From an uncultured Anaerolineales bacterium (lineage in GTDB: Bacteria > Chloroflexota > Anaerolineae > Anaerolineales > UBA11858): DNA of 64,000 bases. Under the pieces are notes generated by a model. It saw only the letters and a list, made by a program, of their open reading frames with translations, was not told the DNA's origin and did not search any database. This document shows positions 1-64,000 of this stretch, piece by piece; the first letter of the stretch is position 1; each line of letters starts with the position of its first letter. The stretch spans positions 130 through 64,129 of the forward strand of contig CAYORF010000002.1 in the NCBI GenBank assembly GCA_964406305.1. Reading direction: 5' to 3'. The position numbers were made by a program, and so were the translations under genes.

Positions 1-38
1 TTAAAGATCAGAGACAATTTGATTCGAATCCATGACTG

Positions 39-103
39 TGGACGGTATTGGACTCGAACCAATGACCTTTGTGATGTCAACGCAACGCTCTAACCAGCTG
101 AGA
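39..103 (-). pseudogene. tRNA-Val(GAC)-like 3' fragment. D-arm, anticodon arm, variable loop, T-arm and 3' acceptor strand are present; the 5' acceptor strand is missing.
   Basis: The reverse complement reads tCTC-AGCTGGTTA-GAGC-g-TTGCG-TTGACAT-CACAA-AGGTC-ATTGG-TTCGAGT-CCAAT-ACCGTCC-A. No GGACGGT partner for the 3' acceptor strand lies upstream. The anticodon stem has one C-A mismatch. Confidence 0.55.
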
Positions 104-141
104 TGTCTCAAATACTATAATCAGCATGTTCAATAAATTTT

Positions 142-158
142 AAATAAATATTCCTACT
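142..158. repeat. 17-bp direct repeat AAATAAATATTCCTACT; left copy of the target-site duplication of IS copy 1
   Basis: The identical 17-mer recurs at 1556..1572, immediately outside the other IS end. Confidence 0.8.
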
Positions 159-1555
159 GTTAGGCAAAGATGAAAACTGGACACCTATAAAGTTCAAAAG
201 TGGACACTGAATCCCTGCAAAGGAAGGGAGGCAGAATGTACCATTTTACTGTTCCACCAGATACGGATATCCATGAGCTGCTTTGTTTCATTAGGCACGA
301 GATGGACACCTACATATTTAAGCAAAGGGACATTAGGAACCTCAATGATATGTTTGAATAGAGAAATCCGACGGTAACTATTGACCCGGCGTTTTTCTCT
401 AAGACAGAATACATCTTTCGGCGAAGTATAGGGCGGTGGTAAGGTTAGTTTGCGGAAGAGGCTGTTTCCGGATTTCTTAGCTTTTTCAAAACGAATCTGA
501 GGAATTTCACCAGTGGTTGAATGCACTTGGTGATTGTTGTAACGGTCAAGCTCAGCTTTCAAGACACTGCGGACTTCATTTAGCTTGGATAGTTTTTCAT
601 AAACACAAGTGCGGACGATGCGGTCCTGCAGCCAGCGATAAGGTCTTTCAACTTTTCCTTTTGCCTGTGGGGAAAGAGCATAGCTGACATCCACACCCAG
701 AATGCGCATCATCTTGCGCCACTGAGTATCGACATCATCGGTCTCCAGCACATGTTTACGCCAGACACTGTCTCTGCCTTGAACGAAACGAAACACACGT
801 AGGGAATCAACATAGTACCGCAAGGGAAGACCGTAGCGCTGGCTCAAGGCCTGGATCGCCTGAATATGGGCCCAGGTGGTCTCCCTGGGAACGAAATCAG
901 CATACAGTAGCTTGCGGCTGAAGTCATCAATCGAAGTGATCAGAGTCCACTTCTCCTTCGCGAGAGGGGACCACTTATGTGTGGAAGCATCATGCTGGAT
1001 TAGCGCACCGATGGATGCTGTTAACACTTCCCGATCATGAGTTTTTCTCTTTTTTCGGGGTTTGTGGCAGTCAAGGTTTTTAGCCCGATTTATGATGGTC
1101 GTCACAGACACCTGAATACCTTTCTCTTTCAATCGATCTTTCATCGCTGAGTAGTTAAACCCCGAGATTGGCAGGTCAGGATCTTCAACAACGGCTTTCT
1201 CTTGAAGTAAAGCTTTCTCGATCTCTTTTTCTGCTCCTGGTGAGATCCTGGCGTGCGTTTTTCGTTGATAGGCAATTGTAAAATGATTTGGATTGCTTCG
1301 ATATTCTTTCAACAAGTCGAAGAAGCGTGACTTGCCAATCCCTATCATTTCTTGAAGATCAGCTCTGCCAACCCGTCCTTGACAATAACTCTGGAATAGA
1401 AGTTTGATTTGTTCATCTGTGAAACGTTTGTGGAGCTGTGACATGGGTTCCTCCAGTTTGTATTGGAGGAGAAATCGTATATTATCCCTTAGTTCCTGTC
1501 AAAACCAGGTGTCCACTTTCAAGCGTAAACTGTCCACTTTTGAAGTTTAAATAAC
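159..1555 (-). mobile_element. Complete insertion sequence (about 1.4 kb) with one rve/DDE transposase gene
   Basis: The ends are GTTA...TAAC. The terminal inverted repeats are imperfect and about 25 bp long. Each end also carries a second subterminal AAAGTGGACAC motif. The element is flanked by a 17-bp direct repeat. Confidence 0.85.
194..1444 (-). CDS. DDE transposase, retroviral-integrase (rve) type, with an N-terminal HTH
   Basis: 416-aa ORF. Candidate catalytic residues lie in IQHDAS, YYVDSLRVF and PQAKGKVERPYRWLQDR (the K-x-E-R signature of rve enzymes). Two paralogs lie at 34826..36076 and 36207..37457. Confidence 0.85.
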   Translation of the reverse strand: MSQLHKRFTDEQIKLLFQSYCQGRVGRADLQEMIGIGKSRFFDLLKEYRSNPNHFTIAYQRKTHARISPGAEKEIEKALLQEKAVVEDPDLPISGFNYSAMKDRLKEKGIQVSVTTIINRAKNLDCHKPRKKRKTHDREVLTASIGALIQHDASTHKWSPLAKEKWTLITSIDDFSRKLLYADFVPRETTWAHIQAIQALSQRYGLPLRYYVDSLRVFRFVQGRDSVWRKHVLETDDVDTQWRKMMRILGVDVSYALSPQAKGKVERPYRWLQDRIVRTCVYEKLSKLNEVRSVLKAELDRYNNHQVHSTTGEIPQIRFEKAKKSGNSLFRKLTLPPPYTSPKDVFCLREKRRVNSYRRISLFKHIIEVPNVPLLKYVGVHLVPNETKQLMDIRIWWNSKMVHSASLPLQGFSVHF

Positions 1556-1572
1556 AAATAAATATTCCTACT
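1556..1572. repeat. 17-bp direct repeat AAATAAATATTCCTACT; right copy of the target-site duplication
   Basis: Identical to 142..158. Its last T is the first T of the TTGACA -35 hexamer. Confidence 0.8.
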
Positions 1573-1600
1573 TGACAGATGTTGATTAAGTCCATATAAT
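1572..1600 (+). promoter_or_regulatory. Sigma-70 consensus promoter of the ilv-leu operon
   Basis: TTGACA (1572-1577), a 17-nt spacer, then TATAAT (1595-1600). Confidence 0.6.
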
Positions 1601-1650
1601 CCTGCCTAATATCTAAACATTAATTTTTTAAAAAGTTCCACAAAACAACA

Positions 1651-1773
1651 ATGATCAATACTGTATTGTCCTTCATCCTTATTCTAATTAGCCTTTTGGT
1701 TCTTATCCTGATTTTGGGGATTGCGAACCCCGTATCCGGTTGGGCATTTAGGAAGGTGAAGAACAAGAAGTAA
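1651..1773 (+). CDS. ilv-leu leader peptide (40 codons, Ile/Leu/Val rich)
   Basis: Encodes MINTVLSFILILISLLVLILILGIANPVSGWAFRKVKNKK. There are 7 Ile, 8 Leu and 4 Val; 16 of the 20 codons at residues 5-24 are I/L/V. A terminator follows. The ORF is below the size cutoff of the ORF track. Confidence 0.7.
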   Translation: MINTVLSFILILISLLVLILILGIANPVSGWAFRKVKNKK

Positions 1774-1802
1774 CAGAACACATTCCAAAGTTTTTTTGAA
1801 AA

Positions 1803-1834
1803 GTCGCCCATCCGGGCGGCTTTTTTTGTTTTAG
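1803..1834 (+). terminator. Intrinsic terminator (attenuator) directly upstream of the ilvD RBS
   Basis: Stem GTCGCCC / loop ATCC / stem GGGCGGC, followed by TTTTTTTGTTTT. The upstream segment CCGGTTGGGC (1736-1745) is 9/10 complementary to GCCCATCCGG (1806-1815), giving an alternative antiterminator. Confidence 0.75.
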
Positions 1835-1842
1835 GAGCAAAC

Positions 1843-3510
1843 ATGAGATCGGATGAAATCAAAAAAGGTTACGAACGTGCACCTCACCGCTCTTTATTGA
1901 GGGCGACCGGCAACGTCAGCGAGGAGGATTTTGGTAAACCTTTCATTGCTGTGGTCAATTCCTACGTCGATATCATCCCTGGTCATGCGCACTTGCAGGA
2001 ATTCGGAAAAGTGATCAAGGATGCTGTCCGGGCAGCAGGAGCTGTTCCTTTTGAGTTCAACACCATCGGTGTGGATGATGGAATTGCCATGGGGCACTAT
2101 GGTATGAAATTTAGCCTGCCTTCCCGTGAGCTGATCGCCGACAGTGTCGAAACCATGATCCAGGCCCATCAATTCGACGGCATGATCTGCATTCCTAATT
2201 GCGACAAGATCGTTCCGGGTATGGTTATGGCAGCGCTGAGAGTGGATGTCCCTGCGATCTTCATATCTGGTGGGCCAATGAAAGCAGGTATTATGCCTGA
2301 CGGAGAGATAGTAGATCTGGTATCGGTTTTCGAGGGAGTGGGTGCCTATCAGGCAGGGTACATCTCTGAAGATCAATTACAAACTCTGGAAAGATATGCC
2401 TGTCCCGGGTGTGGTTCCTGTTCAGGTTTATTTACCGCCAATTCCATGAATTGTCTCCTGGAGATTTTGGGCTTAGCCTTGCCATTCAATGGGACTGCCC
2501 TGGCTGGATCAATAGAGCGGGAAAAACTTGCTCTGGATGCCGCTGGGAGGATCATGGATCTGGTAAACCAGGACCTCACTCCCCGCAAGATAGTCACAAA
2601 AGACGCCATTGACGACGCATTTGCGCTTGATATGGCATTTGGCGGCAGCACAAATACCGTTCTGCATACGCTAGCCTTTGCATTCGAAGCTGGTATTGAC
2701 TATGACCTTAAACGCATTAATCAGATTGCCGGGGAAGTACCCCACCTTTGTAAGATCAGTCCATCAGGACCCTGGCATATGGAAGACCTTCACACCGCCG
2801 GAGGAGTCCCCGCCATCGTAAATGAACTTGCCAAAGGAGGGTTTCGTGTCCATCTGGACCGCCCAACGGTGGCCGGGACAACTCTAGGCAGTTCGATCAA
2901 TGACCAGACAATTTTGAATCCAGAAGTAATTCGGCCCCATACAAATCCACACAGCACTAAAGGCGGTCTGGCGATCCTGTTTGGAAATCTTGCGCCGGAT
3001 GGAAGTGTGGTCAAGTCCGGGGGTGTTGCTCCAGAAATGCGTCGCCATAAAGGACCTGCCCGAATTTATGAAAGTCAAGATGAAGCTATGCAAGGCATCC
3101 TTAACCACGAAGTGCAGCCAGGAGATGTGGTGGTCATTCGGTATGAAGGACCAAAAGGAGGTCCGGGAATGCAGGAAATGCTCTCACCTACCTCTGCAAT
3201 TGTCGGAATGGGCTTAGGAGAAAGCGTTGCTCTGATCACAGATGGCCGTTTTTCGGGTGGAACTCGGGGAGCTTGTATTGGTCATATCAGCCCGGAAGCA
3301 GCTGCCCGGGGTCCTATTGCTGCTCTCCAAAATGGAGATGAGATCCTAATCGACCTTGCCAGCAATACCCTGGAAGTGTCCCTGAGTGAGGAAGAGTTGA
3401 AAAACCGTATTAGTGCCTTACCCCAATATGCACCATCAACGGACAGTTCGTGGCTGCGTCGCTATTCACGGATGGTGACCAGTGCTAACCAGGGAGCAGT
3501 CTTAATTTAA
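1843..3510 (+). CDS. ilvD: Dihydroxy-acid dehydratase
   Basis: 555 aa. Contains [19 protein letters not shown] and CDKIVPGM motifs; full-length IlvD/Edd family. The SD AGGAG lies 5 nt upstream. Confidence 0.95.
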
Positions 3511-3553
3511 TCGTTTTTTAATTGATGTATTTTCCTGTCCAAAGGAGAGATTT

Positions 3554-5275
3554 ATGAAGGAATTATCCGGAGCAGAAATTTTATGGGAAAGCCTTGTCGC
3601 TGAAGGAGTGGAAGTTATATTTGGCTATCCAGGCGGCGCTATCATGCCGGTCTATGATGTGATGTTGAAATATCCGGTCCACCATGTGCTTACCCGCCAC
3701 GAGCAAGGTGCTGCTCATATGGCAGACGCCTATGCCAGAACATCAGATAAAGTTGGAGTAGCTTTGGCTACTTCAGGGCCAGGAGCCACCAACCTTGTCA
3801 CTGGGATTGCCACGGCAATGTTGGATTCTTCTCCGCTGATCTGCATAACCGGTCAGGTTCATAGCAATTTGCTGGGAAAAGATGCCTTTCAGGAAATTGA
3901 TGTAACGGGTATCACCTTACCGATCACAAAACATAATTTCCTGATCACCAGGGCTGATGAGGTTGCTGAGGTTGTGCATAAGGCCTTCCATATCGCCCGG
4001 AGTGGTCGGCCTGGCCCGGTCTTAATCGATTTTTGTAAAGATGCTCAAATTCAAATAGCTCAATATCATGAACCAGATCCATCACTGCCCATTTCTCTGC
4101 CCGGATACAGTTCCCCGGTCCATGCACCTGAGGATGATTTGAAAACCGCTGCTGAAATGATTGAAAAAGCTGAGCAGCCTGTTATCCTGGCCGGACAAGG
4201 GGTATTGATGTCAGACGGCATGGAAATGCTGGAATTCTTTGCCACCAAAACCCAGACACCCGTAGCCATGACATTGCTTGGATTAGGCGCCTTGCCCACC
4301 TCTCACCCCCTGTCTCTGGGGATGATGGGCATGCATGGAGAGGCTTATTGCAATCAGGCAATCCAGAATGCTGATTTGCTATTGGCATTTGGCATGCGAT
4401 TTGATGATAGGGTCACGGGAAATCTGCGCACTTACGCACCCCGGGCTAGAAAAATTCACCTGGATATAGATCCCACAGAAATCAATAAAAATATTGACAT
4501 AGATCTATCGTTGCTGGGAGATCTCAAAACAGTTCTCTCTGACCTGATACCCCTGGTAGATGAATACGATCATGATGCCTGGAAAATTCAGATCAACGGC
4601 TGGAAAAAAGAAACCCGGGAAAGGAGCATTCTTTCCTGGCAGGATGATGGAAAATTGAGGACAGCCCGGGTGATCCATGATCTATGGGAAATTACAGAAG
4701 GTGATGCTATCGTGGCAACTGGAGTAGGCCAGCATCAGATGTGGGCTGCCCAGTATTACACTTTTGAAAAACCATTCCGCCTGATCACATCCGGAGGAGC
4801 AGGGACAATGGGTTTTGGTCTCCCAGCCGCCCTGGGTGCCTGGTTCGCTCACCCTGAGGAGGAAATCTGGTTAATTGATGGGGACGGAGGTTTTCAGATG
4901 ACACAAAGTGAACTTTCCACGGCGGTTCAGGAAAATGCGAATATAAAAATAGCGATCATGAATAACGGTTTCTTGGGCATGGTACGGCAGTGGCAGGAAT
5001 TCTTCTTTGATAAACGCTACGCTTCTACCCCGATCACAGGACCAGACTTTGTGAAACTTGCAGACGCGCATGGAATACCCGCAAGGAGAATCCAGGATCC
5101 CGGAGAAGTATTCTCAGCCATAGAGTTCGCTCAGCAGACACCCGGCCCGGTCCTTTTGGACTTTATTGTAGAAAAAGAAGAATCCGTCTACCCAATGGTA
5201 CCAACGGGTGCCGCCCTAGATGAAATGATCAGACGTCCAATATTCAAAAAAGATTCAGCAGTGAAGTCCAAATAA
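3554..5275 (+). CDS. ilvB: Acetolactate synthase large subunit (ThDP-dependent)
   Basis: 573 aa. Contains GYPGGAIMPVYD and the ThDP motif GDGGFQMT...NNG. Followed by the small subunit gene. Confidence 0.95.
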   Translation: MKELSGAEILWESLVAEGVEVIFGYPGGAIMPVYDVMLKYPVHHVLTRHEQGAAHMADAYARTSDKVGVALATSGPGATNLVTGIATAMLDSSPLICITGQVHSNLLGKDAFQEIDVTGITLPITKHNFLITRADEVAEVVHKAFHIARSGRPGPVLIDFCKDAQIQIAQYHEPDPSLPISLPGYSSPVHAPEDDLKTAAEMIEKAEQPVILAGQGVLMSDGMEMLEFFATKTQTPVAMTLLGLGALPTSHPLSLGMMGMHGEAYCNQAIQNADLLLAFGMRFDDRVTGNLRTYAPRARKIHLDIDPTEINKNIDIDLSLLGDLKTVLSDLIPLVDEYDHDAWKIQINGWKKETRERSILSWQDDGKLRTARVIHDLWEITEGDAIVATGVGQHQMWAAQYYTFEKPFRLITSGGAGTMGFGLPAALGAWFAHPEEEIWLIDGDGGFQMTQSELSTAVQENANIKIAIMNNGFLGMVRQWQEFFFDKRYASTPITGPDFVKLADAHGIPARRIQDPGEVFSAIEFAQQTPGPVLLDFIVEKEESVYPMVPTGAALDEMIRRPIFKKDSAVKSK

Positions 5276-5317
5276 CGGCTTCCCGTTCACTGTGCCCGAA
5301 CCACCACAGGAGTATTT

Positions 5318-5848
5318 ATGCAGCAGATATTATTTGCCCTAGTAGAAAACAAACCGGGAGTCCTCAATAGAGTATCTTCCCTGTTTAGACGAAGAAAATT
5401 CAATATTGAATCGCTTAATGTTGGACGGACAGAAAAAACCGATATATCCCGAATGACAATTGTGCTCGAAAACGAGGCAGTAGATGCCCGAACAGTTGAG
5501 GCAAATCTCTACAAATTGGTCAATGTTATCGATGTCCAGGATCTGACCAATCAACCCGCTGTTGTGCGGGACCTGGCATTGATCAAGGTAAAGGCAACAC
5601 CAGAGACCCGAGGCGAAGTGGCCAGTCTGGCAGAGATCTTTCGCGCAAATATTGTCGATGTTGCGCCCGATTCAGTCGTCGTTGAGATCGCAGGCACTGA
5701 AGATAAGATTGAAAGCCTGGTAGAGCTGTTGCGGCCTATAGGTATAGAGGAATTGGTACGCACTGGTCAGGTCGCTATGATGAGAGGGGCATCAGATGGA
5801 AAAAGATACACGCCTGGCGCAAACGGAAAAACTAAAATCACTGCTTAA
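5318..5848 (+). CDS. ilvN: Acetolactate synthase small (regulatory, ACT) subunit
   Basis: 176 aa. The N-terminus VENKPGVLNRVSSLFRRRKFNIESL is typical of IlvN/IlvH. Confidence 0.93.
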   Translation: MQQILFALVENKPGVLNRVSSLFRRRKFNIESLNVGRTEKTDISRMTIVLENEAVDARTVEANLYKLVNVIDVQDLTNQPAVVRDLALIKVKATPETRGEVASLAEIFRANIVDVAPDSVVVEIAGTEDKIESLVELLRPIGIEELVRTGQVAMMRGASDGKRYTPGANGKTKITA

Positions 5849-5869
5849 TTGGAATTGGAAGGATTAAAT

Positions 5870-6883
5870 ATGGCCACAATATATTATGAAAAAGATGCAA
5901 ACCCCGAACTGATCAAGGACAAAAAAGTTGCTGTGATTGGATATGGTTCCCAGGGTCACGCTCACAGCCTGAACTTACATGACAGTGGAGTCGACGTCCG
6001 GGTCGGACTGCCAGAAGGCAGCCGTTCCAAATCCAAGGCTGAAGCCGCTGGCTTAAAGGTTGTCCCAATCGCAGAAGCTGCAAAATGGGCTGATACGATC
6101 ATGGTTCTTATTCCAGATACTTCCCAACCAAGCGTATATAAATCAGATATTGAGCCTCATTTGAGACCGGGCAAAACTTTGATGTTCGCCCATGGATTTA
6201 ATATTCGTTTCGGAACGATCAAACCTCCTGCTGATGTAGATGTCAGTATGGTAGCTCCAAAAGCGCCAGGACATAGAGTAAGGGAAGTCTTTCAGGAAGG
6301 TGGAGGAACACCCTCTCTGCTTGCAGTCCATCAGGATGCCAGTGGCGAAGCTTATCAAAATGCCATTGCCTATTCCTGGGGTATCGGAGCCACTCGGGCA
6401 GGTGTATTAAAGACAACCTTCGCAGAAGAAACAGAGACGGATTTATTTGGAGAACAGGCAGTTTTGTGTGGAGGAGTATCCGCCCTGGTCAAAAGTGGAT
6501 TTGAGACGTTGGTCGAAGCCGGGTACCAACCAGAAGTAGCCTATTTCGAATGTATGCATGAGTTAAAGCTGATTGTGGACCTGATGTACAGAGGTGGATT
6601 GAATTTTATGCGCTACTCTGTCTCGGATACTGCAGAACATGGTGATTATTATGCGGGTTCAAAAGTGATCACAGATCAGACTCGGGAAAATATGCGTCAG
6701 CTGCTCAAGGATATACAGACCGGAACCTATGCAGAAGAATGGATCGAAGAAAACGAGAACGGCAGGCCCTGGTTCAACGAACAGCGAAAGAAAGATCAGG
6801 ACCATCCCATAGAGGTTGTCGGTAGAAAGCTGCGCAGCATGATGCCTTTCATCGACTCCGTAACAATAAAACCTGGTGATTAA
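5870..6883 (+). CDS. ilvC: Ketol-acid reductoisomerase (class I)
   Basis: Starts [10 protein letters not shown] and contains [14 protein letters not shown] trimmed the start from the TTG at 5849 to the ATG at 5870, which lies behind GGAAGGA. Confidence 0.93.
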
Positions 6884-6923
6884 GGATATACGCGTAAGAT
6901 AAGCAACAGTTACAGGAGAATTA

Positions 6924-8564
6924 ATGACTGATCAATATATCCGGTTCTTTGATACAACCTTACGGGATGGAGAACAATCCCCTGGTGCCTCACTGACTTC
7001 TGCAGAGAAGCTGGAAATTGCCCGTGCATTAGCCCGCCTGGGAGTGGATGTGATCGAAGCTGGTTTTCCAGCAGCTTCCCCCGATGATTTCCAGGGGGTT
7101 CAACGCATAGCTCAGGATGTCGGCATTTCGAAAGGTAATGAATATAAAACACCATCCATTTGCGGACTAGCCCGGGCATTAAAAAGTGATATCGATACAG
7201 CTTGGAAAGCAATTAAACCGGCTGCAAATCCACGGATCCATACCTTTCTCGCTACCTCTCCCGTTCATATGCAGTACAAACTGAGCCTGGAACCAGAGGA
7301 AGTTGTGATTCAGGTTAGCGAAATGGTTGCATATGCCCGATCCCTTTGTGATGATGTGGAATTTTCTCCTGAAGACGCCACCCGGTCTGATCCTGATTTT
7401 CTTTATCAAGTTTTGGAGGCAGCAATTCAAGCCGGTGCGACGACACTGAATATTCCTGATACTGTCGGTTATGCCATACCTGAGGAATTCAATAATCTTA
7501 TTGCCGGTATTATCGTCAATACCCCAGGTATTGATGAAGTAATTCTCTCTGTTCACTGCCATAATGATCTCGGATTAGCAACAGCAAATACCCTTGCTGG
7601 CATCCAAGCCGGTGCCAGACAGGTTGAAGTTACTATGAACGGTATTGGAGAGAGAGCAGGCAACACATCTCTGGAAGAAATTGCCATGGCATTACATACT
7701 CGTCGGGCAATGTATAACTTTGAAAACAGGATCGACCCTTCTCAGATCACACGGGTGAGCCGGATGGTCTCGAATTATACCGGAATCCCGATCCAACCTA
7801 ATAAAGCCATCGTTGGTGAAAATGCGTTTGCTCATGAAGCAGGAATCCATCAGGATGGCATGCTCAAGAATAAGAAAACTTACGAAATTATGTTGCCTGA
7901 AACCGTTGGCCTCCAGCGCTCTCGTCTGGTTTTGGGGAAACATTCTGGCCGGCATGCCCTGCAGATCCGCCTGGAAGAATTGGGATACAGCCTTGAGCAG
8001 GAAGAGTTATCCGACATCTTTAAAAGCTTCAAAGTACTGGCTGACAAGAAAAAAACCATCACTGATGCAGATCTTGAAGCGCTGGTTGAGGATCAGGTTT
8101 ACCGTGCTGAAGAGATCTTCAGCCTGGACGGTTTGCAGGTATCCTGTGGGACGATGGGACTTCCCACTGCAACTGTTCGTCTGTCTGACAGGGATGGCGA
8201 GATCCATATTCAAGCCTGTGTAGGAACTGGACCAGTCGATGCAGCCTTCAAAGCAGTAGATTTGATCGTTCAGGTCTCGAATACCTTGCTTGAATTCAGC
8301 ATCAATGCAGTCACTGAAGGCATAGACGCTATCGGTGAAGTAACCGTACGACTGGAACCCAAAAATGGTTCGATTCCAGAACGCACATCACCTCAAAGCG
8401 GCCTTACTCATAAAAGATCTTTCGGAGGATATGGAGCGGACACAGACATTATTGTCGCCTGCGTCAAAGCTTATCTTTCTGGCTTGAACAAATTGCTTAA
8501 TGCTCGTGAATATACTCAGGCATCGGAACTGGGAGTCAAAAGACCAGAAAAAATCAAACTATAA
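6924..8564 (+). CDS. leuA: 2-isopropylmalate synthase (long form with C-terminal regulatory domain)
   Basis: 546 aa. Contains [13 protein letters not shown] and [16 protein letters not shown]. Confidence 0.93.
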
Positions 8565-8621
8565 ACTCAGGCAGCAGCTATTATCAATAACCGGAATTAT
8601 TTTCCCTTAAGGAGGAAAGAA

Positions 8622-8831
8622 ATGACGAACCAAACATCAGATCGATCATCAAAATCATTCCCAGATCCTCAGGCATCTAAGCAAAAACGGAGTCCAATGG
8701 TTCAAAAACAGGATCGCGAGGTTAAGAAACAGGGAAAATACCATGTTCCAGAACGGATGGAAACCTTTCCCAAGACCAGAACCTTTCCGAAAAAATGGGA
8801 TTTCTCAAGTTTTTCAAAAGATTCAAAATGA
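8622..8831 (+). CDS. Hypothetical small basic protein (69 aa), translationally coupled to leuC
   Basis: The strongest SD in the region (AAGGAGG) lies 6 nt upstream of the ATG. The stop overlaps the leuC start (ATGA at 8828-8831). The protein is low complexity and rich in K/S/P/Q, with no family recognised. Confidence 0.45.
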   Translation: MTNQTSDRSSKSFPDPQASKQKRSPMVQKQDREVKKQGKYHVPERMETFPKTRTFPKKWDFSSFSKDSK

Positions 8832-10237
8832 ATTCTCCGAAGACGCTATTCGACAAAATCTGGGAAACTCATCTTGTATCTGAAGAAGACGGATCCCCTG
8901 CCGTCCTGTTTATAGATCTGCACTTAGTCCATGAAGTGACCTCTCCGCAGGCTTTTAACGGTTTGAGGGAAAAAGGATTGGGGGTTCGGTCGCCCAATCG
9001 AACACTGGCAACCATGGACCATTCGACTCCTACTATAGATCTGAAAAAGTCATCAGTAGACCAGTCTGGTCAGCTCCAAATTGAACAAATGGAAGCTAAC
9101 TGCCGGGAGTTTAGCATACCACTATACGATCTTGATCATTCCCAAAGGGGTATCGTTCATGTAATAGGTCCAGAATTGGGATTAACTCAGCCCGGGATGA
9201 CAATTGTCTGTGGTGACAGTCATACATCAACACATGGAGCGTTCGGTGCCCTTGCTTTTGGTATTGGGACCAGTGAAGTCGAACACGTATTGGCAACCCA
9301 GAGTTTACTGCAGGAACAGCCAAAAACCATGTTGGTCGAATTTACCGGTGAACTCCCCAGTGGAGTGACCTCTAAAGACCTGATCTTAGCCCTGATCAAG
9401 GAAATCGGAATTGGAGGCGGAGTTGGATTTGTGATTGAATACGGGGGAAATGTTGTTTGCTCCCTTAATATGGACGAACGAATGACCCTCTGTAATATGA
9501 GCATCGAAGCTGGTGCCCGGGCTGGTTTAATTGCTCCAGACGAGATTACCTTCACATATTTAAAAGAGAGGGCATTTGCGCCGAAGGACCTGGACTGGGA
9601 GAGATCCTTGAGTCGATGGCAATCATTGAAATCTGATCCAGGTGCAGTTTTTGATAAAAAGATCCAGATCGATATTGGCAACTTATCTCCTATGATCACC
9701 TATGGCACCAATCCTGAGATGGGCGCGCCAATTGACTCTGTAATCCCTGATCCTTCCGAAGAATCAGACCCTGTTCGGCAGGCTGCCCTAGAAAAAGCCC
9801 TTGATTATATGGGTCTCTCGCCTGGAGAACCTTTGGTCGGACAGAAAGTCGATGTGGTTTTCCTGGGCAGCTGCACCAACGGACGGATGAGTGACTTGCG
9901 GGCAGCAGCTTCAATTCTAAAGAATCAAAAGATTGCACCTGGAATAAAAATGCTTGTAGTTCCCGGATCAGAAAGTGTCCGGCGCCAGGCAGAACAAGAA
10001 GGCCTCAACAAGGTATTCCTTGACGCCGGGGCGGAATGGCGCTATTCAGGCTGTAGTATGTGTCTGGCAATGAATGGCGATCAATTATCTCCAGGCCAAT
10101 ATGCAGTCAGCACCAGCAATCGAAATTTTGAAGGACGGCAGGGACCAGGTGGACGGACATTTTTGGCCAGTCCGCTTACAGCTGCTGCATCGGCTTTAGC
10201 CGGCAGGATCGCTGATCCCCGGGATCATATTAATTAA
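8828..10237 (+). CDS. leuC: 3-isopropylmalate dehydratase large subunit
   Basis: The MNSPKTLFDKIWETHLV start matches the LeuC N-terminus. Aconitase-family Cys motifs are present (GDSHT, GSCTNGR, CSMCLAMN). Confidence 0.92.
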   Translation: MNSPKTLFDKIWETHLVSEEDGSPAVLFIDLHLVHEVTSPQAFNGLREKGLGVRSPNRTLATMDHSTPTIDLKKSSVDQSGQLQIEQMEANCREFSIPLYDLDHSQRGIVHVIGPELGLTQPGMTIVCGDSHTSTHGAFGALAFGIGTSEVEHVLATQSLLQEQPKTMLVEFTGELPSGVTSKDLILALIKEIGIGGGVGFVIEYGGNVVCSLNMDERMTLCNMSIEAGARAGLIAPDEITFTYLKERAFAPKDLDWERSLSRWQSLKSDPGAVFDKKIQIDIGNLSPMITYGTNPEMGAPIDSVIPDPSEESDPVRQAALEKALDYMGLSPGEPLVGQKVDVVFLGSCTNGRMSDLRAAASILKNQKIAPGIKMLVVPGSESVRRQAEQEGLNKVFLDAGAEWRYSGCSMCLAMNGDQLSPGQYAVSTSNRNFEGRQGPGGRTFLASPLTAAASALAGRIADPRDHIN

Positions 10238-10259
10238 AATCGATCAAAATAAGGACATT

Positions 10260-10895
10260 ATGCAACATATTCAAATCATCAAGTCAAAAATGATCCCACT
10301 ATTGCAGAATGATATTGATACAGATCAGATCATTCCCGCCAGGTATCTCAAGGTCATCGATAAAAATGGTTTGGCAGACGGGTTATTCTCTGGATGGAGA
10401 TATCTTGCTACTGGTGAGCAAAACACCGAATTTCCTCTCAATCAGCCAATATATAAAGGTGCAGAGGTGCTTCTGGCTGGTGATAATTTTGGCTGTGGAT
10501 CATCCCGTGAACACGCTCCCTGGGCCCTGCTTCAATGGGGAATTCGCGCAATAATCAGCACCTCATTCGCAGATATATTTCGCAATAATGCTTACAAAAA
10601 TGGCCTACTGCCCATCGAAGTTAATCCTGCCACCCATCAGCGGATCTCAAATGCAATTTCCACTGACCCAAACCTCCTGATGATCATTGATCTGCCCGCT
10701 CAGAAAATCAAGTTATCAGATGGATATTCAGATGAATTTGAGATCGATCCATTCAGTAAAAATTGCCTGGTCAATGGTATTGACCAGTTAGGATATTTGC
10801 TTCAGTTCTCAGATCAGATTGACAATTTTGAAAAAGAAATGGAGTCGGCGGGAATTTTCCGAATAACTACCACGGAAGAAATATCAGCTGGATAA
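10260..10895 (+). CDS. leuD: 3-isopropylmalate dehydratase small subunit
   Basis: 211 aa. Contains NFGCGSSREHAPWAL, the aconitase swivel-domain signature. Confidence 0.92.
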   Translation: MQHIQIIKSKMIPLLQNDIDTDQIIPARYLKVIDKNGLADGLFSGWRYLATGEQNTEFPLNQPIYKGAEVLLAGDNFGCGSSREHAPWALLQWGIRAIISTSFADIFRNNAYKNGLLPIEVNPATHQRISNAISTDPNLLMIIDLPAQKIKLSDGYSDEFEIDPFSKNCLVNGIDQLGYLLQFSDQIDNFEKEMESAGIFRITTTEEISAG

Positions 10896-10994
10896 GGTAG
10901 ATTATCAGGTAAATAATCGGCGAGAAAATAACTCCTAAAAGGTTGAATGATTAATGGTTAGAACTTTACAGGTTTTCAATGGAGAACATAAAGC

Positions 10995-12554
10995 ATGAGT
11001 GAAATATCTATTTACGACACAACATTGAGGGATGGCACCCAGAGCGAAGGGATATCCTTATCTGTCAACGATAAACTGAAGATAACTCGACGCCTCGATG
11101 AATTTGGCGTTCATTACATTGAAGGAGGTTGGCCCGGATCCAATCCCAAGGATGCTGAATTTTTTAATCGGGCCAAAACTCTATCATTCAAAAATGCCAA
11201 ACTGGCGGCTTTTGGATCCACGCGAAGAAAAAACACCGAACCTGATCGGGACCCGAATTTGATTGCTCTGCTGGACGCAGGTACCCCGGTCGTCACTTTG
11301 GTTGGCAAAAGTTGGGAACTTCATGTCAGGGACATACTCGAGACCAGCCTGGAAGAGAATTTGTTGATGATCGAAGAGAGTACAGTTTACTTGAAATCCA
11401 AAGGAAAGGAAGTCATTTATGATGCCGAACACTTTTTCGATGGTTATAAGACAGATCCCGAATATGCTGTTCAAACTTTGATCGCCGCCGATAAAGGTGG
11501 TGCCAATGTCCTGGTGCTTTGTGATACTAACGGGGGCTGTTTACCTTGGGAGATCGAGGAGATCATCACAGCTGTGGGGAAAATCACTGGTAAACCGCTG
11601 GGTATCCATACTCATGATGACGGTGGAAATAGTGTGGCGAATTCCCTTGCGGGAGTCCGTGGCGGCGCTGTACATGTCCAGGGCACGATCAACGGCTATG
11701 GTGAGCGGGTAGGAAATGCCAATTTGTGTTCAGTGATACCCAATCTTCAGATCAAGATGGGGTATTCATGCATTGATCCTGAAAATCTTGCCAGGCTAAC
11801 TGATCTCTCTCATTTTGTGGATGAAGTAGCCAATCAACCCCATGACTCTCGCCTTCCCTATGTTGGTAAAAAAGCATTCAGCCATAAAGGCGGCATCCAC
11901 GTTGCAGCGATTCTCAAGAATGAAGATTCCTATCAGCACATCAATCCTGACCTGGTAGGAAATCAACGCCAGACTTTGATCTCCGATCTTTCCGGGCGCG
12001 GGAATGTGATGGATAAAGCCCAACAGTTTGGGTTGGACGTGGATCATCAACAAGCCAAGGATATTGTCACCCAGATCAAAGACCTGGAGTCACAGGGGTT
12101 TACATTTGAAAGCGCTGAAGCTTCTGTGAACCTGATGGTGCGCAGGATGAAACCCGGCTATAAACGGCCCTTTGAACTAATTGATTTTATGACTGTGGTT
12201 GAACATCGCGAGGGACGAGGTGTTGTTTCCGAGGCGACTGTAAAGGTCCGGGTCGGCGATCAGATTTTCCATACAGCCGCTGATGGCAATGGTCCTGTAA
12301 ATGCCCTGGATGCTGCTTTACGAAAGGCATTGATAGATGTCTATCCCCAGTTAAAGAATATTAGATTGGATGATTATAAAGTGCGTATTCTCGATAGCGA
12401 TCAGGGAACCGCAGCGCATGTTCGGGTTTTGATTGACACCCAGAATGGAACAAGTCGCTGGAGCACAGTTGGCGCCAGTACAAATATCATTGATGCCAGT
12501 TGGCGAGCCCTGGTAGATAGCATGGAATATGCCCTGCTTGATGATCCTGAATAA
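10995..12554 (+). CDS. cimA: (R)-citramalate synthase-type LeuA paralog (threonine-independent isoleucine route)
   Basis: 519 aa. Contains IYDTTLRDGTQSEGISLSVNDKL and HTHDDGGNSVANSLAG, resembling the CimA group rather than the LeuA at 6924. No ilvA lies in the cluster. Confidence 0.75.
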   Translation: MSEISIYDTTLRDGTQSEGISLSVNDKLKITRRLDEFGVHYIEGGWPGSNPKDAEFFNRAKTLSFKNAKLAAFGSTRRKNTEPDRDPNLIALLDAGTPVVTLVGKSWELHVRDILETSLEENLLMIEESTVYLKSKGKEVIYDAEHFFDGYKTDPEYAVQTLIAADKGGANVLVLCDTNGGCLPWEIEEIITAVGKITGKPLGIHTHDDGGNSVANSLAGVRGGAVHVQGTINGYGERVGNANLCSVIPNLQIKMGYSCIDPENLARLTDLSHFVDEVANQPHDSRLPYVGKKAFSHKGGIHVAAILKNEDSYQHINPDLVGNQRQTLISDLSGRGNVMDKAQQFGLDVDHQQAKDIVTQIKDLESQGFTFESAEASVNLMVRRMKPGYKRPFELIDFMTVVEHREGRGVVSEATVKVRVGDQIFHTAADGNGPVNALDAALRKALIDVYPQLKNIRLDDYKVRILDSDQGTAAHVRVLIDTQNGTSRWSTVGASTNIIDASWRALVDSMEYALLDDPE

Positions 12555-12588
12555 AATGGAACAAATAATTTAGTTAAAGGAAGCATAA

Positions 12589-13677
12589 ATGATAACAAAT
12601 ATTGTGTGCCTTCCAGGAGATGGCATTGGCACCGAAGTAACTGCAGCCGCCCAAAAGATTCTGGAAGTAATTGGAGCGAAATACGGGTATTCATTCCAGC
12701 TGGAAGAACATTTGATAGGTGGAGCTGCTATTGATGATAGCGGCATTGCTTTACCAGAAAAAACCCTGGAAGCTTGTTTAAAATCAGATGCCGTTTTGCT
12801 AGGAGCGGTTGGTGGTCCAAAATGGGATGATCCTCTGGCAAAAGTACGTCCAGAACAAGGCCTGCTCGGGCTGCGAAAAGGATTGGGCTTATTTGCCAAT
12901 TTACGTCCTGTCCAGCCCCACCCCGATTTGTTAGATGCTTCTCCATTAAAAACTGAATACTTAGAAAATGTAGATTTATTGGTAGTGCGTGAGCTAACGG
13001 GCGGGATCTATTTTGGACGTCCCCAGGGACGAAATCAAACCGAGAACGGGGAACAGGCTGTTGATACCATGAGCTACACTACTGGTGAAGTTCAGCGGGT
13101 GGCTGAATTGGCCTTCCAGCTGGCTGGAAATCGCAAAAACAAAGTTACCTCCGTTGATAAAGCTAATGTTCTGGAAACCTCACGATTATGGCGGCAGGTG
13201 GTTGGCCAGGTGGCTGAATCATACCCTGAAGTGGTGTTGGAAAATATGCTGGTTGATTCAGCGGCCATGCATCTGATCTCCCGCCCATCATCTTTTGATG
13301 TGTTATTGACAACCAATATGTTTGGAGACATCCTGACCGATGAATCTTCAATCTTGGTTGGATCCATGGGAAATCTGCCCTCCGCCTCACTCGGAGAAGG
13401 TACTAACCAGCATGGAAAACAACGCGGGATGTATGAACCTATTCATGGTTCAGCTCCTGATATTGCTGGAAAAGGCATAGCCAACCCAATTGGTGCGATC
13501 CTCTCTGCTGCGCTGCTGCTCCGCTATTCACTTGGGCTTGAAGAAGCAGCCCAGGCAGTGGAAAACGCCGTTGATTCCACATTAAAAGCAGGTAATCGCA
13601 CGATTGACCTGGTTCCTGGAAATGAAAAATCCCTCAATACAGCGGAGATATTGGAAGTAATTATTAGTTATCTTTAA
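12589..13677 (+). CDS. leuB: 3-isopropylmalate dehydrogenase
   Basis: 362 aa. Contains [10 protein letters not shown] and [10 protein letters not shown] motifs. Confidence 0.93.
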
Positions 13678-13791
13678 CTAATAGATAAATTTACTGATTA
13701 TCTGATGGAGATCGTAATAGAGAAATTGATCCTTGTATTTCAATCAAAAGGGCGACCTTATGAAATCAATATTATTTTGGAGGACCATTAA

Positions 13792-14733
13792 ATGAGTTTC
13801 AGATCTGAATATGTCTGGCTAAACGGAAAACTTCTCCCTTACGATGATGCTTTGATCCATGTGAATACGAGTTCATTGCATTATGGGTACGGTGTTTTTG
13901 AGGGGATTCGTGCCTATCAAACAGACCAAGGACCTGCTGTATTTCGACTCAGAGATCATTTTGAACGATTCTTGAATTCAGCTCTTATTCTGGGTTTGCA
14001 GGACTCCCCGTACAGCGTCGAAGAATTAACCGAGGCAACCCACCAAGTTATCCGTGAGAATAAGTATCAAGCATGTTATATTCGGCCGTTATTATTCTTT
14101 GCAGAATCTCTTGATTTGAACTTAGATCATGCCACACCGCAGGTAAGCATTACAGCCTGGGAGTGGGGATCTTACCTTGGAGAAGGGAGTTTGGAAAAAG
14201 GTGTCCATATGGGTGTTTCCTCTTTAACAAGACATCACATGAATGTGAATTTCACCAAGGCAAAAATCACCGGGAATTATGCCAATTCGGTCATCGCCAA
14301 AACAGATGCTGTCAGAAATGGTTTTGATGAAGCGATTATGCTGGACCCGGAAGGACATGTTGCCGAATGCACAGGAGAGAATCTTTTCCTGGTTAAGAAA
14401 GGGGTCATATATACCCCCCCGAAGGCCGCGATCCTGGAAGGAATTACACGGGATTCGTTGATGATCTTGGCTGGGGACCTAGGTTACAAAGTGGTAGAGG
14501 AAACAATCTCCCGTGACCAACTATACATTGCGGACGAGGTATTTGCCTGTGGTACGGCTGCTGAACTTACACCTGTTACTAAAATTGATCATCGCATAAT
14601 TGGGCATGGAAAAATGGGCCCAGTGACAAACAAACTCCAAAAATTATTTTTTGAGACAGTTGGAGGAAAGGGAGAACGATCCGCAGAATGGCTGGATTAT
14701 GTGAAGTTAGCAACTCCTGAAGGAACCAAATGA
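13792..14733 (+). CDS. ilvE: Branched-chain amino-acid aminotransferase (fold type IV)
   Basis: 313 aa. Contains LHYGYGVFEGIRAY and GITRDS motifs. Confidence 0.92.
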   Translation: MSFRSEYVWLNGKLLPYDDALIHVNTSSLHYGYGVFEGIRAYQTDQGPAVFRLRDHFERFLNSALILGLQDSPYSVEELTEATHQVIRENKYQACYIRPLLFFAESLDLNLDHATPQVSITAWEWGSYLGEGSLEKGVHMGVSSLTRHHMNVNFTKAKITGNYANSVIAKTDAVRNGFDEAIMLDPEGHVAECTGENLFLVKKGVIYTPPKAAILEGITRDSLMILAGDLGYKVVEETISRDQLYIADEVFACGTAAELTPVTKIDHRIIGHGKMGPVTNKLQKLFFETVGGKGERSAEWLDYVKLATPEGTK

Positions 14734-15572
14734 CCAACTCCAGAGTGGCGTTCCAGGGAGAACCAGGGGCTTATAGTGAACTGGCTGCCATGGAATATTT
14801 TGGTGAGATGGCAAACAGCTTACCATTTGAGTCCTTTAGAGACGTCTTTGCTGCTGTCGAGACCGGAAAAGCCGAATATGGGATCCTGCCTATTGAGAAT
14901 TCACTCGCTGGCAGCATCCATCAGAATTATGATTTACTGCTGGAGAATGATCTTCTAATTATAGGAGAGTACCTTCTAAGGGTCTCACATTGCTTGTTGT
15001 CATTACCCGGAACGAAGTTGGAAGATATTGAACGGGTTCGATCCCATCCTCAGGCCTTGGCTCAATGTGCAAGCAATCTGAACCAGATGGCCGTTGATCC
15101 TGTGATCGCCAACGACACAGCCGGCAGTGCCCGCCTGTTAGCTGAAAACAAAGAAACCGGGACTGCTGTTCTGGCATCCCGACGAGCCGCTGAAGTATAT
15201 GGCCTGGAGATTTTGCGGGAAGATATGGAAGATAACAAGGAGAATTACACCCGGTTTGTGATTTTGGCTGGAATTGATTCAATTTTAAAAAGCGTTTTGC
15301 CCGGAGATGAATCCAAGACCTCGATTGTATTTAATTTAGACCATGAACCCGGGACGTTATACAAAGCGTTAAGTGTGTTTGCACTGGCTGAAATTGATCT
15401 CACAAAAATAGAATCCAGACCCATCGCAGGAAAACCCTGGCAGTATATGTTCTATATTGATTTTGCTGAGAAAGAAAATTCCCGGGTGGGAAAACAGGCA
15501 CTGGACAAGTTAAGTAAATTTACGCCTTTCTTGAAAGTATTGGGGTCATATCCCAGGCACCGGATTAAATGA
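14730..15572 (+). CDS. pheA: Prephenate dehydratase with C-terminal ACT domain
   Basis: 280 aa. Contains VAFQGEPGAYSE, TRF and ESRP motifs. The start overlaps the ilvE stop (ATGA). Confidence 0.9.
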   Translation: MTNSRVAFQGEPGAYSELAAMEYFGEMANSLPFESFRDVFAAVETGKAEYGILPIENSLAGSIHQNYDLLLENDLLIIGEYLLRVSHCLLSLPGTKLEDIERVRSHPQALAQCASNLNQMAVDPVIANDTAGSARLLAENKETGTAVLASRRAAEVYGLEILREDMEDNKENYTRFVILAGIDSILKSVLPGDESKTSIVFNLDHEPGTLYKALSVFALAEIDLTKIESRPIAGKPWQYMFYIDFAEKENSRVGKQALDKLSKFTPFLKVLGSYPRHRIK

Positions 15573-15598
15573 AGGTAGTTGACAAACGGATCCTGACC

Positions 15599-15627
15599 TT
15601 GACTTATATTAGGAAGGTCATTATAAT
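15599..15627 (+). promoter_or_regulatory. Sigma-70-like promoter of the aromatic operon
   Basis: TTGACT (15599-15604), a 17-nt spacer, then TATAAT (15622-15627). A second TTGACA lies at 15579-15584. Confidence 0.55.
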
Positions 15628-15639
15628 CCGTAAAATCTT

Positions 15640-15726
15640 ATGAACAGTAACCTGTGTCTTCGCTCCAAATATTATGCCTTCTATTTTACCGGCTATACAT
15701 ATCCGATAGCCGTTGGTAGGCATTAA
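15640..15726 (+). CDS. Aromatic-operon leader peptide (28 codons, Tyr/Phe rich)
   Basis: Encodes MNSNLCLRSKYYAFYFTGYTYPIAVGRH, with 5 Tyr and 2 Phe within codons 11-21. It starts about 12 nt after the -10 hexamer, so it is nearly leaderless. Confidence 0.7.
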   Translation: MNSNLCLRSKYYAFYFTGYTYPIAVGRH

Positions 15727-15756
15727 GCGTATTTGAGATCGAGACTCATTGTGTGC

Positions 15757-15793
15757 AGCGCGAAACCAACGGTTTCGCGTTTTTTGTTTTTTA
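15757..15793 (+). terminator. Intrinsic terminator (attenuator) upstream of aroH
   Basis: Perfect 9-bp stem CGCGAAACC / loop AAC / stem GGTTTCGCG, followed by TTTTTTGTTTTTT. CCGTTGG (15710-15716, at the 3' end of the leader ORF) is complementary to CCAACGG (15766-15772), which spans the terminator loop and 3' arm. Confidence 0.8.
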
Positions 15794-15810
15794 AGAGGAG
15801 AAATTAATTT

Positions 15811-16185
15811 ATGGCAATTAGAGGAATTAGGGCAGCAGTAGTAGTCGAAAAAGATCAGGCCAATGAAATAGTATCATCCACCAGGGAATTGCTTGAGGAG
15901 ATCCAGAAAGCTAATCCAACCCTGCAGGCGGAAAATATAGGCAGCGTGATCTTCACAACCACACCGGACCTCATATCAGCTTATCCAGCCAGAGCAGCCC
16001 GGGAGATCGGATGGGAGAATGTGCCCTTGCTCTGCTGTCAGGAAATACCTGTGCCAGAGAGTTTGCCCCTTTGTATCCGGATCTTGATCCACTGGAATAC
16101 TGAATTAGATCAGCAGGAGATTAATCATATCTATCTTGGACAGGCTGGAAAACTTCGGCCTGATCTGGCAGATAGAACCTTATAA
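15811..16185 (+). CDS. aroH: Chorismate mutase, AroH (monofunctional trimeric) type
   Basis: 124 aa. The start MAIRGIRAAVVVEKD and the LRPDL tail resemble Bacillus AroH. Confidence 0.85.
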   Translation: MAIRGIRAAVVVEKDQANEIVSSTRELLEEIQKANPTLQAENIGSVIFTTTPDLISAYPARAAREIGWENVPLLCCQEIPVPESLPLCIRILIHWNTELDQQEINHIYLGQAGKLRPDLADRTL

Positions 16186-16197
16186 GGAAAATTCATC

Positions 16198-17232
16198 ATG
16201 ATGGTAATAATGAATGCCAATGCAACAAAAACAGAAATTGATAATGTTGTTCAAAAAGTCGAAGAATATGAACTGAATCCCCATGTCATCATCGGCTCAG
16301 AACGGGTCGTCATTGCCGCCAGTGGAGATCCGAGAGAAGTTGATTACAGAATATTTAATGTTCTGCCGGGAGTGGAGCAAGTGATTACCATTTCCCCTCC
16401 CTATAAACTCGCCTCACGGGAGTTCCATCCAAACGATTCCGAAATCTCGATCCCGGGACTGGTAAAAGATCCCGGGGATATTTTGATCATTGCCGGCCCT
16501 TGTTCAGTGGAGAGCAGGACCCAACTCCTCGAAACAGCCCAGGCGGTTAAGGAAGCTGGCGCCCATATGCTCCGGGGTGGCGCATTTAAACCGCGAACTT
16601 CCCCCTACTCTTTCCAGGGATTGGGAGATGAAGGATTAAAGATATTGGCGGAAGCCCGCGAAATTACTGGGCTGCCCATCATCACAGAAGCCATGGCAAT
16701 CAAAGATATTGAAGTTATCTCTGAATATGGAGCTGTTATCCAGATCGGAGCAAGGAATATGCAGAATTATTCCTTATTGCGCTCAGCTGGAAAATGTCAG
16801 ATGCCTGTCCTGTTGAAGCGGGGTATGATGGCCACTATTGATGAATTATTATTATCTGCGGAATATATCCTGGCTCATGGCAATCCGGAAGTAATGATCT
16901 GTGAGCGCGGCATTCGAACCTTTGAACAAAGCACTCGCTACACTGCGGATATAAATGCGCTGCCTGTATTAAAATCAAAAACCCACTTACCGGTTTTATT
17001 TGATCCCAGTCACAGCACGGGGCATTGGGAATATGTCCTGCCTGTTGCTCTGGCCGGTATTGCTGCCGGCGCTGACGGCCTGATTGTCGAAGTGCATCCC
17101 CATCCAGAAAAAGCCCTCTCAGATGGGCAGCAATCGCTAAAACCAGAAAGATTCTATGACCTAGTATCCCAGGTAAATAAAATGGCCCAGATGATGAGAG
17201 AAGAACCCGTATTTGCTGGATCAGGGGTCTGA
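16198..17232 (+). CDS. aroG: DAHP synthase, type I-beta, with an N-terminal ferredoxin-like/ACT regulatory domain
   Basis: 344 aa. The C-terminal KDO8P/DAHP synthase core contains IAGPCSVES and DPSH. The roughly 70-aa N-terminal extension is MMVIMNANATKTEIDNVV... Confidence 0.88.
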   Translation: MMVIMNANATKTEIDNVVQKVEEYELNPHVIIGSERVVIAASGDPREVDYRIFNVLPGVEQVITISPPYKLASREFHPNDSEISIPGLVKDPGDILIIAGPCSVESRTQLLETAQAVKEAGAHMLRGGAFKPRTSPYSFQGLGDEGLKILAEAREITGLPIITEAMAIKDIEVISEYGAVIQIGARNMQNYSLLRSAGKCQMPVLLKRGMMATIDELLLSAEYILAHGNPEVMICERGIRTFEQSTRYTADINALPVLKSKTHLPVLFDPSHSTGHWEYVLPVALAGIAAGADGLIVEVHPHPEKALSDGQQSLKPERFYDLVSQVNKMAQMMREEPVFAGSGV

Positions 17233-17234
17233 TC

Positions 17235-18077
17235 GTGAAATCTCTCAGAGTATCAATTTTAGGAATGGGTTTGATGGGAGGATCCCTGGCCTGGGCATTA
17301 AAGGGCCAGGTCAACTCGCTGATGGCGGCAGATCCTGACAGTCATACCAGGGACCAGGTACGGTCGGCAGGACTTGTGGAATCCATTGTTGAAAATCCGG
17401 AAGAAATACTGCCCCTATCAGATGTTGTGATCCTGGCTGCTCCGGTAGGATCGATTCTGGAGCTAATACCCAAAATCCCTGATTGGCATCCCGGGCAGGC
17501 AATAGTTCTCGACCTTGGTTCTACGAAGGAACAAATATGCAAACAATTGGAAAAACTCCCTTCTCGGTTTGATGTTCTTGGCGGCCACCCCATCTGTGGG
17601 CAGGTCCAGGGAGGTTTCGAACATGCAAATCCAGACTTATTCAGGGATGCAATATTTGCATTTTCAGATCTATCAAACACGTCCGCCAGATGCAGAAGGT
17701 TTGGAGAAGATCTGGCAGCATCTATTGGCGCAATACCCTCCTGGATCGATCCCATTCAGCATGATTATATTTTGAGTGCAACCAGCCACCTGCCGTATAT
17801 ACTCGCGGCAGCACTATGCCTAAACACACCGGAAGGTTCAATCTTATACAGAGGTCCTGGTTTTGAAAGTAGCAGCAGATTAGCCAGTACAAATAGAAGG
17901 ATGATGTTTGATGTATTAAATTCAAATCGTCACAATATTCTGCAACAAATGGAACAATTTCAGCATATTTTGGAAGAATTCAAGGATCATCTTCAGCAGG
18001 AGAATAACCCGAAATTATTGGCCTTGATGGATCGGGCCGCCGCAATTCAGAAAGAAACCACTCGGGAGGTATTGTGA
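17235..18077 (+). CDS. tyrA: Prephenate (or arogenate) dehydrogenase
   Basis: 280 aa, GTG start. Contains the NAD-binding ILGMGLMGGSLA and the GGHPICG motif. Confidence 0.85.
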   Translation: MKSLRVSILGMGLMGGSLAWALKGQVNSLMAADPDSHTRDQVRSAGLVESIVENPEEILPLSDVVILAAPVGSILELIPKIPDWHPGQAIVLDLGSTKEQICKQLEKLPSRFDVLGGHPICGQVQGGFEHANPDLFRDAIFAFSDLSNTSARCRRFGEDLAASIGAIPSWIDPIQHDYILSATSHLPYILAAALCLNTPEGSILYRGPGFESSSRLASTNRRMMFDVLNSNRHNILQQMEQFQHILEEFKDHLQQENNPKLLALMDRAAAIQKETTREVL

Positions 18078-19249
18078 AAAGTCCTGGCTCCCAGCGATTA
18101 GAAAATCTTTCATCCAATTATTTTTCCACTCTGAATGAGAAAATTTCTGATTTGATGTCAAAAGGAAAAAGTGTAATCCGGCTGGATATAGGATCACCTG
18201 ATCTCTCGCCTCCGACGAATGTCATTGAGCAATTATCAATCACTGCAGAGCTGCCATCCAGTCATGGGTATCAAGCTCACAGGGGATCCTCATCGCTCCG
18301 GCAGGCCTGGGCAGACCATTACAGGAAGAAGCACGGGGTTGATCTTGATCCGGACAGCCAGATCTTGCCCTTGATCGGTTCAAAAGAAGGGATCTTTCAT
18401 CTGTCTTTGGCCCTGATTGACCCTGGAGACCAGGTGCTCATCCCCGATCCGGGATATCAAACCTACACTGCAGGAACTCGATTTGCTGGTGGAATTCCAC
18501 GATTTGTATCCTGTCTTTCTGGGGATGATTTTATTAACAGTTTAAGAAAAATACCAACCCAGGATCTTAATCGTACCAAGCTCATGTGGGTGAATTTTCC
18601 CCACAATCCTACAGGATCGACCATAAGTTTAGATCAGGCCCGCCAGCTGGTCGATTTTGCCCGGGAGCATGATATTCTACTATGTCATGACGCTGCCTAT
18701 TCCCAGGTCGTTTATGGAGAATATAAAGCTCCCAGCTTTTTGGAAGGGAATGTTCCGGGGGATAATATCATTGAGTTCAATTCATTATCCAAATCTCACA
18801 ATATGGCAGGTTGGAGATTAGGCATGATTGCGGGGGGCCAGGACATTCTACAAAAGCTGTTATTAGTCAAAACCCATGCAGATAGTGGTCATTTCCTGCC
18901 AATGATGGAAGCTGGCATACAAGCATTAAAAACAAACCAATCCTGGCTGGATACCAGAAACCTCATTTACCAATCAAGAAGGGATCTGGTTGTGGATGCT
19001 CTCTCTTCCCTGGATATGGATATGGAAAAGCCATCTGGCGCTATATATATCTGGTTTCCTGTACCGGGAAAATTGTCATCAGAAGAATTTACTTCTCTTA
19101 TGCTGGAGCGATACATGGTAGCACTAACGCCGGGAAATCTCTTTGGCTCCAGGGGAGAAGGATTTATTCGATTATCAATTACTGCACCTAAGGATCAGCT
19201 CCAGGAAGGACTAAATCAACTATCTAAAGGGATCCAATCAATACGTTAG
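18074..19249 (+). CDS. Class I PLP aminotransferase; probable aromatic/prephenate aminotransferase from context
   Basis: 391 aa. Contains NFPHNPTG and the SLSKSHNMAGWRLG PLP-lysine motif. GTGA overlap with tyrA. Confidence 0.75.
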   Translation: MKSPGSQRLENLSSNYFSTLNEKISDLMSKGKSVIRLDIGSPDLSPPTNVIEQLSITAELPSSHGYQAHRGSSSLRQAWADHYRKKHGVDLDPDSQILPLIGSKEGIFHLSLALIDPGDQVLIPDPGYQTYTAGTRFAGGIPRFVSCLSGDDFINSLRKIPTQDLNRTKLMWVNFPHNPTGSTISLDQARQLVDFAREHDILLCHDAAYSQVVYGEYKAPSFLEGNVPGDNIIEFNSLSKSHNMAGWRLGMIAGGQDILQKLLLVKTHADSGHFLPMMEAGIQALKTNQSWLDTRNLIYQSRRDLVVDALSSLDMDMEKPSGAIYIWFPVPGKLSSEEFTSLMLERYMVALTPGNLFGSRGEGFIRLSITAPKDQLQEGLNQLSKGIQSIR

Positions 19250-19337
19250 GATTGATTTTGGCTGTCTTGATATAGACGATGATTTATTAAACTAAAAAAG
19301 TAACTGAAGATTATCCAACGAAAGGGAAATAAGTATT

Positions 19338-20657
19338 ATGAAAATAGTTCGCAGTGGTCCACTGAGAGGAAACATAAAATTATCAGGAGATAAATCAATC
19401 TCTCACAGGGCTATATTGTTGGCAGCTATTGCAGAAGGAGAGAGCAGAATTCAGAACCTGCTGGTTGCCGGGGTGACAAAAAAAATGCTGACTGCCTTGA
19501 GCGAGCTCGGTGTGGAGTGGCGGTTGGACGGCAGCAACCTGATTGTGACCGGCAGAGGATTAAAGGGATTACAATCACCAGGAAAGTCTCTCGACTGCGG
19601 TAACTCAGCGACCACGATGAGGATGCTGGCAGGTGTCTGTTCTGCATCCGGGATCAATGTAAACCTGGATGGCTCTCCTGGTTTAAAAACCAGGCCCATG
19701 TCCAGGATTGTTAATCCCCTTGGAGAAATGGGTGTAATCATCCAGGCTCAGGAGCCAGGGAAAACAGCACCACTGCAGATTCAGGGCAGAAGGTCCGATC
19801 AATCCTTAATAGCGATTGATTATTCATCCCCAATTTCCAGTGCCCAGGTCAAATCCTGTCTATTACTGGCGGGTCTGGCTACGAATGGAGTTATCCATTA
19901 TAAAGAACCCCGTGCATCCCGTGATCATACCGAGCGGTTATTATCCAGACTGGGAGTAAATATCGATCGATCGGAAGCAAAGGATGGATCAGTTCAGATC
20001 ACCATGGATCCCCGGGGTTGTCTTCCCCTCCCACCTTTAATTACTACGATCCCTGGAGATATCTCATCAGCAGCTTTTCTGATCGTTGCAGCATTAATTA
20101 CACCTAATTCTGAGATCACCATCCAGGAAGTTGGTCTTAATCCCACTAGAACAGGCTTGTTGGAAGCGTTATTAATGATGGGCGCAGATCTCGAAATTAA
20201 TAATACAGGTGAGCTAAATAATGAACCAAGAGGTGATATCACAGTCCGACACAGCCACCTGCGGGGAATCCATCTCCCGGAATCGTTAGTGGTTAAAATG
20301 ATCGATGAAATCCCGATATTTACTGCAGCTGCAGCCTATGCAAATGGCAAGACCCTTGTCTCAGGTGCAGGTGAGCTGCGGGTAAAAGAAACAGATCGGA
20401 TTGCAGCCATACAAATGGAATTCAACAAATTAGGGGTAAACCTGAAGGAGAATAAAGATGGATTCTCACTGCAAGGTCATCCAACGCTTCAGGGAGGAAA
20501 AGTCCAATCCCATGGAGACCACCGTATGGCAATGTCCCTGGCAGTGGCTGGTCTGGGAGCTGAAAAATCTGTTGAAATTCAGAATGCGGAGATAACTGCC
20601 GAATCCTATCCCAACTTTGCATCTGACCTGCGGGACCTGGGAGCCCAAGTGGAGTGA
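19338..20657 (+). CDS. aroA: EPSP synthase (3-phosphoshikimate 1-carboxyvinyltransferase)
   Basis: 439 aa. Contains LSGDKSISHRAILLAA and DHRMAMS motifs. Confidence 0.93.
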   Translation: MKIVRSGPLRGNIKLSGDKSISHRAILLAAIAEGESRIQNLLVAGVTKKMLTALSELGVEWRLDGSNLIVTGRGLKGLQSPGKSLDCGNSATTMRMLAGVCSASGINVNLDGSPGLKTRPMSRIVNPLGEMGVIIQAQEPGKTAPLQIQGRRSDQSLIAIDYSSPISSAQVKSCLLLAGLATNGVIHYKEPRASRDHTERLLSRLGVNIDRSEAKDGSVQITMDPRGCLPLPPLITTIPGDISSAAFLIVAALITPNSEITIQEVGLNPTRTGLLEALLMMGADLEINNTGELNNEPRGDITVRHSHLRGIHLPESLVVKMIDEIPIFTAAAAYANGKTLVSGAGELRVKETDRIAAIQMEFNKLGVNLKENKDGFSLQGHPTLQGGKVQSHGDHRMAMSLAVAGLGAEKSVEIQNAEITAESYPNFASDLRDLGAQVE

Positions 20658-21538
20658 TGACAGAGAGAATGATACACCTGGGTCTAATAGGTTACCCGCT
20701 GGGGCATAGCTTCTCAAAAATCCTCCAGGAAGAAGCGTTTCGGAGCACAGGTATAAAAGGGAACTATCATTTGTGGGAGGTCCCTGCCACGCCTGTGGGC
20801 GATCTGGCTCTACAATCCAGATTGGAAGATGTCAGAACAGGCCAGATTATGGGGATAAATGTGACAATACCTCACAAAGAGCGCATTATTCCATTTTTGG
20901 ATGCTCTTACTCCTATCGCATCCGCAATTGGCGCGGTGAATACAATTTTCTGGGATTCCAAAGAAAAAAAACTTTATGGCCACAATACAGATGCACCTGC
21001 TTTCTGGGAAGATTTAAAGAAGCTGATCAACTCTAACCAGGTCCGAAAACAGGCCCTGGTCCTTGGCGCCGGTGGGGCAGCCAGGGCGGTCACATATCAA
21101 TTGCTAGCTAAACACTGGACGGTGTCTATTGCTGCCAGAAAGATAACCAGGGCCAAAGAACTTGCTCACTATTTTTTGAGTCCTGATGCCAAACTGAATT
21201 ATTTTGAACTTGGAAATGGATCGCAGGTCGACCTTGAGCCTTTTGGATTAATTGTCAATACAACCTCAGCAGGCATGGCACCGATGGTTGAAACTTCTCC
21301 CTGGCCTGATAATTGGAGATTTCCATCTGACGCTGTGGTTTATGACCTGGTATACAATCCCGCGGTTCCACAATTTATCAAACAGGCAAAGAGGGCTGGG
21401 TTAAAGACCAGGAACGGATTGGGTATGCTGGTCGAGCAAGCCGCTCTGGCTTTTGAGTGCTGGACAGCAGTAGTTGCACCGCGAGAGGAGATGCTGAAGG
21501 CCGTAACTGGCATCTACCAAAATCTACTCAGTGAATAA
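20654..21538 (+). CDS. aroE: Shikimate dehydrogenase
   Basis: 294 aa. Contains LIGYPLGHSFS, NVTIPHK and GAGGAARA motifs. Overlaps the aroA stop. Confidence 0.9.
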   Translation: MMTERMIHLGLIGYPLGHSFSKILQEEAFRSTGIKGNYHLWEVPATPVGDLALQSRLEDVRTGQIMGINVTIPHKERIIPFLDALTPIASAIGAVNTIFWDSKEKKLYGHNTDAPAFWEDLKKLINSNQVRKQALVLGAGGAARAVTYQLLAKHWTVSIAARKITRAKELAHYFLSPDAKLNYFELGNGSQVDLEPFGLIVNTTSAGMAPMVETSPWPDNWRFPSDAVVYDLVYNPAVPQFIKQAKRAGLKTRNGLGMLVEQAALAFECWTAVVAPREEMLKAVTGIYQNLLSE

Positions 21539-21592
21539 TCTCACGGGGTTGGTATTTCATTATATAGAAATGATCAAAAGGAAATCAAATCA

Positions 21593-22777
21593 ATGTCTAG
21601 ATTAAGATTCTTAACAAGTGGCGAATCTCACGGACCGGAACTTCTGGCAATCTTGGAAGGAATACCCGCAGGTTTATCCATCTCCGAAGATATCATCAAT
21701 CACCAGTTGGGCCGCCGGCAGCGTGGATCTGGTGCGGGCAACCGGATGAAAATTGAAAAGGACCAGGCAACCCTGGTCAGTGGTCTCATGGACGGAAAGA
21801 CGATTGGTTCTCCAATCGGGATCAGGATTACCAATCTAAACCATGAGGAATGGCGAGGAAAAGAAATTAGCCCTTTCACTATCCCCCGACCCGGACATGT
21901 CGATCTAACAGGCGCGCTGAAATACGGGTATCAGGATTTGCGTCCGTCTCTGGAACGGGCCTCTGCCCGCGAAACAGCCGCCAGGACAGCCGTGGGCACG
22001 ATCTGCAGGCACTTTCTCGAACAATTCTCAATTCAAGTTGGAGGTTGGGTATCTTCAATTGGACCTGTTGTGATGGAAAGCGTCCAAATTACAGGTGAAA
22101 CATTCCCGGATTTGGTCGAACGGGCAGAGGCTACAGGGACCCGTTGTCCTGATCCAGCCACAGCAAAACTAATGGACGCTGCTATTCGCGAGGTAAAGAA
22201 AGCGGGTGATACTCTCGGGGGAGTGATCGAAATCGCAGTTATGGGACTGCCACCCGGTTTAGGGTCATTTATGCATTGGGACAGGAAGCTGGATGCTCGT
22301 TTGGGTGCTGCGGTCCTGGGAATCCCGGCTATCAAAGGAATTGAAATTGGTAGAGCTTTTGAAAATACGAAAAAAAGAGGAACAGAAATCCAGGATCCAA
22401 TCCGATCCAGTGAAGGCAATATATATCGCCCTACCAACCGGGCTGGCGGATTGGAAGGAGGAGTCACTAATGGAAACCCGCTGATCATCCGGGCTGCGAT
22501 GAAACCGATTGCCACAACCATCACTCCCCAGCAGACTGTGGATCTGATAAACCAACAAGAATCTACATCCAAATATGAGCGGTCGGATTTCTGTCCAGTT
22601 CCCCGCGCTGTACCCATCATTGAAGCAGTGGTATCTTTTATATTGGCAGATGCTCTTATTGAAAAACTGGGTGGGGATTCTTTAGCTGAAATGCTTCCGA
22701 GGTTTAATAACCTGCCCAAATCCCGGTTTTCTGATCTCAATCTTGATAACGAAAAACATATCTGGTGGCCTGTATGA
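21593..22777 (+). CDS. aroC: Chorismate synthase
   Basis: 394 aa. Contains LTSGESHGPEL and RSDFCPVPRA motifs. Confidence 0.93.
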   Translation: MSRLRFLTSGESHGPELLAILEGIPAGLSISEDIINHQLGRRQRGSGAGNRMKIEKDQATLVSGLMDGKTIGSPIGIRITNLNHEEWRGKEISPFTIPRPGHVDLTGALKYGYQDLRPSLERASARETAARTAVGTICRHFLEQFSIQVGGWVSSIGPVVMESVQITGETFPDLVERAEATGTRCPDPATAKLMDAAIREVKKAGDTLGGVIEIAVMGLPPGLGSFMHWDRKLDARLGAAVLGIPAIKGIEIGRAFENTKKRGTEIQDPIRSSEGNIYRPTNRAGGLEGGVTNGNPLIIRAAMKPIATTITPQQTVDLINQQESTSKYERSDFCPVPRAVPIIEAVVSFILADALIEKLGGDSLAEMLPRFNNLPKSRFSDLNLDNEKHIWWPV

Positions 22778-24345
22778 ACAATGGGAAAATGATTTTCCTT
22801 TACGGTCCTCCTTTGTCAGGTAAATCAACAATTGGAGAAATGTTCGCCCGTCGGGTGGATCTGCCTTTTTACGATCTCGACAAACTGATCGAGTCCAGGA
22901 CAGTCATGACCATTCCAGAGATATTTTCTACTAAAGGTGAAGATTATTTTCGGGATTTGGAATGCAGCGTTCTGGAAGAGATATGCAATGACGAAACAGG
23001 TATTGTGGCACTGGGTGGGGGAGCGCTGATCAGGAGCAAAGCTCGGAAGCTTGTTGAGGATCGGGGAGAGGTAATCCTTTTGCAGGCCTCCTCTCAAGTT
23101 CTGATCTCCCGGATGAAAGGGGATCAAAACAAACGGCCTTTGCTGGGCGCTTCAACGGAGAAAGAAATAATTGATCTGCTCAACAAACGGGAAGAGCACT
23201 ATAACTCGTTTCCTGCTCAAATCCAAACAGACCAAGATACAGTGGACGATATCCTCTTTGAGCTGGAGGCCCTGCTGGGAGTATTTCTTGTTTCTGGAAT
23301 GGGTACCAGTTATCAGGTACAATTTTCCTCCGGTATTGTGAATGATTTGGGAAAGAAACTTCGGCTGCTGAAACGAGGTGGTCCAATCACAGTTGTATCA
23401 GACCAAAATGTCGCAGATCTTTATGCAGGAAGTGTTCTCGCCTCTCTGGATGAAGCCGGATATCAATCATCCTTGATCGTCTTTCCTCCTGGTGAAAACT
23501 CGAAAACAATGGATACAGTGCAGAACATATGGGATGGTTTCCTGAAAGCAAACGTCGATCGGGGAAGCACGGTGATCGCGCTTGGCGGCGGCGTTGTGGG
23601 AGATTTAACCGGATTTGCAGCCGCTACTTTTCATCGTGGAGTAGATTGGGTTAACATACCCACTTCATTGCTGGCGATGGTCGACGCAGGAATCGGGGGG
23701 AAAACCGGTGTGGATCTTCCTCAGGGGAAAAACCTTGTCGGTGCTTTTCACCCGCCCCGCCAGGTCTGGATTGATCCAGGCTTCTTACAATCTTTGCCAG
23801 AAATAGAACTGCAGAATGGGATGGCGGAGGTCATTAAACATGGTGTGATCTCGGACCCGGATTTATTTGCCCTGGCGTTGGAAGGCCGGAGTCCTTTTGA
23901 TCTTAATCGATCAGAAATTTTGAGGCGGGCGGTGGCAGTTAAGGTAGCAATCATCCAGAAAGATCCTTATGATCAAAACCTGCGACAGGTATTGAATTTC
24001 GGCCACACATTAGGGCACGCAGTGGAACTCGCCTCAGATTTCAAACTCAGCCATGGAGAATCAATTGCAATTGGGATGGTGGCGGAAACCCGAACCGCTG
24101 AAATTATGGGATTGACTGCGCCTGGATTGTTAGAAAAAATAATTAGCATTCTCAATGAATGGGATCTGCCAGTTGATCTTCCTTCTTTTCTCTCCCTGGA
24201 AAGAATTTGGGAATCAGTGAGAAGGGATAAGAAAAAATCAGCCGGCAGACTGCAATTTGCCCTTCCATTGAATATTGGTCAGGTCAAAGCCAAAATAGAA
24301 GTAGACGAAAAAACCTGGAAATCCGTATTAAGAATTAGGAAGTGA
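22774..24345 (+). CDS. aroKB: Bifunctional shikimate kinase / 3-dehydroquinate synthase fusion
   Basis: The N-terminal P-loop is LYGPPLSGKSTIG. The C-terminal DHQS region contains GGGVVGDLTGFAAA and HGESIAIG. I chose the start at the ATGA overlap with aroC; the track offers a GTG at 22765. Confidence 0.88.
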   Translation: MNNGKMIFLYGPPLSGKSTIGEMFARRVDLPFYDLDKLIESRTVMTIPEIFSTKGEDYFRDLECSVLEEICNDETGIVALGGGALIRSKARKLVEDRGEVILLQASSQVLISRMKGDQNKRPLLGASTEKEIIDLLNKREEHYNSFPAQIQTDQDTVDDILFELEALLGVFLVSGMGTSYQVQFSSGIVNDLGKKLRLLKRGGPITVVSDQNVADLYAGSVLASLDEAGYQSSLIVFPPGENSKTMDTVQNIWDGFLKANVDRGSTVIALGGGVVGDLTGFAAATFHRGVDWVNIPTSLLAMVDAGIGGKTGVDLPQGKNLVGAFHPPRQVWIDPGFLQSLPEIELQNGMAEVIKHGVISDPDLFALALEGRSPFDLNRSEILRRAVAVKVAIIQKDPYDQNLRQVLNFGHTLGHAVELASDFKLSHGESIAIGMVAETRTAEIMGLTAPGLLEKIISILNEWDLPVDLPSFLSLERIWESVRRDKKKSAGRLQFALPLNIGQVKAKIEVDEKTWKSVLRIRK

Positions 24346-24352
24346 GAGATTT

Positions 24353-24787
24353 ATGATCCAGATATTGGTCTTACATGGTCCGAATCTAAATTTACTTGGA
24401 AAACGCGAAACAAACCTATATGGTGAGAATGGATTGGAAAAACTGAACCAGGATCTCATAAGATATGGACAGGAAAAAGGAGCTCAGATCTCCACCAACC
24501 AGTCCAACATTGAGGGAGAGTTAATTAACTACCTCCATGATGCTGATAAGAAGTATCAAGGGGTTGTTTTTAATCCTGGAGGTTACACCCATACTTCAGT
24601 CGCACTTCATGATGCTGTAAAAGCAATTTCAATCCCTGTTGTAGAAGTGCATATCACAAATATTTTGGGACGGGAAGAATTCCGGCACATATCATTAATC
24701 GCACCTGTCTGCAAAGGAAGCATTTCCGGCTTTGGCGTGAAATCATATCTACTGGGAATTGATGCCCTGCTGCACGATCTGGAATAA
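24353..24787 (+). CDS. aroQ: 3-dehydroquinate dehydratase, type II
   Basis: 144 aa. Contains ILVLHGPNLNLLGKRE and NPGGYTHTSVALHDA. Confidence 0.93.
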   Translation: MIQILVLHGPNLNLLGKRETNLYGENGLEKLNQDLIRYGQEKGAQISTNQSNIEGELINYLHDADKKYQGVVFNPGGYTHTSVALHDAVKAISIPVVEVHITNILGREEFRHISLIAPVCKGSISGFGVKSYLLGIDALLHDLE

Positions 24788-24882
24788 AATCGGTCCTGGA
24801 AAAAATAATCCGATCTGTCCCGGGATTCCTGCTTTATACCGGGAAGATTTCTCACTGTTATTGAAGTGATTATTACCTGATA

Positions 24883-26205
24883 TCACGTCGCCTTATTAAT
24901 AACCTTATTAATAAGGTCCAGATCAGGCGGAAGCTCAACTGGTGAATTCTTATACCGGGATGTGACCTCTTTCAAACTATCCTCATGATAACCAATTTTG
25001 AATTCGGTAAATTTCAAACCATGTGCTGTAGATATCACAACAACCTGCTCATTTTCCTGGATATCCCCCCTTTTGATCATCTTCAATAATACCCCTAGCG
25101 CGACACCTGTTTGTGGACAAGTATACAGCCCGGTCGTGTCAGCAAGCGCAGCTGCGTTAGCCAGCTCATCTTCTGTTGCCTGATCCACAATGCCATCAAA
25201 AGACTTTAACACTTTCACCGCCCGTTCATAACTCACTGGATCCCCAATTTGGATCGCGGAAGCGGATGTAGGTTTGGCCTCCACCGGATGATAGTCCTTA
25301 AATTCTGTCTGATAGCTTAAGTAAAGTGGGTTTGCATTGGCTGCTTGAGCACATGCAATCCGGGGCAATTGGTCTACTAAACCTAAATCTTTCATCATGA
25401 CCAATCCCCGACCGAGGGCGCTCACATTCCCGAGATTTCCCGCAGGGATTATTATCCAATCGGGTAATTTCCAGTTAAATTGCTGGGCGATCTCTATTGC
25501 AATCGTCTTTTGCCCCTCAATGCGCAGTGAATTCATCGAATTCGCCAGGTAAATTGTAGGATCCTGGGTTAACTTTTCCACAATAGCCATACAGCCATCA
25601 AAATCTGTATCCAACGCAAGCACTAGGGCACCATTAGCAATCGGCTGCACCAACTGGGCCATCGATACTTTCCCTTTTGGCAACAGGATTACTGCAGGAA
25701 TTCCCGCCGCAGCAGCATATGCAGACAGGGCAGCGGAAGTATCTCCAGTGGAGGCACAAGCTACAGCTCGAATAGGTTGACCGTCGTTAATCATTTGATT
25801 GACAACCGAAACGAGTACAGTCATACCCAGATCCTTAAAGGATCCTGTATGACTGATGCCACATTGTTTTACCCATAAATCAGGTAAGCCAATGTTTTGA
25901 CCAAGCTTCTGGGCCTGAAAACAATTCGTATGGCCCTCATACAGGGAAATAATATTATCACTGTCGATTTGGGGACACACCCATTCCTTTTTCCCCCAAA
26001 CACCGCTCCCATAGGGCCATTGATTGGTGCGGGTTCGCTGGTCAAATAATTCCTTCCACTCCAAACCACTGCGATTCCCGAGTGCATCCAGGTCATGTTC
26101 GATATCCAGCAATCCACCACATTCCGGACAATGGTACATTACATCGTAAATTGAATACCTCTCACCACAGCCCCGGACACAAGTAAGCCAACTATCATAC
26201 TTCAT
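24883..26205 (-). CDS. thrC: Threonine synthase (long form with an N-terminal zinc-ribbon-like CxxC pairs)
   Basis: 440 aa. Contains the [13 protein letters not shown]-lysine motif. It is the last gene of the hom-lysC-asd-X-thrC unit. Confidence 0.92.
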
Positions 26206-26220
26206 AACTCTCTCCTCATC

Positions 26221-27402
26221 TCACTCACCAACAACATAGGTAATTGTCTTATGAAGGGGAAGGTGGTCCTGATCAGCCAAATCCTTCCCAGGGAAACATG
26301 CTTCGTCTGGTTTATCAGAGAGGCCAAAAAGCAAAGCACCGTTATTCTTCCAGCGCAGTGCCATCTCACAAACCTCATGGGTAATAACCAATTCATTATC
26401 CAATAATTCTGTGACGTTCTCCTGGTTTGCGGTGGTTCCCATCCTAGCTGTAGTGGTTAAGTATTCCTGGTAGCGGAAGGTTTTAAATGGTGTGGGATCG
26501 CCAGATTGAACAAGTGCATTGAAACTATCATGGACTTCCCTTAATGGCTGGGAAAGCCCCTCCAACTGGTCGTTAACCCGAGCAAGAAACTGATTAAAAG
26601 TTATGATTTCTTTTCTAGCCAGTAGATCCAGCAGTGAATCAAGTGTAAACAAATCGCTACCCAGGATTAAGCATGTGTACGCCAGATAATCCTGATTATC
26701 GGTTGTAAACGGATGGTATGCTTCTTGATTAAGAAGCTCATACGCCCGCTGGAATCCTTCCAGGTCAAATGCCTGTCCCAATAAATTTCCTACCGTTTGT
26801 TTGACAGCATTTACTCGGGCCTGGTTGATCACCTGGTCATTACGTCCCCTGGCCCCAAGAGCCGTCTTGTCCAGATCTACAATGACGGCTGTACCTTCTC
26901 CCATCAGAAAACCTTGGTTACGGCAATATACCTCAAAATCTTTCAGAGCTGACCATCGATTTGCCAGATAAAGAGTCTTGTTTGAATGACCGATCAAATC
27001 CACAGACGGAGGAAGCTGATTTTCCGCAGCAATAAATGCTAATCCCGGCCAATTCCCTGCATCACATATAGTTAAAAATGCATTACCGTCATTCAGCTGA
27101 GTATCCCCAAGATAAACTAGCTGTTGAATTGAGAAGTTTGGATTAACCAGATTGGCCGCTGCCCGCAACAGCTGAACAACAACTTCCGCGTAGGCAGGTT
27201 TTCCTTTTCGCGGGAACTTCCCGGTCGGAATATTCACTGAATTCCTGATCTTTTCGAATCTGGGCAATCTAGCGTCAACAGGATCCAGATTCCGATAGAC
27301 GATCATGTCCCCTAAGATTTCATGAAGTGAGGTACTTCCATATATTTTCATAATCAATCCAGTCAATTTGGTATTTCTGTTGTTATTGGATTCAGTTTTC
27401 AA
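26221..27402 (-). CDS. Hypothetical protein with HAD-superfamily-like motifs in the order III-IV-I-II
   Basis: 393 aa from a TTG start that overlaps the asd stop; an alternative ATG lies at 27351. It contains RKGKPAYAEVVVQLL (motif III-like), LVYLGDTQLND (IV-like), VIVDLDKTAL (I) and LLFGLSDKPD (II-like). It is separated from the thrC start by 15 nt that include a GAGGAGAG SD. Confidence 0.6.
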   Translation of the reverse strand: MKTESNNNRNTKLTGLIMKIYGSTSLHEILGDMIVYRNLDPVDARLPRFEKIRNSVNIPTGKFPRKGKPAYAEVVVQLLRAAANLVNPNFSIQQLVYLGDTQLNDGNAFLTICDAGNWPGLAFIAAENQLPPSVDLIGHSNKTLYLANRWSALKDFEVYCRNQGFLMGEGTAVIVDLDKTALGARGRNDQVINQARVNAVKQTVGNLLGQAFDLEGFQRAYELLNQEAYHPFTTDNQDYLAYTCLILGSDLFTLDSLLDLLARKEIITFNQFLARVNDQLEGLSQPLREVHDSFNALVQSGDPTPFKTFRYQEYLTTTARMGTTANQENVTELLDNELVITHEVCEMALRWKNNGALLFGLSDKPDEACFPGKDLADQDHLPLHKTITYVVGE

Positions 27403-28498
27403 TAATCGGCTGAAGATAGCCTTTTGCTTTCAGCAGCTCGGCACTCAGAATCGCACCACCAGCTGCTCCGCGGACGGTATTATGCGAAAGAGCCGAAAAT
27501 CTGATATCCAATAAAGGGCAATCACGCAAACGGCCAACCGAGATTGCCATTCCATTTCCCGCTTCTCTATCTTTAGCAGGTTGAGGCCGATCAACTTCGT
27601 TCCGAACCAAAATGGGAGGGTGCGGGGCAGAAGGCAAGTTCAATACCTGCGGCTCACCTTCAAACGAGGACCAGATATTTAGTATTTCTTCTAAAGCAGG
27701 TTGATCATCTCTGAATTTTAAACTGACGCTGGCCAAGTGACCATGTCTGACCGGTACCCGGTTGCAGGAAACTGAGAGAACCAGAGAATCAAGATCGACA
27801 AATTTGTCATTCTGGATTGTTCCCAGGATTTTTAAGGGTTCCCGCTCACTTTTTTCCTCTTCACCATTTATATAGGGAATGACATTATCAATCATTCCTA
27901 TCGCAGCCATACCCGGGTATCCCGCTCCCGATACTGCCTGAAGAGTGGTGACCAGTAAACTTTCTACTGGAAACCCGGCTGAAATTAAGGCGTAGACGGG
28001 AGGAATAAAACTTTGGATGCTGCAGTTCGGTTTAACAACGATAAAACCCTTTTCCCAACCTCGGTTTTGTCGTTGAGCAGGAATAATATCGAGGTGTTGC
28101 GGGTTGACTTCCGGAATTATCATTGGAACATCCGCACTAAACCGATGAGCCGAATTATTGGAAACAACCGGCATTTTTTCTGCGTACAGCTCTTCAAGTT
28201 TCCGGATTTTCTCTTTCTCCATATTGAAAGCAGAGAACACAAAATCACAGGCGTTGGAGGCATTCTCAACTTCCAGTACAGAATTGACCGTTATATTCTT
28301 AACTTGCTCAGGGATCTCACCCTCAACCAACCAGCGGCCTGCCACAGCCTTTTCATATTCCTTTCCTGCGGAATGCTGGGAAGCTGCAAGATAACAAACC
28401 TCGAACCAGGGATGATCATTTAATAATCGAATGAAATTTTGACCTACCATCCCTGTTGCCCCCAGAATACCGACCCGGAGTTTCATTTTCTTGTTCAT
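27392..28498 (-). CDS. asd: Aspartate-semialdehyde dehydrogenase
   Basis: 368 aa. Contains GILGATGMVGQ and KPNCSIQ (active-site Cys). Confidence 0.92.
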   Translation of the reverse strand: MNKKMKLRVGILGATGMVGQNFIRLLNDHPWFEVCYLAASQHSAGKEYEKAVAGRWLVEGEIPEQVKNITVNSVLEVENASNACDFVFSAFNMEKEKIRKLEELYAEKMPVVSNNSAHRFSADVPMIIPEVNPQHLDIIPAQRQNRGWEKGFIVVKPNCSIQSFIPPVYALISAGFPVESLLVTTLQAVSGAGYPGMAAIGMIDNVIPYINGEEEKSEREPLKILGTIQNDKFVDLDSLVLSVSCNRVPVRHGHLASVSLKFRDDQPALEEILNIWSSFEGEPQVLNLPSAPHPPILVRNEVDRPQPAKDREAGNGMAISVGRLRDCPLLDIRFSALSHNTVRGAAGGAILSAELLKAKGYLQPIIEN

Positions 28499-29935
28499 TT
28501 AGCCTGCCTTTCCGTTTATATATTCTCCAGCATCTTTAAGAATAGCTTTGTGGATCTGGCGCACAGCCTGCTCCCCATCTTTCGCCGCAATGGCCAATGA
28601 GATGCTGCACTCTGAAGAGCCTTGGGCAATTGCGATGACATTGATGTCTCCTGTCGCCAGTGCACCAAAAATTCGAGCTCCAACTCCTGGTGTATTACGA
28701 AGACCAGCTCCCACTGCAGTGACAATCACCACATTATCCTTGGACCAGATTCTTTCAATATCCTTCCTTTCCAATTCTCGGGCCATCTCTTCCTGCAAAG
28801 CATGGAGAACTGAGTCTACGTTTTCCATCGGTAGAAGAAAAGAGATCGATTGTTCGGAGGATGCCTGGGTGATCATTAACACACTGGCTCCCTGGCTAGC
28901 GACAGCAGCAAAGGTCCGGGCTGCAATCCCGGGTATACCCATCATGCCCCGGCCCTCCACATTGATCATACTTAAACCTTCGATAAGTGTGACCGCTTTT
29001 ACGGTATTCTTTGCCATTTTTGGATTATGGACGATTAAAGTTCCTGGATGGTCGGCATTAGTGGTGTTCTTGACTCGCAGCGGAATACCCTGCTCCACAA
29101 CCGGCTGGATGGTTCGGGGGTGAACCACCTTGGCGCCAAAGTAGGCCAATTCGCTCACCTCGTTATAGGACAACAACGGGAGGGATTTCGCCTCGGGAAC
29201 AATTCGCGGGTCTGAAGTCATGACCCCATCCACATCTGTCCAGATCCAAACCTCGTCGGCTTTCAGGCAAACTCCTAGAATTGAGGCGCTGAAATCGCTG
29301 CCTCCCCTTCCCAATGTTGTGGTTACCCCAGATTCAGTGGCTGCCATAAAACCTGTGACCACTGGTACCTGATCTTTTTCCAACAACGGGACCAACACAT
29401 TTCCGATATGCTTGCAAGTTAGATCCATTATCGGAACTGCATTCTGGAATTTATTGTCTGTAATGATCAATTCAGTGGAATCGACCGCTTGGCTAGATAT
29501 TCCAAGCTGACGAAGATAAGCTGCCATGATTCGGGCATTGATTCTCTCCCCAAAAGAGGAGATCGTATCAAGGGCCCGCGGGGTACATTCTCCCAGCACA
29601 TATATACTTTGACAGAAGGCAGCAAAATTATCAAGATATTGATTGACAGAAGCGCGTATTGAGGCTTGTTCCCCACTGGCATCCAAAAGGTCATTCAATA
29701 CAAGGTAGTGTTTGACCCTAAGCTGTTCTACAATACCTTGAAAGGTTTGGTCATCTCCCTGGGATGCTGTCAGGGCTCCATTGATCAATAAATCGGTTAC
29801 ACCGCTCATAGCTGAAACGACGACGGTCATACGGTCCCAATCTTTTTTTTGATCCAATACTATTGCGGCTGCTTGCCCATGAGCTTTAAGGCTGCCCACT
29901 GAAGTACCTCCGAATTTCATGACCAATGTGCTCAT
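28499..29935 (-). CDS. lysC: Aspartate kinase with tandem C-terminal ACT domains
   Basis: 478 aa. Starts LVMKFGGTSVGS and contains TLGRGGSD. Confidence 0.92.
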   Translation of the reverse strand: MSTLVMKFGGTSVGSLKAHGQAAAIVLDQKKDWDRMTVVVSAMSGVTDLLINGALTASQGDDQTFQGIVEQLRVKHYLVLNDLLDASGEQASIRASVNQYLDNFAAFCQSIYVLGECTPRALDTISSFGERINARIMAAYLRQLGISSQAVDSTELIITDNKFQNAVPIMDLTCKHIGNVLVPLLEKDQVPVVTGFMAATESGVTTTLGRGGSDFSASILGVCLKADEVWIWTDVDGVMTSDPRIVPEAKSLPLLSYNEVSELAYFGAKVVHPRTIQPVVEQGIPLRVKNTTNADHPGTLIVHNPKMAKNTVKAVTLIEGLSMINVEGRGMMGIPGIAARTFAAVASQGASVLMITQASSEQSISFLLPMENVDSVLHALQEEMARELERKDIERIWSKDNVVIVTAVGAGLRNTPGVGARIFGALATGDINVIAIAQGSSECSISLAIAAKDGEQAVRQIHKAILKDAGEYINGKAG

Positions 29936-29954
29936 TCTTTCCTCCTAACGAAGC

Positions 29955-31034
29955 TTAGCCCCTTTGATTTCTTTGGGCTAGTTTAATGACATCTCCCAGC
30001 ACTCCTGCTGCCGTTACTGCTGGACCCGCCCCGGGACCCGAAATAATTAGTGGGTTCTCAAAATACCGCTTTGTTTGTATTGAAATATAGTTTGCCGGAC
30101 CCTGCAGTGTGCCCAGTGAACTCGCTCGGTTAACGGATCTCAACCCGACATCTCCTTCGTCGGCACTGATCGTGGCAACATAACGAAGGGTTTTATTACT
30201 TGCCAGAGCTGATTCGAAACGGGATCTATATTCGTCATCTAGAGAGTGCATTTTTGATAGAAACGAATCCAGTGGTATATTGGCTAAATCTTCCGGATAG
30301 AGCGGATGAGTCTGAAGATCCTCTTCCGTCAGGGACCAACCAGCCGTGCGAGCTAATATAAGTGCCTTTCTGGCTACATCCTTACCACTTAAGTCAATCC
30401 GAGGATCTGGTTCAGCATAACCCATTTCACAAGCAGTTAATACAGCTTCTGAATAAGATACCTTTTGCTCCAGTTCGGTACACAGGTATCCCAATGTTCC
30501 GCTAAAACATCCTTCGAAGGCAGTGATCTGATCACCAGTATCCAGTAAATAGTTCAGGGTCTCGATCAGCGGCAATCCAGCACCCGCTGTGCACTCATAG
30601 CGGACATTGGGACTCTCATAGAAAACGCGAGCCTGCTGCCAGGGACCAGTTAATGGTATCTTGTTTGCCAGCACCACGCCGAATCCGTTTTCCAGGGTTT
30701 CCCTGAGAAAGGGTTCTGTATCTGAAGAAGCTGTTACATCGATAACAATCAACCCTTGCTGGGAAATCTCAGCCAAAGCTGGATGGGCGCTGAAGTTTTT
30801 TTGGGATGAGAGCTCTTTTCCCTTTAGCTCTTCATCGATGACTGACTGCAGCGTTCCCCAAGCTAAACCTTCGGGGTTCACCAGGGCACCGTTACTGTTC
30901 GCAATGACAATAGGCACAAGAGAAAAACCTGTCCGCTGGGTGATGGTTTGTCCGTATATCAGAATTTGGGAGATCAGTTCTTTTCCAACTGTCCCTGCTC
31001 CCAAACAAACCAGTGGGATCTTTTGTATCTTCAT
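29955..31034 (-). CDS. hom: Homoserine dehydrogenase
   Basis: The start was trimmed to MKIQKIPLVCLGAGTVGKE, behind the SD AGGAGA. The track ORF extends into the T-box leader. Confidence 0.88.
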   Translation of the reverse strand: MKIQKIPLVCLGAGTVGKELISQILIYGQTITQRTGFSLVPIVIANSNGALVNPEGLAWGTLQSVIDEELKGKELSSQKNFSAHPALAEISQQGLIVIDVTASSDTEPFLRETLENGFGVVLANKIPLTGPWQQARVFYESPNVRYECTAGAGLPLIETLNYLLDTGDQITAFEGCFSGTLGYLCTELEQKVSYSEAVLTACEMGYAEPDPRIDLSGKDVARKALILARTAGWSLTEEDLQTHPLYPEDLANIPLDSFLSKMHSLDDEYRSRFESALASNKTLRYVATISADEGDVGLRSVNRASSLGTLQGPANYISIQTKRYFENPLIISGPGAGPAVTAAGVLGDVIKLAQRNQRG

Positions 31035-31044
31035 ATGACCTCTC

Positions 31045-31320
31045 TTTCTCCTTAAACAAAAACCACGTCCAAAAGGGACGCGGCTCTTTTCGCGCGGTTC
31101 CACCCAACTTCAATGACGATCACTCGTCAGGCACTCTTTTAAGGATAACGGGTTGCCCCGGAGCCCCATACTCTCATTAACAATGATTTAGGGAACCCAC
31201 TCATGGATGGTTTTCACCTTTGCCTTCACTATAAGGGTTTTCAGCCGGTGACCCTCATTCTCTGGAGTTATCTCAAAGGATACTCGTTCCACTCAACGCT
31301 TTTTCATATTGTGATATTAG
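31045..31320 (-). promoter_or_regulatory. T-box riboswitch leader; probable Thr (ACC) specifier
   Basis: On the minus-strand RNA, Stem I is formed by GGAAC/GTTCC and CCUUUG/CAAAGG, with an AGUA element, an AGAGA box and the specifier-loop string UGAAAACCA. The T-box motif is UUGGGUGGAACCGCG (complement of 31091-31107). The terminator is CCGCGUCC-CUUUU-GGACGUGG followed by UUUUUGUUU. Confidence 0.8.
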
Positions 31321-31325
31321 CCGGA

Positions 31326-31353
31326 ATTATATCATTCTTCCAAAATTTCACAA
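31326..31353 (-). promoter_or_regulatory. Candidate promoter of the hom operon
   Basis: On the minus strand: TTGTGA, a 16-nt spacer, then TATAAT. Confidence 0.45.
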
Positions 31354-31491
31354 GTTACTTTATTTCAGGGCAATCTTGCCCCTAGATTCAGAAGGGGCTT
31401 TGGGATTCGGACCGATTAAAAAAACTCGCGATCAGACAGCAATTATATGGATCTAGAAATATGTTGAACTTAATACCCATGAATTTCTTTC

Positions 31492-31520
31492 TTGACATCC
31501 CCGATTTATCGAAGTAAAAT
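31492..31520 (+). promoter_or_regulatory. Sigma-70-like promoter of metA-metY
   Basis: TTGACA (31492-31497), a 17-nt spacer, then TAAAAT (31515-31520). It is followed by CCTGCCTAAT, as at the ilv promoter. Confidence 0.55.
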
Positions 31521-31526
31521 CCTGCC

Positions 31527-31669
31527 TAATGAATTTCATATCTAGATCACCTGAAACCAGAAATCACCTCGCGATCACACTGCCTATGGGGATGCCCAAG
31601 GCTCTCAATCGAGAGCCAATTTGGATTGGGTCTGGTTAATCGTTAAGATATATTATTTTAATTTAATTA
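31527..31669 (+). promoter_or_regulatory. Unclassified metA leader containing a possible leaderless 36-codon ORF (31529..31639)
   Basis: An ATG lies 8 nt after the -10 hexamer. There are three ATCAC(C/A) repeats (31546, 31563, 31574) and a hairpin GGCTCTC-AATC-GAGAGCC. I recognised no S-box or T-box motifs. Confidence 0.4.
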
Positions 31670-31703
31670 ATAACCGCCCAATTACAGGCGGTTATTTTTT
31701 TTT
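31670..31703 (+). terminator. Intrinsic terminator within the metA leader
   Basis: Stem ATAACCGCC / loop CAATTACA / stem GGCGGTTAT, followed by a run of 8 further T. It lies 65 nt upstream of the metA ATG. Confidence 0.75.
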
Positions 31704-31767
31704 AATCCAACAACAGATACTTTGTAACAACTCAAAAGATATCAGATATCACCCGAGGACCACCATT

Positions 31768-32688
31768 ATGCCAATCAAGATTCCAGACCGATTACCCGCA
31801 AAAGAAATTCTAATTAAAGAGAACATTTTTGTAATGGATGAAAACAGGGCTTTGAGTCAGGACATTCGCCCAATCAGGATAGCCATTCTGAATCTGATGC
31901 CAACAAAAATTACGACTGAAGCACAATTGTTTCGATTGATCGGTAATACACCACTGCAAGTCGAACCTGTGCTCGTCCGTATGAACTTACATGAAAGCAA
32001 GAACACTCCGAGAGAGCATATGCTCACATTCTATAAACCATTTGATGAGATCAGGGATGAAAAGTTCGATGGGCTGATCGTCACCGGGGCACCGGTAGAA
32101 CATCTCAAGTTTGAGGAAGTAGATTACTGGGAGGAATTGACAGAGATCTTCACCTGGGCCTTAAATAATGTTTTCGCCCATCTTTATATCTGCTGGGCAG
32201 CCCAGGCTGCTCTTTACCAGCAGTTTGGAATTCCCAAACACCCGCTGCCAGCCAAGAAATTCGGTGCATTTACACATAGGGTGACTAAACGTAATGTAAA
32301 GCTGTTACGAGGTTTTGATGATATCTTTTTTGCTCCGCATTCACGTCATACCGAAATTCGCCAGGAAGATATTGAAAAAGAACCGCGAGTAGAGGTTCTG
32401 GTAGATTCGTCGGAAGCGGGCATCTTAATCGCGGGAACAATCGATGAAAGACAGCTCTTTGTCACCGGTCATTATGAATACGATCCCCTCACATTAAAGG
32501 AAGAATATGATCGTGACGTTAAGGCCAATTTACCGATAACGGTTCCGGCTAACTATTTCCCTGGTAATGATCCCACCAAAGAACCTGTTGTTCGATGGCG
32601 CAGCCATGCAAACCTCCTATTCGCCAATTGGATTAACTACTATGTGTATCAGGAAACACCTTTTAACCTCGACCATCTACATCAATAA
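31768..32688 (+). CDS. metA: Homoserine O-acyltransferase (MetA family)
   Basis: The start was trimmed to [15 protein letters not shown]. Contains [11 protein letters not shown], typical of MetA. Confidence 0.9.
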
Positions 32689-34014
<1,326 letters not shown>

Positions 34015-34380
34015 ATCAATGACCCAACATGATCTTATCGGAATAATGATCCTCCGCTTAAGATTGTGATGGGTCTATGATAGTGGGCGGTATTAGACAG
34101 ATCTAGAACCGTTTTTGGACTTAGGCGCTCATTTTCCACCACAACTTTTTTCAATCAACTAACGGCTTGCGTTACTTGCCCTGGAGCGGGGAGTGTGAAG
34201 CTGTCCCCTGAGAAATTGGTTGAGGCGTGAAAATGCATGAATCCGACCCAGAATCCCCAGCGTCAGGTGCACGCTTTGTTGGCCTAAATCGCACACACCG
34301 AGAGATGATATTGTCGTTCCGTCTTACTGTATCTCCTCAGCCGGAAAGCATAATTCGACAGTGTTACTCTTGAGGTCGGA

Positions 34381-34661
34381 GAGATTGGCAGGTCAGGATC
34401 TTCAACAACGGCTTTCTCTTGAAGTAAAGCTTTCTCGATCTCTTTTTCTGCTCCTGGTGAGATCCTGGCGTGCGTTTTTCGTTGATAGGCAATTGTAAAA
34501 TGATTTGGATTGCTTCGATATTCTTTCAACAAGTCGAAGAAGCGTGACTTGCCAATCCCTATCATTTCTTGAAGATCAGCTCTGCCAACCCGTCCTTGAC
34601 AATAACTCTGGAATAGAAGTTTGATTTGTTCATCTGTGAAACGTTTGTGGAGCTGTGACAT
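34381..34661 (-). pseudogene. Transposase gene fragment (first 94 codons)
   Basis: The N-terminal 94 aa of track ORF 34284..34661 are identical to the 194..1444 transposase. The remaining 31 aa come from unrelated DNA. Confidence 0.85.
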
Positions 34662-34772
34662 GGGTTCCTCCAGTTTGTATTGGAGGAGAAATCGTATATT
34701 ATCCCTTAGTTCCTGTCAAAACCAGGTGTCCACTTTCAAGCGTAAACTGTCCACTTTTGAAGTTTAAATAAC
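34381..34772 (-). mobile_element. Truncated IS remnant (transposase-proximal 392 bp only)
   Basis: Read by eye, it is base-for-base identical to 1164..1555 of IS copy 1. Identity stops abruptly at 34381. Confidence 0.85.
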
Positions 34773-34773
34773 A

Positions 34774-34790
34774 AGTCCTAAAAGAGTGGT
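34774..34790. repeat. 17-bp repeat AGTCCTAAAAGAGTGGT, copy 1 of 3
   Basis: Lies between the truncated IS end (..AAATAACA) and the start of the next IS (GTTAGG..). Confidence 0.85.
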
Positions 34791-36154
34791 GTTAGGGAAA
34801 CTTGAAAAGTGAACACTTATAAACTTCAAAAGTGAACCCTAAAACCCATCAATGGCAGCAATACAGCGTGCACCATTTTTTCACTCCACCATATTCGAAT
34901 ATGCATCACCCGCTTAGCTGTGTCCGGAACCATGTGAACATCGACATATTCTCGTAGAGGCACTTTGGGTACTTCAATCTCATGATTGAATAGAGAAATT
35001 CTGCGGTATCCATTGATCATCCTTTGAGTGCGCAAGCAGAACACATCTAATGGCGAAGTGTAGGGCTTAGGAAGCGAGAACTTCCGGAAAAGACTGTTCC
35101 CAGATTTCAGAGCTCGTTCAAAACGAATGCTTGGGATTTCACGGGTAGTCGAATGGACCTGATGGTTGTTATAACGGTCGATCTCATCTCTCAAGACACC
35201 CCTACAATCCTCAAACTCAGATATCTCTTCATAAATACAAGTTCTCACCATGCGGTCCTGCAGCCAGCGGTAAGGTCTCTCGACCTTGCCTTTTGCTTGA
35301 GGGGAAAGAGCGTAGGAGACATCCACGTTTATCAGCCGCATCATCTTGCCCCACTGAGTATCCACGTCATCGGTTTCGAGAACATGTCTTCGCCAAAAGC
35401 TATCCCTTCCCTGAACGAAACGAAATACCCGCAAGGAGTCCACATAGTAACGCAAGGGCAATCCATAGGTCATGATCAAGGCCTGGGTAGACTGGATGTG
35501 AGTCCAGGTGGTCTCCGCAGGGAAAAAGTCAGCGAAAAGGATCTTACGACTGTAGTCATCGATGGAGGTAATCAAGGTCCACTTCTTTTTGGACAGGGGA
35601 GACCACATATGAAGGGAGGCGTCATGCTGTACCAATGCACCAATGGAAGCGGTCAATACCTCACGGTCATGAACCTTTCTTTTCCTGCGAGGTTTGTGGC
35701 AGTCCAGTTTCTTGGCCCGGTCAATGATGGTGGTGATGGACACTTCGATCCCTTCCTTATAAAGTCGATCTCTTAGTGCTGTGTAGTTATATCCAGAGAT
35801 CGGCAAATCTGGGTTTTCTATAATCTCTTTCTCCCGTAGTAATGCCTTCTCAACCTCGGATTCCACTTCAGCAGACAATTTGGCAGGAGATTTCCTCTGA
35901 TAAGCGATGGAGAAAGTCTCTGGCCCTTGCCGATAGGTTTTCAGCAAGGCGAAAAACCGTGTTTTACCGATACCCAGAATCTCCTGAATATCGGCTCTTC
36001 TTATCTTGCCCTGGCTATACCTTTGCAGTAATACCTTGATCTGTTCAATAGTGAAGCTCTTATGTAGCTGACCCATTGATTTCTCCTTTTTTCAAGGATA
36101 AATCTATCAGGGTTTGGTAGTAGTGTAGGTGTTCACTTTTCAACTTTATATAAC
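34791..36154 (-). mobile_element. Complete IS; the most diverged member of the same family
   Basis: The ends are GTTAGGGAAAC...TTTATATAAC. Subterminal AAAGTGAAC(A/C) motifs are present. The same 17-mer flanks both sides. Confidence 0.85.
34826..36076 (-). CDS. DDE transposase (rve type), paralog
   Basis: 416 aa, colinear with the other two transposases. The HDAS, YYVDSLRVF and GKVERPYRWLQDR blocks are conserved. Confidence 0.85.
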   Translation of the reverse strand: MGQLHKSFTIEQIKVLLQRYSQGKIRRADIQEILGIGKTRFFALLKTYRQGPETFSIAYQRKSPAKLSAEVESEVEKALLREKEIIENPDLPISGYNYTALRDRLYKEGIEVSITTIIDRAKKLDCHKPRRKRKVHDREVLTASIGALVQHDASLHMWSPLSKKKWTLITSIDDYSRKILFADFFPAETTWTHIQSTQALIMTYGLPLRYYVDSLRVFRFVQGRDSFWRRHVLETDDVDTQWGKMMRLINVDVSYALSPQAKGKVERPYRWLQDRMVRTCIYEEISEFEDCRGVLRDEIDRYNNHQVHSTTREIPSIRFERALKSGNSLFRKFSLPKPYTSPLDVFCLRTQRMINGYRRISLFNHEIEVPKVPLREYVDVHMVPDTAKRVMHIRIWWSEKMVHAVLLPLMGFRVHF

Positions 36155-36171
36155 AGTCCTAAAAGAGTGGT
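36155..36171. repeat. 17-bp repeat AGTCCTAAAAGAGTGGT, copy 2 of 3
   Basis: Lies between the two complete IS elements. Confidence 0.85.
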
Positions 36172-37570
36172 GTTAGCAAAAGATGAAAAGTGGACACCTA
36201 TAAAGTTCAAAAGTGGACACTGAATCCCTGCAAAGGCAGGGAGACAGAATGAACCATCTTCTTGTTCCACCAGATGCGGATGTCCATAAGATCCTTCACT
36301 TCATCAGGCACCAGATGGATGTCAACAAGTTTCTGTAGAGGAACATTAGGGACTTCAATAACGTGTTTGAATAGAGAAATCCGACGGTATCTATTTACCC
36401 GGCGTTGCTCTCTAATACAAAAAACATCTTTCGGCGAAGTATAGGGCGGAGGTAGAGTTAGCTTGCGGAAGAGGCTGTTTCCCGATATCCTGGCTTTTTC
36501 AAACCGGACCTGGGGAATTTCACCGGTGGTTGAATGCACCTGGTGGTTGTTGTAACGGTCAAGTTCAGCTTTCAAAACACTGCGGACCTCATCTTTTTGG
36601 GATAGTTTTTCGTAAACGCATGTGCGGACGATACGATCCTGCAGCCAGCGATAGGGTCTCTCAACTTTGCCTTTTGCCTGCGGGGAAAGAGCATAACTGA
36701 CATCGACACCCAGCAGGCGCATCATCTTTCCCCATTGAGTATCAACATCGTCAGTTTCAAGCACATGTTTGCGCCAAACACTATCTCTACCCTGAACAAA
36801 ACGGAATACACGTAAAGAATCAACATAGTACCGCAAAGGAATCCCATATTGCTGGCACAGGGCCTGGGCCGCCCGAATATGGGCCCAGGTAGTCTCCCTG
36901 GAAACGAAGTCGGCATACAGGAGCTTGCGGCTGAAATCATCAATCGAAGTGATCAGGGTCCATTTCTCCTCCGCAAAGGGGGACCACTTATGTGTGGAAG
37001 CATCATGTTGGATTAGCGCACCTATGGATGAAGTTAGCACTTCCCGGTCATGAGCTTTTCTCTTTTTTCGCGGTTTATGACAATCAAGCTTTTTTGCCCG
37101 ATTGATGATGGTTGGTACAGAGACTTCGATACCGTTCTCTTTCAAGCGATCCTTCATCGCTGAGTAGTTGTATCCCGAGATTGGCAGGTCAGGATCTTCA
37201 ACAACGGCTTTCTCCTGAAGTAACGCTTTTTCTATCTCTGCTTCTGCTCCAGGTGAGATCCTGGCGTGTGTTTTCCGTTGATAGGCAATCGTGAAATGAT
37301 CTGGATCGTTTCGATATTCTTTCAGTAAAACGAAGAAGTGCGACTTGCCAATACCTATCATTTCTTGGAGATCAGTTCTGCTCATTTGTCCCTGGCGGTA
37401 ACTCTTGAATAAAAGCTTGATTTGTTCATCGGTGAAACGTTTGTGGAGCTGTGACATGGGTTCCTCCAGTTTCTATTGGAGGAGAAATCGTATATTATCC
37501 CTTCAAGCTTGTCAAAATCAGGTGTCCAGTTTTCAGGTTTAAACTGTCCACTTTTGAATTTTAAATAACA
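36172..37570 (-). mobile_element. Complete IS; close relative of IS copy 1
   Basis: The ends are GTTAGCAAAAG...TTTTAAATAACA, with the same subterminal TGGACA motifs as copy 1. Confidence 0.85.
36207..37457 (-). CDS. DDE transposase (rve type), paralog
   Basis: 416 aa. It is collinear with the 194..1444 protein and differs by scattered substitutions. Confidence 0.85.
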   Translation of the reverse strand: MSQLHKRFTDEQIKLLFKSYRQGQMSRTDLQEMIGIGKSHFFVLLKEYRNDPDHFTIAYQRKTHARISPGAEAEIEKALLQEKAVVEDPDLPISGYNYSAMKDRLKENGIEVSVPTIINRAKKLDCHKPRKKRKAHDREVLTSSIGALIQHDASTHKWSPFAEEKWTLITSIDDFSRKLLYADFVSRETTWAHIRAAQALCQQYGIPLRYYVDSLRVFRFVQGRDSVWRKHVLETDDVDTQWGKMMRLLGVDVSYALSPQAKGKVERPYRWLQDRIVRTCVYEKLSQKDEVRSVLKAELDRYNNHQVHSTTGEIPQVRFEKARISGNSLFRKLTLPPPYTSPKDVFCIREQRRVNRYRRISLFKHVIEVPNVPLQKLVDIHLVPDEVKDLMDIRIWWNKKMVHSVSLPLQGFSVHF

Positions 37571-37587
37571 AGTCCTAAAAGAGTGGT
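37571..37587. repeat. 17-bp repeat AGTCCTAAAAGAGTGGT, copy 3 of 3
   Basis: Its last T is the first T of TTGACA (37587-37592). Confidence 0.85.
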
Positions 37588-37615
37588 TGACAATTTTTAT
37601 TCTTTATGTTAACCT
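37587..37615 (+). promoter_or_regulatory. Candidate promoter of the arg/lys operon
   Basis: TTGACA, a 17-nt spacer, then TAACCT (a weak -10). Confidence 0.4.
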
Positions 37616-37657
37616 AAGATTTAAGTTTGGGAAGAAAAACCTAAATTTTATAAAAAT

Positions 37658-37747
37658 ATGGACTATCAAGTAAAAATTCACACCAATAATAAACCTCGTC
37701 GAAAGACCCTCCCTCCTTTACCTCTCATCCGGGTAGGTGTTTTTTAG
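37658..37747 (+). CDS. Possible leader peptide (29 codons) with a KPRRK core
   Basis: Encodes [29 protein letters not shown]. There is no SD. It lies between the candidate promoter and a strong terminator. Confidence 0.35.
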
Positions 37748-37767
37748 GCGTACGACAAAACGTTTTT

Positions 37768-37808
37768 AAAAAGCCAGTCTCCATCCGGAGACTGGCTTTT
37801 TTTTTATT
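37768..37808 (+). terminator. Strong intrinsic terminator upstream of argG
   Basis: Perfect 10-bp stem GCCAGTCTCC / loop ATCC / stem GGAGACTGGC, flanked by A5 and T9. Confidence 0.8.
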
Positions 37809-37875
37809 AAGTCGCAGGCATTGGATTTGTATCAATAATGCAAATCGCCGTGATATACAGAGGAGAAAAGTTATC

Positions 37876-39138
37876 ATGACAAAGAGTTTTGAAAAAGTAG
37901 TGCTAGCGTACTCAGGTGGTTTGGACACATCTGTTATCCTCCATTGGCTCAAGGAGAACTATGGTTGTGAGGTCATCACCTTTACCGCAGATCTAGGCCA
38001 GGGTGCTGAAGAGCTGGAAGGCCTGGAGGAAAAAGCCTTGGCCAGCGGAGCCAGCAAAGTGTACATTGTAGACTTGCGTGAGGAATTTCTCACAGATTAT
38101 GCGTTCCTCACTTTACAGGCAGGCGCTATTTATGAGCATCTTTACCTGCTGGGTACTTCTTTTGCGAGGCCTATTACTTCCCAGAAATTGGTTGAGATAG
38201 CTGAGCAGGAAAATGCAGGAGCTATCTCTCATGGCTGCACCGGTAAAGGCAATGATCAGGTGCGTTTCGAATTAACAGCCAAAGCCCTGAATCCTTACTT
38301 GGAAGTGATCGCTCCCTGGCGGGAGTGGGATATCCGATCCCGGGAAGATGCGCTGGAGTATGCTAACAACCATGGTATATCTGTAAGCCAATCCCCAGGG
38401 TCAATTTACAGTCGTGACCGCAACATATGGCATATGAGCCACGAGGGCGGAGGTTTAGAAGATCCCTGGAAGGAACCTGATCCAGACGTCTTCTGTCTCA
38501 CCACAGCTCCAGAGGATGCACCTGTTCAACCCCAATATGTGGAAATCTCTTTTGATCAAGGGAATCCTGTATCCGTTGATGGTAAGGCGCTGGGTCCTGT
38601 GGAGTTACTTTCCTCTCTCAACGAGATTGGTGGTGCCCACGGAGTGGGTCGGGTGGACTTGGTCGAGAATCGGCTGGTAGGTATGAAATCGCGTGGCATC
38701 TACGAGACCCCAGGCGGCACCATTCTTTATACAGCTCACCAAGGTTTGGAGAGCATCTGCCTGGACCGCGATACACTTCATGCGAAAGCGCGGGTTGCCC
38801 AACGGTTCGCCGAATTGACCTATGACGGCAAATGGTTTACCCCGTTACATGAGGCGTTGCGAGCCTTTGTCGCGAAAACACAAGAGCGAGTGACAGGTTC
38901 GGTAATTATGAAACTTTATAAGGGAAACTGCTTTGTGGTAGGCCGCAAATCTTCATTCAGTCTCTACCGAGAGGATTTTGCTACCTTTGGAAGCGAAGAA
39001 GTCTTTAACCAGAGCGACGCCGAAGGATTCATCAATCTCTTCGGACTGCCTATGAAGGTGAAAGCGTTAGTCGACAGGGAAAACGCTGATGAGGACCACC
39101 AACCAACGATGGATTACAGTAAGTTTAGTGGAGATTAA
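37876..39138 (+). CDS. argG: Argininosuccinate synthase
   Basis: 420 aa. Contains [13 protein letters not shown] and [14 protein letters not shown]. Confidence 0.94.
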
Positions 39139-39189
39139 GGGACTCAGATCAGGTCGATTAAATCTCAGGGTGAAAAGGAGTTACAACTG

Positions 39190-40563
39190 ATGGCATTATG
39201 GGGTGGAAGGTTTGAGAAAGAGATGGAACCAATCATGCGAAGATTTAATGATTCTTTCGCTTTCGATTACAGATTATACGCTGCGGATATTGATGGCAGC
39301 TTAGCCTACGCCAGCGCATTGTCAAGAGCAGGATTGATCACTGAGGAGGAACTGGACCTGCTTTGTGAGGGACTTGAACAAGTACGCGCGGAGTTTGATG
39401 ACGGCTCTTTCGAAGCCCGACCAGGTGATGAGGATATCCACACTGCTGTTGAACGGCGGTTGGTTGAATTGGTGGGGGAAGCGGCAGAAAAGATTCACAC
39501 TGGACGCTCCCGCAACGACCAGGTTGCCACCGATTTGAGGCTTTACCTGTTAGAAGAAATCTCATCTTTAAGTGAGTTGTTGGGGGCGCTGCAAGCGGCT
39601 TTGGCCGAGCAGGCCGAAACCCATCTAGACGTCTATATGCCTGGTTACACCCATTTGCAGCAGGCCCAACCAATACTCTTTAGTCATTGGGTGATGGCAT
39701 ACTTTTGGAAGTTTCAGCGTGATTATGAGCGGTTGACCGAGGTTACATCCCGTACAAACGTTTGTCCCTTGGGTGCCGGTGCCCTTGCTGGGAATCCTTT
39801 TGAAATTGACCGAATGGCGCTTGCCGAAACCCTCAACTTTGACTCCATTAGTGAAAATAGTCTTGACGCGGTGAGTGATCGGGACTTCGTGGTGGAATTC
39901 ATGTCCTGGGCCGTGCTCACTCAAATTCATTTAAGCGGATGGGCAGAGGAACTTATTATATGGGCTAGCTCTGAATTCGGTTTCCTGGAGATCGATGATG
40001 CCTATGCAACCGGTTCCAGTTTAATGCCGCAAAAGAAGAATCCTGATTCGTTGGAACTGATTCGAGGGAAAAGTGGACGAGTGGTCGGTCATCTTGTAGG
40101 TCTATTGACTACGCTTAAAGGCCTTCCCCTGGCTTATAACAAGGATTTGCAGGAAGATAAAGAAGCACTCTTTGATGTGATAGATACATTAAAGATCGAA
40201 CTTCCCATCGCCACCGGTATTATCTGCACCATGAAGATAAATGCCAAACGGATGGCAGCGATGTTGAATGAGGAAATGCTTGCCACTGACCTCGCCGACT
40301 ACCTGGTGCGTGAAGGTGTACCGTTTCGCAAAAGTCATCACTTAGTTGGCCAAGCTGTTCTTCGAGCAGAGGAACTGGGCGTTCCTTTAAATGAGCTTGA
40401 CTTGAGCGAATACCAGGCGATCCATTCCTCTTTCACCGAAAGTGTGTACGGGGTTTTTGATGTGCAACAGTCAGTCAGTGCAAGAGCTGTCGAAGGAGGA
40501 ACTGCTCCCCAGGCGGTTCGAAACCAGATTAAAACAGCAAAAGACATCATAAAACATTTATGA
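39190..40563 (+). CDS. argH: Argininosuccinate lyase
   Basis: 457 aa. Contains LWGGRFE and the [12 protein letters not shown] signature. Confidence 0.94.
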
Positions 40564-40579
40564 AAAGGAAATTTTGATT

Positions 40580-40744
40580 ATGACTATGTGTCCAGAATGC
40601 GCAGCGGAATTAGAATTAGCTCCCGATACAGTTGAGGCCGAGATCATTGTCTGTCCTGATTGCGGTGTGGAGCTGGAAGTGATCAGTCTTGATCCCATTG
40701 AACTAGATCTTGCTCCAGAAGTCGAAGAAGATTGGGGCGAATAG
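40580..40744 (+). CDS. lysW: LysW amino-group carrier protein (54 aa)
   Basis: Encodes [54 protein letters not shown]. It has two CxxC pairs and the acidic EDWGE C-terminus. It is not in the ORF track because it is under 60 aa. Confidence 0.88.
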
Positions 40745-40829
40745 GGTTCACTATGTCCATGATTTCCACGCCGGTGCTTCACCTTCAGTGGGGGAAATAT
40801 ATCCTTATGGAAAGAAAAGAGATGAATTG

Positions 40830-41765
40830 ATGAACGAAAATAAAAGGAGGCATACCCAGAATGGGGAAGTGAAAGTTGGAGTTTTATGTTCGCGAATTCG
40901 TGTTGAAGAGAAATTACTGATTCAAGCGCTGCAGGAACGAAATGTGTCTTTCCAGAGCATCGACTCGAGGGATTTCGCTTTAGCGTTGGGGCAGGGCGAG
41001 GATTCATACCCGGACCCGACAAAGAGTTTGGAAACGTTGCAGGAATGTGATGTCGTCCTCATTCGGTGTTTGAGTCATTCTCGGGCTTATTATCTCAGCC
41101 GCTGGCTAGAGGGAAGAGGGATACCGACAGTGAGTTCACATCAGGCAATTACTACCTGTGGAGATAAGATGCTCACCAGCACTGCTTTACGGGAGGCCGA
41201 TGTGCCCATTCCAAATACCCGGATAGCCTTTACCAGAGAGACGGCTTTGGAAGCGATTGAAGAAATGAATTACCCGGTAGTGCTAAAACCCCTTTTTGGA
41301 TCATGGGGTCGATTACTAGCCCGCATCAACGATCGCTGTGCTGCTGAAGCCGTCCTGGAGCACAAGACAAGGTTGGGAGATTATACCCATGGGGTTTTTT
41401 ACATCCAGGAGTATGTCGAGAAACCGGGCCGGGATATCCGCAGTTTCGTAGTTGGTGATCGAACCATTGCTGCCATTTATCGCCAATCATCGCATTGGAT
41501 TACTAACACCGCCAGGGGAGGTGAGGCTACCAAATGCCCAATTACCACAGAAGTAGATTCCCTCTCCCGGGCTGCAGCTCGCGCGGTAGGTGGCGGTGTG
41601 GTGGCTATCGATCTATTAGAGGATCCTGATGGGCGTTTGTTGGTCAACGAAGTCAACCACACGCCAGAATTTCGCAACAGCATTGACGCCACTGGTGTGG
41701 ATATCCCAGGGGAGATCATTGATCACGTTTTGGAGGTTGCTATGAAGGGTAAGTCGGGGTGTTGA
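40830..41765 (+). CDS. lysX: LysX-type ATP-grasp ligase (amino acid--LysW ligase), paralog 1
   Basis: RimK/LysX family. Contains [30 protein letters not shown] and [10 protein letters not shown] trimmed the start to the ATG at 40830 because the track ORF overlaps lysW. Confidence 0.85.
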
Positions 41766-42634
41766 AGAGGGAGAAAATTGTGGGTGTTTTCTGCTCACGG
41801 GTCCGAATGGAAGAGAAGAAACTATTCTCGGCATTTCGGGCACAAGGAATACCATTTGAGCGGGTTGACGTGCGTCGTCAGATATTTTCTTTGAACGGCA
41901 AGAATCCTACCGAGCGTTTCGATGTGGTATTGATCCGTTGTTTGAGCCACACACGATCCCTTTATGTGGCAAAAATGTTGGAGCATCATGGTATGAGAGT
42001 GGTAAATGGACATCAATGCATCGCAATCTGCGGTGATAAGGTGTTAACTACGATGGCATTGAGAGAAAACAAGATACCGACACCTCGCACCACGATGACC
42101 TTTTCGCTGGAAAGTTCATTGATGGCCATGGAGGCGATGGGATATCCCGTGGTAATCAAGCCAGCCGTGGGTTCGTGGGGAAGGCTGATGGCTAAAGTCA
42201 ACGATCGGGAATCTGCCGAGGCTGTGTTGGAACATAAGCTAGCGTTGGGTCACGACTTCCCTTATTACATTCAGGAATTCGTTGAGAAACCAGGACGTGA
42301 CATCCGCACACTCGTAGTTGGAGAGAAGACGGTCTATGCCGTATACCGCGAGTCCCAACATTGGATTACAAATACCGCTCGGGGTGGAGAGACCTCCTTG
42401 TGCCCTGTCACTCCCGAAATTGACCGGATTTCCCAGGCTGCGGCCCGGGCTGTGAAAGGCGAGATTGTTGCGGTGGATCTTTTGGAGAAAGCTGATGGTG
42501 AGCTGCTGGTCAATGAAGTTAACCATACCCCGGAGTTTCACGGAGCTAGTAAGGTCGCCGAAGGGGACATTGCCAGCACAATTATCAAGTACATAAAAGA
42601 AGTGAGAGAAATTGAAAGGGGTAGGACACTTTAG
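41759..42634 (+). CDS. LysX-type ATP-grasp ligase, paralog 2 (possible ArgX-like glutamate--LysW ligase)
   Basis: 291 aa. It shares the motif set of paralog 1 ([39 protein letters not shown]). GTG start overlapping the stop of paralog 1. Confidence 0.8.
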
Positions 42635-42655
42635 AAAATATAAGGACTTATTGAC

Positions 42656-43693
42656 ATGATTCAAACTGCTATCGTTGGTGCATCAGGTTATGCAGGAGGA
42701 GAATTGCTTCGGTTGCTGCTTTCCCATCCTGAGATTGAAGTGACGCAGATCACATCAGAAAAGTATGCCAAACAATATGCCTATTTCGTCCATCCTAATC
42801 TTCGTAACCGCACCCAATTAAAGTTTCGAAAATTGGACGAACTTGAATCTGTTGACCTTCTGTTTTTGGCTTTGCCCCATGGCCATGCCATGAAACAGAT
42901 TGAGGTGTTCGCTGAGTTGGGGGAGCGAATTGTGGATTTGTCGGCTGATTTCCGATTAAGTGATCCGGCAAAATATCACCGTTGGTATGAAAAAGAACAT
43001 CTAGCTCCCCAATGGTTGGATCGATTTGTCTATGGCTTACCGGAGCTGCATCGAAAGGAACTAGTTAGCGCTAGATATGCTACTGGAACCGGCTGTAATG
43101 CCATTGTCACCACTTTGGCTCTCTGGCCATTATATAGGCGGGGCTTGGTCCGGGAGACAGTCGTAGAGGTCAAAGTGGGTTCGGCGGAGGGAGGCCATAA
43201 AGTCAACCCTGCTTCCCATCATCCGGAGCGGGCAGGGGTAGTCCGCTCCTACGCACCGGTAGGACATCGACATGTGGCTGAGTTGATCCAGGAGCTGGAC
43301 CTTGCTCCGGAGAAAAAGCGTCTCCATTTTTCAGTCACGTCGGTGGGTATTGTGCGAGGAGCATTGGCGACGTGTCATTGTCTGCTGGATGAGCCATTGG
43401 AGGAAAAAGACGCCTGGCGTTTCTACCGCGAAGATTATGGGGAAGAGCCATTTGTACGCCTTGCCCAGTCAAAGCGAGGCATTCACCGATTTCCGGAACC
43501 CAAAATCCTCTCCGGATCCAATTATTGTGACCTGGGCTTTGCTGCTGACCCAGCCAACAACCGTATGGTCGTCATCGCTGCAATTGATAATTTAATGAAA
43601 GGAGCGGCTGGCAATGCGGTGCAAACGATGAATTTGATGTGTGGATTCCCAGAAACTATGGGTTTGGAGTTCCCCGGCTTGCACCCTATCTAA
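42656..43693 (+). CDS. lysY: LysY/ArgC-type N-acyl-gamma-(amino)acyl-phosphate reductase
   Basis: 345 aa. Starts IVGASGYAGGELLRLL and contains GTGCNA (active-site Cys). Confidence 0.88.
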   Translation: MIQTAIVGASGYAGGELLRLLLSHPEIEVTQITSEKYAKQYAYFVHPNLRNRTQLKFRKLDELESVDLLFLALPHGHAMKQIEVFAELGERIVDLSADFRLSDPAKYHRWYEKEHLAPQWLDRFVYGLPELHRKELVSARYATGTGCNAIVTTLALWPLYRRGLVRETVVEVKVGSAEGGHKVNPASHHPERAGVVRSYAPVGHRHVAELIQELDLAPEKKRLHFSVTSVGIVRGALATCHCLLDEPLEEKDAWRFYREDYGEEPFVRLAQSKRGIHRFPEPKILSGSNYCDLGFAADPANNRMVVIAAIDNLMKGAAGNAVQTMNLMCGFPETMGLEFPGLHPI

Positions 43694-43874
43694 TGGCAAT
43701 GGACATTCACACCTTGCTCTTTGGTAGTTTGTGCCAACTTACAGGGATATCTTGCCCAACCCAAGGGCAGAGAGAAGTATAGCGAGAATATTGGGAGCGT
43801 TCCTGATACCGGGGGGGGCGTACAAATAAAAATAACCCAGTTAGGGATGCTAACTTTGAAGGGAGAAACAGGTA

Positions 43875-44690
43875 ATGATTGTAGTCAAAGCAGGTGGAAA
43901 TAGAGAGCTGGATATTTCGCCTATTTGTGATGATGTGGCTGAATTGATCCAAAAGGGAGAGCAGATTATTCTGGTCCATGGGGGTTCTGGTGAAACCAAC
44001 CGCATCTCCAAAAAATTGGGTAGCCCTCCTCGATTTGTGACCTCACCATCAGGGCATTCCAGCCGCTACACTGACCGGAAAACATGGGAGATTTATGCTA
44101 TGGTTGTAACCGGTCGGATTAACACACTGCTGGTTGAGCGACTGCAGCAATCAGGTGTCAATGCCCTTGGTCTTTCCGGTCTTGATGGTCGGCTTTTAGA
44201 AGGAAAACGCAAATCCTCTTTACGCATTATGGAGAATGGGAAGCCAAAGATGCTGCGAGGAGAGTACAGTGGAATCATTGAGAACGTTAATGTTAGTCTG
44301 CTTCAAATCTTGCTCGACGCCAACTATGTGCCTGTGGTAGCTCCGGTGGCTATCAGTTATCAGAATGAAGGATTGAACGTGGATGGAGATCGGGTGGCAG
44401 CTGCTATTGGTCGTGCCCTTGGGGCAGAACAAGTTATCATCCTTTCCAATGTTCCAGGTCTGTTGCGTGATGTTAATGATGAGGGATCACTGATTCCTTA
44501 TATCCCTGCCCGAGAAGCCAAGGATTATCTTAAGCATTATGCCAAGGGGCGCATGAAACGAAAAGTACTGGGAGCAATTGAAGCACTACAAGGCAGAGTA
44601 AGTCGGGTCATCATCGCAGATGGACGAGTGGAAGCTCCCATCCAACGGGCACTGGCTGGACATGGAACAGTATTTTCAAATGAGCACTAG
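43875..44690 (+). CDS. lysZ: LysZ/ArgB-type amino-acid kinase ([LysW]-aminoadipate/glutamate kinase)
   Basis: 271 aa. Starts MIVVKAGGN and contains ILVHGGS. Confidence 0.88.
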   Translation: MIVVKAGGNRELDISPICDDVAELIQKGEQIILVHGGSGETNRISKKLGSPPRFVTSPSGHSSRYTDRKTWEIYAMVVTGRINTLLVERLQQSGVNALGLSGLDGRLLEGKRKSSLRIMENGKPKMLRGEYSGIIENVNVSLLQILLDANYVPVVAPVAISYQNEGLNVDGDRVAAAIGRALGAEQVIILSNVPGLLRDVNDEGSLIPYIPAREAKDYLKHYAKGRMKRKVLGAIEALQGRVSRVIIADGRVEAPIQRALAGHGTVFSNEH

Positions 44691-44708
44691 CTCAGGTCAG
44701 GAAAACAT

Positions 44709-45872
44709 ATGTGTAAAGATAATATCCAAGAATTCAAAATCATCGAGTCGACCTTACGAGAAGGGGAGCAATTCGTTGGTGCAAATTTTACCACCGGGCA
44801 AAAGATGGAAATTGCTCAGGCCCTTGACGATTTTGGCGTGGAGTATCTGGAACTTACTTCACCCATGGTCTCCCCCCAAAGTTATGAAGATATCAAGCAA
44901 ATTGCAAGTATGGGGCTGAAGGCCAAGATCCTGACCCATATTCGCTGCAGTAAAAGCGACGCGGCTCGGGCATTGGAGCTGCCCTTGGATGGAGTAGATA
45001 TCGTGATCGGAACAAGTTCTATGCTGCGGAAAATTTCCCACGGCAAGGAGATCCCTCAAATCATTGCCTTGGCTGAGGAAGTCATAGCATATATCAAAGA
45101 ACAACGACCTGAGCTGGAGATTCGGTTTAGCACAGAGGATTCCTTTCGAAGCGAGTCGGAAGACCTCTGGGAGGTATATCAGGTGGTTGATAGTATGGGT
45201 ATTGACCGGGTAGGGATTGCCGACACAGTGGGAGTTGCTACGCCCTTTGACGTATACGAACTAGCTTCTAAAATAAAGGGTTTGGTAAATGCCGAGTTGG
45301 AATTTCATGGTCATAACGATTCTGGATGTGCCATCGCAAATAGCTATGCTGCCCTCCTAGCTGGTGTGACTTGCATCGATACCAGCGTGTTAGGGATTGG
45401 GGAGCGAAATGGAATCACACCCCTGGGTGGTTTCATCGCTCGTCTTTATGCCACCGATCCTGATTTCATCCGCAATAAGTATAACCTGAAGACCCTCACG
45501 CGAGTGGACAAATTGGTAGCCGAATTAGTGGGTGTTGACATTCCCTTCAACAACTTCATCACGGGAATCACGGCCTTCACCCACAAAGCCGGCATCCATG
45601 CCAAAGCTATCTTGAACGACCCCCGGACTTATGAAATCATTGACCCCAAAGATTTTGGTCTGAGTCGTTATATATCGGTTGCCCACCGTTTGACCGGTTG
45701 GCATGCCATCAAATTGCGAGCCGAGCAGTTGGGGATTGAAATGAATGAAGAGAAAATCAAACGAGTTACCAGCCATGTCAAGGTGCTTGCTGACGAGAAG
45801 CCATTATCACTGGATGACGTGGATGCTGTTCTCAAACGCTGGGGCAGTAATGGACAAGATTATATAGATTGA
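44709..45872 (+). CDS. hcs: Homocitrate synthase, LYS20/Thermus type
   Basis: 387 aa. Contains [12 protein letters not shown] and [17 protein letters not shown]. Confidence 0.85.
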
Positions 45873-45886
45873 AAAGGAAAGGACCT

Positions 45887-47083
45887 ATGAGCGAACAGAA
45901 ATCATCACAGACAATGGAAGCGTATCCGGAAGAAGGGATGAAATCGAAGATCAAGGGACCGGTGTACATCGATGATACTACCTTACGCGATGGGGAACAA
46001 ACCGCTGGTGTAGTTTTTGCTAATGAGGAAAAAATTCACATTGCCAAAATGTTATCCAGGATTGGGGTTCATCAAATTGAAGTTGGCATTCCAACTATGG
46101 GAGGCGATGAGAAAGAAGCCATCAAACAGATCGTGGATCTTGAACTCCCTACCAGTATTCTCGCTTGGAATCGGGCAGTGATCAGTGACATAAAGCATTC
46201 TCTCGATTGTGGTGTAGATGCTGTGGCTGTCTCTATTTCTGCCTCGGACATCCACATCGAAAACAAGTTGCGCCGGGACCGGCAGTGGGTCTTGGACTCC
46301 ATCCTGAGTGCTGTAGAATTCGCCAAAGACCATCAGCTTTATGTTTCTGTGAATGCTGAGGATGCCTCCCGCGCCGACCCTGAATTCCTGATTGAATTTG
46401 CCAATGCAGCCAAGCAGTCAGGGGCTGACCGGCTCCGTTACTGCGATACAGTCGGCATCCTTGATCCTCTGGAAACCTACAAACGAGTAAAAACCTTGAT
46501 CCAGGAAGTGGATCTGCCGATTGAAATGCACACACATAACGATTTCGGGATGGCCACAGCCAACGCGATTGCCGGACTTGAGGCTGGTGCGACCTATGTT
46601 AATACCACAGTAAATGGATTAGGTGAACGAGCGGGAAATGCCGCTTTGGAAGAATTGGTAATGGCACTTCAATATACTGTAGGAGTCGAGATGGATATCC
46701 AGACCTCGCTTTTCCGTGATCTTGGGGAATATGTCGCTTTGGCTTCAGGGCGTATGCTGCCAGCCTGGAAACCGATTGTGGGAAGCAACCTTTTCGTTTA
46801 CGAATCCGAAGGACGAGCTAGCGGTGTGATCCGCGACCCAACGACGTACGAGATCTTTTGGCCTGGCGAGGTGGGTTTGTTGCGCCGATTCAGTGTAGGA
46901 AAATACTCAGGTCCCAGCGTCATTCGCCGCAAGCTTCGGGAGCAGGGGTATCACCCCTCCAAAGAGGAAGTCCAGAAGCTGGTACCCATCATGCGGTCCC
47001 GCTCGATTGCCTTGAAACGGTCTTTATTTGACAATGAGGTGGTTGAAGTTTATTCAATGTTGAGAGAGAGGAGAGATGTATGA
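45887..47083 (+). CDS. NifV/AksA-like 2-oxoacid:acetyl-CoA condensing enzyme, paralog A
   Basis: Contains [14 protein letters not shown] and HTHNDFGMATANAIAGL. It lacks a LeuA-type C-terminal regulatory domain. I chose the ATG at 45887 behind AAAGGAAAGGA; the track offers a TTG at 45869. Confidence 0.8.
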   Translation: MSEQKSSQTMEAYPEEGMKSKIKGPVYIDDTTLRDGEQTAGVVFANEEKIHIAKMLSRIGVHQIEVGIPTMGGDEKEAIKQIVDLELPTSILAWNRAVISDIKHSLDCGVDAVAVSISASDIHIENKLRRDRQWVLDSILSAVEFAKDHQLYVSVNAEDASRADPEFLIEFANAAKQSGADRLRYCDTVGILDPLETYKRVKTLIQEVDLPIEMHTHNDFGMATANAIAGLEAGATYVNTTVNGLGERAGNAALEELVMALQYTVGVEMDIQTSLFRDLGEYVALASGRMLPAWKPIVGSNLFVYESEGRASGVIRDPTTYEIFWPGEVGLLRRFSVGKYSGPSVIRRKLREQGYHPSKEEVQKLVPIMRSRSIALKRSLFDNEVVEVYSMLRERRDV

Positions 47084-48243
47084 GCAGGTTATCGAACATT
47101 AGATTATTGGATACTACCCTGCGGGACGGAGAACAGGCGGTAGGTGTAATCTTTACTCCTCGAGAGAAAAGGCAAATTTCTTCCATACTGGCGGCCATTG
47201 GCATTCCTGCTGTTGAGGTTGGTTTCCCTGCCTTGGGACCTGAGGAAAAAGCCTGTATTCTTGCTGTTGTGGATGCTGGTATCATGACTAAAGATGGAAA
47301 TCCCTTGGAGGTCAGCGCCTTTGCAAGAGCAAGGCGGGAAGATGTGAAAGATGCAGCTGATTGTCACGTGGATAGTGTCATTATTTCCATTTCTACCTCT
47401 GATACTCATATTGAACGCAAGTTTCAGGCCGATCAAGCGTGGGTCTTAGAACAAGTGAAAGAGGCTGCAGAGGAAGCAGAAAAACACAATCTGGCCTTTA
47501 CTATAAGTGCTGAAGATGCCTCTCGAACTGAACTTAGCTTTTTAATTGAGTTTTTTCGTCTAGCTGAGGAAATCGGGGCTGTGAGGGTGCGCTACTGTGA
47601 CTCCCTGGGTGTTGAGGATCCTTACACCAGCTACCGGCGGATCAAATACATCCGGCAAGAAACTTCCCTTCCTATAGAAGTGCACATGCACAATGATTTT
47701 GGGATGGCCACGGCCAATGTCATGGCTGGGATACGGGCTGGGGCGAGTTCTGTGGTCGGTTCCATTGGAGGACTTGGGGAACGGACAGGTAATTCCCCGA
47801 TAGAAGAGGTAGTGATGGCTTTGAAGCATCTGTACGGAATGGATTTGGGCATTGACACCTCTCAATTCCGTGAAGTGGCTGAATATGTGGCTCAAGCGAG
47901 CCAGCGGGCTATCCCCATCTGGAAAGCCATTGTTGGGACTAATGTTTTTGCCCATGAGTCCGGGATTCACGCAGATGGCATCCTCAAGAACCCAGATAGT
48001 TATGAAGCCTTCAAGCCTGAAGAGGTAGGGTTAGAACGTCAAATTGTGATTGGCAAGCATTCTGGCACCCAGTCGCTGAAGCATAAATTCCTGGCCGGAT
48101 TTAGAATTGAACTGGATGATGAGACGGCCCAGGAATTGCTGGAAAAGGTGCGTTCCACAACCGTGGAGCTTAAGAGGCCGCTTTTCAATAAGGAATTGAT
48201 ACTGTTGTATGAAGACACAAATTCAAAGCCAAGTAAAGAGTGA
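47080..48243 (+). CDS. NifV/AksA-like 2-oxoacid:acetyl-CoA condensing enzyme, paralog B
   Basis: 387 aa. Contains [14 protein letters not shown] and HMHNDFGMATANVMAGI. ATGA overlap with paralog A. Confidence 0.8.
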   Translation: MSRLSNIRLLDTTLRDGEQAVGVIFTPREKRQISSILAAIGIPAVEVGFPALGPEEKACILAVVDAGIMTKDGNPLEVSAFARARREDVKDAADCHVDSVIISISTSDTHIERKFQADQAWVLEQVKEAAEEAEKHNLAFTISAEDASRTELSFLIEFFRLAEEIGAVRVRYCDSLGVEDPYTSYRRIKYIRQETSLPIEVHMHNDFGMATANVMAGIRAGASSVVGSIGGLGERTGNSPIEEVVMALKHLYGMDLGIDTSQFREVAEYVAQASQRAIPIWKAIVGTNVFAHESGIHADGILKNPDSYEAFKPEEVGLERQIVIGKHSGTQSLKHKFLAGFRIELDDETAQELLEKVRSTTVELKRPLFNKELILLYEDTNSKPSKE

Positions 48244-48266
48244 GGAATGACTTTAGGAGTAAAACA

Positions 48267-49511
48267 ATGGGACATACCTTGGCAGAAAAGATTATTGGAA
48301 ACAGGATTGGACGAGAAGTAAAGGTTGATGAGTTTGTGATAGCTCCGGTGGATGTACTCTTTGCTCATGAAGGGACGGGACCATTAGCATTGGACCAATT
48401 AGAAGTAATGGGGAAAGGGAAGATAGCCACCACTGGTCTTTTCTTTTCCGACCACGCAGCACCCCCACCTCGCAAAGAGCTGGCTGATGTTCAAAGACGA
48501 TTACGCTCCTTTGCTGAGGAGGTTGGGGCTGAGTTCCATCAGCCAGGAACGGGAATCTGCCACCAGCTGGTGGCAGAAGAATGGGCCATTCCAGGACAAA
48601 TCATAATTGGTGCTGATTCCCACACTTGTAGTGCTGGTGCGTTGGGCGCTTTCGGCACTGGTATGGGATCTACAGATGTTGCTATCGCTCTGGCTTTGGG
48701 TAAGATTTGGCTCCGGATTCCTGAGACCATCCGGGTTGAGATTCATGGGCAGCTGCCAAAAGGTGTTTACGCCAAAGATGTGATCTTGCATTTAATCGGG
48801 TACCTTGGAGCAGATGGAGCGATCTATAAAGCCCTGGAATACGGGGGTCCGACTGTGGATGCGATGAGCATCGAGGAACGGTTGACCCTGGCAAATATGG
48901 CTGTTGAGGCGGGGGCGAAAGCCGGCCTGTGCGCTGCCGACGAGACTACCCGGGAATATTTGGAAAAGCGAGGGCGCGTTCAAGATTACCAGGCGATTGA
49001 ACCGGACCCGGATGCTCATTACGAAAGAGTGGTCGAACTGGATGTCAGCCAGATCACCCCTCAGGTTGCTTTCCCCCACTTTGTGGATAATATTCACTCC
49101 ATCGAAGAGGTAGAGGAGATACCCCTTGACCAGGTGTTTATTGGCACCTGCACCAATGGGCGGTTATCTGATCTTCGGGTAGCAGCTCAGATATTGAAAG
49201 GGGAACAGATTGACCCTCGTCTGCGGCTGTTGGTGGGACCGGCTTCCCGCCAGGTATACAAGGATGCAATTAAAGAGGGGCTGATCGACATATTTATCGA
49301 TGCCGGAGGCACAATCCTTCCCCCGGGATGCGGGCCTTGTGTGGGCGTTCATCAAGGCGTACTGGCCGAGGGAGAACGCTGTCTTTCCACCCAGAATCGG
49401 AATTTCAAAGGGCGGATGGGCAATCCGGAGTCTGAGATCTATTTGGCTTCACCAGCAACGGCAGCTGCATCGGCGATCACGGGTATTATCACAGATCCAC
49501 GAACCTTGTAA
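48267..49511 (+). CDS. hacA: Homoaconitase / isopropylmalate-isomerase-type large subunit (short archaeal-like form)
   Basis: Starts MGHTLAEKII behind AGGAG. Contains GADSHT, GTCTNGR and CGPCVG cluster-ligand motifs. Confidence 0.85.
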   Translation: MGHTLAEKIIGNRIGREVKVDEFVIAPVDVLFAHEGTGPLALDQLEVMGKGKIATTGLFFSDHAAPPPRKELADVQRRLRSFAEEVGAEFHQPGTGICHQLVAEEWAIPGQIIIGADSHTCSAGALGAFGTGMGSTDVAIALALGKIWLRIPETIRVEIHGQLPKGVYAKDVILHLIGYLGADGAIYKALEYGGPTVDAMSIEERLTLANMAVEAGAKAGLCAADETTREYLEKRGRVQDYQAIEPDPDAHYERVVELDVSQITPQVAFPHFVDNIHSIEEVEEIPLDQVFIGTCTNGRLSDLRVAAQILKGEQIDPRLRLLVGPASRQVYKDAIKEGLIDIFIDAGGTILPPGCGPCVGVHQGVLAEGERCLSTQNRNFKGRMGNPESEIYLASPATAAASAITGIITDPRTL

Positions 49512-49538
49512 GGTAACAGGAAATCAGTGGAGGAAAAC

Positions 49539-50039
49539 ATGGAAAAAATCATTCAAGGTCCTATCTGGCGTTTTGGGGATGGGATCAGCACCGATCACAT
49601 CACACCAGGTAGGTATTACCACCTCCGGGGTGATCTCTCAGCTTTGGCTAAACATACTCTAGAAGATGAAAATCCGGACTTTGCTCAGAACGCCAAACCG
49701 GGTGACATCATAGCCGCCGGTAAGAACTTTGGACAAGGATCCTCCCGAGAACATGCCGCGTTGGTGCTCAAAGAGAGGGGTATTCTAGCTGTATTATCCC
49801 CTTCATTCGCCCGTATCTTTTATCGCAATGCTGTCAATGTGGGTGTCCTCCCCATCATCTGTGAGACAGAGGGCTTTCAGGATGGTGACGCAATCCGGAT
49901 TGATTTGGCAGAAGGTCAGGTTACAAATCTGACCCAGAACTTAGTACACCCATTTTCTCCACTTCCTCCTATCATGAGGGAGATCCTGGAGGATGGAGGC
50001 CTTGTCCCCCATGTGCTAGAACGAGGAGGGTTGGGATGA
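49539..50039 (+). CDS. hacB: Homoaconitase-type small subunit
   Basis: Contains NFGQGSSREHAALVL. The ATG at 49539 lies 5 nt after GGAGG. Confidence 0.85.
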   Translation: MEKIIQGPIWRFGDGISTDHITPGRYYHLRGDLSALAKHTLEDENPDFAQNAKPGDIIAAGKNFGQGSSREHAALVLKERGILAVLSPSFARIFYRNAVNVGVLPIICETEGFQDGDAIRIDLAEGQVTNLTQNLVHPFSPLPPIMREILEDGGLVPHVLERGGLG

Positions 50040-51043
50040 GTTCTCATGAAGTGGTGCTAATCCCCGGGGATGGCATCGGCCCAGAGGTAGCAAGCGCAGC
50101 GCAGGCTGTGATCGATGCCACCGGAGTCGATATCAGATGGCATACTTACCAGGCAGGCATCGCTTCCCTGGAGGAGGGAGACAGATCCTTACCTGAGGAG
50201 CTCCTGGAGGCTATCCGCCAATATGGCATCGCGCTGAAAGGGCCCCTCACTACCCCCGTTGGGGGCGGTTTTTCCAGCGTGAATGTGGCTCTCCGCCAGC
50301 GGTTGGGGCTATACGCTAATCTGCGCCCAGTGCGGACTATCCCGGGAGCCCCCAGCCGGTACCAGGACGTAGACCTGGTCATTATCCGGGAGAACACGGA
50401 AGGCCTCTATAGCGGCGATGAGCGCTGGGAAGACGACGATTCGGTAGTAGGGTTGAAAAGGGTCACACGGGAGGCCAGTCTCCGCATCGCCCGATTCGCC
50501 TTCAACTTTGCTTCCCAGCACGGTCGCGGAAAGGTCACCGCTACCCACAAGGCCAATATACTTAAGGAGTCCGATGGGCTTTTCCTGACCTGTGCCCGGG
50601 AGGTAGCCAAAGCCTATCCTCAGGTCCATTTTACGGATCGCATTATTGACGCACTGTGCATGGACCTGGTGATGGATCCCAACCAACATGATGTTTTATT
50701 ATGCCCCAATCTTTACGGAGACATCATTTCCGACTTAGCAGCAGGACTTGTGGGCGGGTTAGGCAATGTCCCTAGCGCCAACATCGGCCAAGATGCTGCT
50801 ATCTTTGAAGCTGTACATGGCTCCGCACCTGACATCGTTGGTAAAGGGATCGCCAATCCCACGGCACTAGTTTTGGCCGGGGTAATGATGCTCTCTCATT
50901 TAGGAGAGGATGAAGCAGCCGAGAAATTGTCAAAGAGCGTGCGAAACCTGTATGAGAGTGGTGGACCGCTAACCCCTGATTTAGGTGGGGAGGCTACAAC
51001 CGAGGACATGACGCGAGAGTTGGTATCGAACTTAAAACTATAG
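50036..51043 (+). CDS. Homoisocitrate / isocitrate-family beta-decarboxylating dehydrogenase
   Basis: 335 aa. Contains IPGDGIGPEV and NLYGDIISD. ATGA overlap with hacB. Confidence 0.85.
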   Translation: MSSHEVVLIPGDGIGPEVASAAQAVIDATGVDIRWHTYQAGIASLEEGDRSLPEELLEAIRQYGIALKGPLTTPVGGGFSSVNVALRQRLGLYANLRPVRTIPGAPSRYQDVDLVIIRENTEGLYSGDERWEDDDSVVGLKRVTREASLRIARFAFNFASQHGRGKVTATHKANILKESDGLFLTCAREVAKAYPQVHFTDRIIDALCMDLVMDPNQHDVLLCPNLYGDIISDLAAGLVGGLGNVPSANIGQDAAIFEAVHGSAPDIVGKGIANPTALVLAGVMMLSHLGEDEAAEKLSKSVRNLYESGGPLTPDLGGEATTEDMTRELVSNLKL

Positions 51044-51082
51044 AGAAAAGTAAGAAGGGATGAGTATAAAGGATCATTAAAT

Positions 51083-52858
51083 ATGGGAATACAACCAGAC
51101 GAGTTTAAGTTACTAGAAGATAAAGCCATCATTTATTCCACTGGCAGGATCTGTGAGACATCTGGTGAATTTCTCAGGAGTCAACCATTCAGAACCTTTC
51201 TGGAAACTGTTTTGGGGAATCTTACTGATAGAAATTCACGCCTGATAAACATTTTTAGCTCTCACCCCATTAATGAAAAGACCATCACACTCTTAATTGA
51301 TATCTTTTATTATCTGACCATATTAGACCAAAGTGTGATTCCTAATATCCTACCTGAGTCGGAAGTGTTTTTTAAAGATCCAAATCTTTTAACTGAATTT
51401 GTCGAATACTTGTATAACGCCTGGCGTGATTACGATCGGATACTCATCGTCTCCGGCTTTCAGGGAGAAGCGTTAGACGACAGGCCGTACCGGACGTTCA
51501 ACGAAACCGTGGAGAAGTTGATGCATTTAGTCAGGGGAACCTATCGAGACATTAAAGAAAACATCGATAGACAGCATCCTCGTATTTTTCGTCAGGCCAG
51601 GGCTGGGGTGAACATTGCCACTATTGTCTCGAAGAAAGCTTTCATGTCAGCATGGGTGGATGACTTTGGTCCTCCATACACAAAATTGCAGCCAATTCCC
51701 ATCATCCGGCATGTGCTGTTGTATCCCCCGCTGGTACTTAATCCACCCATGAACCGGCGAACTGGACAATTTCAGCGTGTGGACGAGAACCCCCTGGATC
51801 GAATAGAACTCAATCAGGGAGAGTGGATCTGCTATCCTGCAAAGGTTGGGGAGTTGCTGATTACGACCTATATCCATGAGAAATTTCTCGAATTAGGGCT
51901 TTCTCTATGCAACCTGTTTGAACTTGCCAGCGATGAGGATCTGGAAAAACAACCAGACGCTGTGTATTTGTTTGGCGTACCAGGGGACGTCCTAGATTGT
52001 TATGGATCGCTGCCCACGGTTTTCTATGATGACCAGGAGGGGGATATATTGGTGGGTGCTGTCCCCAACGAGGACCGTTTCGGTTATTTTGGGTATTTGA
52101 AGAAGATGATACTGACTTTACACAACATTAAGATGATGAAAAGAGGTCGCATGCCATTTCATGGAGCGATGGTCGAAATCATATTGAATGACAAGACCAA
52201 CACCATTGTCCTCGTCGGCGATAGTGGTGCAGGGAAATCTGAGACATTGGAGGCTTTCCGGGTGTTGTGTGAAGGTGAGCTCCAGGACATGGTCATCATT
52301 GCGGATGACATGGGTACGATCAATATCGAAAACGGAATAGCAAAGGGATATGGCACGGAGATTGGTGCCTTTATCCGTTTGGATGATTTGCAGCCAGGGT
52401 ACGAGTTTGGGCAGATGGGACGAGCTATATTTATGAGCCCAAACAAAACCAATGCCCGGCTATTGCTGCCAGTGGTCTCACATCTTGATGTAGTGCGAGG
52501 GAGCAAGATTGATATGATCTTCTACGCCAATAACTACCAGGAGGTGAATGAGGATTATCAGATCATCGAGCGCTTTAGCGACAGTGAGTCAGCCCTGGAG
52601 GTGTTCCGGGAAGGAATAGTAATGAGTAAGGGGACAACTACATCGGAGGGTATTACCAAGACCTATTTTGCAAATGTCTTCGGTCCTCCACAATACAAGG
52701 ACTTGCATGAGGAAATTGCCCAATCAACTTTCGAACACCTCTTTGATCAGGATGTTTTCTTGGGTCAAATCAGGACCCGGCTGGGGCTTCCAGGCTGGGA
52801 AATAAAGGGTCCGGAAGCTGCAGCCCGGGCGATGATTGAATTAATTACAGAAGCTTAG
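51083..52858 (+). CDS. Hypothetical 591-aa protein with a C-terminal HprK/PEPCK-like P-loop kinase region and an unrecognised N-terminal 350 aa
   Basis: Contains MPFHGAMVEIILNDKTNTIVLVGDSGAGKSETLEAF (P-loop at nt 52217-52243), followed by MVIIADDMGTI and GYGTEIGAFIRL. This string order resembles the HPr kinase/phosphorylase and ATP-PEPCK nucleotide-binding cores. Confidence 0.6.
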   Translation: MGIQPDEFKLLEDKAIIYSTGRICETSGEFLRSQPFRTFLETVLGNLTDRNSRLINIFSSHPINEKTITLLIDIFYYLTILDQSVIPNILPESEVFFKDPNLLTEFVEYLYNAWRDYDRILIVSGFQGEALDDRPYRTFNETVEKLMHLVRGTYRDIKENIDRQHPRIFRQARAGVNIATIVSKKAFMSAWVDDFGPPYTKLQPIPIIRHVLLYPPLVLNPPMNRRTGQFQRVDENPLDRIELNQGEWICYPAKVGELLITTYIHEKFLELGLSLCNLFELASDEDLEKQPDAVYLFGVPGDVLDCYGSLPTVFYDDQEGDILVGAVPNEDRFGYFGYLKKMILTLHNIKMMKRGRMPFHGAMVEIILNDKTNTIVLVGDSGAGKSETLEAFRVLCEGELQDMVIIADDMGTINIENGIAKGYGTEIGAFIRLDDLQPGYEFGQMGRAIFMSPNKTNARLLLPVVSHLDVVRGSKIDMIFYANNYQEVNEDYQIIERFSDSESALEVFREGIVMSKGTTTSEGITKTYFANVFGPPQYKDLHEEIAQSTFEHLFDQDVFLGQIRTRLGLPGWEIKGPEAAARAMIELITEA

Positions 52859-52944
52859 ATAATCCAGGAATGGCGGATGGTGCAAATTATCCAAGTAAGT
52901 GGATGGCAGACCGCCTTTCTCAAAGTCCACAGGTAGGAGAAAGT

Positions 52945-54141
52945 ATGGTAACAAAGCAAACGACGTCAGCGGAAGATTTGATTGCCCTGGAGGACCAGTA
53001 TTCGAGTGGGGTTGCTCCTAAACAACCCATCGTCCTGAGCCGGGGGGAGGGAGCCCGCCTCTGGGATGTGGAAGGGATCGAATATGTGGACTGCACCAGT
53101 GGTCACGGTGTAGCAAATGTGGGACATGCTAACCCTGTTATTATTGAGGCTATAACTCAGCAAGCAAGACAGTTGATTACTGCCCCGAATGATTTTTACA
53201 ATGACAAACGTGCCCAACTCTTATCAGAGTTGGTGCGCATCGCTCCGGATGGGTTAGAGCGCGCTTTCCTGTGCAACTCCGGGGCAGAAGCAGTAGAGGG
53301 AGCAATTAAATTCGCTCGGCTTGCCACCAGCAGGACCAAGATCATTTCCACCAAGCGAGGTTTTCATGGTCGGACATTGGGAGCACTATCCGCTACCTGG
53401 AATAAATCCTATCGGAAACCTTTTGAGCCGCTGGTATCCGGCTTTGAGTTTGTTCCTTATAATCAGCTGGAACAAATAAAGCGGGTGGTGGACGAAGAAA
53501 CAGCAGCTGTCATCATAGAGGTTGTCCAAGGGGAAGGTGGTGTTTTCCCAGCTAAAGTTGAGTTTTTATATGGCGTGCAAACCTTGTGCCGAGCCAATGG
53601 GGCACTGTTAATTCTTGATGAGGTACAAACCGGGTTCGGCCGGACAGGGAAGATGTTTGCTTGTGAACACTTTAATCTGGAGCCGGATTTGATGACTGTG
53701 GCGAAGGGTATAGCTGGTGGTGTGCCCATGGGTGCGGTGTTGATTGGTGCTCGGGTGGGGGATTTACCCAAAAAGATCCATGGTTCTACCTTTGGGGGTA
53801 ATGCGCTAGCGTGTGCAGCAGCCCTGGCAACGATCAATTTTATTGAGTCCGAGGATCTCCCCCAGCGGGCGGCCGAATTGGGAGAGCGGCTCATGGATGG
53901 ATTAAGAGCCATTGACTCTCCGGTTGTACGAGAAGTGCGGGGTTTAGGTTTGATGGTCGGTATGCAATTAAAGATGAGAGCCGGCAAATATTTAGCAAAA
54001 CTTGCAGAACCGATGGATGGATTGGGTGTGCTGGCCCTTTCAGCAGGTTCAACCGTGATGCGGTTCTTGCCCCCACTGGTGATCAGTGAGGATGATGTGG
54101 ATTTAGTTGTGAGCCGGGTGGAAGAAGTTTTTAAGGATTAG
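52945..54141 (+). CDS. lysJ: LysJ/ArgD-type class III aminotransferase
   Basis: Contains SGHGVANVGHANP, LILDEVQTGFGRTGK and TVAKGIAGG. I chose the start at the ATG behind AGGAGA; the track ORF starts at 52870. Confidence 0.88.
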   Translation: MVTKQTTSAEDLIALEDQYSSGVAPKQPIVLSRGEGARLWDVEGIEYVDCTSGHGVANVGHANPVIIEAITQQARQLITAPNDFYNDKRAQLLSELVRIAPDGLERAFLCNSGAEAVEGAIKFARLATSRTKIISTKRGFHGRTLGALSATWNKSYRKPFEPLVSGFEFVPYNQLEQIKRVVDEETAAVIIEVVQGEGGVFPAKVEFLYGVQTLCRANGALLILDEVQTGFGRTGKMFACEHFNLEPDLMTVAKGIAGGVPMGAVLIGARVGDLPKKIHGSTFGGNALACAAALATINFIESEDLPQRAAELGERLMDGLRAIDSPVVREVRGLGLMVGMQLKMRAGKYLAKLAEPMDGLGVLALSAGSTVMRFLPPLVISEDDVDLVVSRVEEVFKD

Positions 54142-54143
54142 AA

Positions 54144-55199
54144 ATGACAGCTGATGGAATTGCGTTTCTGGAAGAGTTGCTCCGTATACCCAGCCTTTCT
54201 GGCCAGGAAGATGCCTTTGCTGACTATCTCCTCCAGCAGATGAAGAGGTTTGGCTTTCGAGCGCACCGTGACCAGGTGGGAAATGTCATCGGAGAGGTAG
54301 GCAATCCACAAGCGAGTAAGACCCTTGCCCTGTTGGGTCATATGGATACAGTGCCCGGGGAGATCCATGTCCGCCGGGCAGAGGGATGCCTATACGGACG
54401 CGGTTCAGTGGATGCTAAAGGACCGCTGGCAGCATTTGTGCTGGCTGCAGCGCAGGTACAGTCTCAATTAGACGACACTCGCGTGTTGGTGATTGGCGCT
54501 GTAGAAGAGGAGGCTCATTCGCGGGGAGCGCACCACCTGACAGAGACTCTAAAACCGCCTGATGGTGTCATCATAGGTGAACCCAGTAGTTGGCAAAGCA
54601 TTACCTTGGGCTACAAAGGAACATTGAGTGTGAATTACCAACTGACCCAAGCAGCCGGACATTCTGCTGGTAATCAATCTCCGCCGGCAGAGGAGGCGGT
54701 TGCTTTCTGGAACCGATTGGTCGAGTATACCGCTGAATATAACCAAGACCGCCGACCACCGTGTTTTGACACACTTGATCACAACTTGCGCTCCTTTTGC
54801 ACCCAAAGCGATGGGTTGGAAGATAGCGCCCAGATGGAGATCGGACTCCGATTACCATTGGGTTTGAAAGAATCTTCCCTCAAGAAGGAAATTCGGGGAT
54901 GGAGTGATGGACCAAGAGTGACTTTTCCATACAGCGAACCTCCATTCCGGACAGAGAAGAATACGTCGGTCGTGAGAGCGCTGTTACGAGCCATCCGCTC
55001 CGCGGGAGGTCAGCCCCGGTTTAAACTAAAGACTGGAACCTCGGATATGAACGTGGTTGGTCCAGTCTGGGGTTGTCCTATTGCAGCTTATGGACCTGGT
55101 GACTCTAATCTTGATCATTCACCGGATGAGCACATCCGTATCAGTGAGTTCCAAAGAGGTGTCATGGTTCTTGCCAAAATGATAACCTATTGGCAGTAA
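54144..55199 (+). CDS. lysK: LysK/ArgE-type M20 deacylase ([LysW]-lysine/ornithine hydrolase)
   Basis: 351 aa. Contains LLGHMDTVPG and GRGSVDAKG motifs. Confidence 0.85.
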   Translation: MTADGIAFLEELLRIPSLSGQEDAFADYLLQQMKRFGFRAHRDQVGNVIGEVGNPQASKTLALLGHMDTVPGEIHVRRAEGCLYGRGSVDAKGPLAAFVLAAAQVQSQLDDTRVLVIGAVEEEAHSRGAHHLTETLKPPDGVIIGEPSSWQSITLGYKGTLSVNYQLTQAAGHSAGNQSPPAEEAVAFWNRLVEYTAEYNQDRRPPCFDTLDHNLRSFCTQSDGLEDSAQMEIGLRLPLGLKESSLKKEIRGWSDGPRVTFPYSEPPFRTEKNTSVVRALLRAIRSAGGQPRFKLKTGTSDMNVVGPVWGCPIAAYGPGDSNLDHSPDEHIRISEFQRGVMVLAKMITYWQ

Positions 55200-55398
55200 C
55201 CAATTATCGTTGAGATAAGAAAGATGAGACAAGAGAAGCTGAACGTAGAGGTCAATGGTATGTTGGATCAATCTGCTATACGTCTTAACCAAAGAGCTAG
55301 CATTCGGTGCATCTGCCGGAGTAAACTTGTGATTTCAGTACATTCGACAAAGCGGATTTGATGCCAATCTTTTATGCTCCTCCTTGAAATCAGCTAAC

Positions 55399-55427
55399 TT
55401 GACAGTTCCATTTCAATACGGTATAAA
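55399..55427 (+). promoter_or_regulatory. Sigma-70-like promoter of the trp operon
   Basis: TTGACA, a 17-nt spacer, then TATAAA. Confidence 0.55.
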
Positions 55428-55433
55428 GGTTAT

Positions 55434-55830
55434 CAACAGGTTATTAAAAATAAATCAACTGTGAAGAGGGAATAGTAAGCGGCGAAACGCTGGTTCAGAG
55501 AGCAAGGGGTTGGTGAAAACCTTGCCCAGACGCCACCGCTGAATGGACCTCAGAGTTGCAGGGCGAACAGGTTCCTAGAAGAAAATGACCAAAATAGCCC
55601 GAGCCGGGGTTGCTACCGTTACCAAAGCATTGGTTCCGTTGCGTGATAACTTTATTTCCGGTTGGAAATAAAAGAACCTATCATACTTCCGGATCAAGAA
55701 TAAGTGAGGCTGGTTTCTACATTTCCCGTTGTTTCACCAACGGGATCTTGTTGTTAACATCAAAGACAGCCTACACAGGGTGGCACCGCGGGAATCGCCT
55801 CTCGTCCCTGAGACTTGAGGCGATTTTAAT
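55434..55830 (+). promoter_or_regulatory. T-box riboswitch leader, Trp (UGG) specifier
   Basis: It has an AGAGA box (55496-55500) and a GGUGAAAA distal loop. The specifier string is GAA-UGG-A, with UGG at 55544-55546. The T-box motif is GGGUGGCACCGCGG (55778-55791). The terminator is AATCGCCTC...GAGGCGATT followed by TTAATTT (55793-55830). Confidence 0.85.
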
Positions 55831-55854
55831 TTAAACCTACTTTAGGAAAGAAAT

Positions 55855-57378
55855 ATGATGGTGCATTCTGTTTCAAAACCGAAGAATGATTTTAACCTTC
55901 TCCCTGTGACACGAGAAATCCCAGGTGATTTGGATTCACCTCTCTCAGTGTACCTTAAGCTGGTTGGGGATGGACCTTCCTTTTTACTGGAAAGTGTCAC
56001 CGGCGGAAACCATGTCGCACGTTACTCATTTATTGGGACTGCGTTGAACCATGCCTATGTAATCCGCGGTCAAACTTTAGAGCACCATACTCCCCAGGGT
56101 ATTGAGAGCATTCACACCAATAAAGAGGGGGATATCTTAGGTAGATTGAAAACAGAATTGGAAAAGTATAAGCAAAAGAATGTTCCCAACTTGCCCCGAT
56201 TTACTGGAGGGCTTGTGGGATATTTGGGATACGACTCAATCCGTTATTTTGAGCCCCGGGTTCAGCTTTCTCCACATCCTGAACTGCCTGATGGTATCTT
56301 CTTATTGGCCGACACGATAGTCGCCTACGATCATGCTTTTGGACGCTTGGTATTAATTACCAATGTCCCCTTTAATGGAGACCTGGAGCAGGCTACCACC
56401 CTAGCAAAAACACGTTTAGACCAGCTGGAAGCGCGTTTGAAAAAGCCTCTCTCTCTAAAATCCGAAATAGGCCCAGTCCACCAAACTACTGAACTGCGCT
56501 CTAACATGAGTGAGGATCAATTTTCTCAGATTGTGTTCCAAGCTAAAGACCATATTGTCGCCGGAGATATTTTTCAGGTCGTACTTGCCCAACGTTTAAG
56601 CAGAGAAACGACAGCATCTCCCATAAATATTTACCGTGCCCTTCGTCGCCTCAATCCTTCTCCATATATGTTCCATTTGAACTTTGGAAATTTGGTTTCT
56701 CAGGAAGACTCCTTCCACCTGATTGGTGCTTCGCCTGAAATGCACGCCCGTCTGGAGAGTCAGCTGGCAACCCTTCGGCCGATTGCAGGAACCCGGCCCA
56801 GAGGACAAACTTCCCAAGAGGATGAAACCCTGGCTGGCCAACTCCTTGCGGATCCCAAAGAACGCGCTGAGCATGTCATGCTGGTCGATCTCGGCCGTAA
56901 TGACCTGGGGCGTGTGTGTAACTATGGCACAGTGCAAGTCACCGAAAGGATGGCTATTGAGCGTTATTCTCATGTGATGCATATTGCCTCTCAGGTTGAA
57001 GGACACTTGCACTCATCGAAGGATGCTTTTGACTTGCTTAGGGCCACTTTCCCGGCCGGGACGGTCAGCGGAGCACCAAAAATTCGAGCTATGCAAATCA
57101 TTCATGCTTTAGAGCAGGAACCCCGCGGTCCGTATGCTGGGGTGGTGGGTTATTTCTCTTTCAATGGATCCCTTGACACCTGCATCACGATTCGGACCAT
57201 AGTAATGCAGGATCAGAAGGTAAACATCACCGCCGGAGCAGGGATCGTGGCTGATTCAGACCCAAAGAGAGAATATAAGGAAACGCTCAATAAGGCTCAA
57301 GCATTGGCAGTCGCTGTTGATAAGGCGGAAGAGTTGAGCGAGTTAGATGGTACTCAGAACACAAGGATAAACGGATGA
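55855..57378 (+). CDS. trpE: Anthranilate synthase component I
   Basis: 507 aa. Contains LLESV, FPAGTVSGAPK and GAGIVADSDP motifs. Confidence 0.94.
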   Translation: MMVHSVSKPKNDFNLLPVTREIPGDLDSPLSVYLKLVGDGPSFLLESVTGGNHVARYSFIGTALNHAYVIRGQTLEHHTPQGIESIHTNKEGDILGRLKTELEKYKQKNVPNLPRFTGGLVGYLGYDSIRYFEPRVQLSPHPELPDGIFLLADTIVAYDHAFGRLVLITNVPFNGDLEQATTLAKTRLDQLEARLKKPLSLKSEIGPVHQTTELRSNMSEDQFSQIVFQAKDHIVAGDIFQVVLAQRLSRETTASPINIYRALRRLNPSPYMFHLNFGNLVSQEDSFHLIGASPEMHARLESQLATLRPIAGTRPRGQTSQEDETLAGQLLADPKERAEHVMLVDLGRNDLGRVCNYGTVQVTERMAIERYSHVMHIASQVEGHLHSSKDAFDLLRATFPAGTVSGAPKIRAMQIIHALEQEPRGPYAGVVGYFSFNGSLDTCITIRTIVMQDQKVNITAGAGIVADSDPKREYKETLNKAQALAVAVDKAEELSELDGTQNTRING

Positions 57379-57956
57379 TCGCGGTTATTGATAATTATGA
57401 TTCATTTACCTATAACTTGGTTCAGTACATTGGAGAACTGGGAGAAGAAGTAGTTGTTTATCGGAACGACGCAGTTTCCATCCCAGTCTTAGAAAACCAA
57501 AAGCCTGGCGCAATTTTGATTTCTCCGGGTCCAGGAAGGCCCTCGGACGCTGGAATCTCTTCCGAGGTGATTCTTACTCTTGGGAGATACATTCCCCTCC
57601 TGGGAGTTTGTCTAGGACATCAATGTATCGCTGAAGCCTTTGGGGGGGTTGTGAAACGCGCCTCTACCCTGATGCATGGGAAAACATCAATGATTCATCA
57701 CAATTCCAGCCCCATCTTCCAGGATATTCCCACCCCTTTCGAAGCTACTCGCTATCATTCCTTGATTGTAGTACAGGAGGGTTTCCCTCCAGAATTAGAG
57801 GTCACTGCCACCACACAGAAGGGTGAAATTATGGCTCTTCATCACAGAGAATACCCCATATTTGGGGTGCAGTTTCATCCCGAATCTTTCCTCACCACTC
57901 ACGGGAAAAAGCTGCTGGAGAATTTTCTGACTATTAACGGGCAGGGAAATCAATGA
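57375..57956 (+). CDS. trpG: Anthranilate synthase component II (glutamine amidotransferase)
   Basis: 193 aa. Contains ISPGPGRP, GVCLGHQ and FHPES. Confidence 0.93.
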   Translation: MIAVIDNYDSFTYNLVQYIGELGEEVVVYRNDAVSIPVLENQKPGAILISPGPGRPSDAGISSEVILTLGRYIPLLGVCLGHQCIAEAFGGVVKRASTLMHGKTSMIHHNSSPIFQDIPTPFEATRYHSLIVVQEGFPPELEVTATTQKGEIMALHHREYPIFGVQFHPESFLTTHGKKLLENFLTINGQGNQ

Positions 57957-58150
57957 CAAACAAAAAGACATTAAAAGACTAGTATTTAGACTTCGATCCT
58001 CTCGATAACCTGGAGCGCTTCAAAAGAATCATTGGTCATTTCCGTCTTTTAACAGTCAAAAGAGATCAAATAGATATGACACCAAGACTAGATCAAACGA
58101 ACAGAAAAAGCTCAATATTCATTATCCGATGTATGTAAGAGGAGGTTCCC

Positions 58151-59176
58151 ATGCTTAAACCTTACATATCCAAAGTCCTTGGTTTCCAGGACTTGAGTGC
58201 AGAAGAAGCCGAATCTGCGATGGAAGTTATCATGACAGGACAAGCAACACCAGCCCAGATCGGTGGCTATCTGATCGCACTGCGTATGAAAGGAGAGACG
58301 GTCCCGGAAATTACTGGCAGTGCAAGAGCGATGCGGAAGGTAGTCAAACAAGTTCAAGTAAAAACCAACGGAAAAAAGCTAATCGATACTGCTGGTACGG
58401 GTGGTGATGGCGCCCACACTTTCAACATCTCAACTATAGCAGCCTTTGTCGTTGCTGGAGCGGACCGCAAAGTGGCCAAACATGGCAATCGCAGCATATC
58501 CTCTCGCTGCGGTAGCGCTGATGTCCTTGAGGAATTGGGTCTTAATCTCAGTTTATCACCAGAACAGGTCAGGACCTGCATTGAGAAAGTAGGTATAGGT
58601 TTTATGTTTGCACCGAACTTTCACCCTGCTATGAAACATGCCGTTGGGCCCCGAAGAGAATTGGGCCAACGAACCGTATTTAACGTCTTAGGACCTCTTA
58701 CCAATCCCGCAAACGCAGCCTATCAACTGGTGGGTGTTTTTGACCCTAAACTTACCCATCCCCTGGCAGAAGTTTTAGGAGAATTGGGAGGGAAAGCTGC
58801 TTTTGTGGTCCACAGCCACCACGGATATGATGAGCTCACAACTTGCGGGCCCAATCAGATCAGTCACCTAAAGGATGGGAAAGTCACTACCTTTGAACTT
58901 GATGCTAAAGACTTTGGGTTGCGGGAGTGTTCTCCACAAGAACTCCAAGGCGGTGATCCCCGAGAAAACGCTCAAATGCTGAGGGCGATATTATCGATAG
59001 AAGATGACAGCCCCCGCCAAGATGTCGTGCTCTTGAATGCAGCAGCAGCTTTGGCTGCAGAAAGCGGTGATCTCCATGAAGGACTCACTGAAGCGCGCCA
59101 GTCCCTGGTTAGTGGTGCTGCGCTAGAAAAACTCAACGCCCTAATCTCCACCAGCCAAAGCTTCCCAAGTGATTGA
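58151..59176 (+). CDS. trpD: Anthranilate phosphoribosyltransferase
   Basis: 341 aa. Contains DTAGTGGDGAHTFNIST and KHGNRS. Confidence 0.94.
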   Translation: MLKPYISKVLGFQDLSAEEAESAMEVIMTGQATPAQIGGYLIALRMKGETVPEITGSARAMRKVVKQVQVKTNGKKLIDTAGTGGDGAHTFNISTIAAFVVAGADRKVAKHGNRSISSRCGSADVLEELGLNLSLSPEQVRTCIEKVGIGFMFAPNFHPAMKHAVGPRRELGQRTVFNVLGPLTNPANAAYQLVGVFDPKLTHPLAEVLGELGGKAAFVVHSHHGYDELTTCGPNQISHLKDGKVTTFELDAKDFGLRECSPQELQGGDPRENAQMLRAILSIEDDSPRQDVVLLNAAAALAAESGDLHEGLTEARQSLVSGAALEKLNALISTSQSFPSD

Positions 59177-59218
59177 TGGTAAATGTTACTCCCACCTGCA
59201 AGGAAAATGGTATAGATC

Positions 59219-60034
59219 ATGAGCATCTTGGAAGAAATCTTTGCCCACAAACGTACTGAAGTCGAAGCCGCAAAACGGAAAGTATCGGAAGAAGCGCTAT
59301 ATCAACAAGCCCAAGAGATGACAGCACCGATAGATTTTTTAGCTGTTCTCCAAGGAGTGAGGTATTCCAGGGAAGTAGATGAGCGGAAGAGGTGTACTCC
59401 TCGACTGATTGCTGAAGTAAAACATCGTTCTCCCAGTAAAGGCGTTCTTCGCCAGCCCTTTGATCCCCTGCAATTCGCCCAAACCTATGCAGCCCACGGT
59501 GCTTCCGCAATCTCCGTTCTCACCGATGAAACCTATTTTGGCGGATCCCTTGGTATTCTGCAGCAAATTGCCAACTTAGATCTTGGTCTCCCTCTTCTGA
59601 GGAAGGATTTCGTCTTCGATCGTTACCAATTGCTTGAAGCCCGGGCTTTTGGGGCTAGCTCGGTGCTCTTGATTGTAGCTATGTTGAAACAAGAGCAATT
59701 AAACGATCTTATCAACGCTGCTGCTGATCTTGAGCTCACCGCCCTGGTGGAAGTCCACTCTCGGGAAGAGCTCCTGCAAGCCCTTGAAACAAAGGCAAGG
59801 TTGATTGGAATTAATAACCGTGATCTTCATACCTTCCAGGTCAATCTGGAAACAACTCTCCAGTTGATCCCCCTTCTTCCACCTGATATCTGTCTAGTCT
59901 CGGAAAGCGGTATTTATACACGCGAGGATGTGAAACTTCTGGCGGAGGTCGGGGTGGATGCTATTCTGGTTGGAGAGAGTCTCATCAGAGCAGAAAACGT
60001 AGCAGCTCAAGTAAAAGAGCTTACTCAAATATGA
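59219..60034 (+). CDS. trpC: Indole-3-glycerol-phosphate synthase
   Basis: 271 aa. Contains IAEVKHRSPSKG and LIGINNRDL. Confidence 0.93.
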   Translation: MSILEEIFAHKRTEVEAAKRKVSEEALYQQAQEMTAPIDFLAVLQGVRYSREVDERKRCTPRLIAEVKHRSPSKGVLRQPFDPLQFAQTYAAHGASAISVLTDETYFGGSLGILQQIANLDLGLPLLRKDFVFDRYQLLEARAFGASSVLLIVAMLKQEQLNDLINAAADLELTALVEVHSREELLQALETKARLIGINNRDLHTFQVNLETTLQLIPLLPPDICLVSESGIYTREDVKLLAEVGVDAILVGESLIRAENVAAQVKELTQI

Positions 60035-60068
60035 AAAATAATTAAGGCCGATGTAGAGGTCTCCTGTT

Positions 60069-60764
60069 ATGAAAGTGAAAATCTGTGGTATTACTTCCTT
60101 AGACGATGCGCTATATGCTTTTGATGCGGGGACTGATATGTTGGGTTATAACTTCTACCCTCCCAGCAAACGATACCTGGATCCCCTGGATTGTGAGATG
60201 ATTCAGGTGGAGTTGTCAAATCGGGGTCTGTCTATTAGGACAGTGGCGGTTTTTGTAAATGCGTCTTTCAAGACAATAGAGACAATTCTGGATGATTGCG
60301 GCCTCGATTTGGCTCAATTGCACGGGGATGAATCCCCCAAATTGCTGGAAATGCTCGGAGAACGGGCTTTCAAAGCCATCCGTCCTCATTCTATTGAGGA
60401 ATCCATCTTGCAGGCCAGGAGCTACCTTGTAAGAAAGACACCGCCTGATTTATTGGTAGATGCCTATCACCCAGACCAGTATGGAGGAACGGGACTCACT
60501 GGTGATTGGATGTTGGCCCGCGCACTTGCAGATGACTATTCTCTTTTACTGGCGGGTGGGCTCCATCCTGGAAATGTAGCTGCAGCTGTTAGGCAGGTAA
60601 ATCCTTGGGGAGTGGATGTGGCTTCAGGGGTAGAAAGAGAAGGGCAACCAGGGAAGAAAGACCCCCTCCGGATGCAACAATTTATTAATCAAACTCGAGC
60701 TGCTGCATTGCATGCAGGGGAACAAAAGCAAGAGAAGATTATCCAAGAAGGGGAAACCAGATGA
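60069..60764 (+). CDS. trpF: Phosphoribosylanthranilate isomerase
   Basis: 231 aa. Starts MKVKICGIT and contains LAQLHGDE. Confidence 0.9.
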
Positions 60765-61960
60765 AAAGGAATACCAAACTTCAATCTAAGTTTGGAAGCT
60801 ATGGAGGGCAATTTGTCCCTGAAATCTTAATGCCTGCCCTGATGGAATTGGAAGAGGTTTACCAGGAAGTAAAAGCAGACCAAGGGTTCCAGGAGAATTT
60901 GTCCCACTTGTTGTCAACCTACGTTGGACGCCCGACACCTTTGACATTTGCCTCACGGCTGACGGAGCGCTGTAAAGGCGCAAAAATCTACCTAAAACGA
61001 GAAGATTTAGCCCACTCCGGGGCCCACAAGATCAATAATGCCCTGGGGCAAGCGTTATTAGCTAAACGGATGGGCAGGCCCCGGGTAGTAGCTGAGACCG
61101 GAGCTGGTCAGCACGGGGTCGCTACGGCAACTGTGTGTGCCTTGTTAGGTTTAAAATGTGTGGTCTATATGGGAACGGAAGATATGGCCAGACAAGCACC
61201 CAATGTGACCCGCATGCGCTTGCTCGGAGCTGAGGTTCGTCCAGTTGATACTGGTTCAAGAACCCTCAAAGAGGCCATTAACGAAGCTATCCGCGATTGG
61301 GTTACCAATGTGGAAAACACTTATTACCTGCTTGGTTCGGCTCTTGGCCCTCATCCATACCCCACGATTGTGCGGGATTTTCAATCCATCATTGGACGTG
61401 AAACCCGTCACCAGATCATGGACTTAGAGGGGCGATTACCCGATATGATTATAGCCTGTGTCGGTGGGGGATCCAATGCCATTGGAATTTTCCATGAGTT
61501 TGTGCAAAACAATGAAATCGAATTGATTGGTGTTGAGGCTGGTGGGGAAGGAATTAGCGGGGGAAAACATGCTGCTCGTTTTGCCGACCCTGAGAGAGGG
61601 CGGACCGGGGTTTTACATGGTTGTTATACCTATGTCCTTCAAGACCCAGACGGCCAGATTGCAGCTACTCATAGTATCAGCGCAGGGATGGACTACCCGG
61701 CCGTTGGACCGGAGCATGCTTACCTTCGCGAACTGGAACGGGCCCGATATACCTATGCTACTGATCAGGAAACCCTGGATGCTTTTCAAACTTTGAGTAG
61801 GTTGGAGGGGATCCTCCCTGCTCTGGAGTCCGCTCACGCTGTTGCTGAAGCTATCAAACGGGCACCATCCATGTCACCCGAGGAGATCATCATCGTCAAT
61901 CTGTCTGGACGGGGTGATAAAGATTTGGATACTGTTGTTCAAGCCCTGGATCTAAACTAA
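60761..61960 (+). CDS. trpB: Tryptophan synthase beta chain
   Basis: 399 aa. Contains [20 protein letters not shown] and GGGSNAIG. Confidence 0.95.
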
Positions 61961-61996
61961 GGAAATAATTATTGTAGATATTACCCCGAACAACTT

Positions 61997-62791
61997 ATGA
62001 ACAAACCTATTGAAGCGATTTACAAAGCCTTTTCTCATGACCGTCCTATCCTGATGCCTTATTTCACCCTGGGCTATCCGGATTATGAGAGTTCGCTAAA
62101 TATCATCCAGGCTTGTGTGGAATCCGGGGCAGAGATGATGGAATTAGGTCTTCCATTCTCAGATCCCCTGGCAGATGGCCCCACTATTCAGCACAGCACC
62201 CAGGTAGCTCTTGAAAACGGCCTGACAACCAATTTGTGTTTTAAGGCAGTTGAAGAACTTCGCAACCGTGGGGTAGAGATCCCATTTATACTGATGGGGT
62301 ACTACAATCCTATCCTAGCCTACGGACTAGAACCATTTGTAGAAAAAGCTTGCTCGGTGGGTGCGAATGGATTTATCATCCCTGACCTTCCTCCCGAAGA
62401 AGGGGCAGAATTTGAACAGCTGTGCATTCAATATGGGATGGGATTGAGCTATCTTCTCTCTCCCAACAGCCCTGTGGAACGGACTCAATTATTGTTGGAA
62501 CGTTCTAGGGGTTTTGCCTATCTCGTTTCGGTGATTGGAGTTACAGGCGCAAGGAATGAAACCTCACCAACTCTGAAGGATTTTACGAATCGGGTCCGCC
62601 GCCTATCTCCCCCTGATATGCCCCTGGTAGTCGGATTTGGGATCTCCACCCCTGACCAGGTCCGTAGTATAAGCCAATTTGCAGACGGGATTATCGTCGG
62701 GTCCGCATTGATCAATGCTGTTGACCAATCAATTGATCCGGTAAAAAAAGCCTGTGATTTTGTAAGCGAACTTCACCAGGCCCTGGAATAA
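61997..62791 (+). CDS. trpA: Tryptophan synthase alpha chain
   Basis: 264 aa. Contains MPYFTLGYPD, ELGLPFSDPLADGPTIQ and GFGIS. Confidence 0.93.
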   Translation: MNKPIEAIYKAFSHDRPILMPYFTLGYPDYESSLNIIQACVESGAEMMELGLPFSDPLADGPTIQHSTQVALENGLTTNLCFKAVEELRNRGVEIPFILMGYYNPILAYGLEPFVEKACSVGANGFIIPDLPPEEGAEFEQLCIQYGMGLSYLLSPNSPVERTQLLLERSRGFAYLVSVIGVTGARNETSPTLKDFTNRVRRLSPPDMPLVVGFGISTPDQVRSISQFADGIIVGSALINAVDQSIDPVKKACDFVSELHQALE

Positions 62792-62810
62792 TCCGGAGAG
62801 ATTTTTATTA

Positions 62811-62832
62811 AGCTGACAGACACTTGTCAGCT
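62811..62832. terminator. Hairpin between the convergent trpA and the HAD-like gene; possible bidirectional terminator without a clear U-tract
   Basis: Perfect 8-bp stem AGCTGACA / loop GACACT / stem TGTCAGCT. Confidence 0.35.
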
Positions 62833-62908
62833 GCCCCAAACTTCTCAATAATGTGGACAATTGCAGAAAACCACTCTTTGGGCACAACTCCCGCAAACCG
62901 GGAATGAG

Positions 62909-64000
62909 TTAGGATTGTTTGATAAGGGTCTCCAGAGCTTGTCCTAAATCGGGATAAACTTGAGCTCCTACTCCGGAAAGGCTGGCCTGTTTTTGTCTGG
63001 AGGTTGTTATCCCAATGAGGCTAAGATTGACCTGGATGCTGTGATCACGCAAGAGTTCTTTTGCCGCCAGGGCGCTTCTTATCCCAGTCGTGGTGTCTTC
63101 AAAAACATACAATTTAGCCCCCTTGAACTCCTGCCATTCCTGATCGACCAGATTCTTGTGGGCCAGATTAGCTGCCGAGCTCAAGGCTTCCTTTTTTGAA
63201 ATCCCCCTGGCCTGTAGGAGAGCAGCTAAGGTATGAACAGGACTGGGTTTGAGAAAGTCATGGATGGATTGCCCCGATTGTGAACTCAGCCAGACCATAT
63301 CCCCCATTCCTATAACTGGGAAGTTATTAAAACCTGCTGCCTTTGCACCCAGCTCTGCTTCTGGAGTGCCAAAAAGACCATCTGGGGGTTGAGAAGGGCG
63401 ATTAGTAAAAATCATTCCTCGCTTGTTTTCTCCTAACCAACTATCGAGGATCTGGACCCGCCTGGCAGACAAAGTCGGACAATCAAAATGAGTGAGATAA
63501 CTCACACTGTCTAAGGTGGGTGGAAGTTGATAGCTGGATTGGAACTGCTTGCTTCCCAACACCAGTTCCTGGAATACCCTATGGGTAAGGGAACGTTGGT
63601 AGTTATGGGCCTGCCCTATAAGTTCATCCAGGATTTCCTGTTGGGACCCTGTTCTCCCTTTTTTTAACAAGGAAGCCGCCTTTTCAACCGGCGTGTAGCT
63701 GTCTTGAGAGAGAGGGTTCAATTCTTCCAGGAAGGTTTTCCAATCCGGGGTTTTTAATCCATTTGCTTGGGGAAGTCCTGGGGAAATACTTTCGGGAACT
63801 CCAGTAGCGGAGTCGTGCGCCCAGCTCTCTATCAGCATTAATCCCAGGCAAATGGCACAGGTATCCCACTCGCAGGTGATGCCTGTTGCTTCGAAAGCGT
63901 ATATGTCTTCCTGGCTGAGATGAGTCATATTAAATCCCATTGAATATCCAACCAAACGGATAGTTTCCTGAAGCGCTTTATGGTACCCTCGTGGTTCCAA
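62909..64000 (-). CDS. HAD-superfamily-like hydrolase with a very large cap; partial (the N-terminus lies beyond the window)
   Basis: Contains GMIFTNRPS (motif II-like), FLKPSPVHTLAALL (III-like) and YVFEDTTTGIRSA (IV-like). The ORF runs to the window edge. Confidence 0.5.
   Translation of the reverse strand: MEPRGYHKALQETIRLVGYSMGFNMTHLSQEDIYAFEATGITCEWDTCAICLGLMLIESWAHDSATGVPESISPGLPQANGLKTPDWKTFLEELNPLSQDSYTPVEKAASLLKKGRTGSQQEILDELIGQAHNYQRSLTHRVFQELVLGSKQFQSSYQLPPTLDSVSYLTHFDCPTLSARRVQILDSWLGENKRGMIFTNRPSQPPDGLFGTPEAELGAKAAGFNNFPVIGMGDMVWLSSQSGQSIHDFLKPSPVHTLAALLQARGISKKEALSSAANLAHKNLVDQEWQEFKGAKLYVFEDTTTGIRSALAAKELLRDHSIQVNLSLIGITTSRQKQASLSGVGAQVYPDLGQALETLIKQS

Follow-up and report, generated by a model that had tools for sequence, protein, structure and literature searches.

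The first lines of the DNA stretch analysed here (64,000 nucleotides in full, hereafter the window) raise the question of why an insertion sequence (IS) stands next to the −35 hexamer of an operon promoter, with a long target-site duplication between the two. The promoter is that of the ilv operon (1572..1600, plus strand) and reads TTGACA-17-TATAAT, with TTGACA at 1572–1577, the spacer at 1578–1594 and TATAAT at 1595–1600. The match is 12/12, in line with the preliminary description of this DNA, which had called the promoter perfect. Downstream follow an Ile/Leu/Val-rich leader ORF (1651–1773), a terminator (1798–1825) and ilvD (from 1843). Judged from the sequence, it is very probable that ISTde1-type IS elements are inserted in a targeted manner beside promoter −35 elements, one duplication length upstream, with the core promoter being regenerated.

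The boundaries of the element have to be considered first. A 17-bp duplication had been described, and the perfect repeat AAATAAATATTCCTACT, a 17-mer, is indeed present in identical copies at 142–158 and 1556–1572. However, the A at 142/1556 and the T at 158/1572 can be assigned to the IS or to the duplication alike, and the unambiguous part is thus only 15 bp, with one ambiguous base on each side, i.e. a length of 15–17 bp. The left copy, AATAAATATTCCTAC, occupies 143..157 and the right copy, which directly adjoins the −35 hexamer, 1557..1571 (neither with a strand). The ends GTTA...TAAC proposed earlier have to be corrected. Namely, since relatives and the family literature show TGT...ACA termini, the boundaries are 158–1556, which gives an IS of 1399 bp on the minus strand with termini TGTTAG...TAACA that is intact and probably active. 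Its right end (IRR, 158..207, plus strand) has a 27-bp terminal repeat, TGTTAGGCAAAGATGAAAACTGGACAC, matching the left end at 19/27 positions and followed by a second inner unit, ...TTCAAAAGTGGACAC, while the left end (IRL, 1506..1556, minus strand) consists of TGTTATTTAAACTTCAAAAGTGGACAG and then a second unit of ca 22 bp, TTTACGCTTGAAAGTGGACAC. The ends begin with TGTTAT.../TGTTAG..., carry GTGGACA at positions 20–26 and repeat the unit 22 bp further in; relatives have 2–4 such units. An integrase att site was also considered as an explanation for the element and rejected, as the left edge holds no tRNA according to ARAGORN, and only a sub-threshold tRNA fragment according to Rfam.

On the coding strand of the 1399-bp element, the only ORF of at least 60 aa is the transposase gene (194..1444, minus strand, 416 aa), and no partner protein is encoded. 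The protein has a weak rve_3 match and its best NCBIfam match is the ISNCY_2 model NF033594 (147 bits, E 8e-43). The earlier assignment as a DDE insertion sequence holds. Residues D152, D173-D174, D213, E266 and Q273 (E+7) are invariant in 29 aligned homologues. In the AF2 model (pLDDT 80.7), helices span residues 10–123, an RNaseH core 149–305 and beta strands 348–408, corresponding to a predicted HTH-HTH-RNaseH-beta-barrel fold, with a low-confidence loop at 214–238 between D213 and E266. The top Foldseek matches are IstA, TnsB and MuA, with E between 1e-15 and 1e-10. The N-terminal 140 aa gave no HTH or sigma-region-4 family in Pfam at E up to 10, and the N-terminal 135 aa, modelled on their own with AF2 (pLDDT 72.9), gave no significant fold match in the PDB, sigma region 4 included; the best matches there, at E 0.5, are calmodulin, the Pax paired domain and the IstA N-terminus. 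A mimicry of sigma region 4 by the transposase is thus neither supported nor excluded by the models. A likely promoter of the transposase gene, TTGACA-17-TACGAT, lies directly inward of IRL's inner binding unit (1474..1502, minus strand) and is shared by the closest relatives only. Such an internal TTGACA-type promoter, as a self-target or autoregulatory site, is ruled out as a family feature, since only 10/61 ends carry one.

The IS1202 family and its ISTde1 subgroup are themselves known. The preliminary description had linked the long duplication to a subgroup of the IS1202/ISNCY group, and this link holds: for the ISTde1 subgroup, formerly in the IS1202 group of ISNCY, duplications of 15–17 bp have been reported (bioRxiv 10.1101/2022.12.17.520857; PMC10132070). 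The family signature consists of two extra conserved Asp between D1 and D2 and a Gln at position +7 from the catalytic Glu (Siguier et al., 10.1101/2022.12.17.520857). Both are present here, in a single DDE transposase whose 416 aa fall within the ca 394–507 aa of the family and which has the N-terminal HTH, RNaseH core and beta-barrel. The ends also agree, with TGT...ACA termini, imperfect inverted repeats of ca 25 bp, a block conserved around position 20 and an additional internal binding site, as do the overall length (ca 1.4–1.5 kb in the subgroup), the duplication (15 bp, or 17 bp counting the ambiguous bases) and the host, members of the subgroup being on record from Chloroflexi. By its DD(D)E + Q signature, multi-site ends and 15–17 bp duplications, the element thus fits the ISTde1 subgroup. 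It differs in the end-binding motif, which is usually (G/A)AAATGTC(C/A) but here GAAAAGTGRAC, and in an ISNCY_2 score below the curated cut-off (147 vs 250 bits). A reference ISTde1-type transposase was sought beside one relative's copy (L043), where only a solo end was found. Two other assignments were rejected. The IS481 family usually has duplications of 4–6 bp (ca 15 bp in some members), and its model NF033577 gave 57.6 bits against a cut-off of 224, far under the ISNCY_2 score. For a Tn7-like, Mu or IS21 element, the gene of an AAA+ target-selection ATPase (TnsC, MuB or IstB) is absent, and the similarity in fold concerns the transposase alone.

We now turn to the second locus, for which the same geometry had been noted. 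The arg-operon promoter (37587..37615, plus strand; TTGACA-17-TAACCT), followed downstream by a leader, a terminator and argG, is preceded by an array of three head-to-tail copies, all on the minus strand, with (A)GTCCTAAAAGAGTGG between copies. The outermost member (34381..34773) is left-truncated and comprises the IRL-proximal 393 nt, 100% identical to the IS at the ilv promoter (copy 1). The second (34790..36155, 1366 bp) is 70% identical to copy 1, has an intact ORF and is flanked by AGTCCTAAAAGAGTGG (34774–34789) and GTCCTAAAAGAGTGG (36156–36170). The third (36171..37570, 1400 bp), also with an intact ORF, is 86% identical to copy 1 and is followed by AGTCCTAAAAGAGTGG at 37571–37586, directly after which TTGACA begins (37587–37592).

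The duplicated sequences differ between the ilv and arg loci. In addition, relatives have uninterrupted promoters, that of ilv in one genome (G021) and that of arg in two others (G049 and G022), each with one copy of the homologous sequence. The repeats are thus duplicated target DNA, as had been supposed. No transposase homologue was found in G049 or G021. The ilv contig of G049 stops 16 nt upstream of TTGACA, and a break caused by an IS is not demonstrable there.

As to the consequences for the host, the IS had been thought to replace whatever lay upstream of the −35 hexamer. The core promoter is indeed intact and DNA beyond about −51 is displaced, but the native 15–17 bp beside the hexamer are kept, and what is lost is only the distal UP-element or activator positions, while the UP-proximal region stays. 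Since the ilv and arg operons retain both their core promoters and the downstream attenuators, the insertions are probably nearly neutral in this genome.

The placement was then compared with that of relatives, using 58 distinct non-tandem IRL flanks and 45 IRR flanks from Chloroflexota and other metagenome-assembled genomes (MAGs). An exact TGTCAA lies 13–17 bp from the IRL tip in 41/58 flanks and in 0/45 of the IRR flanks, which serve as control (Fisher P 2.8e-13; the flanks are de-duplicated yet not fully independent, coming mostly from MAGs, some of them kin). The distance is 15 bp in 19 flanks, 16 bp in 18, 17 bp in two and 13–14 bp in two. For the 37/58 flanks at 15 or 16 bp, the per-site expectation is ca 5e-4 (binomial P ca 5e-107), and with one mismatch allowed 52/58 match, leaving about 10% without the hexamer (L041, L048, L073, L090, L106). 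In 30 end pairings, drawn from relatives and in part from the array of the window, the duplication is 15 bp long in 16 cases and 16 bp in 11, with a range of 14–17 bp, and it begins directly after ...TCAA in all paired elements except L041. A target logo over the relatives' flanks, a check proposed with the preliminary description, recovers c-TTGACA-a and TAnaaT as the only positions with information, and none in the duplicated segment. The geometry seen at ilv and arg is repeated in about 50 relatives.

The rule also extends to more distant members. In a complete genome with a typical ISTde1-type IS (G036), 9/12 copies follow it at the IRL side, and 2/12 further copies have the reversed orientation with the same geometry at the IRR side. 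Degenerate hexamers (TTGCTG, TTGGCG, TTGCAC and TTTACC) are among the targets in this genome, each with a −10 box of ≥5/6 match at a spacer of 16–17. In the 34 ISTde1-group rows (15–18 bp repeats) considered here from Supplementary Table 1 of Siguier et al., the left flank ends with CAA in 22 and with GTCAA in 14, and in a further three rows a hexamer resembling TTGACA stands on the right side. The orientation rule is hence not absolute in other family members, with reversed copies in G036 and in several rows of the published table. Among the rows of the IS1202 subgroup (26–29 bp repeats) in the same table, 10/16 show the same rule, including IS1202 of S. pneumoniae. The two 2023 papers, by which the IS1202 family was defined, both state that none was found for the long-duplication groups; they identified a target, Xer recombination sites, only for the branch with 5-bp duplications (10.1101/2022.12.17.520857; PMC10132070). 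The literature searched, with most subscription journals outside its reach, contained no report of promoter or −35 targeting by the IS1202 family or ISNCY. From the present sequence comparisons, a precise −35/promoter target for the long-duplication branches is evident, and it is visible also in the published tables.

That the targets are promoters, and not just TTGACA motifs, is seen from the −10 region. A −10 box of ≥5/6 match at a spacer of 16–18 accompanies 29/52 targeted sites, compared to 6% of all 1552 genomic TTGACA and 24% of the 301 located outside long ORFs (P 7.7e-6), and five of the targeted promoters are directly upstream of tRNA genes. Purifying selection against genic insertions must add to this promoter enrichment and is not cleanly separable from targeting.

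The following mechanism would account for these observations. A single DDE transposase with a TnsB/MuA/IstA-like fold would act on TGT...ACA ends carrying several putative transposase-binding units of ca 22 bp. Strand transfer of IRR would occur at the upstream edge of the −35 hexamer and the other transfer 15–16 bp further upstream, the cut geometry being deduced from the final arrangement. Because the transfers would take place at these two positions and be followed by repair, IRL would end up exactly one duplication length from TTGACA, with the transposase gene directed away from the promoter. The hexamer and the adjacent 15–17 bp would be regenerated, with three consequences: the core promoter would survive, the cost to the host would be low, as in a safe-haven strategy, and the same site would stay open to repeat insertion, yielding the three-copy array at the arg promoter.

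As to what reads the −35 box, our preferred reading, to which we give roughly an even chance, is docking of the transpososome onto a promoter to which sigma-A region 4/RNA polymerase is bound. The sister subgroup ISAba32/ISAjo2, which inserts one 5-bp duplication away from XerC-bound dif sites, would be a parallel case. Against it stands the fact that the targeted hexamers are far nearer to consensus than the best promoter-like sites of the genome, which direct DNA read-out explains equally well.

Direct read-out, to which we assign a little less than an even chance, also takes the targeting to be real, but lets the transposase itself recognise (c)TTGACA(a), e.g. through either of the two helix-turn-helix domains at its N-terminus. 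That −10 boxes and tRNA genes accompany the insertions would then be due solely to selection, which removes insertions elsewhere. The hexamer is exact in 41/58 cases in this clade (71% of targeted sites), whereas among the best promoter-like sites located upstream of this genome's genes only 5.6% have it exact; no partner protein is encoded by the IS; and most genomic TTGACA are inside ORFs (1247/1548 classified), where insertions would be purged. However, hexamers in which nothing but TTG is conserved are targeted too, and these sites retain a good −10 box at the right spacing, as in G036 and the ISPa130, ISTgr1 and ISCde4 rows. Furthermore, −10 boxes are 2–4 times commoner at targeted sites than at TTGACA outside long ORFs, and subgroups and phyla with differing end-binding motifs (AATGTCC, AATGTCA, AAGTGGAC) share one constant target. 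The sister subgroup, moreover, recognises Xer-bound sites of variable sequence (both 2023 papers).

Another option is that there is no targeting, i.e. that insertion is near-random and selection keeps only the copies upstream of promoters. Genic insertions are deleterious and intergenic survivors are to be expected, and the predominance of genic TTGACA is compatible with this. Nevertheless, selection cannot fix the distance at one duplication length (15–16 bp) in ca 90% of copies, impose one orientation (37/58 at IRL vs 0/45 at IRR), or give three serial insertions of diverged elements at one site, and we consider this option very improbable. Finally, that TTGACA is part of the element (an outward promoter or a longer end), or that misassembly of metagenome bins has created the pattern, is hardly credible: outward −35 boxes are frequent in IS elements, many loci are on MAG contigs and the truncated array member is identical to copy 1, but the duplication separates the hexamer from the IS tip and recurs at the other end with no hexamer, the same promoters occur without IS in relatives, host-specific operon leaders and tRNA genes follow the hexamer, and the rule is also found in complete genomes (G036) and in the complete chromosomes of the published table.

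Returning to docking on the transcription machinery, a wider and more tentative proposal is that it guides both long-duplication IS1202 branches, the ISTde1-type (15–17 bp) and the IS1202-type (26–29 bp). Both would dock on sigma-A region 4/RNA polymerase and cut at the −35 edge, as the sister branch does on XerC at dif. ISAba32/ISAjo2 elements (dif/pdif/xrs) share with the present one the order of determinant, one duplication length and IRL in a fixed orientation, as well as a transposase acting without a TnsC/IstB/MuB-type partner. There, however, the determinant is the XerC arm of the Xer site and the duplication is 5–6 bp, while here it is the −35 hexamer and 15–17 bp, a difference of about one helical turn. 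That the duplication classes are spaced by helical turns has already been pointed out by Kojima (PMC10045372).

With Tn7 at attTn7, and with TnsB, MuA and IstA, the element has in common the transposase fold, multi-site ends with ca 22-bp units, TG...CA termini and site-specific, safe-haven insertion. Tn7, Mu and IS21, in contrast, depend on an additional AAA+ protein for target selection and duplicate 5 bp (4–8 bp in IS21), and Tn7 shows target immunity, whereas the present element has one ORF, a 15–17 bp duplication and repeated insertion at one site. Among retroelements, Ty3 of yeast integrates at RNA polymerase III promoters or a short way upstream of them. TRE5-A of Dictyostelium does the same (PMC9012585). 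Like these, the present element keeps a fixed short distance from the region of transcription start, spares gene bodies and is often adjacent to tRNA genes. Ty3 and TRE5-A are, however, eukaryotic retroelements guided by TFIIIB/TFIIIC, while here a bacterial DNA transposon is found at sigma-70-type promoters and guidance by a protein is hypothetical.

If the rule holds, it would account for the tandem pile-ups and for the frequent siting beside tRNA genes and operon promoters. Annotators would gain a free marker of real promoters in Chloroflexota and candidate phyla, where promoters are poorly known, and the element would offer a compact single-protein system to place DNA at a defined point upstream of promoters while leaving these intact. 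It also raises the testable question of whether a promoter-bound sigma factor guides a DNA transposase. If guidance by the transcription machinery is true, the family would be one of transposons that choose their targets via DNA-bound host proteins, and would be the first case in bacteria comparable to the targeting of Pol III promoters by Ty3.

The intact IS beside the promoter of the ilv operon (copy 1) occupies 158-1556, is 1399 bp long and has the ends TGTTAG...TAACA. Its sole long ORF is the transposase gene (194-1444, minus strand, 416 aa). The 17-mer that the preliminary description had placed on both sides of it is found exactly there, at 142-158 and 1556-1572, and the right-hand copy leads into TTGACA (1572-1577), which is followed by a 17-nt spacer and TATAAT (1595-1600). 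In the orientation of the transposase gene, with the left end (IRL) at 1556 and the right end (IRR) at 158, the window copy and all its relatives start with TGT(T/C)AT... and finish with ...CTAACA, and both papers on the IS1202 family give the termini as TGT...ACA (Siguier et al., bioRxiv 10.1101/2022.12.17.520857; Harmer and Hall, PMC10132070). This sets the element at TGTTAG...TAACA and leaves 15 bp (143-157 and 1557-1571) as the unambiguous part of the duplication; any length from 15 to 17 bp is defensible, because the flanking A and T can be assigned either to the IS or to the duplication. The two ends have in common a 27-bp imperfect repeat (19/27 matches, with GTGGACA at positions 20-26), and a second unit of ~22 bp lies further inside them, two to four such units being present at the left end in relatives. 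On the IRR side, outside the targeted promoter, sits a tRNA-like fragment (47-104, minus strand), by eye probably Val-GAC. It covers positions 9-63 of the Rfam tRNA model with 28.5 bits, just under the gathering score of 29, and ARAGORN makes no tRNA call for it.

The 3.04-Mb assembly contains four matches to the IS, all inside the window, and three of them make a head-to-tail array at the promoter of the arg operon: a truncated copy (34381-34773, 393 nt with 100% identity to copy 1), a second copy (34790-36155, 70%) and a third (36171-37570, 86%). Between neighbouring copies lies (A)GTCCTAAAAGAGTGG, and the same 16-mer stands after the last copy, directly before the TTGACA of the arg promoter (37587-37592); the geometry thus recurs at this second locus, as had been proposed. 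Three diverged copies that share a site and each have a duplication of their own imply three separate insertions into the same target, and since the duplications at the arg and ilv sites are unlike, the duplicated sequence is target DNA and not element. Target immunity would, to judge from the tandem arrays, be absent. The truncated copy is the outermost member of the array and has lost its left part, the break lying inside the transposase gene; on its left side, the stretch of 366 nt at 34015-34380 has no plus-strand ORF of 60 aa or more. Under the insertion model it is expected to be the oldest, yet it is the one identical to copy 1, and it could be a recent deletion product or a MAG assembly chimera.

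Both promoters are found uninterrupted in relatives. In the same-genus genome G021 the ilv promoter reads aatttaataATTCGTAC-TTGACA-17-TATAAT-CCCGCCTAAT, with the sequence upstream of TTGACA homologous to the segment duplicated in the window, and the arg promoter is uninterrupted in two relatives' genomes, G049 and G022. These empty sites exclude the 17-mer or the hexamer being part of the element. The same-genus contig with the ilv promoter in G049 (L115, G049:C125) breaks off 16 nt before TTGACA, the point at which an IS end would be expected to start, which hints that the site is occupied there too; a transposase was not found in the G049 assembly. The decamer CCTGCCTAAT after the -10 box of the window (1601-1610) is kept as CCCGCCTAAT in the ilv promoters of G021 and G049, at ~75% overall identity, and perhaps functions as a discriminator or start region.

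The scan for both end types covered relatives in the same genus as well as 78 loci of a genome collection, mostly Anaerolineales/Chloroflexota MAGs. Of 58 distinct non-tandem IRL flanks, 19 have an exact TGTCAA (TTGACA on the complementary strand) 15 bp from the IS tip, 18 have it at 16 bp, 2 at 17 bp and 2 at 13-14 bp, and with one mismatch allowed 52 of the 58 obey the hexamer rule. The IRR flanks of the same elements provide an internal control, and here the count is 0/45 (IRL against IRR, Fisher P 2.8e-13; binomial P about 5e-107; the loci are mostly from MAGs and the flanks of kin are partly dependent). In 30 pairings with both flanks available, some of them from the window's own array, the duplication measures 15 bp in 16 and 16 bp in 11, and it begins directly after ...TCAA in all such elements but that of locus L041. 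The element at L039, where TGTCAA is 26 bp and not 16 bp from the tip, is not an exception: its IRL flank has undergone a later 10-bp tandem duplication and contains GAATTTATTT twice. At L043 (about 2790-2830) an isolated end of another ISTde1-type element, TGTTAGGGCAAAGTAGTAATGTCC, lies directly past the IRR-side duplication, with no transposase behind it; two unrelated family members have used this promoter. The predicted transposase promoter of the IS itself (1474-1502, minus strand), a good TTGACA-17-TACGAT directly after the inner binding unit of IRL, would also be a target by the -35 rule; no nested copy is seen there. Such a TTGACA-type transposase promoter is present in only 10 of 61 ends, all from close relatives.

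The targets are promoters, not hexamers alone. A -10 box with at least 5/6 matches to TATAAT at a spacer of 16-18 nt follows 29 of the 52 targeted hexamers (56%), and the figure rises to 83% when 4/6 is enough; in 39 of the 52 the spacer has 17 nt. The background rate at 5/6 is 6% for all 1552 TTGACA of the source genome, and 24% (44% at 4/6) for the 301 that lie outside ORFs of 120 aa or more, a crude definition of intergenic; the enrichment over background has P values of 7.7e-6 and 1.4e-7. In five loci (L060, L070, L074, L099 and L091) the targeted promoter is immediately upstream of a tRNA gene. When the targets are aligned, information is confined to c-TTGACA-a and TAnaaT, and the duplicated 15-16 bp contain none. 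The duplication ends in the base before TTGACA, and this base is C or G in 44/52; the base after the hexamer is A in 34/52. Both preferences agree with the extended -35 consensus of E. coli promoter compilations.

As to the family, the transposase has a weak Pfam rve_3 match, and its best NCBIfam match is the ISNCY_2 model (147 bits, E 8e-43, under the curated 250-bit cut-off), the IS481 and IS21 models scoring far lower. Residues D152, D173-D174, D213, E266 and Q273 are invariant in an alignment of 29 homologues, and they make up the IS1202-family signature of Siguier et al., a DDE triad with an extra DD pair and a Gln at E+7. The best fold matches of an AlphaFold model (pLDDT 80.7) are the IstA, TnsB and MuA transposases, a predicted likeness that fits the TnsB-based model of an IS1202-family transposase by Harmer and Hall. 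There is no second gene within the IS, and thus no TnsC/IstB/MuB-like target selector. Its length, single ORF, termini, multi-site ends and 15-17 bp duplication fit the ISTde1 subgroup, of which it is probably a member.

A typical ISTde1-type IS (IRL TGTTAGCCCAAAGTAGTAATGTCC) is present in 12 copies in the complete 6.4-Mb genome G036, which belongs to the same order. At nine of these a -35-like hexamer adjoins the 15-16 bp duplication at IRL; five of the nine hexamers are degenerate (TTGCTG, TTGGCG, TTGCAC, TTGACG, TTTACC), the -10 box still being at least 5/6 with a spacer of 16-17. Two copies have a promoter adjoining the IRR-side duplication (L133, G036:C1:1208786-1210556, TTGACA-16-TATAAT; L136, 5643258-5645028, TTGACA-16-TACAAT) and one lacks such geometry; the orientation rule in this lineage is strong, not absolute. 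A by-eye count of 34 ISTde1-group rows with 15-18 bp repeats in Supplementary Table 1 of Siguier et al. gives a left flank ending in CAA in 22/34 and in GTCAA in 14/34, and three further rows have a TTGACA-type promoter adjoining the right repeat; the hosts in these rows are Firmicutes, Synergistetes, Atribacterota, Acidobacteria, Proteobacteria and others. On the IS1202-subgroup sheet (26-29 bp repeats) 10 of the 16 rows, again by eye, obey the same rule, among them the S. pneumoniae element IS1202, where TGTCAA occurs with a 28-bp repeat and a TATAAT 16 nt beyond. Both long-duplication branches thus fix one joint at the edge of the -35 hexamer and put the second some 16 or 27 bp further upstream; a difference of roughly one helical turn between the family's duplication classes had been pointed out by Kojima (PMC10045372). 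In Siguier et al. the 5-bp group is the only one for which targeting is described, and neither family paper gives a target for the long-duplication groups; full-text literature searches, whose coverage excludes most subscription journals, gave no report of -35 or promoter targeting.

We now turn to the mechanism. The sequences themselves show the geometry, the orientation bias, that the target is regenerated and that the sites are promoters; the cuts would be staggered by 15-16 bp, and the IRR joint would fall at the edge of the hexamer. There is about an even chance that the hexamer is read by promoter-bound sigma/RNA polymerase. The -10 enrichment at targeted hexamers, the use of degenerate hexamers that still have -10 boxes, and the tRNA promoters among the targets all point in this direction, as does a target that stays constant while the end-binding motifs change; the sister branch, with its Xer-bound targets, offers a precedent. 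Direct read-out of the TTGACA DNA has a slightly less than even chance, and it is favoured by the extreme bias to exact TTGACA (71% of the IS target sites have it; among the best promoter-like sites ahead of 994 genes in the source genome, 5.6% do). The N-terminal domain of the transposase gave no informative family or fold match, and all other readings of what recognises the hexamer are, even taken together, improbable.

Whether the hexamer is read by sigma/RNA polymerase or directly, the description of the insertion as replacing everything upstream of -35 has to be amended: 15-17 bp of native DNA are kept, and displacement affects only what lies past about -51. With the core promoter and this native upstream DNA still in place, insertion would come at a low cost.

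Follow-up and report, generated by a model that had tools for sequence, protein, structure and literature searches.

A putative ribosome-mediated attenuator for branched-chain amino acids, conserved upstream of ilvD in Anaerolineales

Results

A leader ORF, competing RNA segments and a terminator lie upstream of ilvD

The window analyzed here is a stretch of 64,000 nucleotides from an uncultured Anaerolineales bacterium, an organism known from metagenome-assembled genomes alone. It carries a run of 12 genes from ilvD to pheA (Table 1), an arrangement that had been proposed from the letters of the DNA in an earlier, sequence-only reading, and for which NCBIfam and Pfam confirmed the gene assignments; orf69 is a 69-codon ORF between leuA and leuC. 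Judged by gene spacing, the 12 genes probably form one operon transcribed as a single RNA. Upstream of ilvD lie a promoter, a leader ORF, a set of segments predicted to pair with each other, and an intrinsic terminator. The transcription start was placed near 1607 from the position of the promoter, and is thus a predicted site.

Table 1. Positions of the leader elements, the downstream genes and the T-boxes in the window
Feature	Position	Strand	Basis and remarks
Sigma-70-type promoter, TTGACA-17-TATAAT	1572..1600	+	Consensus match 12/12
5′ untranslated region (predicted start)	1607..1650	+	Sequence; A/U-rich, without Shine-Dalgarno sequence
Leader ORF, 40 codons, MINTVLSFILILISLLVLILILGIANPVSGWAFRKVKNKK	1651..1773	+	ATG 1651, TAA 1771-1773
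Regulatory codon run, residues 5-24	1663..1722	+	Sequence; Ile/Leu/Val 16/20
Segment 1, 5′ strand of the anti-antiterminator, within the regulatory codons	1666..1694	+	Minimum-energy fold, partner 1742-1766; 1:2 helix, -30.9 kcal/mol
Hairpin H, within the ORF, 1698-1709 with 1717-1729	1698..1729	+	Covariation, conserved; caps the 1:2 stem
Segment 2, partner of segment 1 (1742-1766) or segment 3 (1736-1758)	1736..1766	+	Folding
Segment 3, 1779-1791 with 1746-1758 and 1806-1815 with 1736-1745	1779..1815	+	Antiterminator; 2:3 helix, -21.3 kcal/mol
Intrinsic terminator, 12-bp stem 1798-1809/1814-1825, loop AUCC, T-run 1821-1832	1798..1832	+	3:4 helix, -18.4 kcal/mol
ilvD-ilvB-ilvN-ilvC-leuA-orf69-leuC-leuD-cimA-leuB-ilvE-pheA	1843..15572	+	NCBIfam and Pfam
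Two T-boxes	31071-31305 and 55452-55812		Rfam scan

The leader ORF, with its run of Ile, Leu, and Val codons, is present as the sequence-only reading had described it. The same is true of the terminator, whose core consists of GTCGCCC (1803-1809), ATCC, GGGCGGC (1814-1820), and T7 (1821-1827); it starts 29 nt past the stop codon, and its stem could be extended to 12 pairs. The T-run adjoins the Shine-Dalgarno (SD) sequence of ilvD, AGGAG at 1833-1837, which is followed by the ATG at 1843. Because pheA closes the operon, phenylalanine was also considered as a signal, and was set aside since the peptide holds only two Phe codons. The promoter, the 1:2 hairpin and hairpin H had not figured in the earlier account.

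The earlier proposal for an antiterminator was a pairing of CCGGTTGGGC (1736-1745) with GCCCATCCGG (1806-1815). This pairing is real, being 9/10 complementary with a single U-U mismatch, but the predicted antiterminator is larger than these 10 bp and adds the pairing of 1746-1758 with 1779-1791. The leader stop codon sits in the antiterminator loop, 26 nt beyond the antiterminator strand. Folding under alternative constraints, which had been suggested as a check, agreed with the model in part: with a ribosome footprint masked at codon 10 or 15, the antiterminator came out as the preferred fold for the stage at which segment 4 is not yet present, but with a 28-nt footprint masked at codon 20 or 24, the 1:2 helix re-formed and closed around the ribosome in silico. 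We discounted this closure on steric grounds only, thermodynamic masking being indecisive on this point. Relative to shuffled versions of the single sequence, the fold of the whole leader gave z = -3.15, and the 1:2 and 2:3 helices taken alone were not significant (z = -1.25 and -1.15). Support for the leader as a real feature is comparative, and comes from its conservation in about 70 related loci.

Reading frame and helices are conserved in distinct parts of the leader

Homologues were sought with covariance models over 151 genomes of the order and 151 genomes of the class. At the level of the order, matches were found in 45/151 genomes, representing 33 of 71 genera and 12 of 18 families, and at the level of the class in 64/151 genomes. 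Two weak class-level matches (L065 and L070), having neither an Ile/Leu/Val ORF nor a downstream branched-chain gene, were judged to be false. The alignments used were those of the covariance model, as plain MAFFT misplaced the leader of G028, the most distant member; two of the 45 order-level leaders (L044 and L056), for which automatic hairpin picking failed, were excluded from the position statistics.

Conservation of the ORF had been named as a check on the sequence-only reading, and all 45 order homologues keep an intact leader ORF, the terminator (a GC-rich hairpin with a T-run behind it) and the competing pairing. A strong promoter is found at the same position in most of them. The peptide, 40 residues here, ranges from 29 to 43 across the family. 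The distance from the ATG to hairpin H ranges from 30 to 47 nt, with lengths congruent modulo 3 in 42/45 homologues, and H itself measures 14 to 32 nt, with the same congruence in 41/45; no such 3-nt periodicity was seen in the 45 homologues for the segments downstream of H. The Ile/Leu/Val share is 61% in frame, with one stop codon, versus 27% and 11% in the other two frames, with 63 and 58 stops. At least 10 Ile, Leu, or Val residues fall within some 12-residue window in 41/45 homologues, and Ile, Leu, and Val make up 83-92% of the core, to which Ala, Gly, and Phe jointly contribute about 11%. In L015 and in the second copy of L003 the C-terminal part of the peptide is frameshifted while its nucleotides are retained, and thus it is the RNA, not the protein, that is conserved there.

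The helices were assessed over the 45 sequences by the share of alignment cells that can pair. The long 1:2 hairpin forms in nearly every homologue: for 1:2 together with H, 79.4% of cells are paired, compared to 35-56% when the strands are slid, double changes occur in 15 of 24 pairs, and the covariation score was reached by none of 500 shuffles. Hairpin H considered alone has 90.7% of cells paired, and both sides have changed in 8 of its 12 pairs. For the antiterminator columns the figure is 76.1%, compared to 28-53% when slid; covariation here is modest (0.146 vs 0.124 in shuffles, reached by 10/500), and the GGG/CCC core is invariant. Segment 2 prefers the terminator arm of its own leader over the arms of other leaders in 41/45 cases, with duplex energies of -12 to -28 kcal/mol in the individual leaders. 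In 42/45, the competing strand, which binds the 5′ arm of the terminator, ends 4-33 nt ahead of the stop codon. Several genomes have an extra small ORF or a second complete attenuator between leader and ilvD, and where leaders occur in tandem each copy has its own terminator.

The leader accompanies branched-chain genes and is new to Rfam

The gene next to the leader is ilvD in 42 of the 43 order-level loci that could be tested, the remaining locus having a cimA-like gene and pheA; class-level loci have ilvD, ilvB, or leuC in this place. Within the genus, ilvD is found in only 6 of 37 genomes, and these are exactly the six that have the leader. Across the order, a whole-genome scan matched the leader in 39 of 76 ilvD-bearing genomes, and when 20 of the ilvD-bearing negatives were rechecked by unfiltered search, a match immediately before ilvD appeared in 13. 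None of these 20 relatives had a T-box upstream of ilvD.

No Rfam family was assigned to the leader, either at gathering thresholds or at E up to 10. The sub-threshold matches AaHKsRNA20, Phe_leader, and rnk_pseudo aligned to the terminator only, Phe_leader (RF01859) reaching 26.9 against a threshold of 55, and Leu_leader (RF00512) gave 19.1 bits against a threshold of 50, on the opposite strand. The T-box model (RF00230) did not match within 1400-2000, even with E relaxed to 10. The earlier remark that T-boxes stand beside the leader holds to the extent that the window contains two real ones, but these are located outside the ilv cluster, at distances of about 30 and 54 kb from the leader. 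A literature search for this leader family in Chloroflexi or Anaerolineae found no report; Lopatovskaya et al. 2010 (cited in PMC4833913) was outside that search.

One locus, L064, has a homologous scaffold upstream of metG (model R2, E = 1e-7 to 2e-7), in which the leader peptide reads M-Q-M-W-M in place of the LVLILI of ilv leaders. Across the order, about 20 of 30 metG genes are preceded by Met-rich leader ORFs and terminators.

The leader ORF has no Shine-Dalgarno sequence

An SD-like motif at 5-14 nt from the leader ATG was found in only 2 of the 45 homologues and not in the leader of the window; in contrast, such a motif precedes 13 of 17 neighboring structural genes. As the lack of an SD sequence is family-wide, we infer that initiation must be SD-independent. 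It may proceed by way of the A/U-rich leader, or in near-leaderless fashion in some members, where the ATG follows the -10 hexamer by only 9-10 nt. Translation of the leader ORF in vivo is made plausible by the constraint on its frame, which stays open in all homologues, whereas the lack of an SD sequence speaks against it.

Discussion

A model for attenuation

The leader has what characterizes an attenuator: a short upstream ORF rich in codons for the end-products of the downstream operon, an intrinsic terminator between this ORF and the first structural gene, an antiterminator (2:3) and a terminator (3:4) that are mutually exclusive, and a segment 1 that lies across the regulatory codons and keeps segment 2 sequestered, so that a stalled ribosome would free it. 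The comparative evidence supports the core of the sequence-only reading, an Ile/Leu/Val attenuator in which antiterminator and terminator exclude each other, and we consider it very probable that the leader is a ribosome-mediated transcription attenuator that senses charged Ile-, Leu-, and Val-tRNA. The operon would then most likely be switched on only when branched-chain amino acids run short.

In the model we propose, transcription would begin from the promoter and a ribosome would enter the leader ORF at 1651. Given ample isoleucine, leucine, and valine, the ribosome would pass the codon run and segment 2 and reach the stop codon at 1771, and behind it hairpin H and the 1:2 helix would re-form. 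A ribosome at the stop codon had been thought to mask 1736-1745 directly; its footprint, at about 1756-1783 with the A site on 1771, does not agree with this, and would cover the apical helix of the antiterminator, the sequestering being done by the 1:2 hairpin capped by H instead. With 1:2 re-formed and the apical helix covered, segment 3 would be free for segment 4, so that the terminator forms and transcription stops ahead of ilvD. Since the stop codon lies beyond the antiterminator strand, termination in times of plenty would need fast re-formation of 1:2, which is a kinetic assumption of the model. A shortage of any one of the charged tRNAs for Ile, Leu, or Val would stall the ribosome in codons 5-24, where it occupies segment 1 and H, so that segment 2 stays free. 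Segment 2 could then pair with segment 3 as it emerges, taking up the 5′ arm of the terminator, and with the antiterminator formed RNA polymerase would enter ilvD and the operon. Coupling of ribosome and polymerase, pausing, and the response to amino-acid supply are presumed in this model.

Other explanations for the conserved leader

The ORF could encode a genuine small membrane protein, or a peptide like a type I toxin, with a function of its own, the hairpins then being an ordinary terminator. The peptide does resemble a single transmembrane helix followed by RKVKNKK, and leader peptides can act in trans, as for peTrpL (PMC7298713). However, the constraint on the frame ends after H, and two homologues carry a frameshift in the C-terminal third, with its nucleotides conserved. 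Transmembrane helices have roughly 35-40% Ile, Leu, and Val, and the core of the leader peptide is well above this usual range. Nothing significant was found for the peptide in Pfam (best E = 0.5, below the cut-off), its ORF has no SD sequence, and each tandem copy has a terminator of its own. The ilv element was found only before branched-chain genes and not in the ilvD-less genomes of the genus, the corresponding ORF before metG is Met-rich, and full-length conservation independent of the neighboring gene, which would mark a type I toxin or small membrane protein, was not found. We regard this explanation as very unlikely, and assign the same low likelihood to a structured RNA switch for a metabolite, a tRNA or a protein (of riboswitch, T-box-like or TRAP-like type) in which the ORF is incidental. 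The conservation of H and the 1:2 stem with covariation would suit such a switch, T-boxes are in use elsewhere in the window, and in some Firmicutes ilv-leu genes are under the control of ppGpp riboswitches. An incidental ORF, however, would not keep both ATG and frame in 42/45 homologues despite 3-nt indels, would not be enriched in Ile, Leu, and Val in one specific frame, and would not turn to Met codons before metG; in addition, Rfam, with T-box and ykkC types included, gave no match at gathering thresholds, and in the alignment the conserved helices come without the large conserved unpaired core that is typical of ligand pockets.

Least probable of all, in our judgment, is that the leader ORF acts mainly on translation or on Rho-dependent polarity, for example by reinitiation at ilvD. 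Leader genes near structural genes have been proposed to raise translation by reinitiation (PMC4833913), and the T-run of the terminator adjoins the SD sequence of ilvD. Against this, the stop codon lies 69 nt before the ilvD ATG with the 12-bp GC-rich terminator hairpin in between, several genomes place a small ORF or a second full attenuator between the leader and ilvD, and every homologue has a canonical hairpin with T-run together with a strand that competes for its 5′ arm.

Relation to known leaders

Known examples of multivalent Ile/Leu/Val attenuation are ilvL (32 aa), which precedes ilvGMEDA in E. coli and Salmonella, and ivbL, which precedes ilvBN. As in these, a short ORF here is packed with codons for all three branched-chain amino acids and has a basic or polar tail, the 1:2, 2:3, 3:4 logic is the same, and an intrinsic terminator stands just before the first biosynthetic gene. 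A large number of regulatory codons, as found here, is consistent with the design for high sensitivity analyzed in PMC1183508. Unlike ilvL and ivbL, with which it has no detectable homology in sequence or structure, the leader described here has no SD sequence, has an additional conserved hairpin made of regulatory codons within the ORF, and has an ORF that spans all of segment 2 with its stop codon in the antiterminator loop. As it is found in a different phylum, its origin was probably independent of theirs.

The sequence-only reading had named Proteobacteria and a few Actinobacteria as the groups in which ribosome-mediated attenuation is well known. This is too narrow, as attenuator peptides upstream of ilvD are also established in Firmicutes, namely in Listeria monocytogenes (Rli60; PMC5864092) and in S. 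aureus (PMC5794164), where mutations of start codon, RBS, and terminator and the branched-chain response provide genetic support. There, as here, the attenuator directly precedes ilvD as the first gene of an ilv-leu operon; however, those peptides are of 13 and 26 aa with a recognizable RBS and act with CodY, whereas the present one is of 40 aa, SD-less, and known from sequence alone. The ilvBNC attenuator of C. glutamicum, identified largely by comparative genomics, resembles the present leader in its conserved ORF of branched-chain codons, its multi-hairpin leader and its non-proteobacterial phylum, but stands upstream of ilvB, follows a three-hairpin model and has the ilvB-II motif, whereas the leader here precedes ilvD and belongs to another RNA family (PMC11857589, PMC10272879). 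With T-box leaders it shares a signal from tRNA charging and a choice between terminator and antiterminator; those, however, bind uncharged tRNA directly, without translation, and T-box features are absent here.

Implications

While the mechanism is that of the textbook, the leader family is new to Rfam and to the literature searched. A comparative-genomics survey pointed to a gamma-proteobacterial origin for the amino-acid attenuator motifs in Rfam (PMC3766115). The present RNA family, which is large and conserved, would add Chloroflexota to the phyla with leader-peptide attenuation; about 40% of the Anaerolineae genomes sampled have a detectable member, as do most of the ilvD-bearing genomes among them. 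It would give annotators a new cis-regulatory model, one that marks a regulated operon in mostly uncultured organisms, and would place ribosome-sensing and tRNA-sensing (T-box) leaders together in one genome. The SD-less ORF, the hairpin within the ORF, the tandem copies and the Met version before metG may serve as natural variants for studying how such a switch is tuned.

Further, and only as a tentative proposal that we hold to be somewhat less likely than its opposite, the leader could be one instance of a modular scaffold that is re-aimed by a swap of codons, serving a lineage-wide amino-acid regulon in Anaerolineae and depending on SD-less or leaderless starts. The retargetable scaffold would comprise the four segments and the hairpin made of the regulatory codons themselves, aimed by Ile, Leu, and Val codons before ilv and leu genes and by Met codons before metG in L064. 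In the SD-less ORF, the sensing ribosome would load on the nascent 5′ end, coupling translation to transcription from the first nucleotides. If so, the leader would represent a variant form of attenuation, one relying on leaderless or SD-less initiation. Finally, ilvD was found in just 6 of the 37 genomes from the genus; should this be due to real loss and not to gaps in the assemblies, most members of the genus would be auxotrophic for branched-chain amino acids, a point of relevance to cross-feeding in their communities.

The predicted leader-attenuator locus in the window

The sequence-only reading had placed an Ile/Leu/Val-rich leader ORF, an overlapping antiterminator and terminator, and a 12-gene operon in this part of the window, and each of these elements was recovered. 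The ORF carries 16 Ile/Leu/Val among residues 5–24; a terminator scan gave a 12-bp stem (1798–1825) followed by a T-run; and CCGGTTGGGC (1736–1745) is complementary to GCCCATCCGG (1806–1815) at 9/10 positions. NCBIfam and Pfam assign the operon as ilvD, ilvB, ilvN, ilvC, leuA, a 69-codon ORF, leuC, leuD, cimA, leuB, ilvE and pheA. The 69-codon ORF (8622–8831), which is Lys-rich and has no Pfam match, is preceded by the strongest Shine-Dalgarno (SD) sequence in the operon, AAGGAGG.

Position 1572, from which the earlier reading had started the feature, coincides with the start of a perfect TTGACA-17-TATAAT promoter. An insertion sequence (within 142–1577) flanked by a 17-bp duplication (142–158 and 1555–1571) lies directly upstream of the –35 hexamer and leaves the promoter of the ilv leader intact; its transposase gives a weak rve_3 match (E = 5.5e-4). 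A near-identical contig from a metagenome, Ga0307990_1006671 (L023 1-145), carries this insertion in the same position, so the insertion is not an assembly artefact. When the decamer that follows the –10 hexamer (1601–1610, CCTGCCTAAT) was compared with the homologous positions in L002, L003, L004, L005, L012, L015, L021 and L024, it proved conserved among genus-level leaders, with the consensus CCnGCCnAAT. These bases fall outside the ORF and outside the helices, and may represent a discriminator or start-site element or, alternatively, a site bound by a protein.

The window's leader ORF has no SD sequence before it. Across the family, an SD-like motif lies within 5–14 nt of the leader ATG in only 2/45 cases; by contrast, 13/17 nearby structural genes have one upstream. 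In the window, the 5′ untranslated region of ~44 nt is rich in A/U and remains single-stranded in the fold; in some relatives the leader ATG is only 9–10 nt past the –10 hexamer. The obvious reading is that initiation would be SD-independent or near-leaderless.

Features of the leader in the window, and loci of variants in relatives
Feature	Position or loci	Remarks	Fold energy (kcal/mol)
Leader ORF	ATG 1651 to TAA 1771-1773	encodes MINTVLSFILILISLLVLILILGIANPVSGWAFRKVKNKK	
1:2 stem (anti-antiterminator)	1666-1694 with 1742-1766	5′ strand inside regulatory codons	-30.9 (fold of 1651-1768, including H)
Hairpin H	1698-1709 with 1717-1729	at tip of 1:2; made of Ile/Leu/Val codons	within the -30.9 of 1:2
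2:3 antiterminator	1736-1745 with 1806-1815, and 1746-1758 with 1779-1791	first pairing is that of the sequence-only reading	-21.3
3:4 terminator	1798-1809 with 1814-1825		-18.4
ilvD start signals	AGGAG 1833-1837; ATG 1843		
Tandem attenuators	L003 (G012), L014/L036 (G160), L018, L052 (G127), L056 (G089), L068 (G087), L136 (G091)		
Met-rich metG leaders	L064, L089, L094, L096, L097, L102, L107, L109, L110, L112, L113, L115, L117	terminator after each, just upstream of metG	
A/C-rich repeats	L003 ~1690-1850 of reverse strand, L052, L089, L093		

Conservation of the RNA structure

The leader layout consists of the four classical segments and one extra hairpin, H, with the leader stop codon in the antiterminator loop. 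The whole leader of the window folds better than shuffled sequences (z = –3.15), much of which is due to the terminator; in single-sequence shuffles the 1:2 region alone gives z = –1.25 and the 2:3 region alone z = –1.15. On the window sequence alone, the feature stands only weakly beyond chance, so that it is the comparison with relatives that carries the case. In a DNA search of related genomes, four others of the genus and one from another family carried the leader. Apart from one false positive, all hits of a pattern scan over public genomes and metagenomes came from Anaerolineales and Chloroflexota metagenome-assembled genomes. A covariance model built from 18 sequences (R1) matches in 45/151 genomes sampled from the order, covering 33/71 genera and 12/18 families; a second model (R2) matches in 64/151 genomes sampled from the class (46/101 genera).

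When each homologue was folded from its ATG through segment 2, the same long hairpin formed in nearly all, from strands that are often quite different in sequence, e.g., UUGUCGUCCU with AGGAUGGCAA. In the model alignment (n = 45), 79.4% of cells in 1:2 plus H are paired, compared to 35–56% with a slid partner, two-sided changes occur in 15/24 pairs, and the covariation score was reached by 0/500 shuffles; H alone is 90.7% paired (n = 45). For the antiterminator, 76.1% of cells are paired versus 28–53% when slid; an invariant GGG/CCC core keeps its covariation modest. Visible compensatory changes include UUUG/CAAA to UGUG/CACA in the L014/L018 group, CGUUU/AAACG to CGGUUUU/AAACCG in L005, and GGGCAG/CUGCCC to GGGYNGGC/GCCGCCC in several families. 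Independently of any alignment, the best duplex between the segment 2 region and the 5′ arm plus loop of the leader's own terminator has an energy of –12 to –28 kcal/mol; it is more stable than the mean for terminators of other leaders in 41/45 and ends 4–33 nt before the stop codon in 42/45. A GC-rich hairpin and then a T-run is found in 45/45 homologues.

The leader ORF as a putative sensor

An ATG-initiated ORF of 29–43 codons occupies the same place in 45/45 order-level homologues, so that the proposed ORF is conserved. The ATG-to-H distance (30–47 nt) is congruent modulo 3 in 42/45, as is the length of H (14–32 nt) in 41/45; in the two segments 3′ of the antiterminator strand, lengths are not periodic in this way (19/18/8 and 17/15/13). 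In the stretch between codon 2 and the antiterminator strand, the leader frame encodes 61% Ile/Leu/Val (I 21%, L 28%, V 11%) and has 1 stop in 1033 codons; the other two frames encode 27% and 11%, with 63 and 58 stops. Every homologous peptide contains all three of these residues, and 41/45 have at least 10 of them within some 12 residues. The protein sequence of the C-terminal third is not conserved: deletions of 1–2 nt shift the frame in L015 and in the second L003 copy, where the nucleotides TGGGYAGTCAGGA... are kept despite the frame change. This pattern is that expected of a sensor ORF.

R2 also matches a leader upstream of metG, the methionyl-tRNA synthetase gene, in another genome (L064; E = 1e-7 to 2e-7). 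This metG leader is a homologue of the ilv scaffold and shares its order of promoter, ORF, hairpin and terminator; its peptide MTTNYIYNFSLIAMFSLLAVYMQMWMQNPITRLGAVIRMVTKE has M-Q-M-W-M at the position of LVLILI in the ilv leaders. Of 30 order genomes scanned upstream of metG, ~20 combine a short Met-rich ORF with a promoter and a terminator, for example MKKKMMPEMMSMMMRIVRL and MNITLTLMWMAVMMAMVMMPMAMMRLAAKRTAARVRKRM, the latter with 12 Met; the window's own genome carries one on another contig (G000 C29, locus L096 ~1290-1470), encoding (V)NFLVLVACLAMMMAMPKGRV.... Leader-peptide attenuation of an aminoacyl-tRNA synthetase gene is uncommon.

With Met codons before metG and Ile/Leu/Val codons before ilv, codon enrichment in the leaders thus matches the amino acid of the gene that follows. 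Such a match is predicted by ribosome sensing, and neither a metabolite-binding RNA nor a membrane peptide predicts it. Pfam gave no significant match for the peptide (best E = 0.5, below cut-off). The frame-specific Ile/Leu/Val content and the unconserved C-terminal third fit a sensor ORF rather than a functional membrane peptide.

Downstream genes, co-occurrence and variants

The gene directly downstream is ilvD in 42/43 testable order-level loci, the remaining one being a cimA-like gene followed by pheA; class-level loci have ilvD, ilvB or leuC next. At L006 (G028:C20:20962-21138), a second Ile/Leu/Val leader copy precedes a separate unit of a cimA-like gene and pheA, which would, as in the window, subject pheA to branched-chain instead of aromatic control. 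Within the window's genus, ilvD is present in only 6/37 genomes, exactly the six with the leader, and a seventh model match in the genus sits upstream of metG. The leader-plus-operon unit thereby appears patchily inherited, and most genus members may be branched-chain amino-acid auxotrophs; 18/37 genus genomes (among G001-G052) are at least 90% complete.

Across the order, ilvD is listed in 76/151 genomes, 39 of which were matched by the whole-genome R1 scan. Six further R1 matches lie in genomes without a listed ilvD: two are leaders adjoining metG (G093, G118), three are contig-end or diverged cases and one is a partial terminator match. The scan uses strict filters, and an unfiltered search of 650 nt upstream of ilvD in 20 'negative' genomes gave 13 with a match at E ≤ 2e-4 on the ilvD strand and three with weak matches; no T-box or other Rfam family was found in these regions. 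Most ilvD genes of the order thus come with the leader element, which was not found in genomes that lack branched-chain genes.

In some relatives ilvD is preceded by a tandem pair of complete Ile/Leu/Val attenuators, both copies having an ORF and a terminator of their own; in L018 and L014 the second copy has its own promoter too. The window has one copy only. An extra ORF of 44–66 codons, absent from the window, lies between leader terminator and ilvD in L039, L044, L045, L049 and L061; three of these share a C-terminal motif ...FDxYN[NDG]-stop, and those of L039 and L049 instead have ...PxFPYRPV... in common. Short A/C-rich direct repeats (e.g., CCAGTTTCCCAATTTACCA, ACCAATTACCCAATT, CTGACTCCCTGAC) fill spacers past attenuator terminators or before promoters in several relatives.

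The proposed switch

Folding under alternative constraints was performed by masking a 28-nt ribosome footprint in silico. Placing the A site at codon 10 or 15, at a stage before segment 4 exists, gave a best fold that includes the antiterminator. For a ribosome at the stop codon, 1:2, H and the terminator are all part of the best full-length fold. The switch is therefore read as in the classical attenuation model. A ribosome stalled on the Ile/Leu/Val run would keep segment 1 and H occupied, so that segment 2 would capture segment 3 and polymerase would read through. An unimpeded ribosome would cross segment 2 to the stop, covering the apical helix of the antiterminator; behind it H and 1:2 would re-form, allowing the terminator to form. 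The earlier suggestion that a ribosome at the stop masks 1736–1745 does not hold, as the footprint there (~1756–1783) does not cover this segment. We infer the transcription start, translation in vivo and the response itself, as well as a pause synchronising ribosome and polymerase, for which H is a candidate. With these corrections of detail, the sequence elements and the comparative and fold evidence support the leader-attenuator reading, and by this evidence the predicted attenuator is a real feature.

Relation to known attenuators

The enterobacterial multivalent ilvGMEDA and ilvBN leaders are attenuators, and are functionally closest to the window leader. Likewise close are the attenuators next to ilvD in Listeria (Rli60, 13 aa; PMC5864092) and in S. 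aureus (26 aa; PMC5794164), which have both been tested genetically, and that of Corynebacterium ilvBNC (PMC11857589, PMC10272879). Judged at the level of sequence, the window leader has the defining features of leader-peptide attenuators. Its family differs from these known examples in lacking an SD sequence, in the hairpin within the ORF, in a leader ORF that reads through segment 2, and in the complete tandem copies of some relatives. Rfam was searched and holds no family for the element, so that the window leader belongs to no catalogued RNA family. One survey indicates that Rfam attenuator motifs may stem from gamma-proteobacteria, and lists Chloroflexi only among T-box users (PMC3766115). 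Full-text searches on leader-peptide attenuation in Chloroflexi or Anaerolineae returned no description; a 2010 survey may hold relevant predictions. The mechanism is a textbook one; the family that would use it is large and uncatalogued, in a phylum where such attenuation is not documented.

Follow-up and report, generated by a model that had tools for sequence, protein, structure and literature searches.

A predicted Tyr/Phe leader peptide attenuator upstream of the shikimate operon of an Anaerolineales bacterium

In a 64,000-nucleotide stretch of DNA from an uncultured Anaerolineales bacterium, referred to here as the window, a nine-gene aro operon is very probably controlled by a ribosome-mediated, four-segment transcription attenuator, a reading whose support is all computational. 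The attenuator most likely switches on the aromatic amino acid pathway when Tyr and Phe run short. The leader-peptide reading is supported in that it passes all of the computational tests applied, and the comparison with related loci argues decisively for a Tyr/Phe leader attenuator.

Organization of the leader and the operon

All features described below lie on the forward strand. A sigma-70-type promoter is found at positions 15599–15627, with TTGACT (15599–15604) and TATAAT (15622–15627) separated by a 17-nt spacer. It agrees with the consensus at 11 of 12 positions, has the top promoter score within 12–26 kb, and is kept in the close relatives L081–L085; most related loci carry CTTGAC-N17-TAGAAT as the equivalent promoter. 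Another candidate element, TTGACA at 15579, was rejected and the promoter placed at 15599–15627 because the former is not conserved in close relatives.

The TATAAT and the ATG of the leader ORF are separated by exactly 12 nt (CCGTAAAATCTT, 15628–15639), a distance that a preliminary description of this DNA had put at about 12 nt, and no Shine-Dalgarno sequence is present. In lineages with a short 5′ UTR this spacing is fixed: the five sequences of the window's clade all have exactly 12 nt, and a further 33 loci have exactly 10 nt. Lineages with a longer 5′ UTR have GGAGG-like Shine-Dalgarno sequences ahead of the leader ATG. As the ORF of the window lacks such a sequence, its start is predicted to lie approximately 3 to 6 nt from the 5′ end of the transcript, a near-leaderless arrangement that we infer solely from the conserved 8- to 13-nt distance between the −10 element and the ATG.

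The leader ORF (15640–15726) consists of 28 codons followed by TAA and encodes MNSNLCLRSKYYAFYFTGYTYPIAVGRH; most of the 85 loci that were examined have an orthologous ORF. Codons 11–21 (15670–15702) form the putative regulatory run, Y Y A F Y F T G Y T Y, in which five codons are Tyr (all TAT) and two are Phe, in agreement with the seven aromatic codons out of 11 counted previously.

The downstream half of this ORF and the region that follows it contain the four RNA segments of an attenuator. Segment 1 (CGGCTAT, 15690–15696) overlaps codons T17-G18-Y19 and is the 5′ arm of the 1:2 hairpin. Segment 2 (15706–15717) covers codons 23–26 and ends 7 nt ahead of the stop codon. It has a dual character, as ATAGCCG (15706–15712) is the 3′ arm of the 1:2 hairpin, which has 7 bp in the minimum-free-energy fold, and AGCCGTTGGT (15708–15717) is the 5′ strand of the antiterminator. 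Segment 3 (ACCAACGGTT, 15765–15774) is the 3′ strand of the antiterminator and runs from the top of the terminator 5′ arm across the loop into the 3′ arm, of which it takes in the first 4 nt. The pairing of CCGTTGG (15710–15716) with CCAACGG (15766–15772) noticed in the preliminary description extends to an antiterminator of 10 bp including one G-U pair, in which AGCCGUUGGU (15708–15717) pairs with ACCAACGGUU (15765–15774) and the duplex has an energy of −17.7 kcal/mol. Segments 3 and 4 form the predicted intrinsic terminator (15757–15792), with an 11-bp stem of AGCGCGAAACC and GGTTTCGCGTT closed by the loop AAC (15757–15781) and followed by TTTTTTGTTTTTT (15780–15792). Previously described as a perfect terminator with a T-run, it has the highest terminator-like score in the 14 kb scanned (12–26 kb), and its hairpin has an energy of −13.8 kcal/mol. 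All elements of the preliminary description were recovered at the positions given there; the 1:2 hairpin (15690–15696 with 15706–15712) had not been part of it and completes the classic set of four segments.

Between the stop codon and the terminator, folding of 15706–15776 places a small hairpin (UGAG-AUCGAGA-CUCA, 15734–15748), which would fall within the loop of the antiterminator. A comparable small hairpin, such as ACAG...CUGU or AGAG...CUCU, is present in most relatives as judged by eye.

The ribosome-binding site of aroH (GAGGAG, 15795–15800) and its start codon (ATG, 15811–15813) lie outside the terminator, and control is therefore predicted to be exerted at the level of transcription. 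The controlled operon (15811–24787) comprises aroH, DAHP synthase, tyrA, an aminotransferase, aroA, aroE, aroC, an aroK-aroB fusion, and aroQ. Pfam bore out this gene content, including every shikimate step: its assignments are chorismate mutase (CM_1), DAHP synthase, prephenate dehydrogenase, aminotransferase, EPSP synthase, shikimate dehydrogenase, chorismate synthase, the fusion of shikimate kinase with dehydroquinate synthase, and dehydroquinase II. The genes are tightly packed or overlapping, the order aroH, DAHP synthase, tyrA (and then aroA) is kept in most related loci, and the products expected from the gene content are chorismate, prephenate, and Tyr.

A model of the switch

In the proposed mechanism, transcription would start a few nucleotides past the TATAAT, and a ribosome would translate the leader ORF from its near-leaderless 5′ end. 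With Tyr-tRNA and Phe-tRNA in ample supply, the ribosome would reach the TAA (15724) and cover segment 2; when the ORF is untranslated, segment 1 would pair with segment 2. In either case segment 3 would be left free, the terminator would form, and transcription would stop ahead of aroH. When charged Tyr-tRNA or Phe-tRNA is scarce, the ribosome would be expected to stall in the Tyr/Phe run and cover segment 1, so that segment 2 could pair with segment 3 as soon as the latter emerges and occupy the top of the terminator. With the terminator blocked, RNA polymerase would read into the nine genes, which encode the shikimate pathway together with chorismate mutase and the Tyr branch.

Modelling of the alternative RNA folds, which the preliminary description had proposed, reproduces the expected switch. 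Equilibrium folding of the full leader yields the terminator every time and cannot by itself discriminate between models, and it was therefore replaced by length-stepped, ribosome-masked folding of the window sequence as a representation of co-transcriptional folding. None of the 10 antiterminator pairs is present, and the terminator is formed, if the RNA carries no ribosome or if one is placed at Y21 or at the stop codon. All 10 pairs form in the model only when the ribosome is stalled at Y12–Y19, and the antiterminator is then the minimum-free-energy structure of transcripts ending at 15774–15780. Both Y19 and Y21 lie within the 1:2 hairpin, and the model predicts that stalling at Y21 would not be productive. 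Once the full terminator has been transcribed in the presence of the stalled ribosome, the terminator and antiterminator folds have equilibrium energies of −27.4 and −26.8 kcal/mol, respectively. As the terminator fold is thus equal or slightly better at equilibrium, the switch would have to rely on kinetics.

Conservation, covariation, and alternative explanations

The aromatic run taken alone, apart from its position and conservation, is suggestive. Phe, Tyr, and Trp account for 6.4% of the codons in 27 genes of the window, so that at least seven aromatic codons in 11 have a probability of 1.2 × 10⁻⁶ per position, and such runs occur at only three places in all six frames of the 64 kb. Because three occurrences do not make the run rare enough on its own, its significance rests on its position and on its conservation in relatives. 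No species with more than 63% AroH identity to the window was found among the GTDB representatives; the closest leaders were taken from metagenome contigs. At least six of 11 codons are Phe, Tyr, or Trp in 88% of 77 related Anaerolineae segments upstream of aroH, compared to 2.0% among 904 control segments drawn from these loci, an enrichment of the aromatic ORF of 44-fold. At the stricter level of at least seven of 11, the corresponding values are 68% and 0.3%. Aromatic codons average 6.9 in the frame of the ORF, and the two remaining frames have means of 1.6 and 1.7. A Trp codon is present in 29 of 76 Chloroflexota leaders.

The alignment of 52 family members displays strict triplet periodicity across the codon slots of the run. 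The first position is T in 48 to 52 of the 52 sequences, the second is A or T (Tyr or Phe), and the third is T or C, and Tyr and Phe swap freely. For example, close relatives with 73–80% AroH identity have YFTYYF or YFAFYF in place of YYAFYF of the window. The peptide sequence drifts among relatives, and the aromatic run, the position of the stop codon, and the terminator are retained, which is the conserved Tyr/Phe enrichment despite sequence drift that the preliminary description had suggested looking for in homologous leaders. The order of promoter, ORF, terminator, and aroH is kept in approximately 70 loci.

The RNA structures are conserved as well, according to covariation statistics that were computed without correction for phylogeny. 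Considered together, the 1:2 hairpin and the terminator are 92% paired and have compensatory changes in 11 of 18 pairs, a result that none of 500 shuffles reached. Separately, the 1:2 helix is 90% paired, with changes on both sides in four of its eight pairs, and the terminator is 95% paired, with compensatory changes in seven of 10 pairs; RNAalifold independently predicts both helices. The antiterminator is 87% paired, compared to 32–41% when the partner columns are slid. Its shuffle control is weak (6 to 35 of 500 shuffles reach the observed values) because its columns are so conserved. Three-way covariation links column 57 in segment 2, column 116 in the 5′ arm of the terminator, and column 127 in the 3′ arm (Fisher p = 0.005, a value that ignores phylogeny), and in locus L051 segments 1, 2, and 3 are altered jointly (TAT, CCA, and ATGG). 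In an alignment-free comparison with shuffled sequences, the segment from the run to the stop codon pairs more favorably with the 5′ arm and loop of the terminator than the shuffled versions do, with a median z of −2.5, z being below −2 in 44 of 68 loci, and this signal extends to a class of different structure whose terminators are of the CGTGGAGC type. A perfect-stem terminator finder missed many terminators of the family, and an RNAfold-based search was used instead. Searched with a covariance model of the family, each locus, held-out loci included, yields a single copy, which always adjoins aroH on its upstream side; the window scores 74.7 bits with this model, its sequence being part of the training alignment. 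Collectively, the ribosome-masked folding and the conserved, compensatory, and three-way covariation support the earlier suggestion that a terminating ribosome would mask the antiterminator.

The same terminator and antiterminator could also be operated by an untranslated RNA switch, in which sensing falls to a riboswitch or to a binding site for a protein or a tRNA and the U/A-rich stretch is a non-coding RNA motif. The use of RNA-sensing leaders by this organism, with two T-boxes in the window, the missing Shine-Dalgarno sequence of the window ORF, and the conservation of the 3′ part of the ORF in nucleotides rather than in peptide would all fit such a switch. Yet triplet periodicity and Tyr/Phe interchange are confined to one frame, which a conserved ATG and stop codon delimit, and the aromatic ORF is kept in distant lineages with a different RNA sequence and terminator, some of which add a canonical Shine-Dalgarno sequence. 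Neither at the gathering threshold nor at E ≤ 10 did Rfam searches detect a known leader, riboswitch, or T-box in this region, and the T-box (RF00230) was rejected on this ground. In a cmscan of 15400–15950 at E ≤ 10, only four matches were returned, all sub-threshold (E 1.1–3.9) and none of them an amino acid leader family (Phe, Trp, His, Leu, and Thr leaders and the leu/phe leader): DUF3800-I, L20_leader, and Atu_C9, which overlap with the hairpin of the terminator, and SPRY4-IT1_2, at 15414–15522 upstream of it. A leader of the trp type regulated by TRAP, which has 9–11 (G/U)AG triplets 2–3 nt apart, was likewise rejected, as only four irregularly spaced triplets are present (TAG at 15707 and 15717, GAG at 15735 and 15741). 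An untranslated switch is thus considered unlikely.

Two further explanations are less probable still. If the peptide itself were the sensor or the product, either as a TnaC-like arrest peptide that detects free aromatic amino acids through its C-terminus (...AVGGA) or as a functional micropeptide, the C-terminal motif P-x-AVG-G/R-A/H common to the window and many relatives would be accounted for. However, 8 of the 52 core leaders read the same 3′ nucleotides in another frame (...RLPLAALK), with the stop codon shifted from TAA to an adjacent TAG, and a peptide-level arrest motif was rejected for this reason; the N-terminal halves are unconserved, and the C-termini are unrelated in other structural classes. 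A sensing or functional peptide is therefore very improbable. The C-terminal stretch appears to be conserved at the level of RNA, because it coincides with segment 2: GCCGTTGGYGGCGCTTAAG is retained across leaders although those eight read it in the different frame, and GCCGTTGG, in the region of segment 2, is almost invariant in the family. Equally small is the probability that the parts are unrelated, with the hairpin and T-run ending the transcript of the upstream ilv-leu-pheA genes, a separate promoter serving aroH, and a small ORF arising by chance. Downstream of the pheA stop codon (15572), no other terminator precedes the promoter, and the three aromatic windows in 64 kb indicate what chance can produce. 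Nevertheless, the promoter-to-aroH order is found mostly in loci without pheA upstream, the enrichment over control segments speaks against a chance ORF, and the terminator lies downstream of the promoter at 15599–15627 and would therefore stop the transcripts starting there as well.

Comparison with known leaders and significance

Compared to other leaders, the proposed Tyr/Phe attenuator has several familiar features. In two reports (PMC11802643, summarizing Neshat et al. 2014, and PMC4046766), aroR-aroF of Corynebacterium glutamicum is described as a DAHP synthase operon with a leader peptide attenuator containing Phe-Tyr-Phe, and ribosome stalling is described in the former as increasing readthrough. 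Both systems place mixed Phe and Tyr leader codons upstream of an operon that opens the shikimate pathway. C. glutamicum belongs to the Actinomycetota, and its leader has three regulatory codons compared to 6–9 in the Chloroflexota leaders, many of which also contain Trp. The likeness is claimed as an analogy only, given the distance between the phyla and the different lengths of the peptides. The preliminary description had considered a single peptide switch for the common pathway to be unusual, which holds in part: aroR-aroF is a precedent, whereas the Chloroflexota operon carries all seven shikimate steps together with chorismate mutase and tyrA.

The attenuation mechanism of pheL-pheA and trpL-trpEDCBA in E. 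coli, as summarized in PMC11802643 and PMC3082878, shares with the aro leader regulatory codons that overlap segment 1, the 1:2, 2:3, and 3:4 helices, and a stop codon just past segment 2. The E. coli leaders have a Shine-Dalgarno-led ORF, sense a single amino acid, and control a terminal branch, whereas the aro leader would control the common pathway, and its antiterminator pairs with the apical part of the terminator (top of the 5′ arm, loop, and start of the 3′ arm). The corresponding Rfam families, Phe_leader and Trp_leader, have no match to the aro leader (cmscan, E ≤ 10). T-boxes (RF00230) also sense tRNA charging and operate a terminator/antiterminator switch in the 5′ leader of amino acid biosynthesis genes, but they bind uncharged tRNA directly and do not need translation, and the aro leader has no T-box features. 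Leaderless leader peptides have been reported in Deinococcus deserti (PMC4007540), in the polycysteine short ORFs of mycobacteria (bioRxiv 10.1101/834739), and in the ilvB attenuator of C. glutamicum (Morbach 2000, cited in PMC4046766). These ORFs resemble the aro leader in starting at or a few nucleotides from the 5′ end without a Shine-Dalgarno sequence; their transcription starts were mapped, whereas that of the aro leader is placed by the −10-to-ATG distance.

The mechanism is classic attenuation with precedents, and the understanding of attenuation itself is unchanged by the aro leader; for the family and the phylum, no prior description was found. The search for a published aro leader in Chloroflexota covered subscription journals thinly, and an earlier description is possible; comparative-genomics surveys of attenuators are said to have been carried out by Russian groups in about 2010. 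To our knowledge, there has been almost no experimental study of gene regulation in Chloroflexota. Wastewater sludge, digesters, sediments, and groundwater all harbor Anaerolineae in abundance. We lean slightly toward the broader reading that the attenuator represents a class-wide Anaerolineae family acting as a master shikimate switch, in which many members would read Trp, Phe, and Tyr together (e.g., MLKSARWFAFYFYYG), the ORF would be translated from an essentially leaderless transcript with a fixed −10-to-ATG spacing, and the aromatic run is kept across at least two RNA architectures. In the same reading, the terminator may also, by default, stop readthrough transcription that arrives untranslated from the upstream operon.

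The family provides a well-supported and easily testable candidate regulatory element for the central aromatic pathway, suited to RNA family databases and to the annotation of many MAGs. Its conserved near-leaderless start, if confirmed, would offer a natural system for studying transcription-translation coupling without a Shine-Dalgarno sequence. In addition, classic attenuation would operate beside T-boxes in one genome, with the common pathway and the Tyr branch under the Tyr/Phe leader and the trp operon under a Trp T-box. The two T-boxes of the window score 98–104 bits; in this genome, T-boxes serve the trp operon (specifier UGG) and a hom-ask-asd operon. A weak match of the family covariance model at 37711–37815 was rejected as a second copy, being a different leader upstream of argG. 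An Ile/Leu/Val-rich leader ORF followed by a terminator is found ahead of ilvD in the window, which suggests that the organism uses leader-peptide control elsewhere.

Layout of the leader, its operon and the predicted switch

The 238-nt gap between pheA (prephenate dehydratase with an ACT domain, 14730-15572) and aroH (chorismate mutase type I, 15811-16185) holds all elements of a Tyr/Phe leader that is very probably a ribosome-mediated attenuator. The promoter, TTGACT-17-TATAAT (15599-15627), matches the consensus at 11 of 12 positions and is separated by a 12-nt spacer, without a Shine-Dalgarno sequence, from the ATG of a 28-codon ORF (15640-15726) encoding MNSNLCLRSKYYAFYFTGYTYPIAVGRH*. Codons 11-21 of this ORF include five Tyr codons, all TAT, and two Phe codons. 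Downstream are a terminator hairpin (15757-15781; AGCGCGAAACC-AAC-GGTTTCGCGTT, then TTTTTTGTTTTTT) and the aroH ribosome-binding site GAGGAG (15795-15800). The promoter and the hairpin are the top promoter-like and terminator-like sites in a scan of 12-26 kb. The ORF, the TATAAT and the terminator had been reported in a preliminary description, all statements of which proved correct when checked against the sequence. The pairing of CCGTTGG with CCAACGG that it proposed as an antiterminator is present and in fact runs over 10 bp, joining 15708-15717 to 15765-15774 with a single G-U pair (duplex energy -17.7 kcal/mol). It overlooked a 7-bp hairpin, CGGCTAT (15690-15696) with ATAGCCG (15706-15712). 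Because the 5' arm of this hairpin overlaps the aromatic run and its 3' arm the antiterminator strand, the leader has the complete layout of a classic attenuator, with a 1:2 hairpin, a 2:3 antiterminator and a 3:4 terminator.

The tightly packed genes that follow (15811-24787) are, by Pfam, aroH, DAHP synthase, tyrA, a class I/II aminotransferase, aroA, aroE, aroC, an aroK-aroB fusion and aroQ. These genes account for all seven shikimate steps, as the earlier description stated, and for chorismate mutase and the Tyr branch. The order aroH, DAHP synthase, tyrA (and aroA) is kept among the loci of relatives, and pheA lies inside the operon in about 11 loci.

Window transcripts were folded at increasing lengths with a 30-nt ribosome footprint masked. 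Without a ribosome, the model forms the 1:2 hairpin and the terminator, and never the antiterminator. A ribosome whose A site sits at Y15, F16 or Y19 lets all 10 antiterminator pairs form once 15772-15774 are transcribed; at Y12 or F14 they form transiently. In these stalled-ribosome folds, the antiterminator is the best structure until the 3' arm of the terminator is complete, at which point the two folds are nearly isoenergetic (antiterminator -26.8 vs terminator -27.4 kcal/mol). A ribosome with its A site at Y21 or the stop codon covers the antiterminator strand and leaves the terminator to form, in line with the earlier proposal that a ribosome at the ORF end masks that strand. Such predicted behavior is as expected of a kinetically controlled attenuator. 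In transcripts reading through from pheA, the leader ORF would lie deep inside the RNA without a Shine-Dalgarno sequence, and these transcripts would probably default to termination.

Conservation of the aromatic run, the pairings and the stop

Could the aromatic run be a matter of chance? In 27 window genes, 6.4% of the codons are for Phe, Tyr or Trp, and at least 7 aromatic codons in 11 has a P of about 1e-6 per position. By itself the run is only suggestive, given that three such places occur over the six frames of 64 kb; it is its position and its conservation that carry the argument.

By its AroH homologues, the window belongs to the class Anaerolineae of Chloroflexota. The comparison set comprised 80 aroH loci of GTDB species representatives and five metagenome contigs (73-80% AroH identity), and nearly all Anaerolineae loci share the order promoter, small ORF, terminator, aroH. 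At least 6 F/Y/W codons in 11 were found in 88% of 77 aroH-upstream segments vs 2.0% of the 904 segments taken from those loci as controls, and at least 7 in 68% vs 0.3%. The mean number of aromatic codons is 6.9 in the ORF frame vs 1.6 and 1.7 in the other two. In the 52-sequence alignment of core leaders, the run is periodic in triplets, with T at position 1 in 48-52 sequences, a toggle between A and T (Tyr/Phe) at position 2 and either T or C at position 3. In two of the codon slots, all 52 sequences are aromatic (first slot: TAT 23, TTT 22, TAC 7; second: TAT 27, TTT 21, TAC, TTC and TGG one each, and one sequence with a one-base alignment gap). The rest of the peptide drifts freely (e.g., MKLSNRFYFAYYFYG..., MLKSARWFAFYFYYG..., MNKHAFFTTNYYYYYG...), and the YYAFYF of the window is YFTYYF or YFAFYF in close relatives. 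Across 76 leaders, the best 12-residue stretch averages 3.3 Phe, 3.6 Tyr and 0.4 Trp; 29 of the 76 contain a Trp codon, and the window leader has none.

The RNA pairings are conserved as well. In the 1:2 hairpin and the terminator, 92% of alignment cells are paired, with double-sided changes in 11 of 18 pairs; this pairing beats all 500 shuffles and all slid controls, and RNAalifold independently predicts both helices. The antiterminator, in which segment 2 pairs with the 5' arm and loop of the terminator, is 87% paired vs 32-41% in slid controls; its shuffle control is weak because its columns are highly conserved. Alignment column 57 (segment 2, U/C) covaries with column 116 (terminator 5' arm, A/G), and 116 with column 127 (3' arm), giving 21 U-A-U and 10 C-G-C triples (Fisher p = 0.005, without phylogenetic correction). 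One locus, L051, carries a joint change in segments 1, 2 and 3 (TAT-GGC / GCC-A-TTGG / CCAA-T-GGC). In an alignment-free test, the stretch from the run to the stop pairs with the terminator 5' arm and loop much better than shuffles (median z -2.5; z < -2 in 44 of 68 loci). Among these loci is a second structural class, whose terminators are of the CGTGGAGC type and whose peptide C-termini are unrelated.

The spacing between the -10 hexamer and the ATG measures exactly 10 nt in 33 loci and 12 nt in all five members of the window clade, and falls within 8-13 nt in most of the rest, which implies a 5' UTR of probably just a few nucleotides. In lineages whose UTR is longer, a GGAGG-like Shine-Dalgarno sequence precedes the ATG by 5-10 nt. 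Both patterns argue that the leader ORF would be translated. Eight of the 52 core leaders are frame-shifted by a hairpin-loop indel, and the same nucleotides are read as ...RLPLAALK, ending at an adjacent TAG; the remaining leaders read them as ...AVGGA, ending at TAA. Since these nucleotides are read in two frames, the 3' part of the ORF is conserved as RNA and, judging from the alignment, what is kept there is the presence of a stop. The terminal sequence of most leaders is GCTTAAGTAG (alignment columns 64-70; window 15723-15729), which holds TAA and TAG stops in two frames, and leaders with loop indels that are not multiples of 3 take the second. This double stop looks like a built-in frameshift tolerance that would fix the stop position relative to segment 2.

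Collectively, the conserved aromatic run (despite drift in the surrounding peptide), the covarying hairpins and the switching fold model support the attenuator interpretation of the preliminary description.

A family and its known counterparts

A covariance model trained on the 52 sequences, that of the window among them, gave one match per locus, always directly 5' of aroH. Loci outside the training set were matched at 122 bits (L035), 73 (L013), 59 (L047 and L018), 53 (L009) and 49 (L027); the window, a training member, matched at 74.7 bits (15664-15799), its other matches being weak. A second structural class (L028, L032-L034, L044-L046, L048, L053, L054, L073 and L080) has a terminator CGTGGAGC...GCTCCACG and an antiterminator strand GGTTGCTTCACG within a longer ORF (...GRLLH...), often has a canonical Shine-Dalgarno sequence and keeps the aromatic run (e.g., DYFAYYYAY, CYYYF). 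Further variants occur in the more distant L018, L074-L076, L078 and L079.

At L035, an ORF-less group II intron (2439-2981) lies between the attenuator terminator (model match 2234-2368) and aroH (3001), with Rfam scores of 129 bits (group-II-D1D4-3), 61 bits (D1D4-1) and 43 bits (domain V/VI); the 3' part is also present at L071. Some bacterial group II introns home next to intrinsic terminators, and this insertion recalls them.

The predicted mechanism matches that of two E. coli attenuators, trpL and pheL. No Rfam family matched the leader in a scan of the locus, and no description of it in Chloroflexota appeared in the full-text literature searched, the coverage of which is incomplete, so that an earlier account elsewhere is possible. 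This kind of regulator is well known, but the family is new in sequence, structure and phylum. Functionally, the leader comes closest to aroR of C. glutamicum, a Phe-Tyr-Phe leader peptide that precedes the aroF DAHP synthase operon (PMC4046766; Neshat 2014 via PMC11802643). Leader peptides from leaderless transcripts are described in Deinococcus deserti (PMC4007540), mycobacteria (bioRxiv 10.1101/834739) and, as cited in PMC4046766, C. glutamicum ilvB. Somewhat out of the ordinary are the 6-9 mixed aromatic codons, the predicted near-leaderless start and the probable control of the entire common pathway. To a specialist, the leader is pleasing more than surprising.

Other leaders and elements in the window

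Upstream of ilvD (1573-1835, plus strand) is another candidate leader-peptide attenuator. It has TTGACA-17-TATAAT, an Ile/Leu/Val-rich ORF (about 1652-1774; MINTVLSFILILISLLVLILILGIANPVSGWAFRKVKNKK*) and a terminator GTCGCCCATCCGGGCGGC with a T-run; toward its 3' end the ORF contains CCGGTTGGGC, which complements the terminator 5' arm and loop with one mismatch, the same design as in the aro leader, the covariance model of which matches here weakly (E = 0.13). The operon is ilvD-ilvB-ilvN-ilvC-leuA-leuCD-(second leuA/cimA-like gene)-leuB-ilvE-pheA. Upstream of argG, in an arg / LysW-type lys cluster (37658-37806, plus strand), a small ORF with weak Arg/Lys codon enrichment precedes a strong terminator (GCCAGTCTCC-ATCC-GGAGACTGGC and a T-run), again with a weak model match (E = 0.011).

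Two T-box leaders are present, one (31071-31305, minus strand) before hom, aspartokinase and asd, and one (55452-55812, plus strand; specifier UGG, Trp) before trpE-G-D-C-F-B-A (55855-62791). Control is thus split within the window: the trp branch has a T-box, and the common pathway with the Tyr branch a leader peptide without Trp codons.

Three minus-strand ORFs of equal length, 416 aa (194-1444, 34826-36076 and 36207-37457), probably represent one insertion sequence in three copies, and each directly adjoins the promoter region of a leader that belongs to an amino acid operon. A weak integrase-core (rve_3) match occurs in one of them, and the first and third have near-identical upstream ends (1430-1560 vs 37440-37560).

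What the first reader, a model, noticed from the sequence alone, without database searches (positions are those of the whole stretch)
26221..27402. HAD-motif protein with apparently permuted motif order sits in the slot where homoserine kinase is expected
The T-box-controlled unit hom-lysC-asd-X-thrC encodes every step from aspartate to threonine except homoserine kinase. No GHMP-type thrB is present in the window. X is tightly embedded: its TTG start overlaps the asd stop, and its stop lies 15 nt before thrC. X carries strings resembling all four HAD motifs, in the order III (RKGKPAYAEVVVQLL, about residue 65), IV (LVYLGDTQLND, about residue 95), I (VIVDLDKTAL, residues 173-182) and II (LLFGLSDKPD, about residue 357). 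This suggests a circular permutation of the HAD fold with a cap of about 170 aa. One HAD enzyme, ThrH of Pseudomonas, is already known to phosphorylate homoserine by phosphotransfer. A HAD-derived non-orthologous replacement of ThrB is therefore a concrete hypothesis.
Basis: inference. Interest (0 to 1): 0.72.

Follow-up and report, generated by a model that had tools for sequence, protein, structure and literature searches.

The report
Permuted HAD-like enzyme replacing homoserine kinase
A conserved gene of unknown function sits in the threonine operon of Anaerolineae bacteria exactly where homoserine kinase should be; it carries the catalytic motifs of HAD phosphotransferases in rotated order, which makes it a strong, testable candidate for one of the still-missing homoserine kinases.

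Summary
X is a real gene on the minus strand. Homologues put its start at the ATG at 27351 (376 aa), not the TTG at 27402. It lies in a T-box-controlled hom-lysC-asd-X-thrC operon whose specifier is most likely ACC (Thr).

X matches nothing in Pfam, NCBIfam or PDB sequences. It nevertheless founds a large family: more than 3,200 proteins, 405 clusters at 50% identity, and at least 519 GTDB species, almost all Anaerolineae.

All four HAD motif residues are nearly invariant, in the order III-IV-I-II. In a confident AlphaFold model they sit at strand ends. Profile comparison ranks E. coli HADs at the top of an 86-protein panel (p = 3e-5). Foldseek could not confirm the permuted fold.

Gene context is the main functional evidence. 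66 of 80 loci keep X beside lysC, asd or thrC, and so does a 28%-identical relative. No locus holds an intact thrB. One locus holds a decayed thrB right after X.

The most likely function is formation of O-phosphohomoserine through an aspartyl-phosphate intermediate, with an unknown phosphoryl donor (confidence about 0.5). Genome-wide absence of thrB and enzyme activity remain untested.

The parts
31071..31305 (-). T-box leader controlling the operon. The specifier loop reads GAAAACCA. The specifier is most likely ACC (Thr), followed by the conserved purine.
   Evidence: Rfam RF00230 scores 103.5 bits against a gathering score of 93. The window's second T-box reads GAA-UGG-A at the same place ahead of trpE, which validates the reading. 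The same GAAAACCA is found in the T-boxes of L001, L006 and L024; L023 reads GAAAACCC.
29955..31034 (-). hom, homoserine dehydrogenase. Start taken at the ATG (MKIQKIPLV) downstream of the T-box.
   Evidence: Pfam Homoserine_dh 2.1e-42; NCBIfam homoserine dehydrogenase models.
28499..29935 (-). lysC, aspartate kinase with two ACT domains.
   Evidence: Pfam AA_kinase 9.8e-48 and ACT_9; NCBIfam NF004938 1e-154.
27392..28498 (-). asd, aspartate-semialdehyde dehydrogenase of the archaeal/asd_EA type.
   Evidence: NCBIfam NF006416 6.9e-138 and TIGR00978 1e-111.
26221..27351 (-). X, a 376-aa protein of an uncharacterised family and the candidate O-phosphohomoserine-forming enzyme. The mechanical ORF extends to a TTG at 27402.
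   Evidence: Nearly all of the 120 best homologues are about 376 aa and align from this ATG. No Pfam, NCBIfam or PDB hit. AlphaFold pLDDT 90.7, pTM 0.86.
27166..27213 (-). HAD motif III-like segment PRKGKPAYAEVVVQLL (residues 47-62). K49 precedes helix 52-69.
   Evidence: P47, R48 and K49 are at least 90% conserved in 76 diverse members. Secondary structure.
27088..27120 (-). HAD motif IV-like segment LVYLGDTQLND (residues 78-88), at the end of strand 77-82.
   Evidence: G82 is invariant; D83 and D88 are at least 90% conserved. hhalign aligns it to Gph LFVGDSRNDIQA.
26857..26886 (-). HAD motif I-like segment VIVDLDKTAL (residues 156-165). D159, the putative nucleophile, ends strand 154-159. 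D161 is the Asp+2 acid/base. A short helix at 160-164 resembles the HAD 'squiggle'.
   Evidence: D159, D161 and T163 are at least 90% conserved. Best hhalign local hit to HAD motif I has P = 0.006-0.012. Secondary structure.
26344..26856 (-). All-helical insert ('cap', residues about 166-336) between motifs I and II. It carries the conserved residues G169, R170, R179, T216, D218, N219, D221, T287, R293, E296, T300 and E326.
   Evidence: Helices 172-336 in the model; conservation.
26305..26334 (-). HAD motif II-like segment LLFGLSDKPD (residues 340-349). S345 follows strand 340-344.
   Evidence: S345 is at least 90% conserved; D346 and P348 are invariant. hhalign aligns residues 314-348 to Gph ...GLPLGLVTNKP.
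24883..26205 (-). thrC, threonine synthase (440-aa type), starting 15 nt after the stop of X.
   Evidence: Pfam PALP 6.4e-55; TIGR00260 thrC 211.7 bits against a cut-off of 167.1.

Best explanation
X is the founding member of an uncharacterised protein family that is widespread in Anaerolineae. Its core is a HAD-type (Rossmannoid) phosphoryl-transfer domain whose sequence has been circularly permuted. The Lys motif (III) and the acidic GDxxxD motif (IV) come first. Next comes DxDxT (I), then a helical cap of about 170 aa, and finally the Ser motif (II).

X is encoded inside a threonine-responsive T-box operon, hom-lysC-asd-X-thrC. It most likely supplies O-phospho-L-homoserine to threonine synthase, and so takes over the job of homoserine kinase ThrB.

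Inferred mechanism:
- Mg2+ is held by D159, D83 and D88.
- D159 is phosphorylated by a donor.
- K49 and S345 stabilise the transferring phosphoryl group.
- D161 (Asp+2) deprotonates the gamma-hydroxyl of homoserine, which then takes the phosphoryl group from D159.
- The cap, with its conserved Arg, Asp, Asn and Thr residues, binds the amino-acid acceptor and the donor and excludes water.

The donor is unknown. It could be ATP, or a phosphorylated metabolite as in ThrH.

Shown here: the operon, the conserved motifs, the conserved synteny and the absence of an intact thrB in the neighbourhoods. Inferred: the fold permutation, the catalytic roles and the substrate.
For: Family and motifs:
- More than 3,244 homologues, nearly all about 376 aa and named 'hypothetical'.
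- 405 clusters at 50% identity and at least 519 GTDB species, almost all Anaerolineae or other Chloroflexota.
- K49, D83, D88, D159, D161, T163 and S345 are at least 90% conserved among 76 members that are 25-50% identical to X.
- In the pLDDT 90.7 model these residues lie at strand C-termini or before a helix, and a one-turn helix follows motif I.

Link to HAD:
- The top three alternative hhalign hits are motifs I, II and III/IV, and they are colinear only after permutation.
- Gph and YigB rank 1 and 2 of 86 E. coli proteins, and all eight HADs are enriched at the top (Mann-Whitney p = 3.1e-5).

Function:
- 66 of 80 loci have hom, lysC, asd or thrC in the same direction next to X. Among loci with full flanks the figure is 40 of 49.
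- A 28%-identical relative sits in thrC-lysC-asd-X.
- T-boxes with the same GAAAACC specifier loop precede four homologous operons.
- No intact thrB occurs in 80 loci plus the window.
- The only thrB-like gene, immediately after X in L025, has lost 22 of 81 conserved positions, including the GHMP loop (GSGLGSSAA to QAGLGANAA). Controls lost 0-4.
- Other Anaerolineales carry thrC-thrB with no X within 8-10 kb.
- Methionine genes in the window (metA and a Cys/Met PLP enzyme) use the O-acyl route, so O-phosphohomoserine is needed only by ThrC.
- thrB is still an unexplained gap in 16 of 208 prototrophs (bioRxiv 10.1101/2024.10.14.618325).
Against: - No significant sequence or profile match to any HAD model or PDB chain, with or without permutation.
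- The individual hhalign hits are weak (P = 0.006-0.07).
- Foldseek found no HAD match for the good model. The permuted-order model was unreliable, so the fold claim rests on motifs.
- Most HAD enzymes with an Asp+2 residue are phosphatases, not kinases.
- Whether X-bearing genomes lack thrB, homK or thrH elsewhere could not be tested.
- Canonical ThrB does exist in some Anaerolineales.
- About 14 of 80 loci show X away from thr genes.
- Long-form relatives sit among two-component-system genes, so the scaffold is not tied to threonine in every member.
Confidence: 0.5

Rival explanations
1. X is a HAD-like phosphatase rather than a phosphotransferase. It could be a non-orthologous phosphoserine phosphatase (SerB analogue) or a housekeeping phosphatase that is merely co-transcribed with the aspartate-pathway genes. 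Homoserine would then be phosphorylated by a kinase encoded elsewhere.
For: The DxD (Asp+2) form of motif I is typical of HAD phosphatases (established knowledge of the superfamily; motif seen). serB is missing as often as thrB in prototrophs. The known HAD enzyme ThrH is both a phosphoserine phosphatase and a phosphotransferase. Absence of thrB was shown only for about 10 kb of flank per genome.
Against: The aspartate-to-threonine route has no dephosphorylation step, so a phosphatase acting on aspartyl phosphate or O-phosphohomoserine in this operon would be futile. Linkage is to lysC, asd and thrC in 66 of 80 loci, with no ser gene identified beside X in the loci examined. The operon is under a Thr-type T-box. 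The decayed thrB beside X points to displacement.
Confidence: 0.2
2. X does form O-phosphohomoserine but is not a HAD relative. On this view the motif resemblance is convergent or accidental, and X is a kinase with a new fold and its own nucleotide-binding site.
For: There is no significant Pfam, NCBIfam or PDB sequence hit and no significant Foldseek hit, even for a pLDDT 90.7 model. Each hhalign hit is weak on its own.
Against: All four HAD signature residues are nearly invariant, each in its typical local context (hhhhDxDxT, hhhhS, K before a helix, hhhhGDxxxD...AG), and each lies at a strand end. HADs are enriched at the top of the panel with p = 3e-5. A sequential aligner such as Foldseek is expected to miss a permuted fold.
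Confidence: 0.12
3. X has a non-catalytic or different role linked to the aspartate pathway, for example as a regulator, a sensor of a pathway intermediate, or an enzyme of another branch. Its position next to thrC would then reflect co-regulation only.
For: Some loci place X next to an aminotransferase and dcd, or in unrelated surroundings. Long forms occur between histidine-kinase and response-regulator genes.
Against: The full catalytic motif set is strictly conserved. The slot between asd and thrC is kept across more than 50% sequence divergence and with two different thrC types. No other candidate for the missing step is present in the operon.
Confidence: 0.1

Closest known systems
ThrH of Pseudomonas aeruginosa (phosphoserine:homoserine phosphotransferase / phosphoserine phosphatase; HAD subfamily IB, TIGR02137)
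   Same: It is a HAD-type active site that can make O-phosphohomoserine without a GHMP kinase and can substitute for ThrB (cited). The mechanism proposed for X is the same: an aspartyl-phosphate intermediate followed by transfer to the homoserine hydroxyl.
   Different: X shows no detectable sequence similarity to it. ThrH has the canonical motif order and, from my own knowledge, a small four-helix cap and a length of about 205 aa. X is 376 aa, has permuted motif order and carries a cap of about 170 aa. From my own knowledge, ThrH is an accessory enzyme outside the thr operon, whereas X is embedded in the operon.
HomK / ThrB2 (BT2402, TIGR02535; related to cofactor-independent phosphoglycerate mutase)
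   Same: It is a non-orthologous replacement of ThrB that was recognised by co-localisation with hom, asd and thrC. It was later confirmed by complementation and is thought to use a donor other than ATP. X is supported by the same kind of genomic evidence.
   Different: It belongs to an unrelated fold, the metalloenzyme/alkaline-phosphatase superfamily. X does not match TIGR02535 or any related model.
ThrB, the GHMP-family homoserine kinase (PF00288/PF08544, TIGR00191)
   Same: It performs the pathway step proposed for X and, in many bacteria, occupies the same kind of operon slot next to thrC. Other Chloroflexota have thrC-thrB.
   Different: There is no homology: X has no GHMP domains. ThrB is ATP-dependent and forms no covalent intermediate. 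One short local resemblance (ThrB LFALCDKPETA against X LFGLSDKPDEA) is at chance level.
HAD superfamily phosphatases and phosphotransferases of subfamily IA (for example E. coli Gph, YigB, HxpA/B)
   Same: They share the four catalytic motifs with the same local sequence context. They are the best hhalign partners in the 86-protein panel.
   Different: X has the motif order III-IV-I-II instead of I-II-III-IV. It has a much larger all-helical cap, only a short helix between strands S2 and S3, and no match to any HAD Pfam model.

Membership tests
HAD superfamily | Motif I, hhhhDxDxT, at the C-terminal end of a beta strand, with a nucleophilic Asp and an Asp+2 | tested here: met
   AVIVDLDKTAL is present. 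D159, D161 and T163 are at least 90% conserved in 76 members. D159 is the last residue of strand 154-159, and a short helix at 160-164 follows.
HAD superfamily | Motif II, a Ser or Thr at the end of a hydrophobic strand | tested here: met
   In ALLFGLSDKP, S345 is at least 90% conserved and D346 and P348 are invariant. The strand spans 340-344.
HAD superfamily | Motif III Lys, and motif IV acidic residues (GDxxxD) at the end of a strand | tested here: met
   K49 lies before helix 52-69. G82-D83 end strand 77-82, and D88 follows. All are at least 90% conserved.
HAD superfamily | Canonical sequential order of motifs, I-II-III-IV | tested here: not met
   The order in X and in all family members is III-IV-I-II.
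HAD superfamily | Significant match to HAD sequence models (PF00702, PF13419, PF12710 and others) or to solved HAD structures by sequence | tested here: not met
   No hit at E up to 1-10 for the native or the permuted sequence or profile. Only weak local hhalign hits were found, although HADs are enriched in rank (p = 3e-5).
HAD superfamily | Rossmannoid three-layer fold, with squiggle and flap, that brings the four motifs into one site | tested here: inconclusive
   Foldseek against PDB gave no match at E up to 0.001 for the native-order model. The permuted-order model had pTM 0.47 and a low-confidence core.
ThrH family (TIGR02137) | Sequence membership in the bifunctional phosphoserine phosphatase / homoserine phosphotransferase family | tested here: not met
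   The only NCBIfam hit was an irrelevant L17 model at E = 0.14. No PDB chain matched apart from a lectin at E = 0.44.
GHMP homoserine kinase (ThrB) | GHMP_kinases_N and GHMP_kinases_C domains, with the PxGSGLGSSAA loop | tested here: not met
   No Pfam or NCBIfam hit. The Chloroflexota ThrB HMM does not hit X.
HomK/ThrB2 (TIGR02535) and APH-type ThrB (TIGR00938) | Match to the curated family model | tested here: not met
   No NCBIfam hit for X.
Homoserine kinase / phosphotransferase (functional class) | Catalyses formation of O-phospho-L-homoserine and is required for threonine synthesis | not testable with these tools
   Only genomic context is available. Complementation and enzyme assays are needed.

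The most novel reading that the evidence does not exclude
X is a naturally circularly permuted HAD enzyme that makes O-phosphohomoserine by phosphotransfer from a metabolite rather than from ATP. One candidate donor is aspartyl-4-phosphate, the product of LysC, which is encoded just upstream and in one case fused to X. LysC would then be the only ATP-using kinase of the aspartate-to-threonine route. This would be a further independent solution to the homoserine kinase step, and would explain the step in a whole bacterial class.
Probability: 0.12. Interest if true: 0.9.

Novelty: new variant of a known kind. Interest (0 to 1): 0.76.

Why it matters
Homoserine kinase is one of four steps that still account for most unexplained gaps in amino-acid biosynthesis. 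thrB is missing in 16 of 208 proven prototrophs (bioRxiv 10.1101/2024.10.14.618325). Such gaps lead to false predictions of auxotrophy in metagenome-assembled genomes.

This family would help close the threonine gap in those Anaerolineae that carry X (at least 519 GTDB species), a class that is abundant in sediments, sludge and hot springs and consists mostly of uncultured organisms.

No circularly permuted HAD was found in the literature searched here, so it may be the first described. It would also be only the second HAD known to phosphorylate homoserine.

The hypothesis can be tested directly with the thrB::kan complementation assay already used for HomK.

Tried and rejected
- Sequence searches. 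Pfam, NCBIfam and PDB sequence searches of X gave nothing, whether as a single sequence, as a profile, or as a permuted profile of 12 members. An HMM of the permuted family found no HAD-like protein among 3,012 ORFs of the fetched loci, which contain no classical HAD anyway.
- hhalign across cut points. Scanning all circular cut points never chained several motifs into one alignment, because the cap gap is too costly, so no score peak at the true cut could be shown.
- Structure. Foldseek with the native-order model returned only generic Rossmann-like hits at E of 0.06 or worse. A permuted query supported by natural N- and C-terminal fragments was accepted, but the model was weak (pLDDT 75, pTM 0.47), and Foldseek on it was uninformative.
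- Gaps between X and thrC. The 1-kb gaps seen in some loci were checked for thrB. They hold two small YdjM-family membrane ORFs instead.
- Fusions. LysC-X (P0122) and X-JAB (P0160) each occur on one short contig, so they carry little weight.
- Genome-wide co-occurrence of X with ThrB. Comparing contig lengths between the X and ThrB hit lists showed no shared contig, but both lists are truncated.
- Literature. Searches found no description of this family and no report of a permuted HAD.
Full report
**What is there**

The region 24883-31305 on the minus strand is one unit.
- A T-box leader lies at 31071-31305 (RF00230, 103.5 bits).
- It is followed by hom (29955-31034), lysC (28499-29935), asd (27392-28498), the gene in question, X, and thrC (24883-26205). 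All four neighbours are firmly assigned by Pfam and NCBIfam.
Nearly all of the 120 best homologues are about 376 aa and align from the internal Met, MKIYGSTSL. X therefore most likely starts at the ATG at 27351, 40 nt after the asd stop. The TTG at 27402 that overlaps asd is probably not used.
- The specifier loop of the T-box reads GAAAACCA. The window's second T-box reads GAA-UGG-A in front of trpE. Read in the same way, the specifier here is ACC (Thr) followed by the conserved purine. AAC cannot be formally excluded.

X matches nothing in Pfam-A, NCBIfam or the PDB sequences, yet it is not an orphan.
- More than 3,244 database proteins match it.
- The family forms 405 clusters at 50% identity.
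- It was found in at least 519 GTDB species. The best 80 are almost all Anaerolineae or other Chloroflexota MAGs.
- Every source name is 'hypothetical protein'.

The conserved positions were read from an alignment of 76 members that are 25-50% identical to X.
- Invariant residues are R20, G82, W133, R293, D346 and P348.
- At least 90% conserved are K49 (with P47 and R48), D83, D88, D159, D161, T163 and S345.
- A further set is conserved in the middle of the protein: G169, R170, R179, T216, D218, N219, D221, T287, E296, T300 and E326.

- hhhhDxDxT
- hhhhS
- K followed by a helix
- hhhhGDxxND..A...AG

Their order along the sequence is III-IV-I-II.

**Is it a permuted HAD?**

AlphaFold, given 30 homologues, produced a confident model (pLDDT 90.7, pTM 0.86). 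In it:
- D159 ends strand 154-159 and is followed by a one-turn helix, which resembles the HAD 'squiggle'.
- S345 follows strand 340-344.
- G82-D83 end strand 77-82.
- K49 precedes helix 52-69.
- Residues 172-336 are all helical, forming the 'cap' of about 170 aa.

This is the arrangement expected if the HAD chain S1-cap-S2-S3-(K helix)-S4-S5 had been cut between S3 and the K helix and rejoined.

Sequence-profile evidence agrees but is modest.
- Against a profile of E. coli Gph, HxpA and HxpB, the three best alternative local hhalign alignments of the family profile are motif I (P = 0.012), the helix-plus-strand of motif II (P = 0.021) and motif III/IV (P = 0.061). They are colinear only in the permuted frame.
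- In a panel of 86 E. coli proteins the eight HADs rank 1, 2, 7, 10, 11, 16, 27 and 29 (Mann-Whitney p = 3.1e-5).

The structural test failed to decide.
- Foldseek aligns sequentially. It found nothing significant for the good model.
- A permuted-order model could be built only with a shallow alignment of natural fragments. Its core was unreliable, with pTM 0.47.
- I could not access model coordinates to check that the six residues meet in space.

I rate 'HAD-like phosphoryl-transfer site, permuted' at about 0.8.

**What it does: genomic evidence**

- Among the 80 best loci from different species, 66 have hom, lysC, asd or thrC in the same direction next to X. Among loci with enough flank on both sides the figure is 40 of 49. 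The usual order is lysC-asd-X-thrC.
- The linkage survives deep divergence. A member only 28% identical to X lies in thrC-lysC-asd-X.
- Anaerolinea-like loci that use a different, short thrC still keep lysC-(asd)-X nearby.
- T-boxes with the same GAAAACC specifier loop precede the homologous operons in four of seven loci tested.
- An HMM built from 120 Chloroflexota GHMP homoserine kinases finds no thrB in the window, and none in 79 of the 80 loci.
- The single exception is informative. In L025 a thrB-like ORF follows X directly. It has lost 22 of 81 positions that are at least 90% conserved in the family, against 0-4 in controls. The losses include the phosphate-binding loop, GSGLGSSAA to QAGLGANAA. 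It looks like a relic of a displaced gene.
- Conversely, Chloroflexota and Anaerolineales that have an intact thrB carry it as thrC(short)-thrB, with no X within 8-10 kb.
- In one such case the flanking genes (FTCD, dcd) recur next to X and a thrB-less thrC in an X-bearing genome.
- In the window, methionine genes of the O-acylhomoserine route (metA and a Cys/Met PLP enzyme, 31621-34014) sit divergently from the T-box. O-phosphohomoserine is therefore needed only for ThrC.
- The window is a super-cluster of ilv/leu, aro, thr, met, arg, lys and trp genes. Even so, it holds no known type of homoserine kinase.

**Mechanism proposed**

By analogy with HAD chemistry (established knowledge) and with ThrH:
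- D159 would be phosphorylated by a donor, with Mg2+ held by D159, D83 and D88.
- K49 and S345 would stabilise the transferring phosphoryl group.
- D161 would act as the acid/base that activates the gamma-hydroxyl of homoserine.
- The large cap, with five conserved arginines in the protein and a DNQD/GDPTPF cluster, would bind the acceptor and the donor and exclude water.

All of this is inferred. The donor is open. An Asp at position +2 (rather than the Thr of P-type ATPases) and the precedents of ThrH and HomK make a metabolite donor plausible. One rare LysC-X fusion prompts the speculative idea that aspartyl phosphate is the donor.

**Rivals**

- A phosphatase, for example a SerB analogue, is the main alternative (0.2). 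A phosphatase would be futile inside this operon, and the relic thrB argues for displacement. Against that, absence of thrB was shown only locally.
- A non-HAD kinase of new fold (0.12).
- A non-catalytic or other role (0.1).

About 14 of 80 loci place X elsewhere, some after an aminotransferase and dcd. Long forms of about 610 aa, with an unknown N-terminal domain, sit between histidine-kinase and response-regulator genes. The scaffold therefore has other uses as well.

**Comparison with what is known, and novelty**

The known ways to phosphorylate homoserine are:
- GHMP ThrB
- the APH-type ThrB
- ThrH, a canonical small HAD

X matches the curated models or domains of none of them. It would work like ThrH, but it fails the sequence test for that family and fails the motif-order feature of canonical HADs. 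Literature searches found no description of this family and no report of a permuted HAD. thrB is still listed as missing in 8% of prototrophs. I class X as a new variant of a known kind: HAD-type phosphotransfer serving a known pathway step.

**Verdict**

It is strongly supported by context and moderately by motif and profile evidence.
- Fold superposition, genome-wide phyletic pattern and activity remain untested.
- Confidence in the full statement is about 0.5. Interest is 0.76.

Noticed in passing
L025:1551-2462 (+), directly after the X homologue at L025:393-1538: A full-length thrB-like ORF has 22 of 81 family-conserved positions replaced, including the GHMP phosphate loop (GSGLGSSAA to QAGLGANAA). 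It is apparently a decaying or repurposed homoserine kinase next to X.
   Followed up: yes
L096:8001-9830 (protein P0238); also P0228, P0244, P0250 (about 610 aa) and P0221 (816 aa): Long-form relatives of X carry an N-terminal extension of 240-430 aa with no Pfam match. P0238 lies between a GAF/HATPase histidine kinase and response-regulator genes, in a region with integrases, ParB and LuxI/LuxR. This may be a signalling phosphatase variant of the same scaffold.
   Followed up: partly
L101:10-2535 (P0122) and L100:57-1643 (P0160): There are two rare fusions. One is aspartate kinase (AA_kinase plus ACT) fused to X, beside a convergent short thrC. The other is X fused to a C-terminal Prok-JAB domain. 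Each was seen on a single short contig.
   Followed up: partly
window 194-1444 (-), 34826-36076 (-), 36207-37457 (-): Three paralogous 416-aa ORFs, 70-88% identical to each other, have no Pfam hit at 1e-5. They look like copies of an insertion-sequence transposase scattered through the biosynthetic cluster.
   Followed up: partly
window 51083-52858 (+): A 591-aa ORF with no Pfam hit lies inside the lysine (alpha-aminoadipate/LysW-type) gene block, between an isocitrate/homoisocitrate dehydrogenase-like gene and a class-III aminotransferase.
   Followed up: no
window 1-64000; second T-box at 55452-55812 (+): The whole window is an amino-acid biosynthesis super-cluster: ilvD/B/N/C, leuA/C/D/B, aro genes, thr, metA plus a Cys/Met PLP enzyme, argG/H, LysX-type ATP-grasp genes, three tandem HMGL-like synthases at 44709-48243, and trp genes. 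A second T-box with a UGG (Trp) specifier precedes trpE.
   Followed up: partly
L032:8759-9824, L050:11148-12097 and similar 1-kb gaps in L034, L051, L052, L055, L064, L074, L079: In a subgroup of loci, two small tandem YdjM-family membrane-protein ORFs (about 155 aa each) are inserted between X and thrC.
   Followed up: partly
window 26305-26334 (X residues 340-349) against E. coli ThrB residues about 266-276 (L081): There is a short local resemblance between X (LFGLSDKPDEA) and E. coli ThrB (LFALCDKPETA). It put ThrB third in the hhalign panel with a score of 26. It is at chance level for 86 comparisons but curious given the proposed function.
   Followed up: no
L049:8818-9978, L054:12-1160, L070:8674-9897: In several loci without thr genes, X lies immediately downstream of a class I/II aminotransferase (aspartate-aminotransferase-like) and dcd. 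This is another recurrent context.
   Followed up: partly
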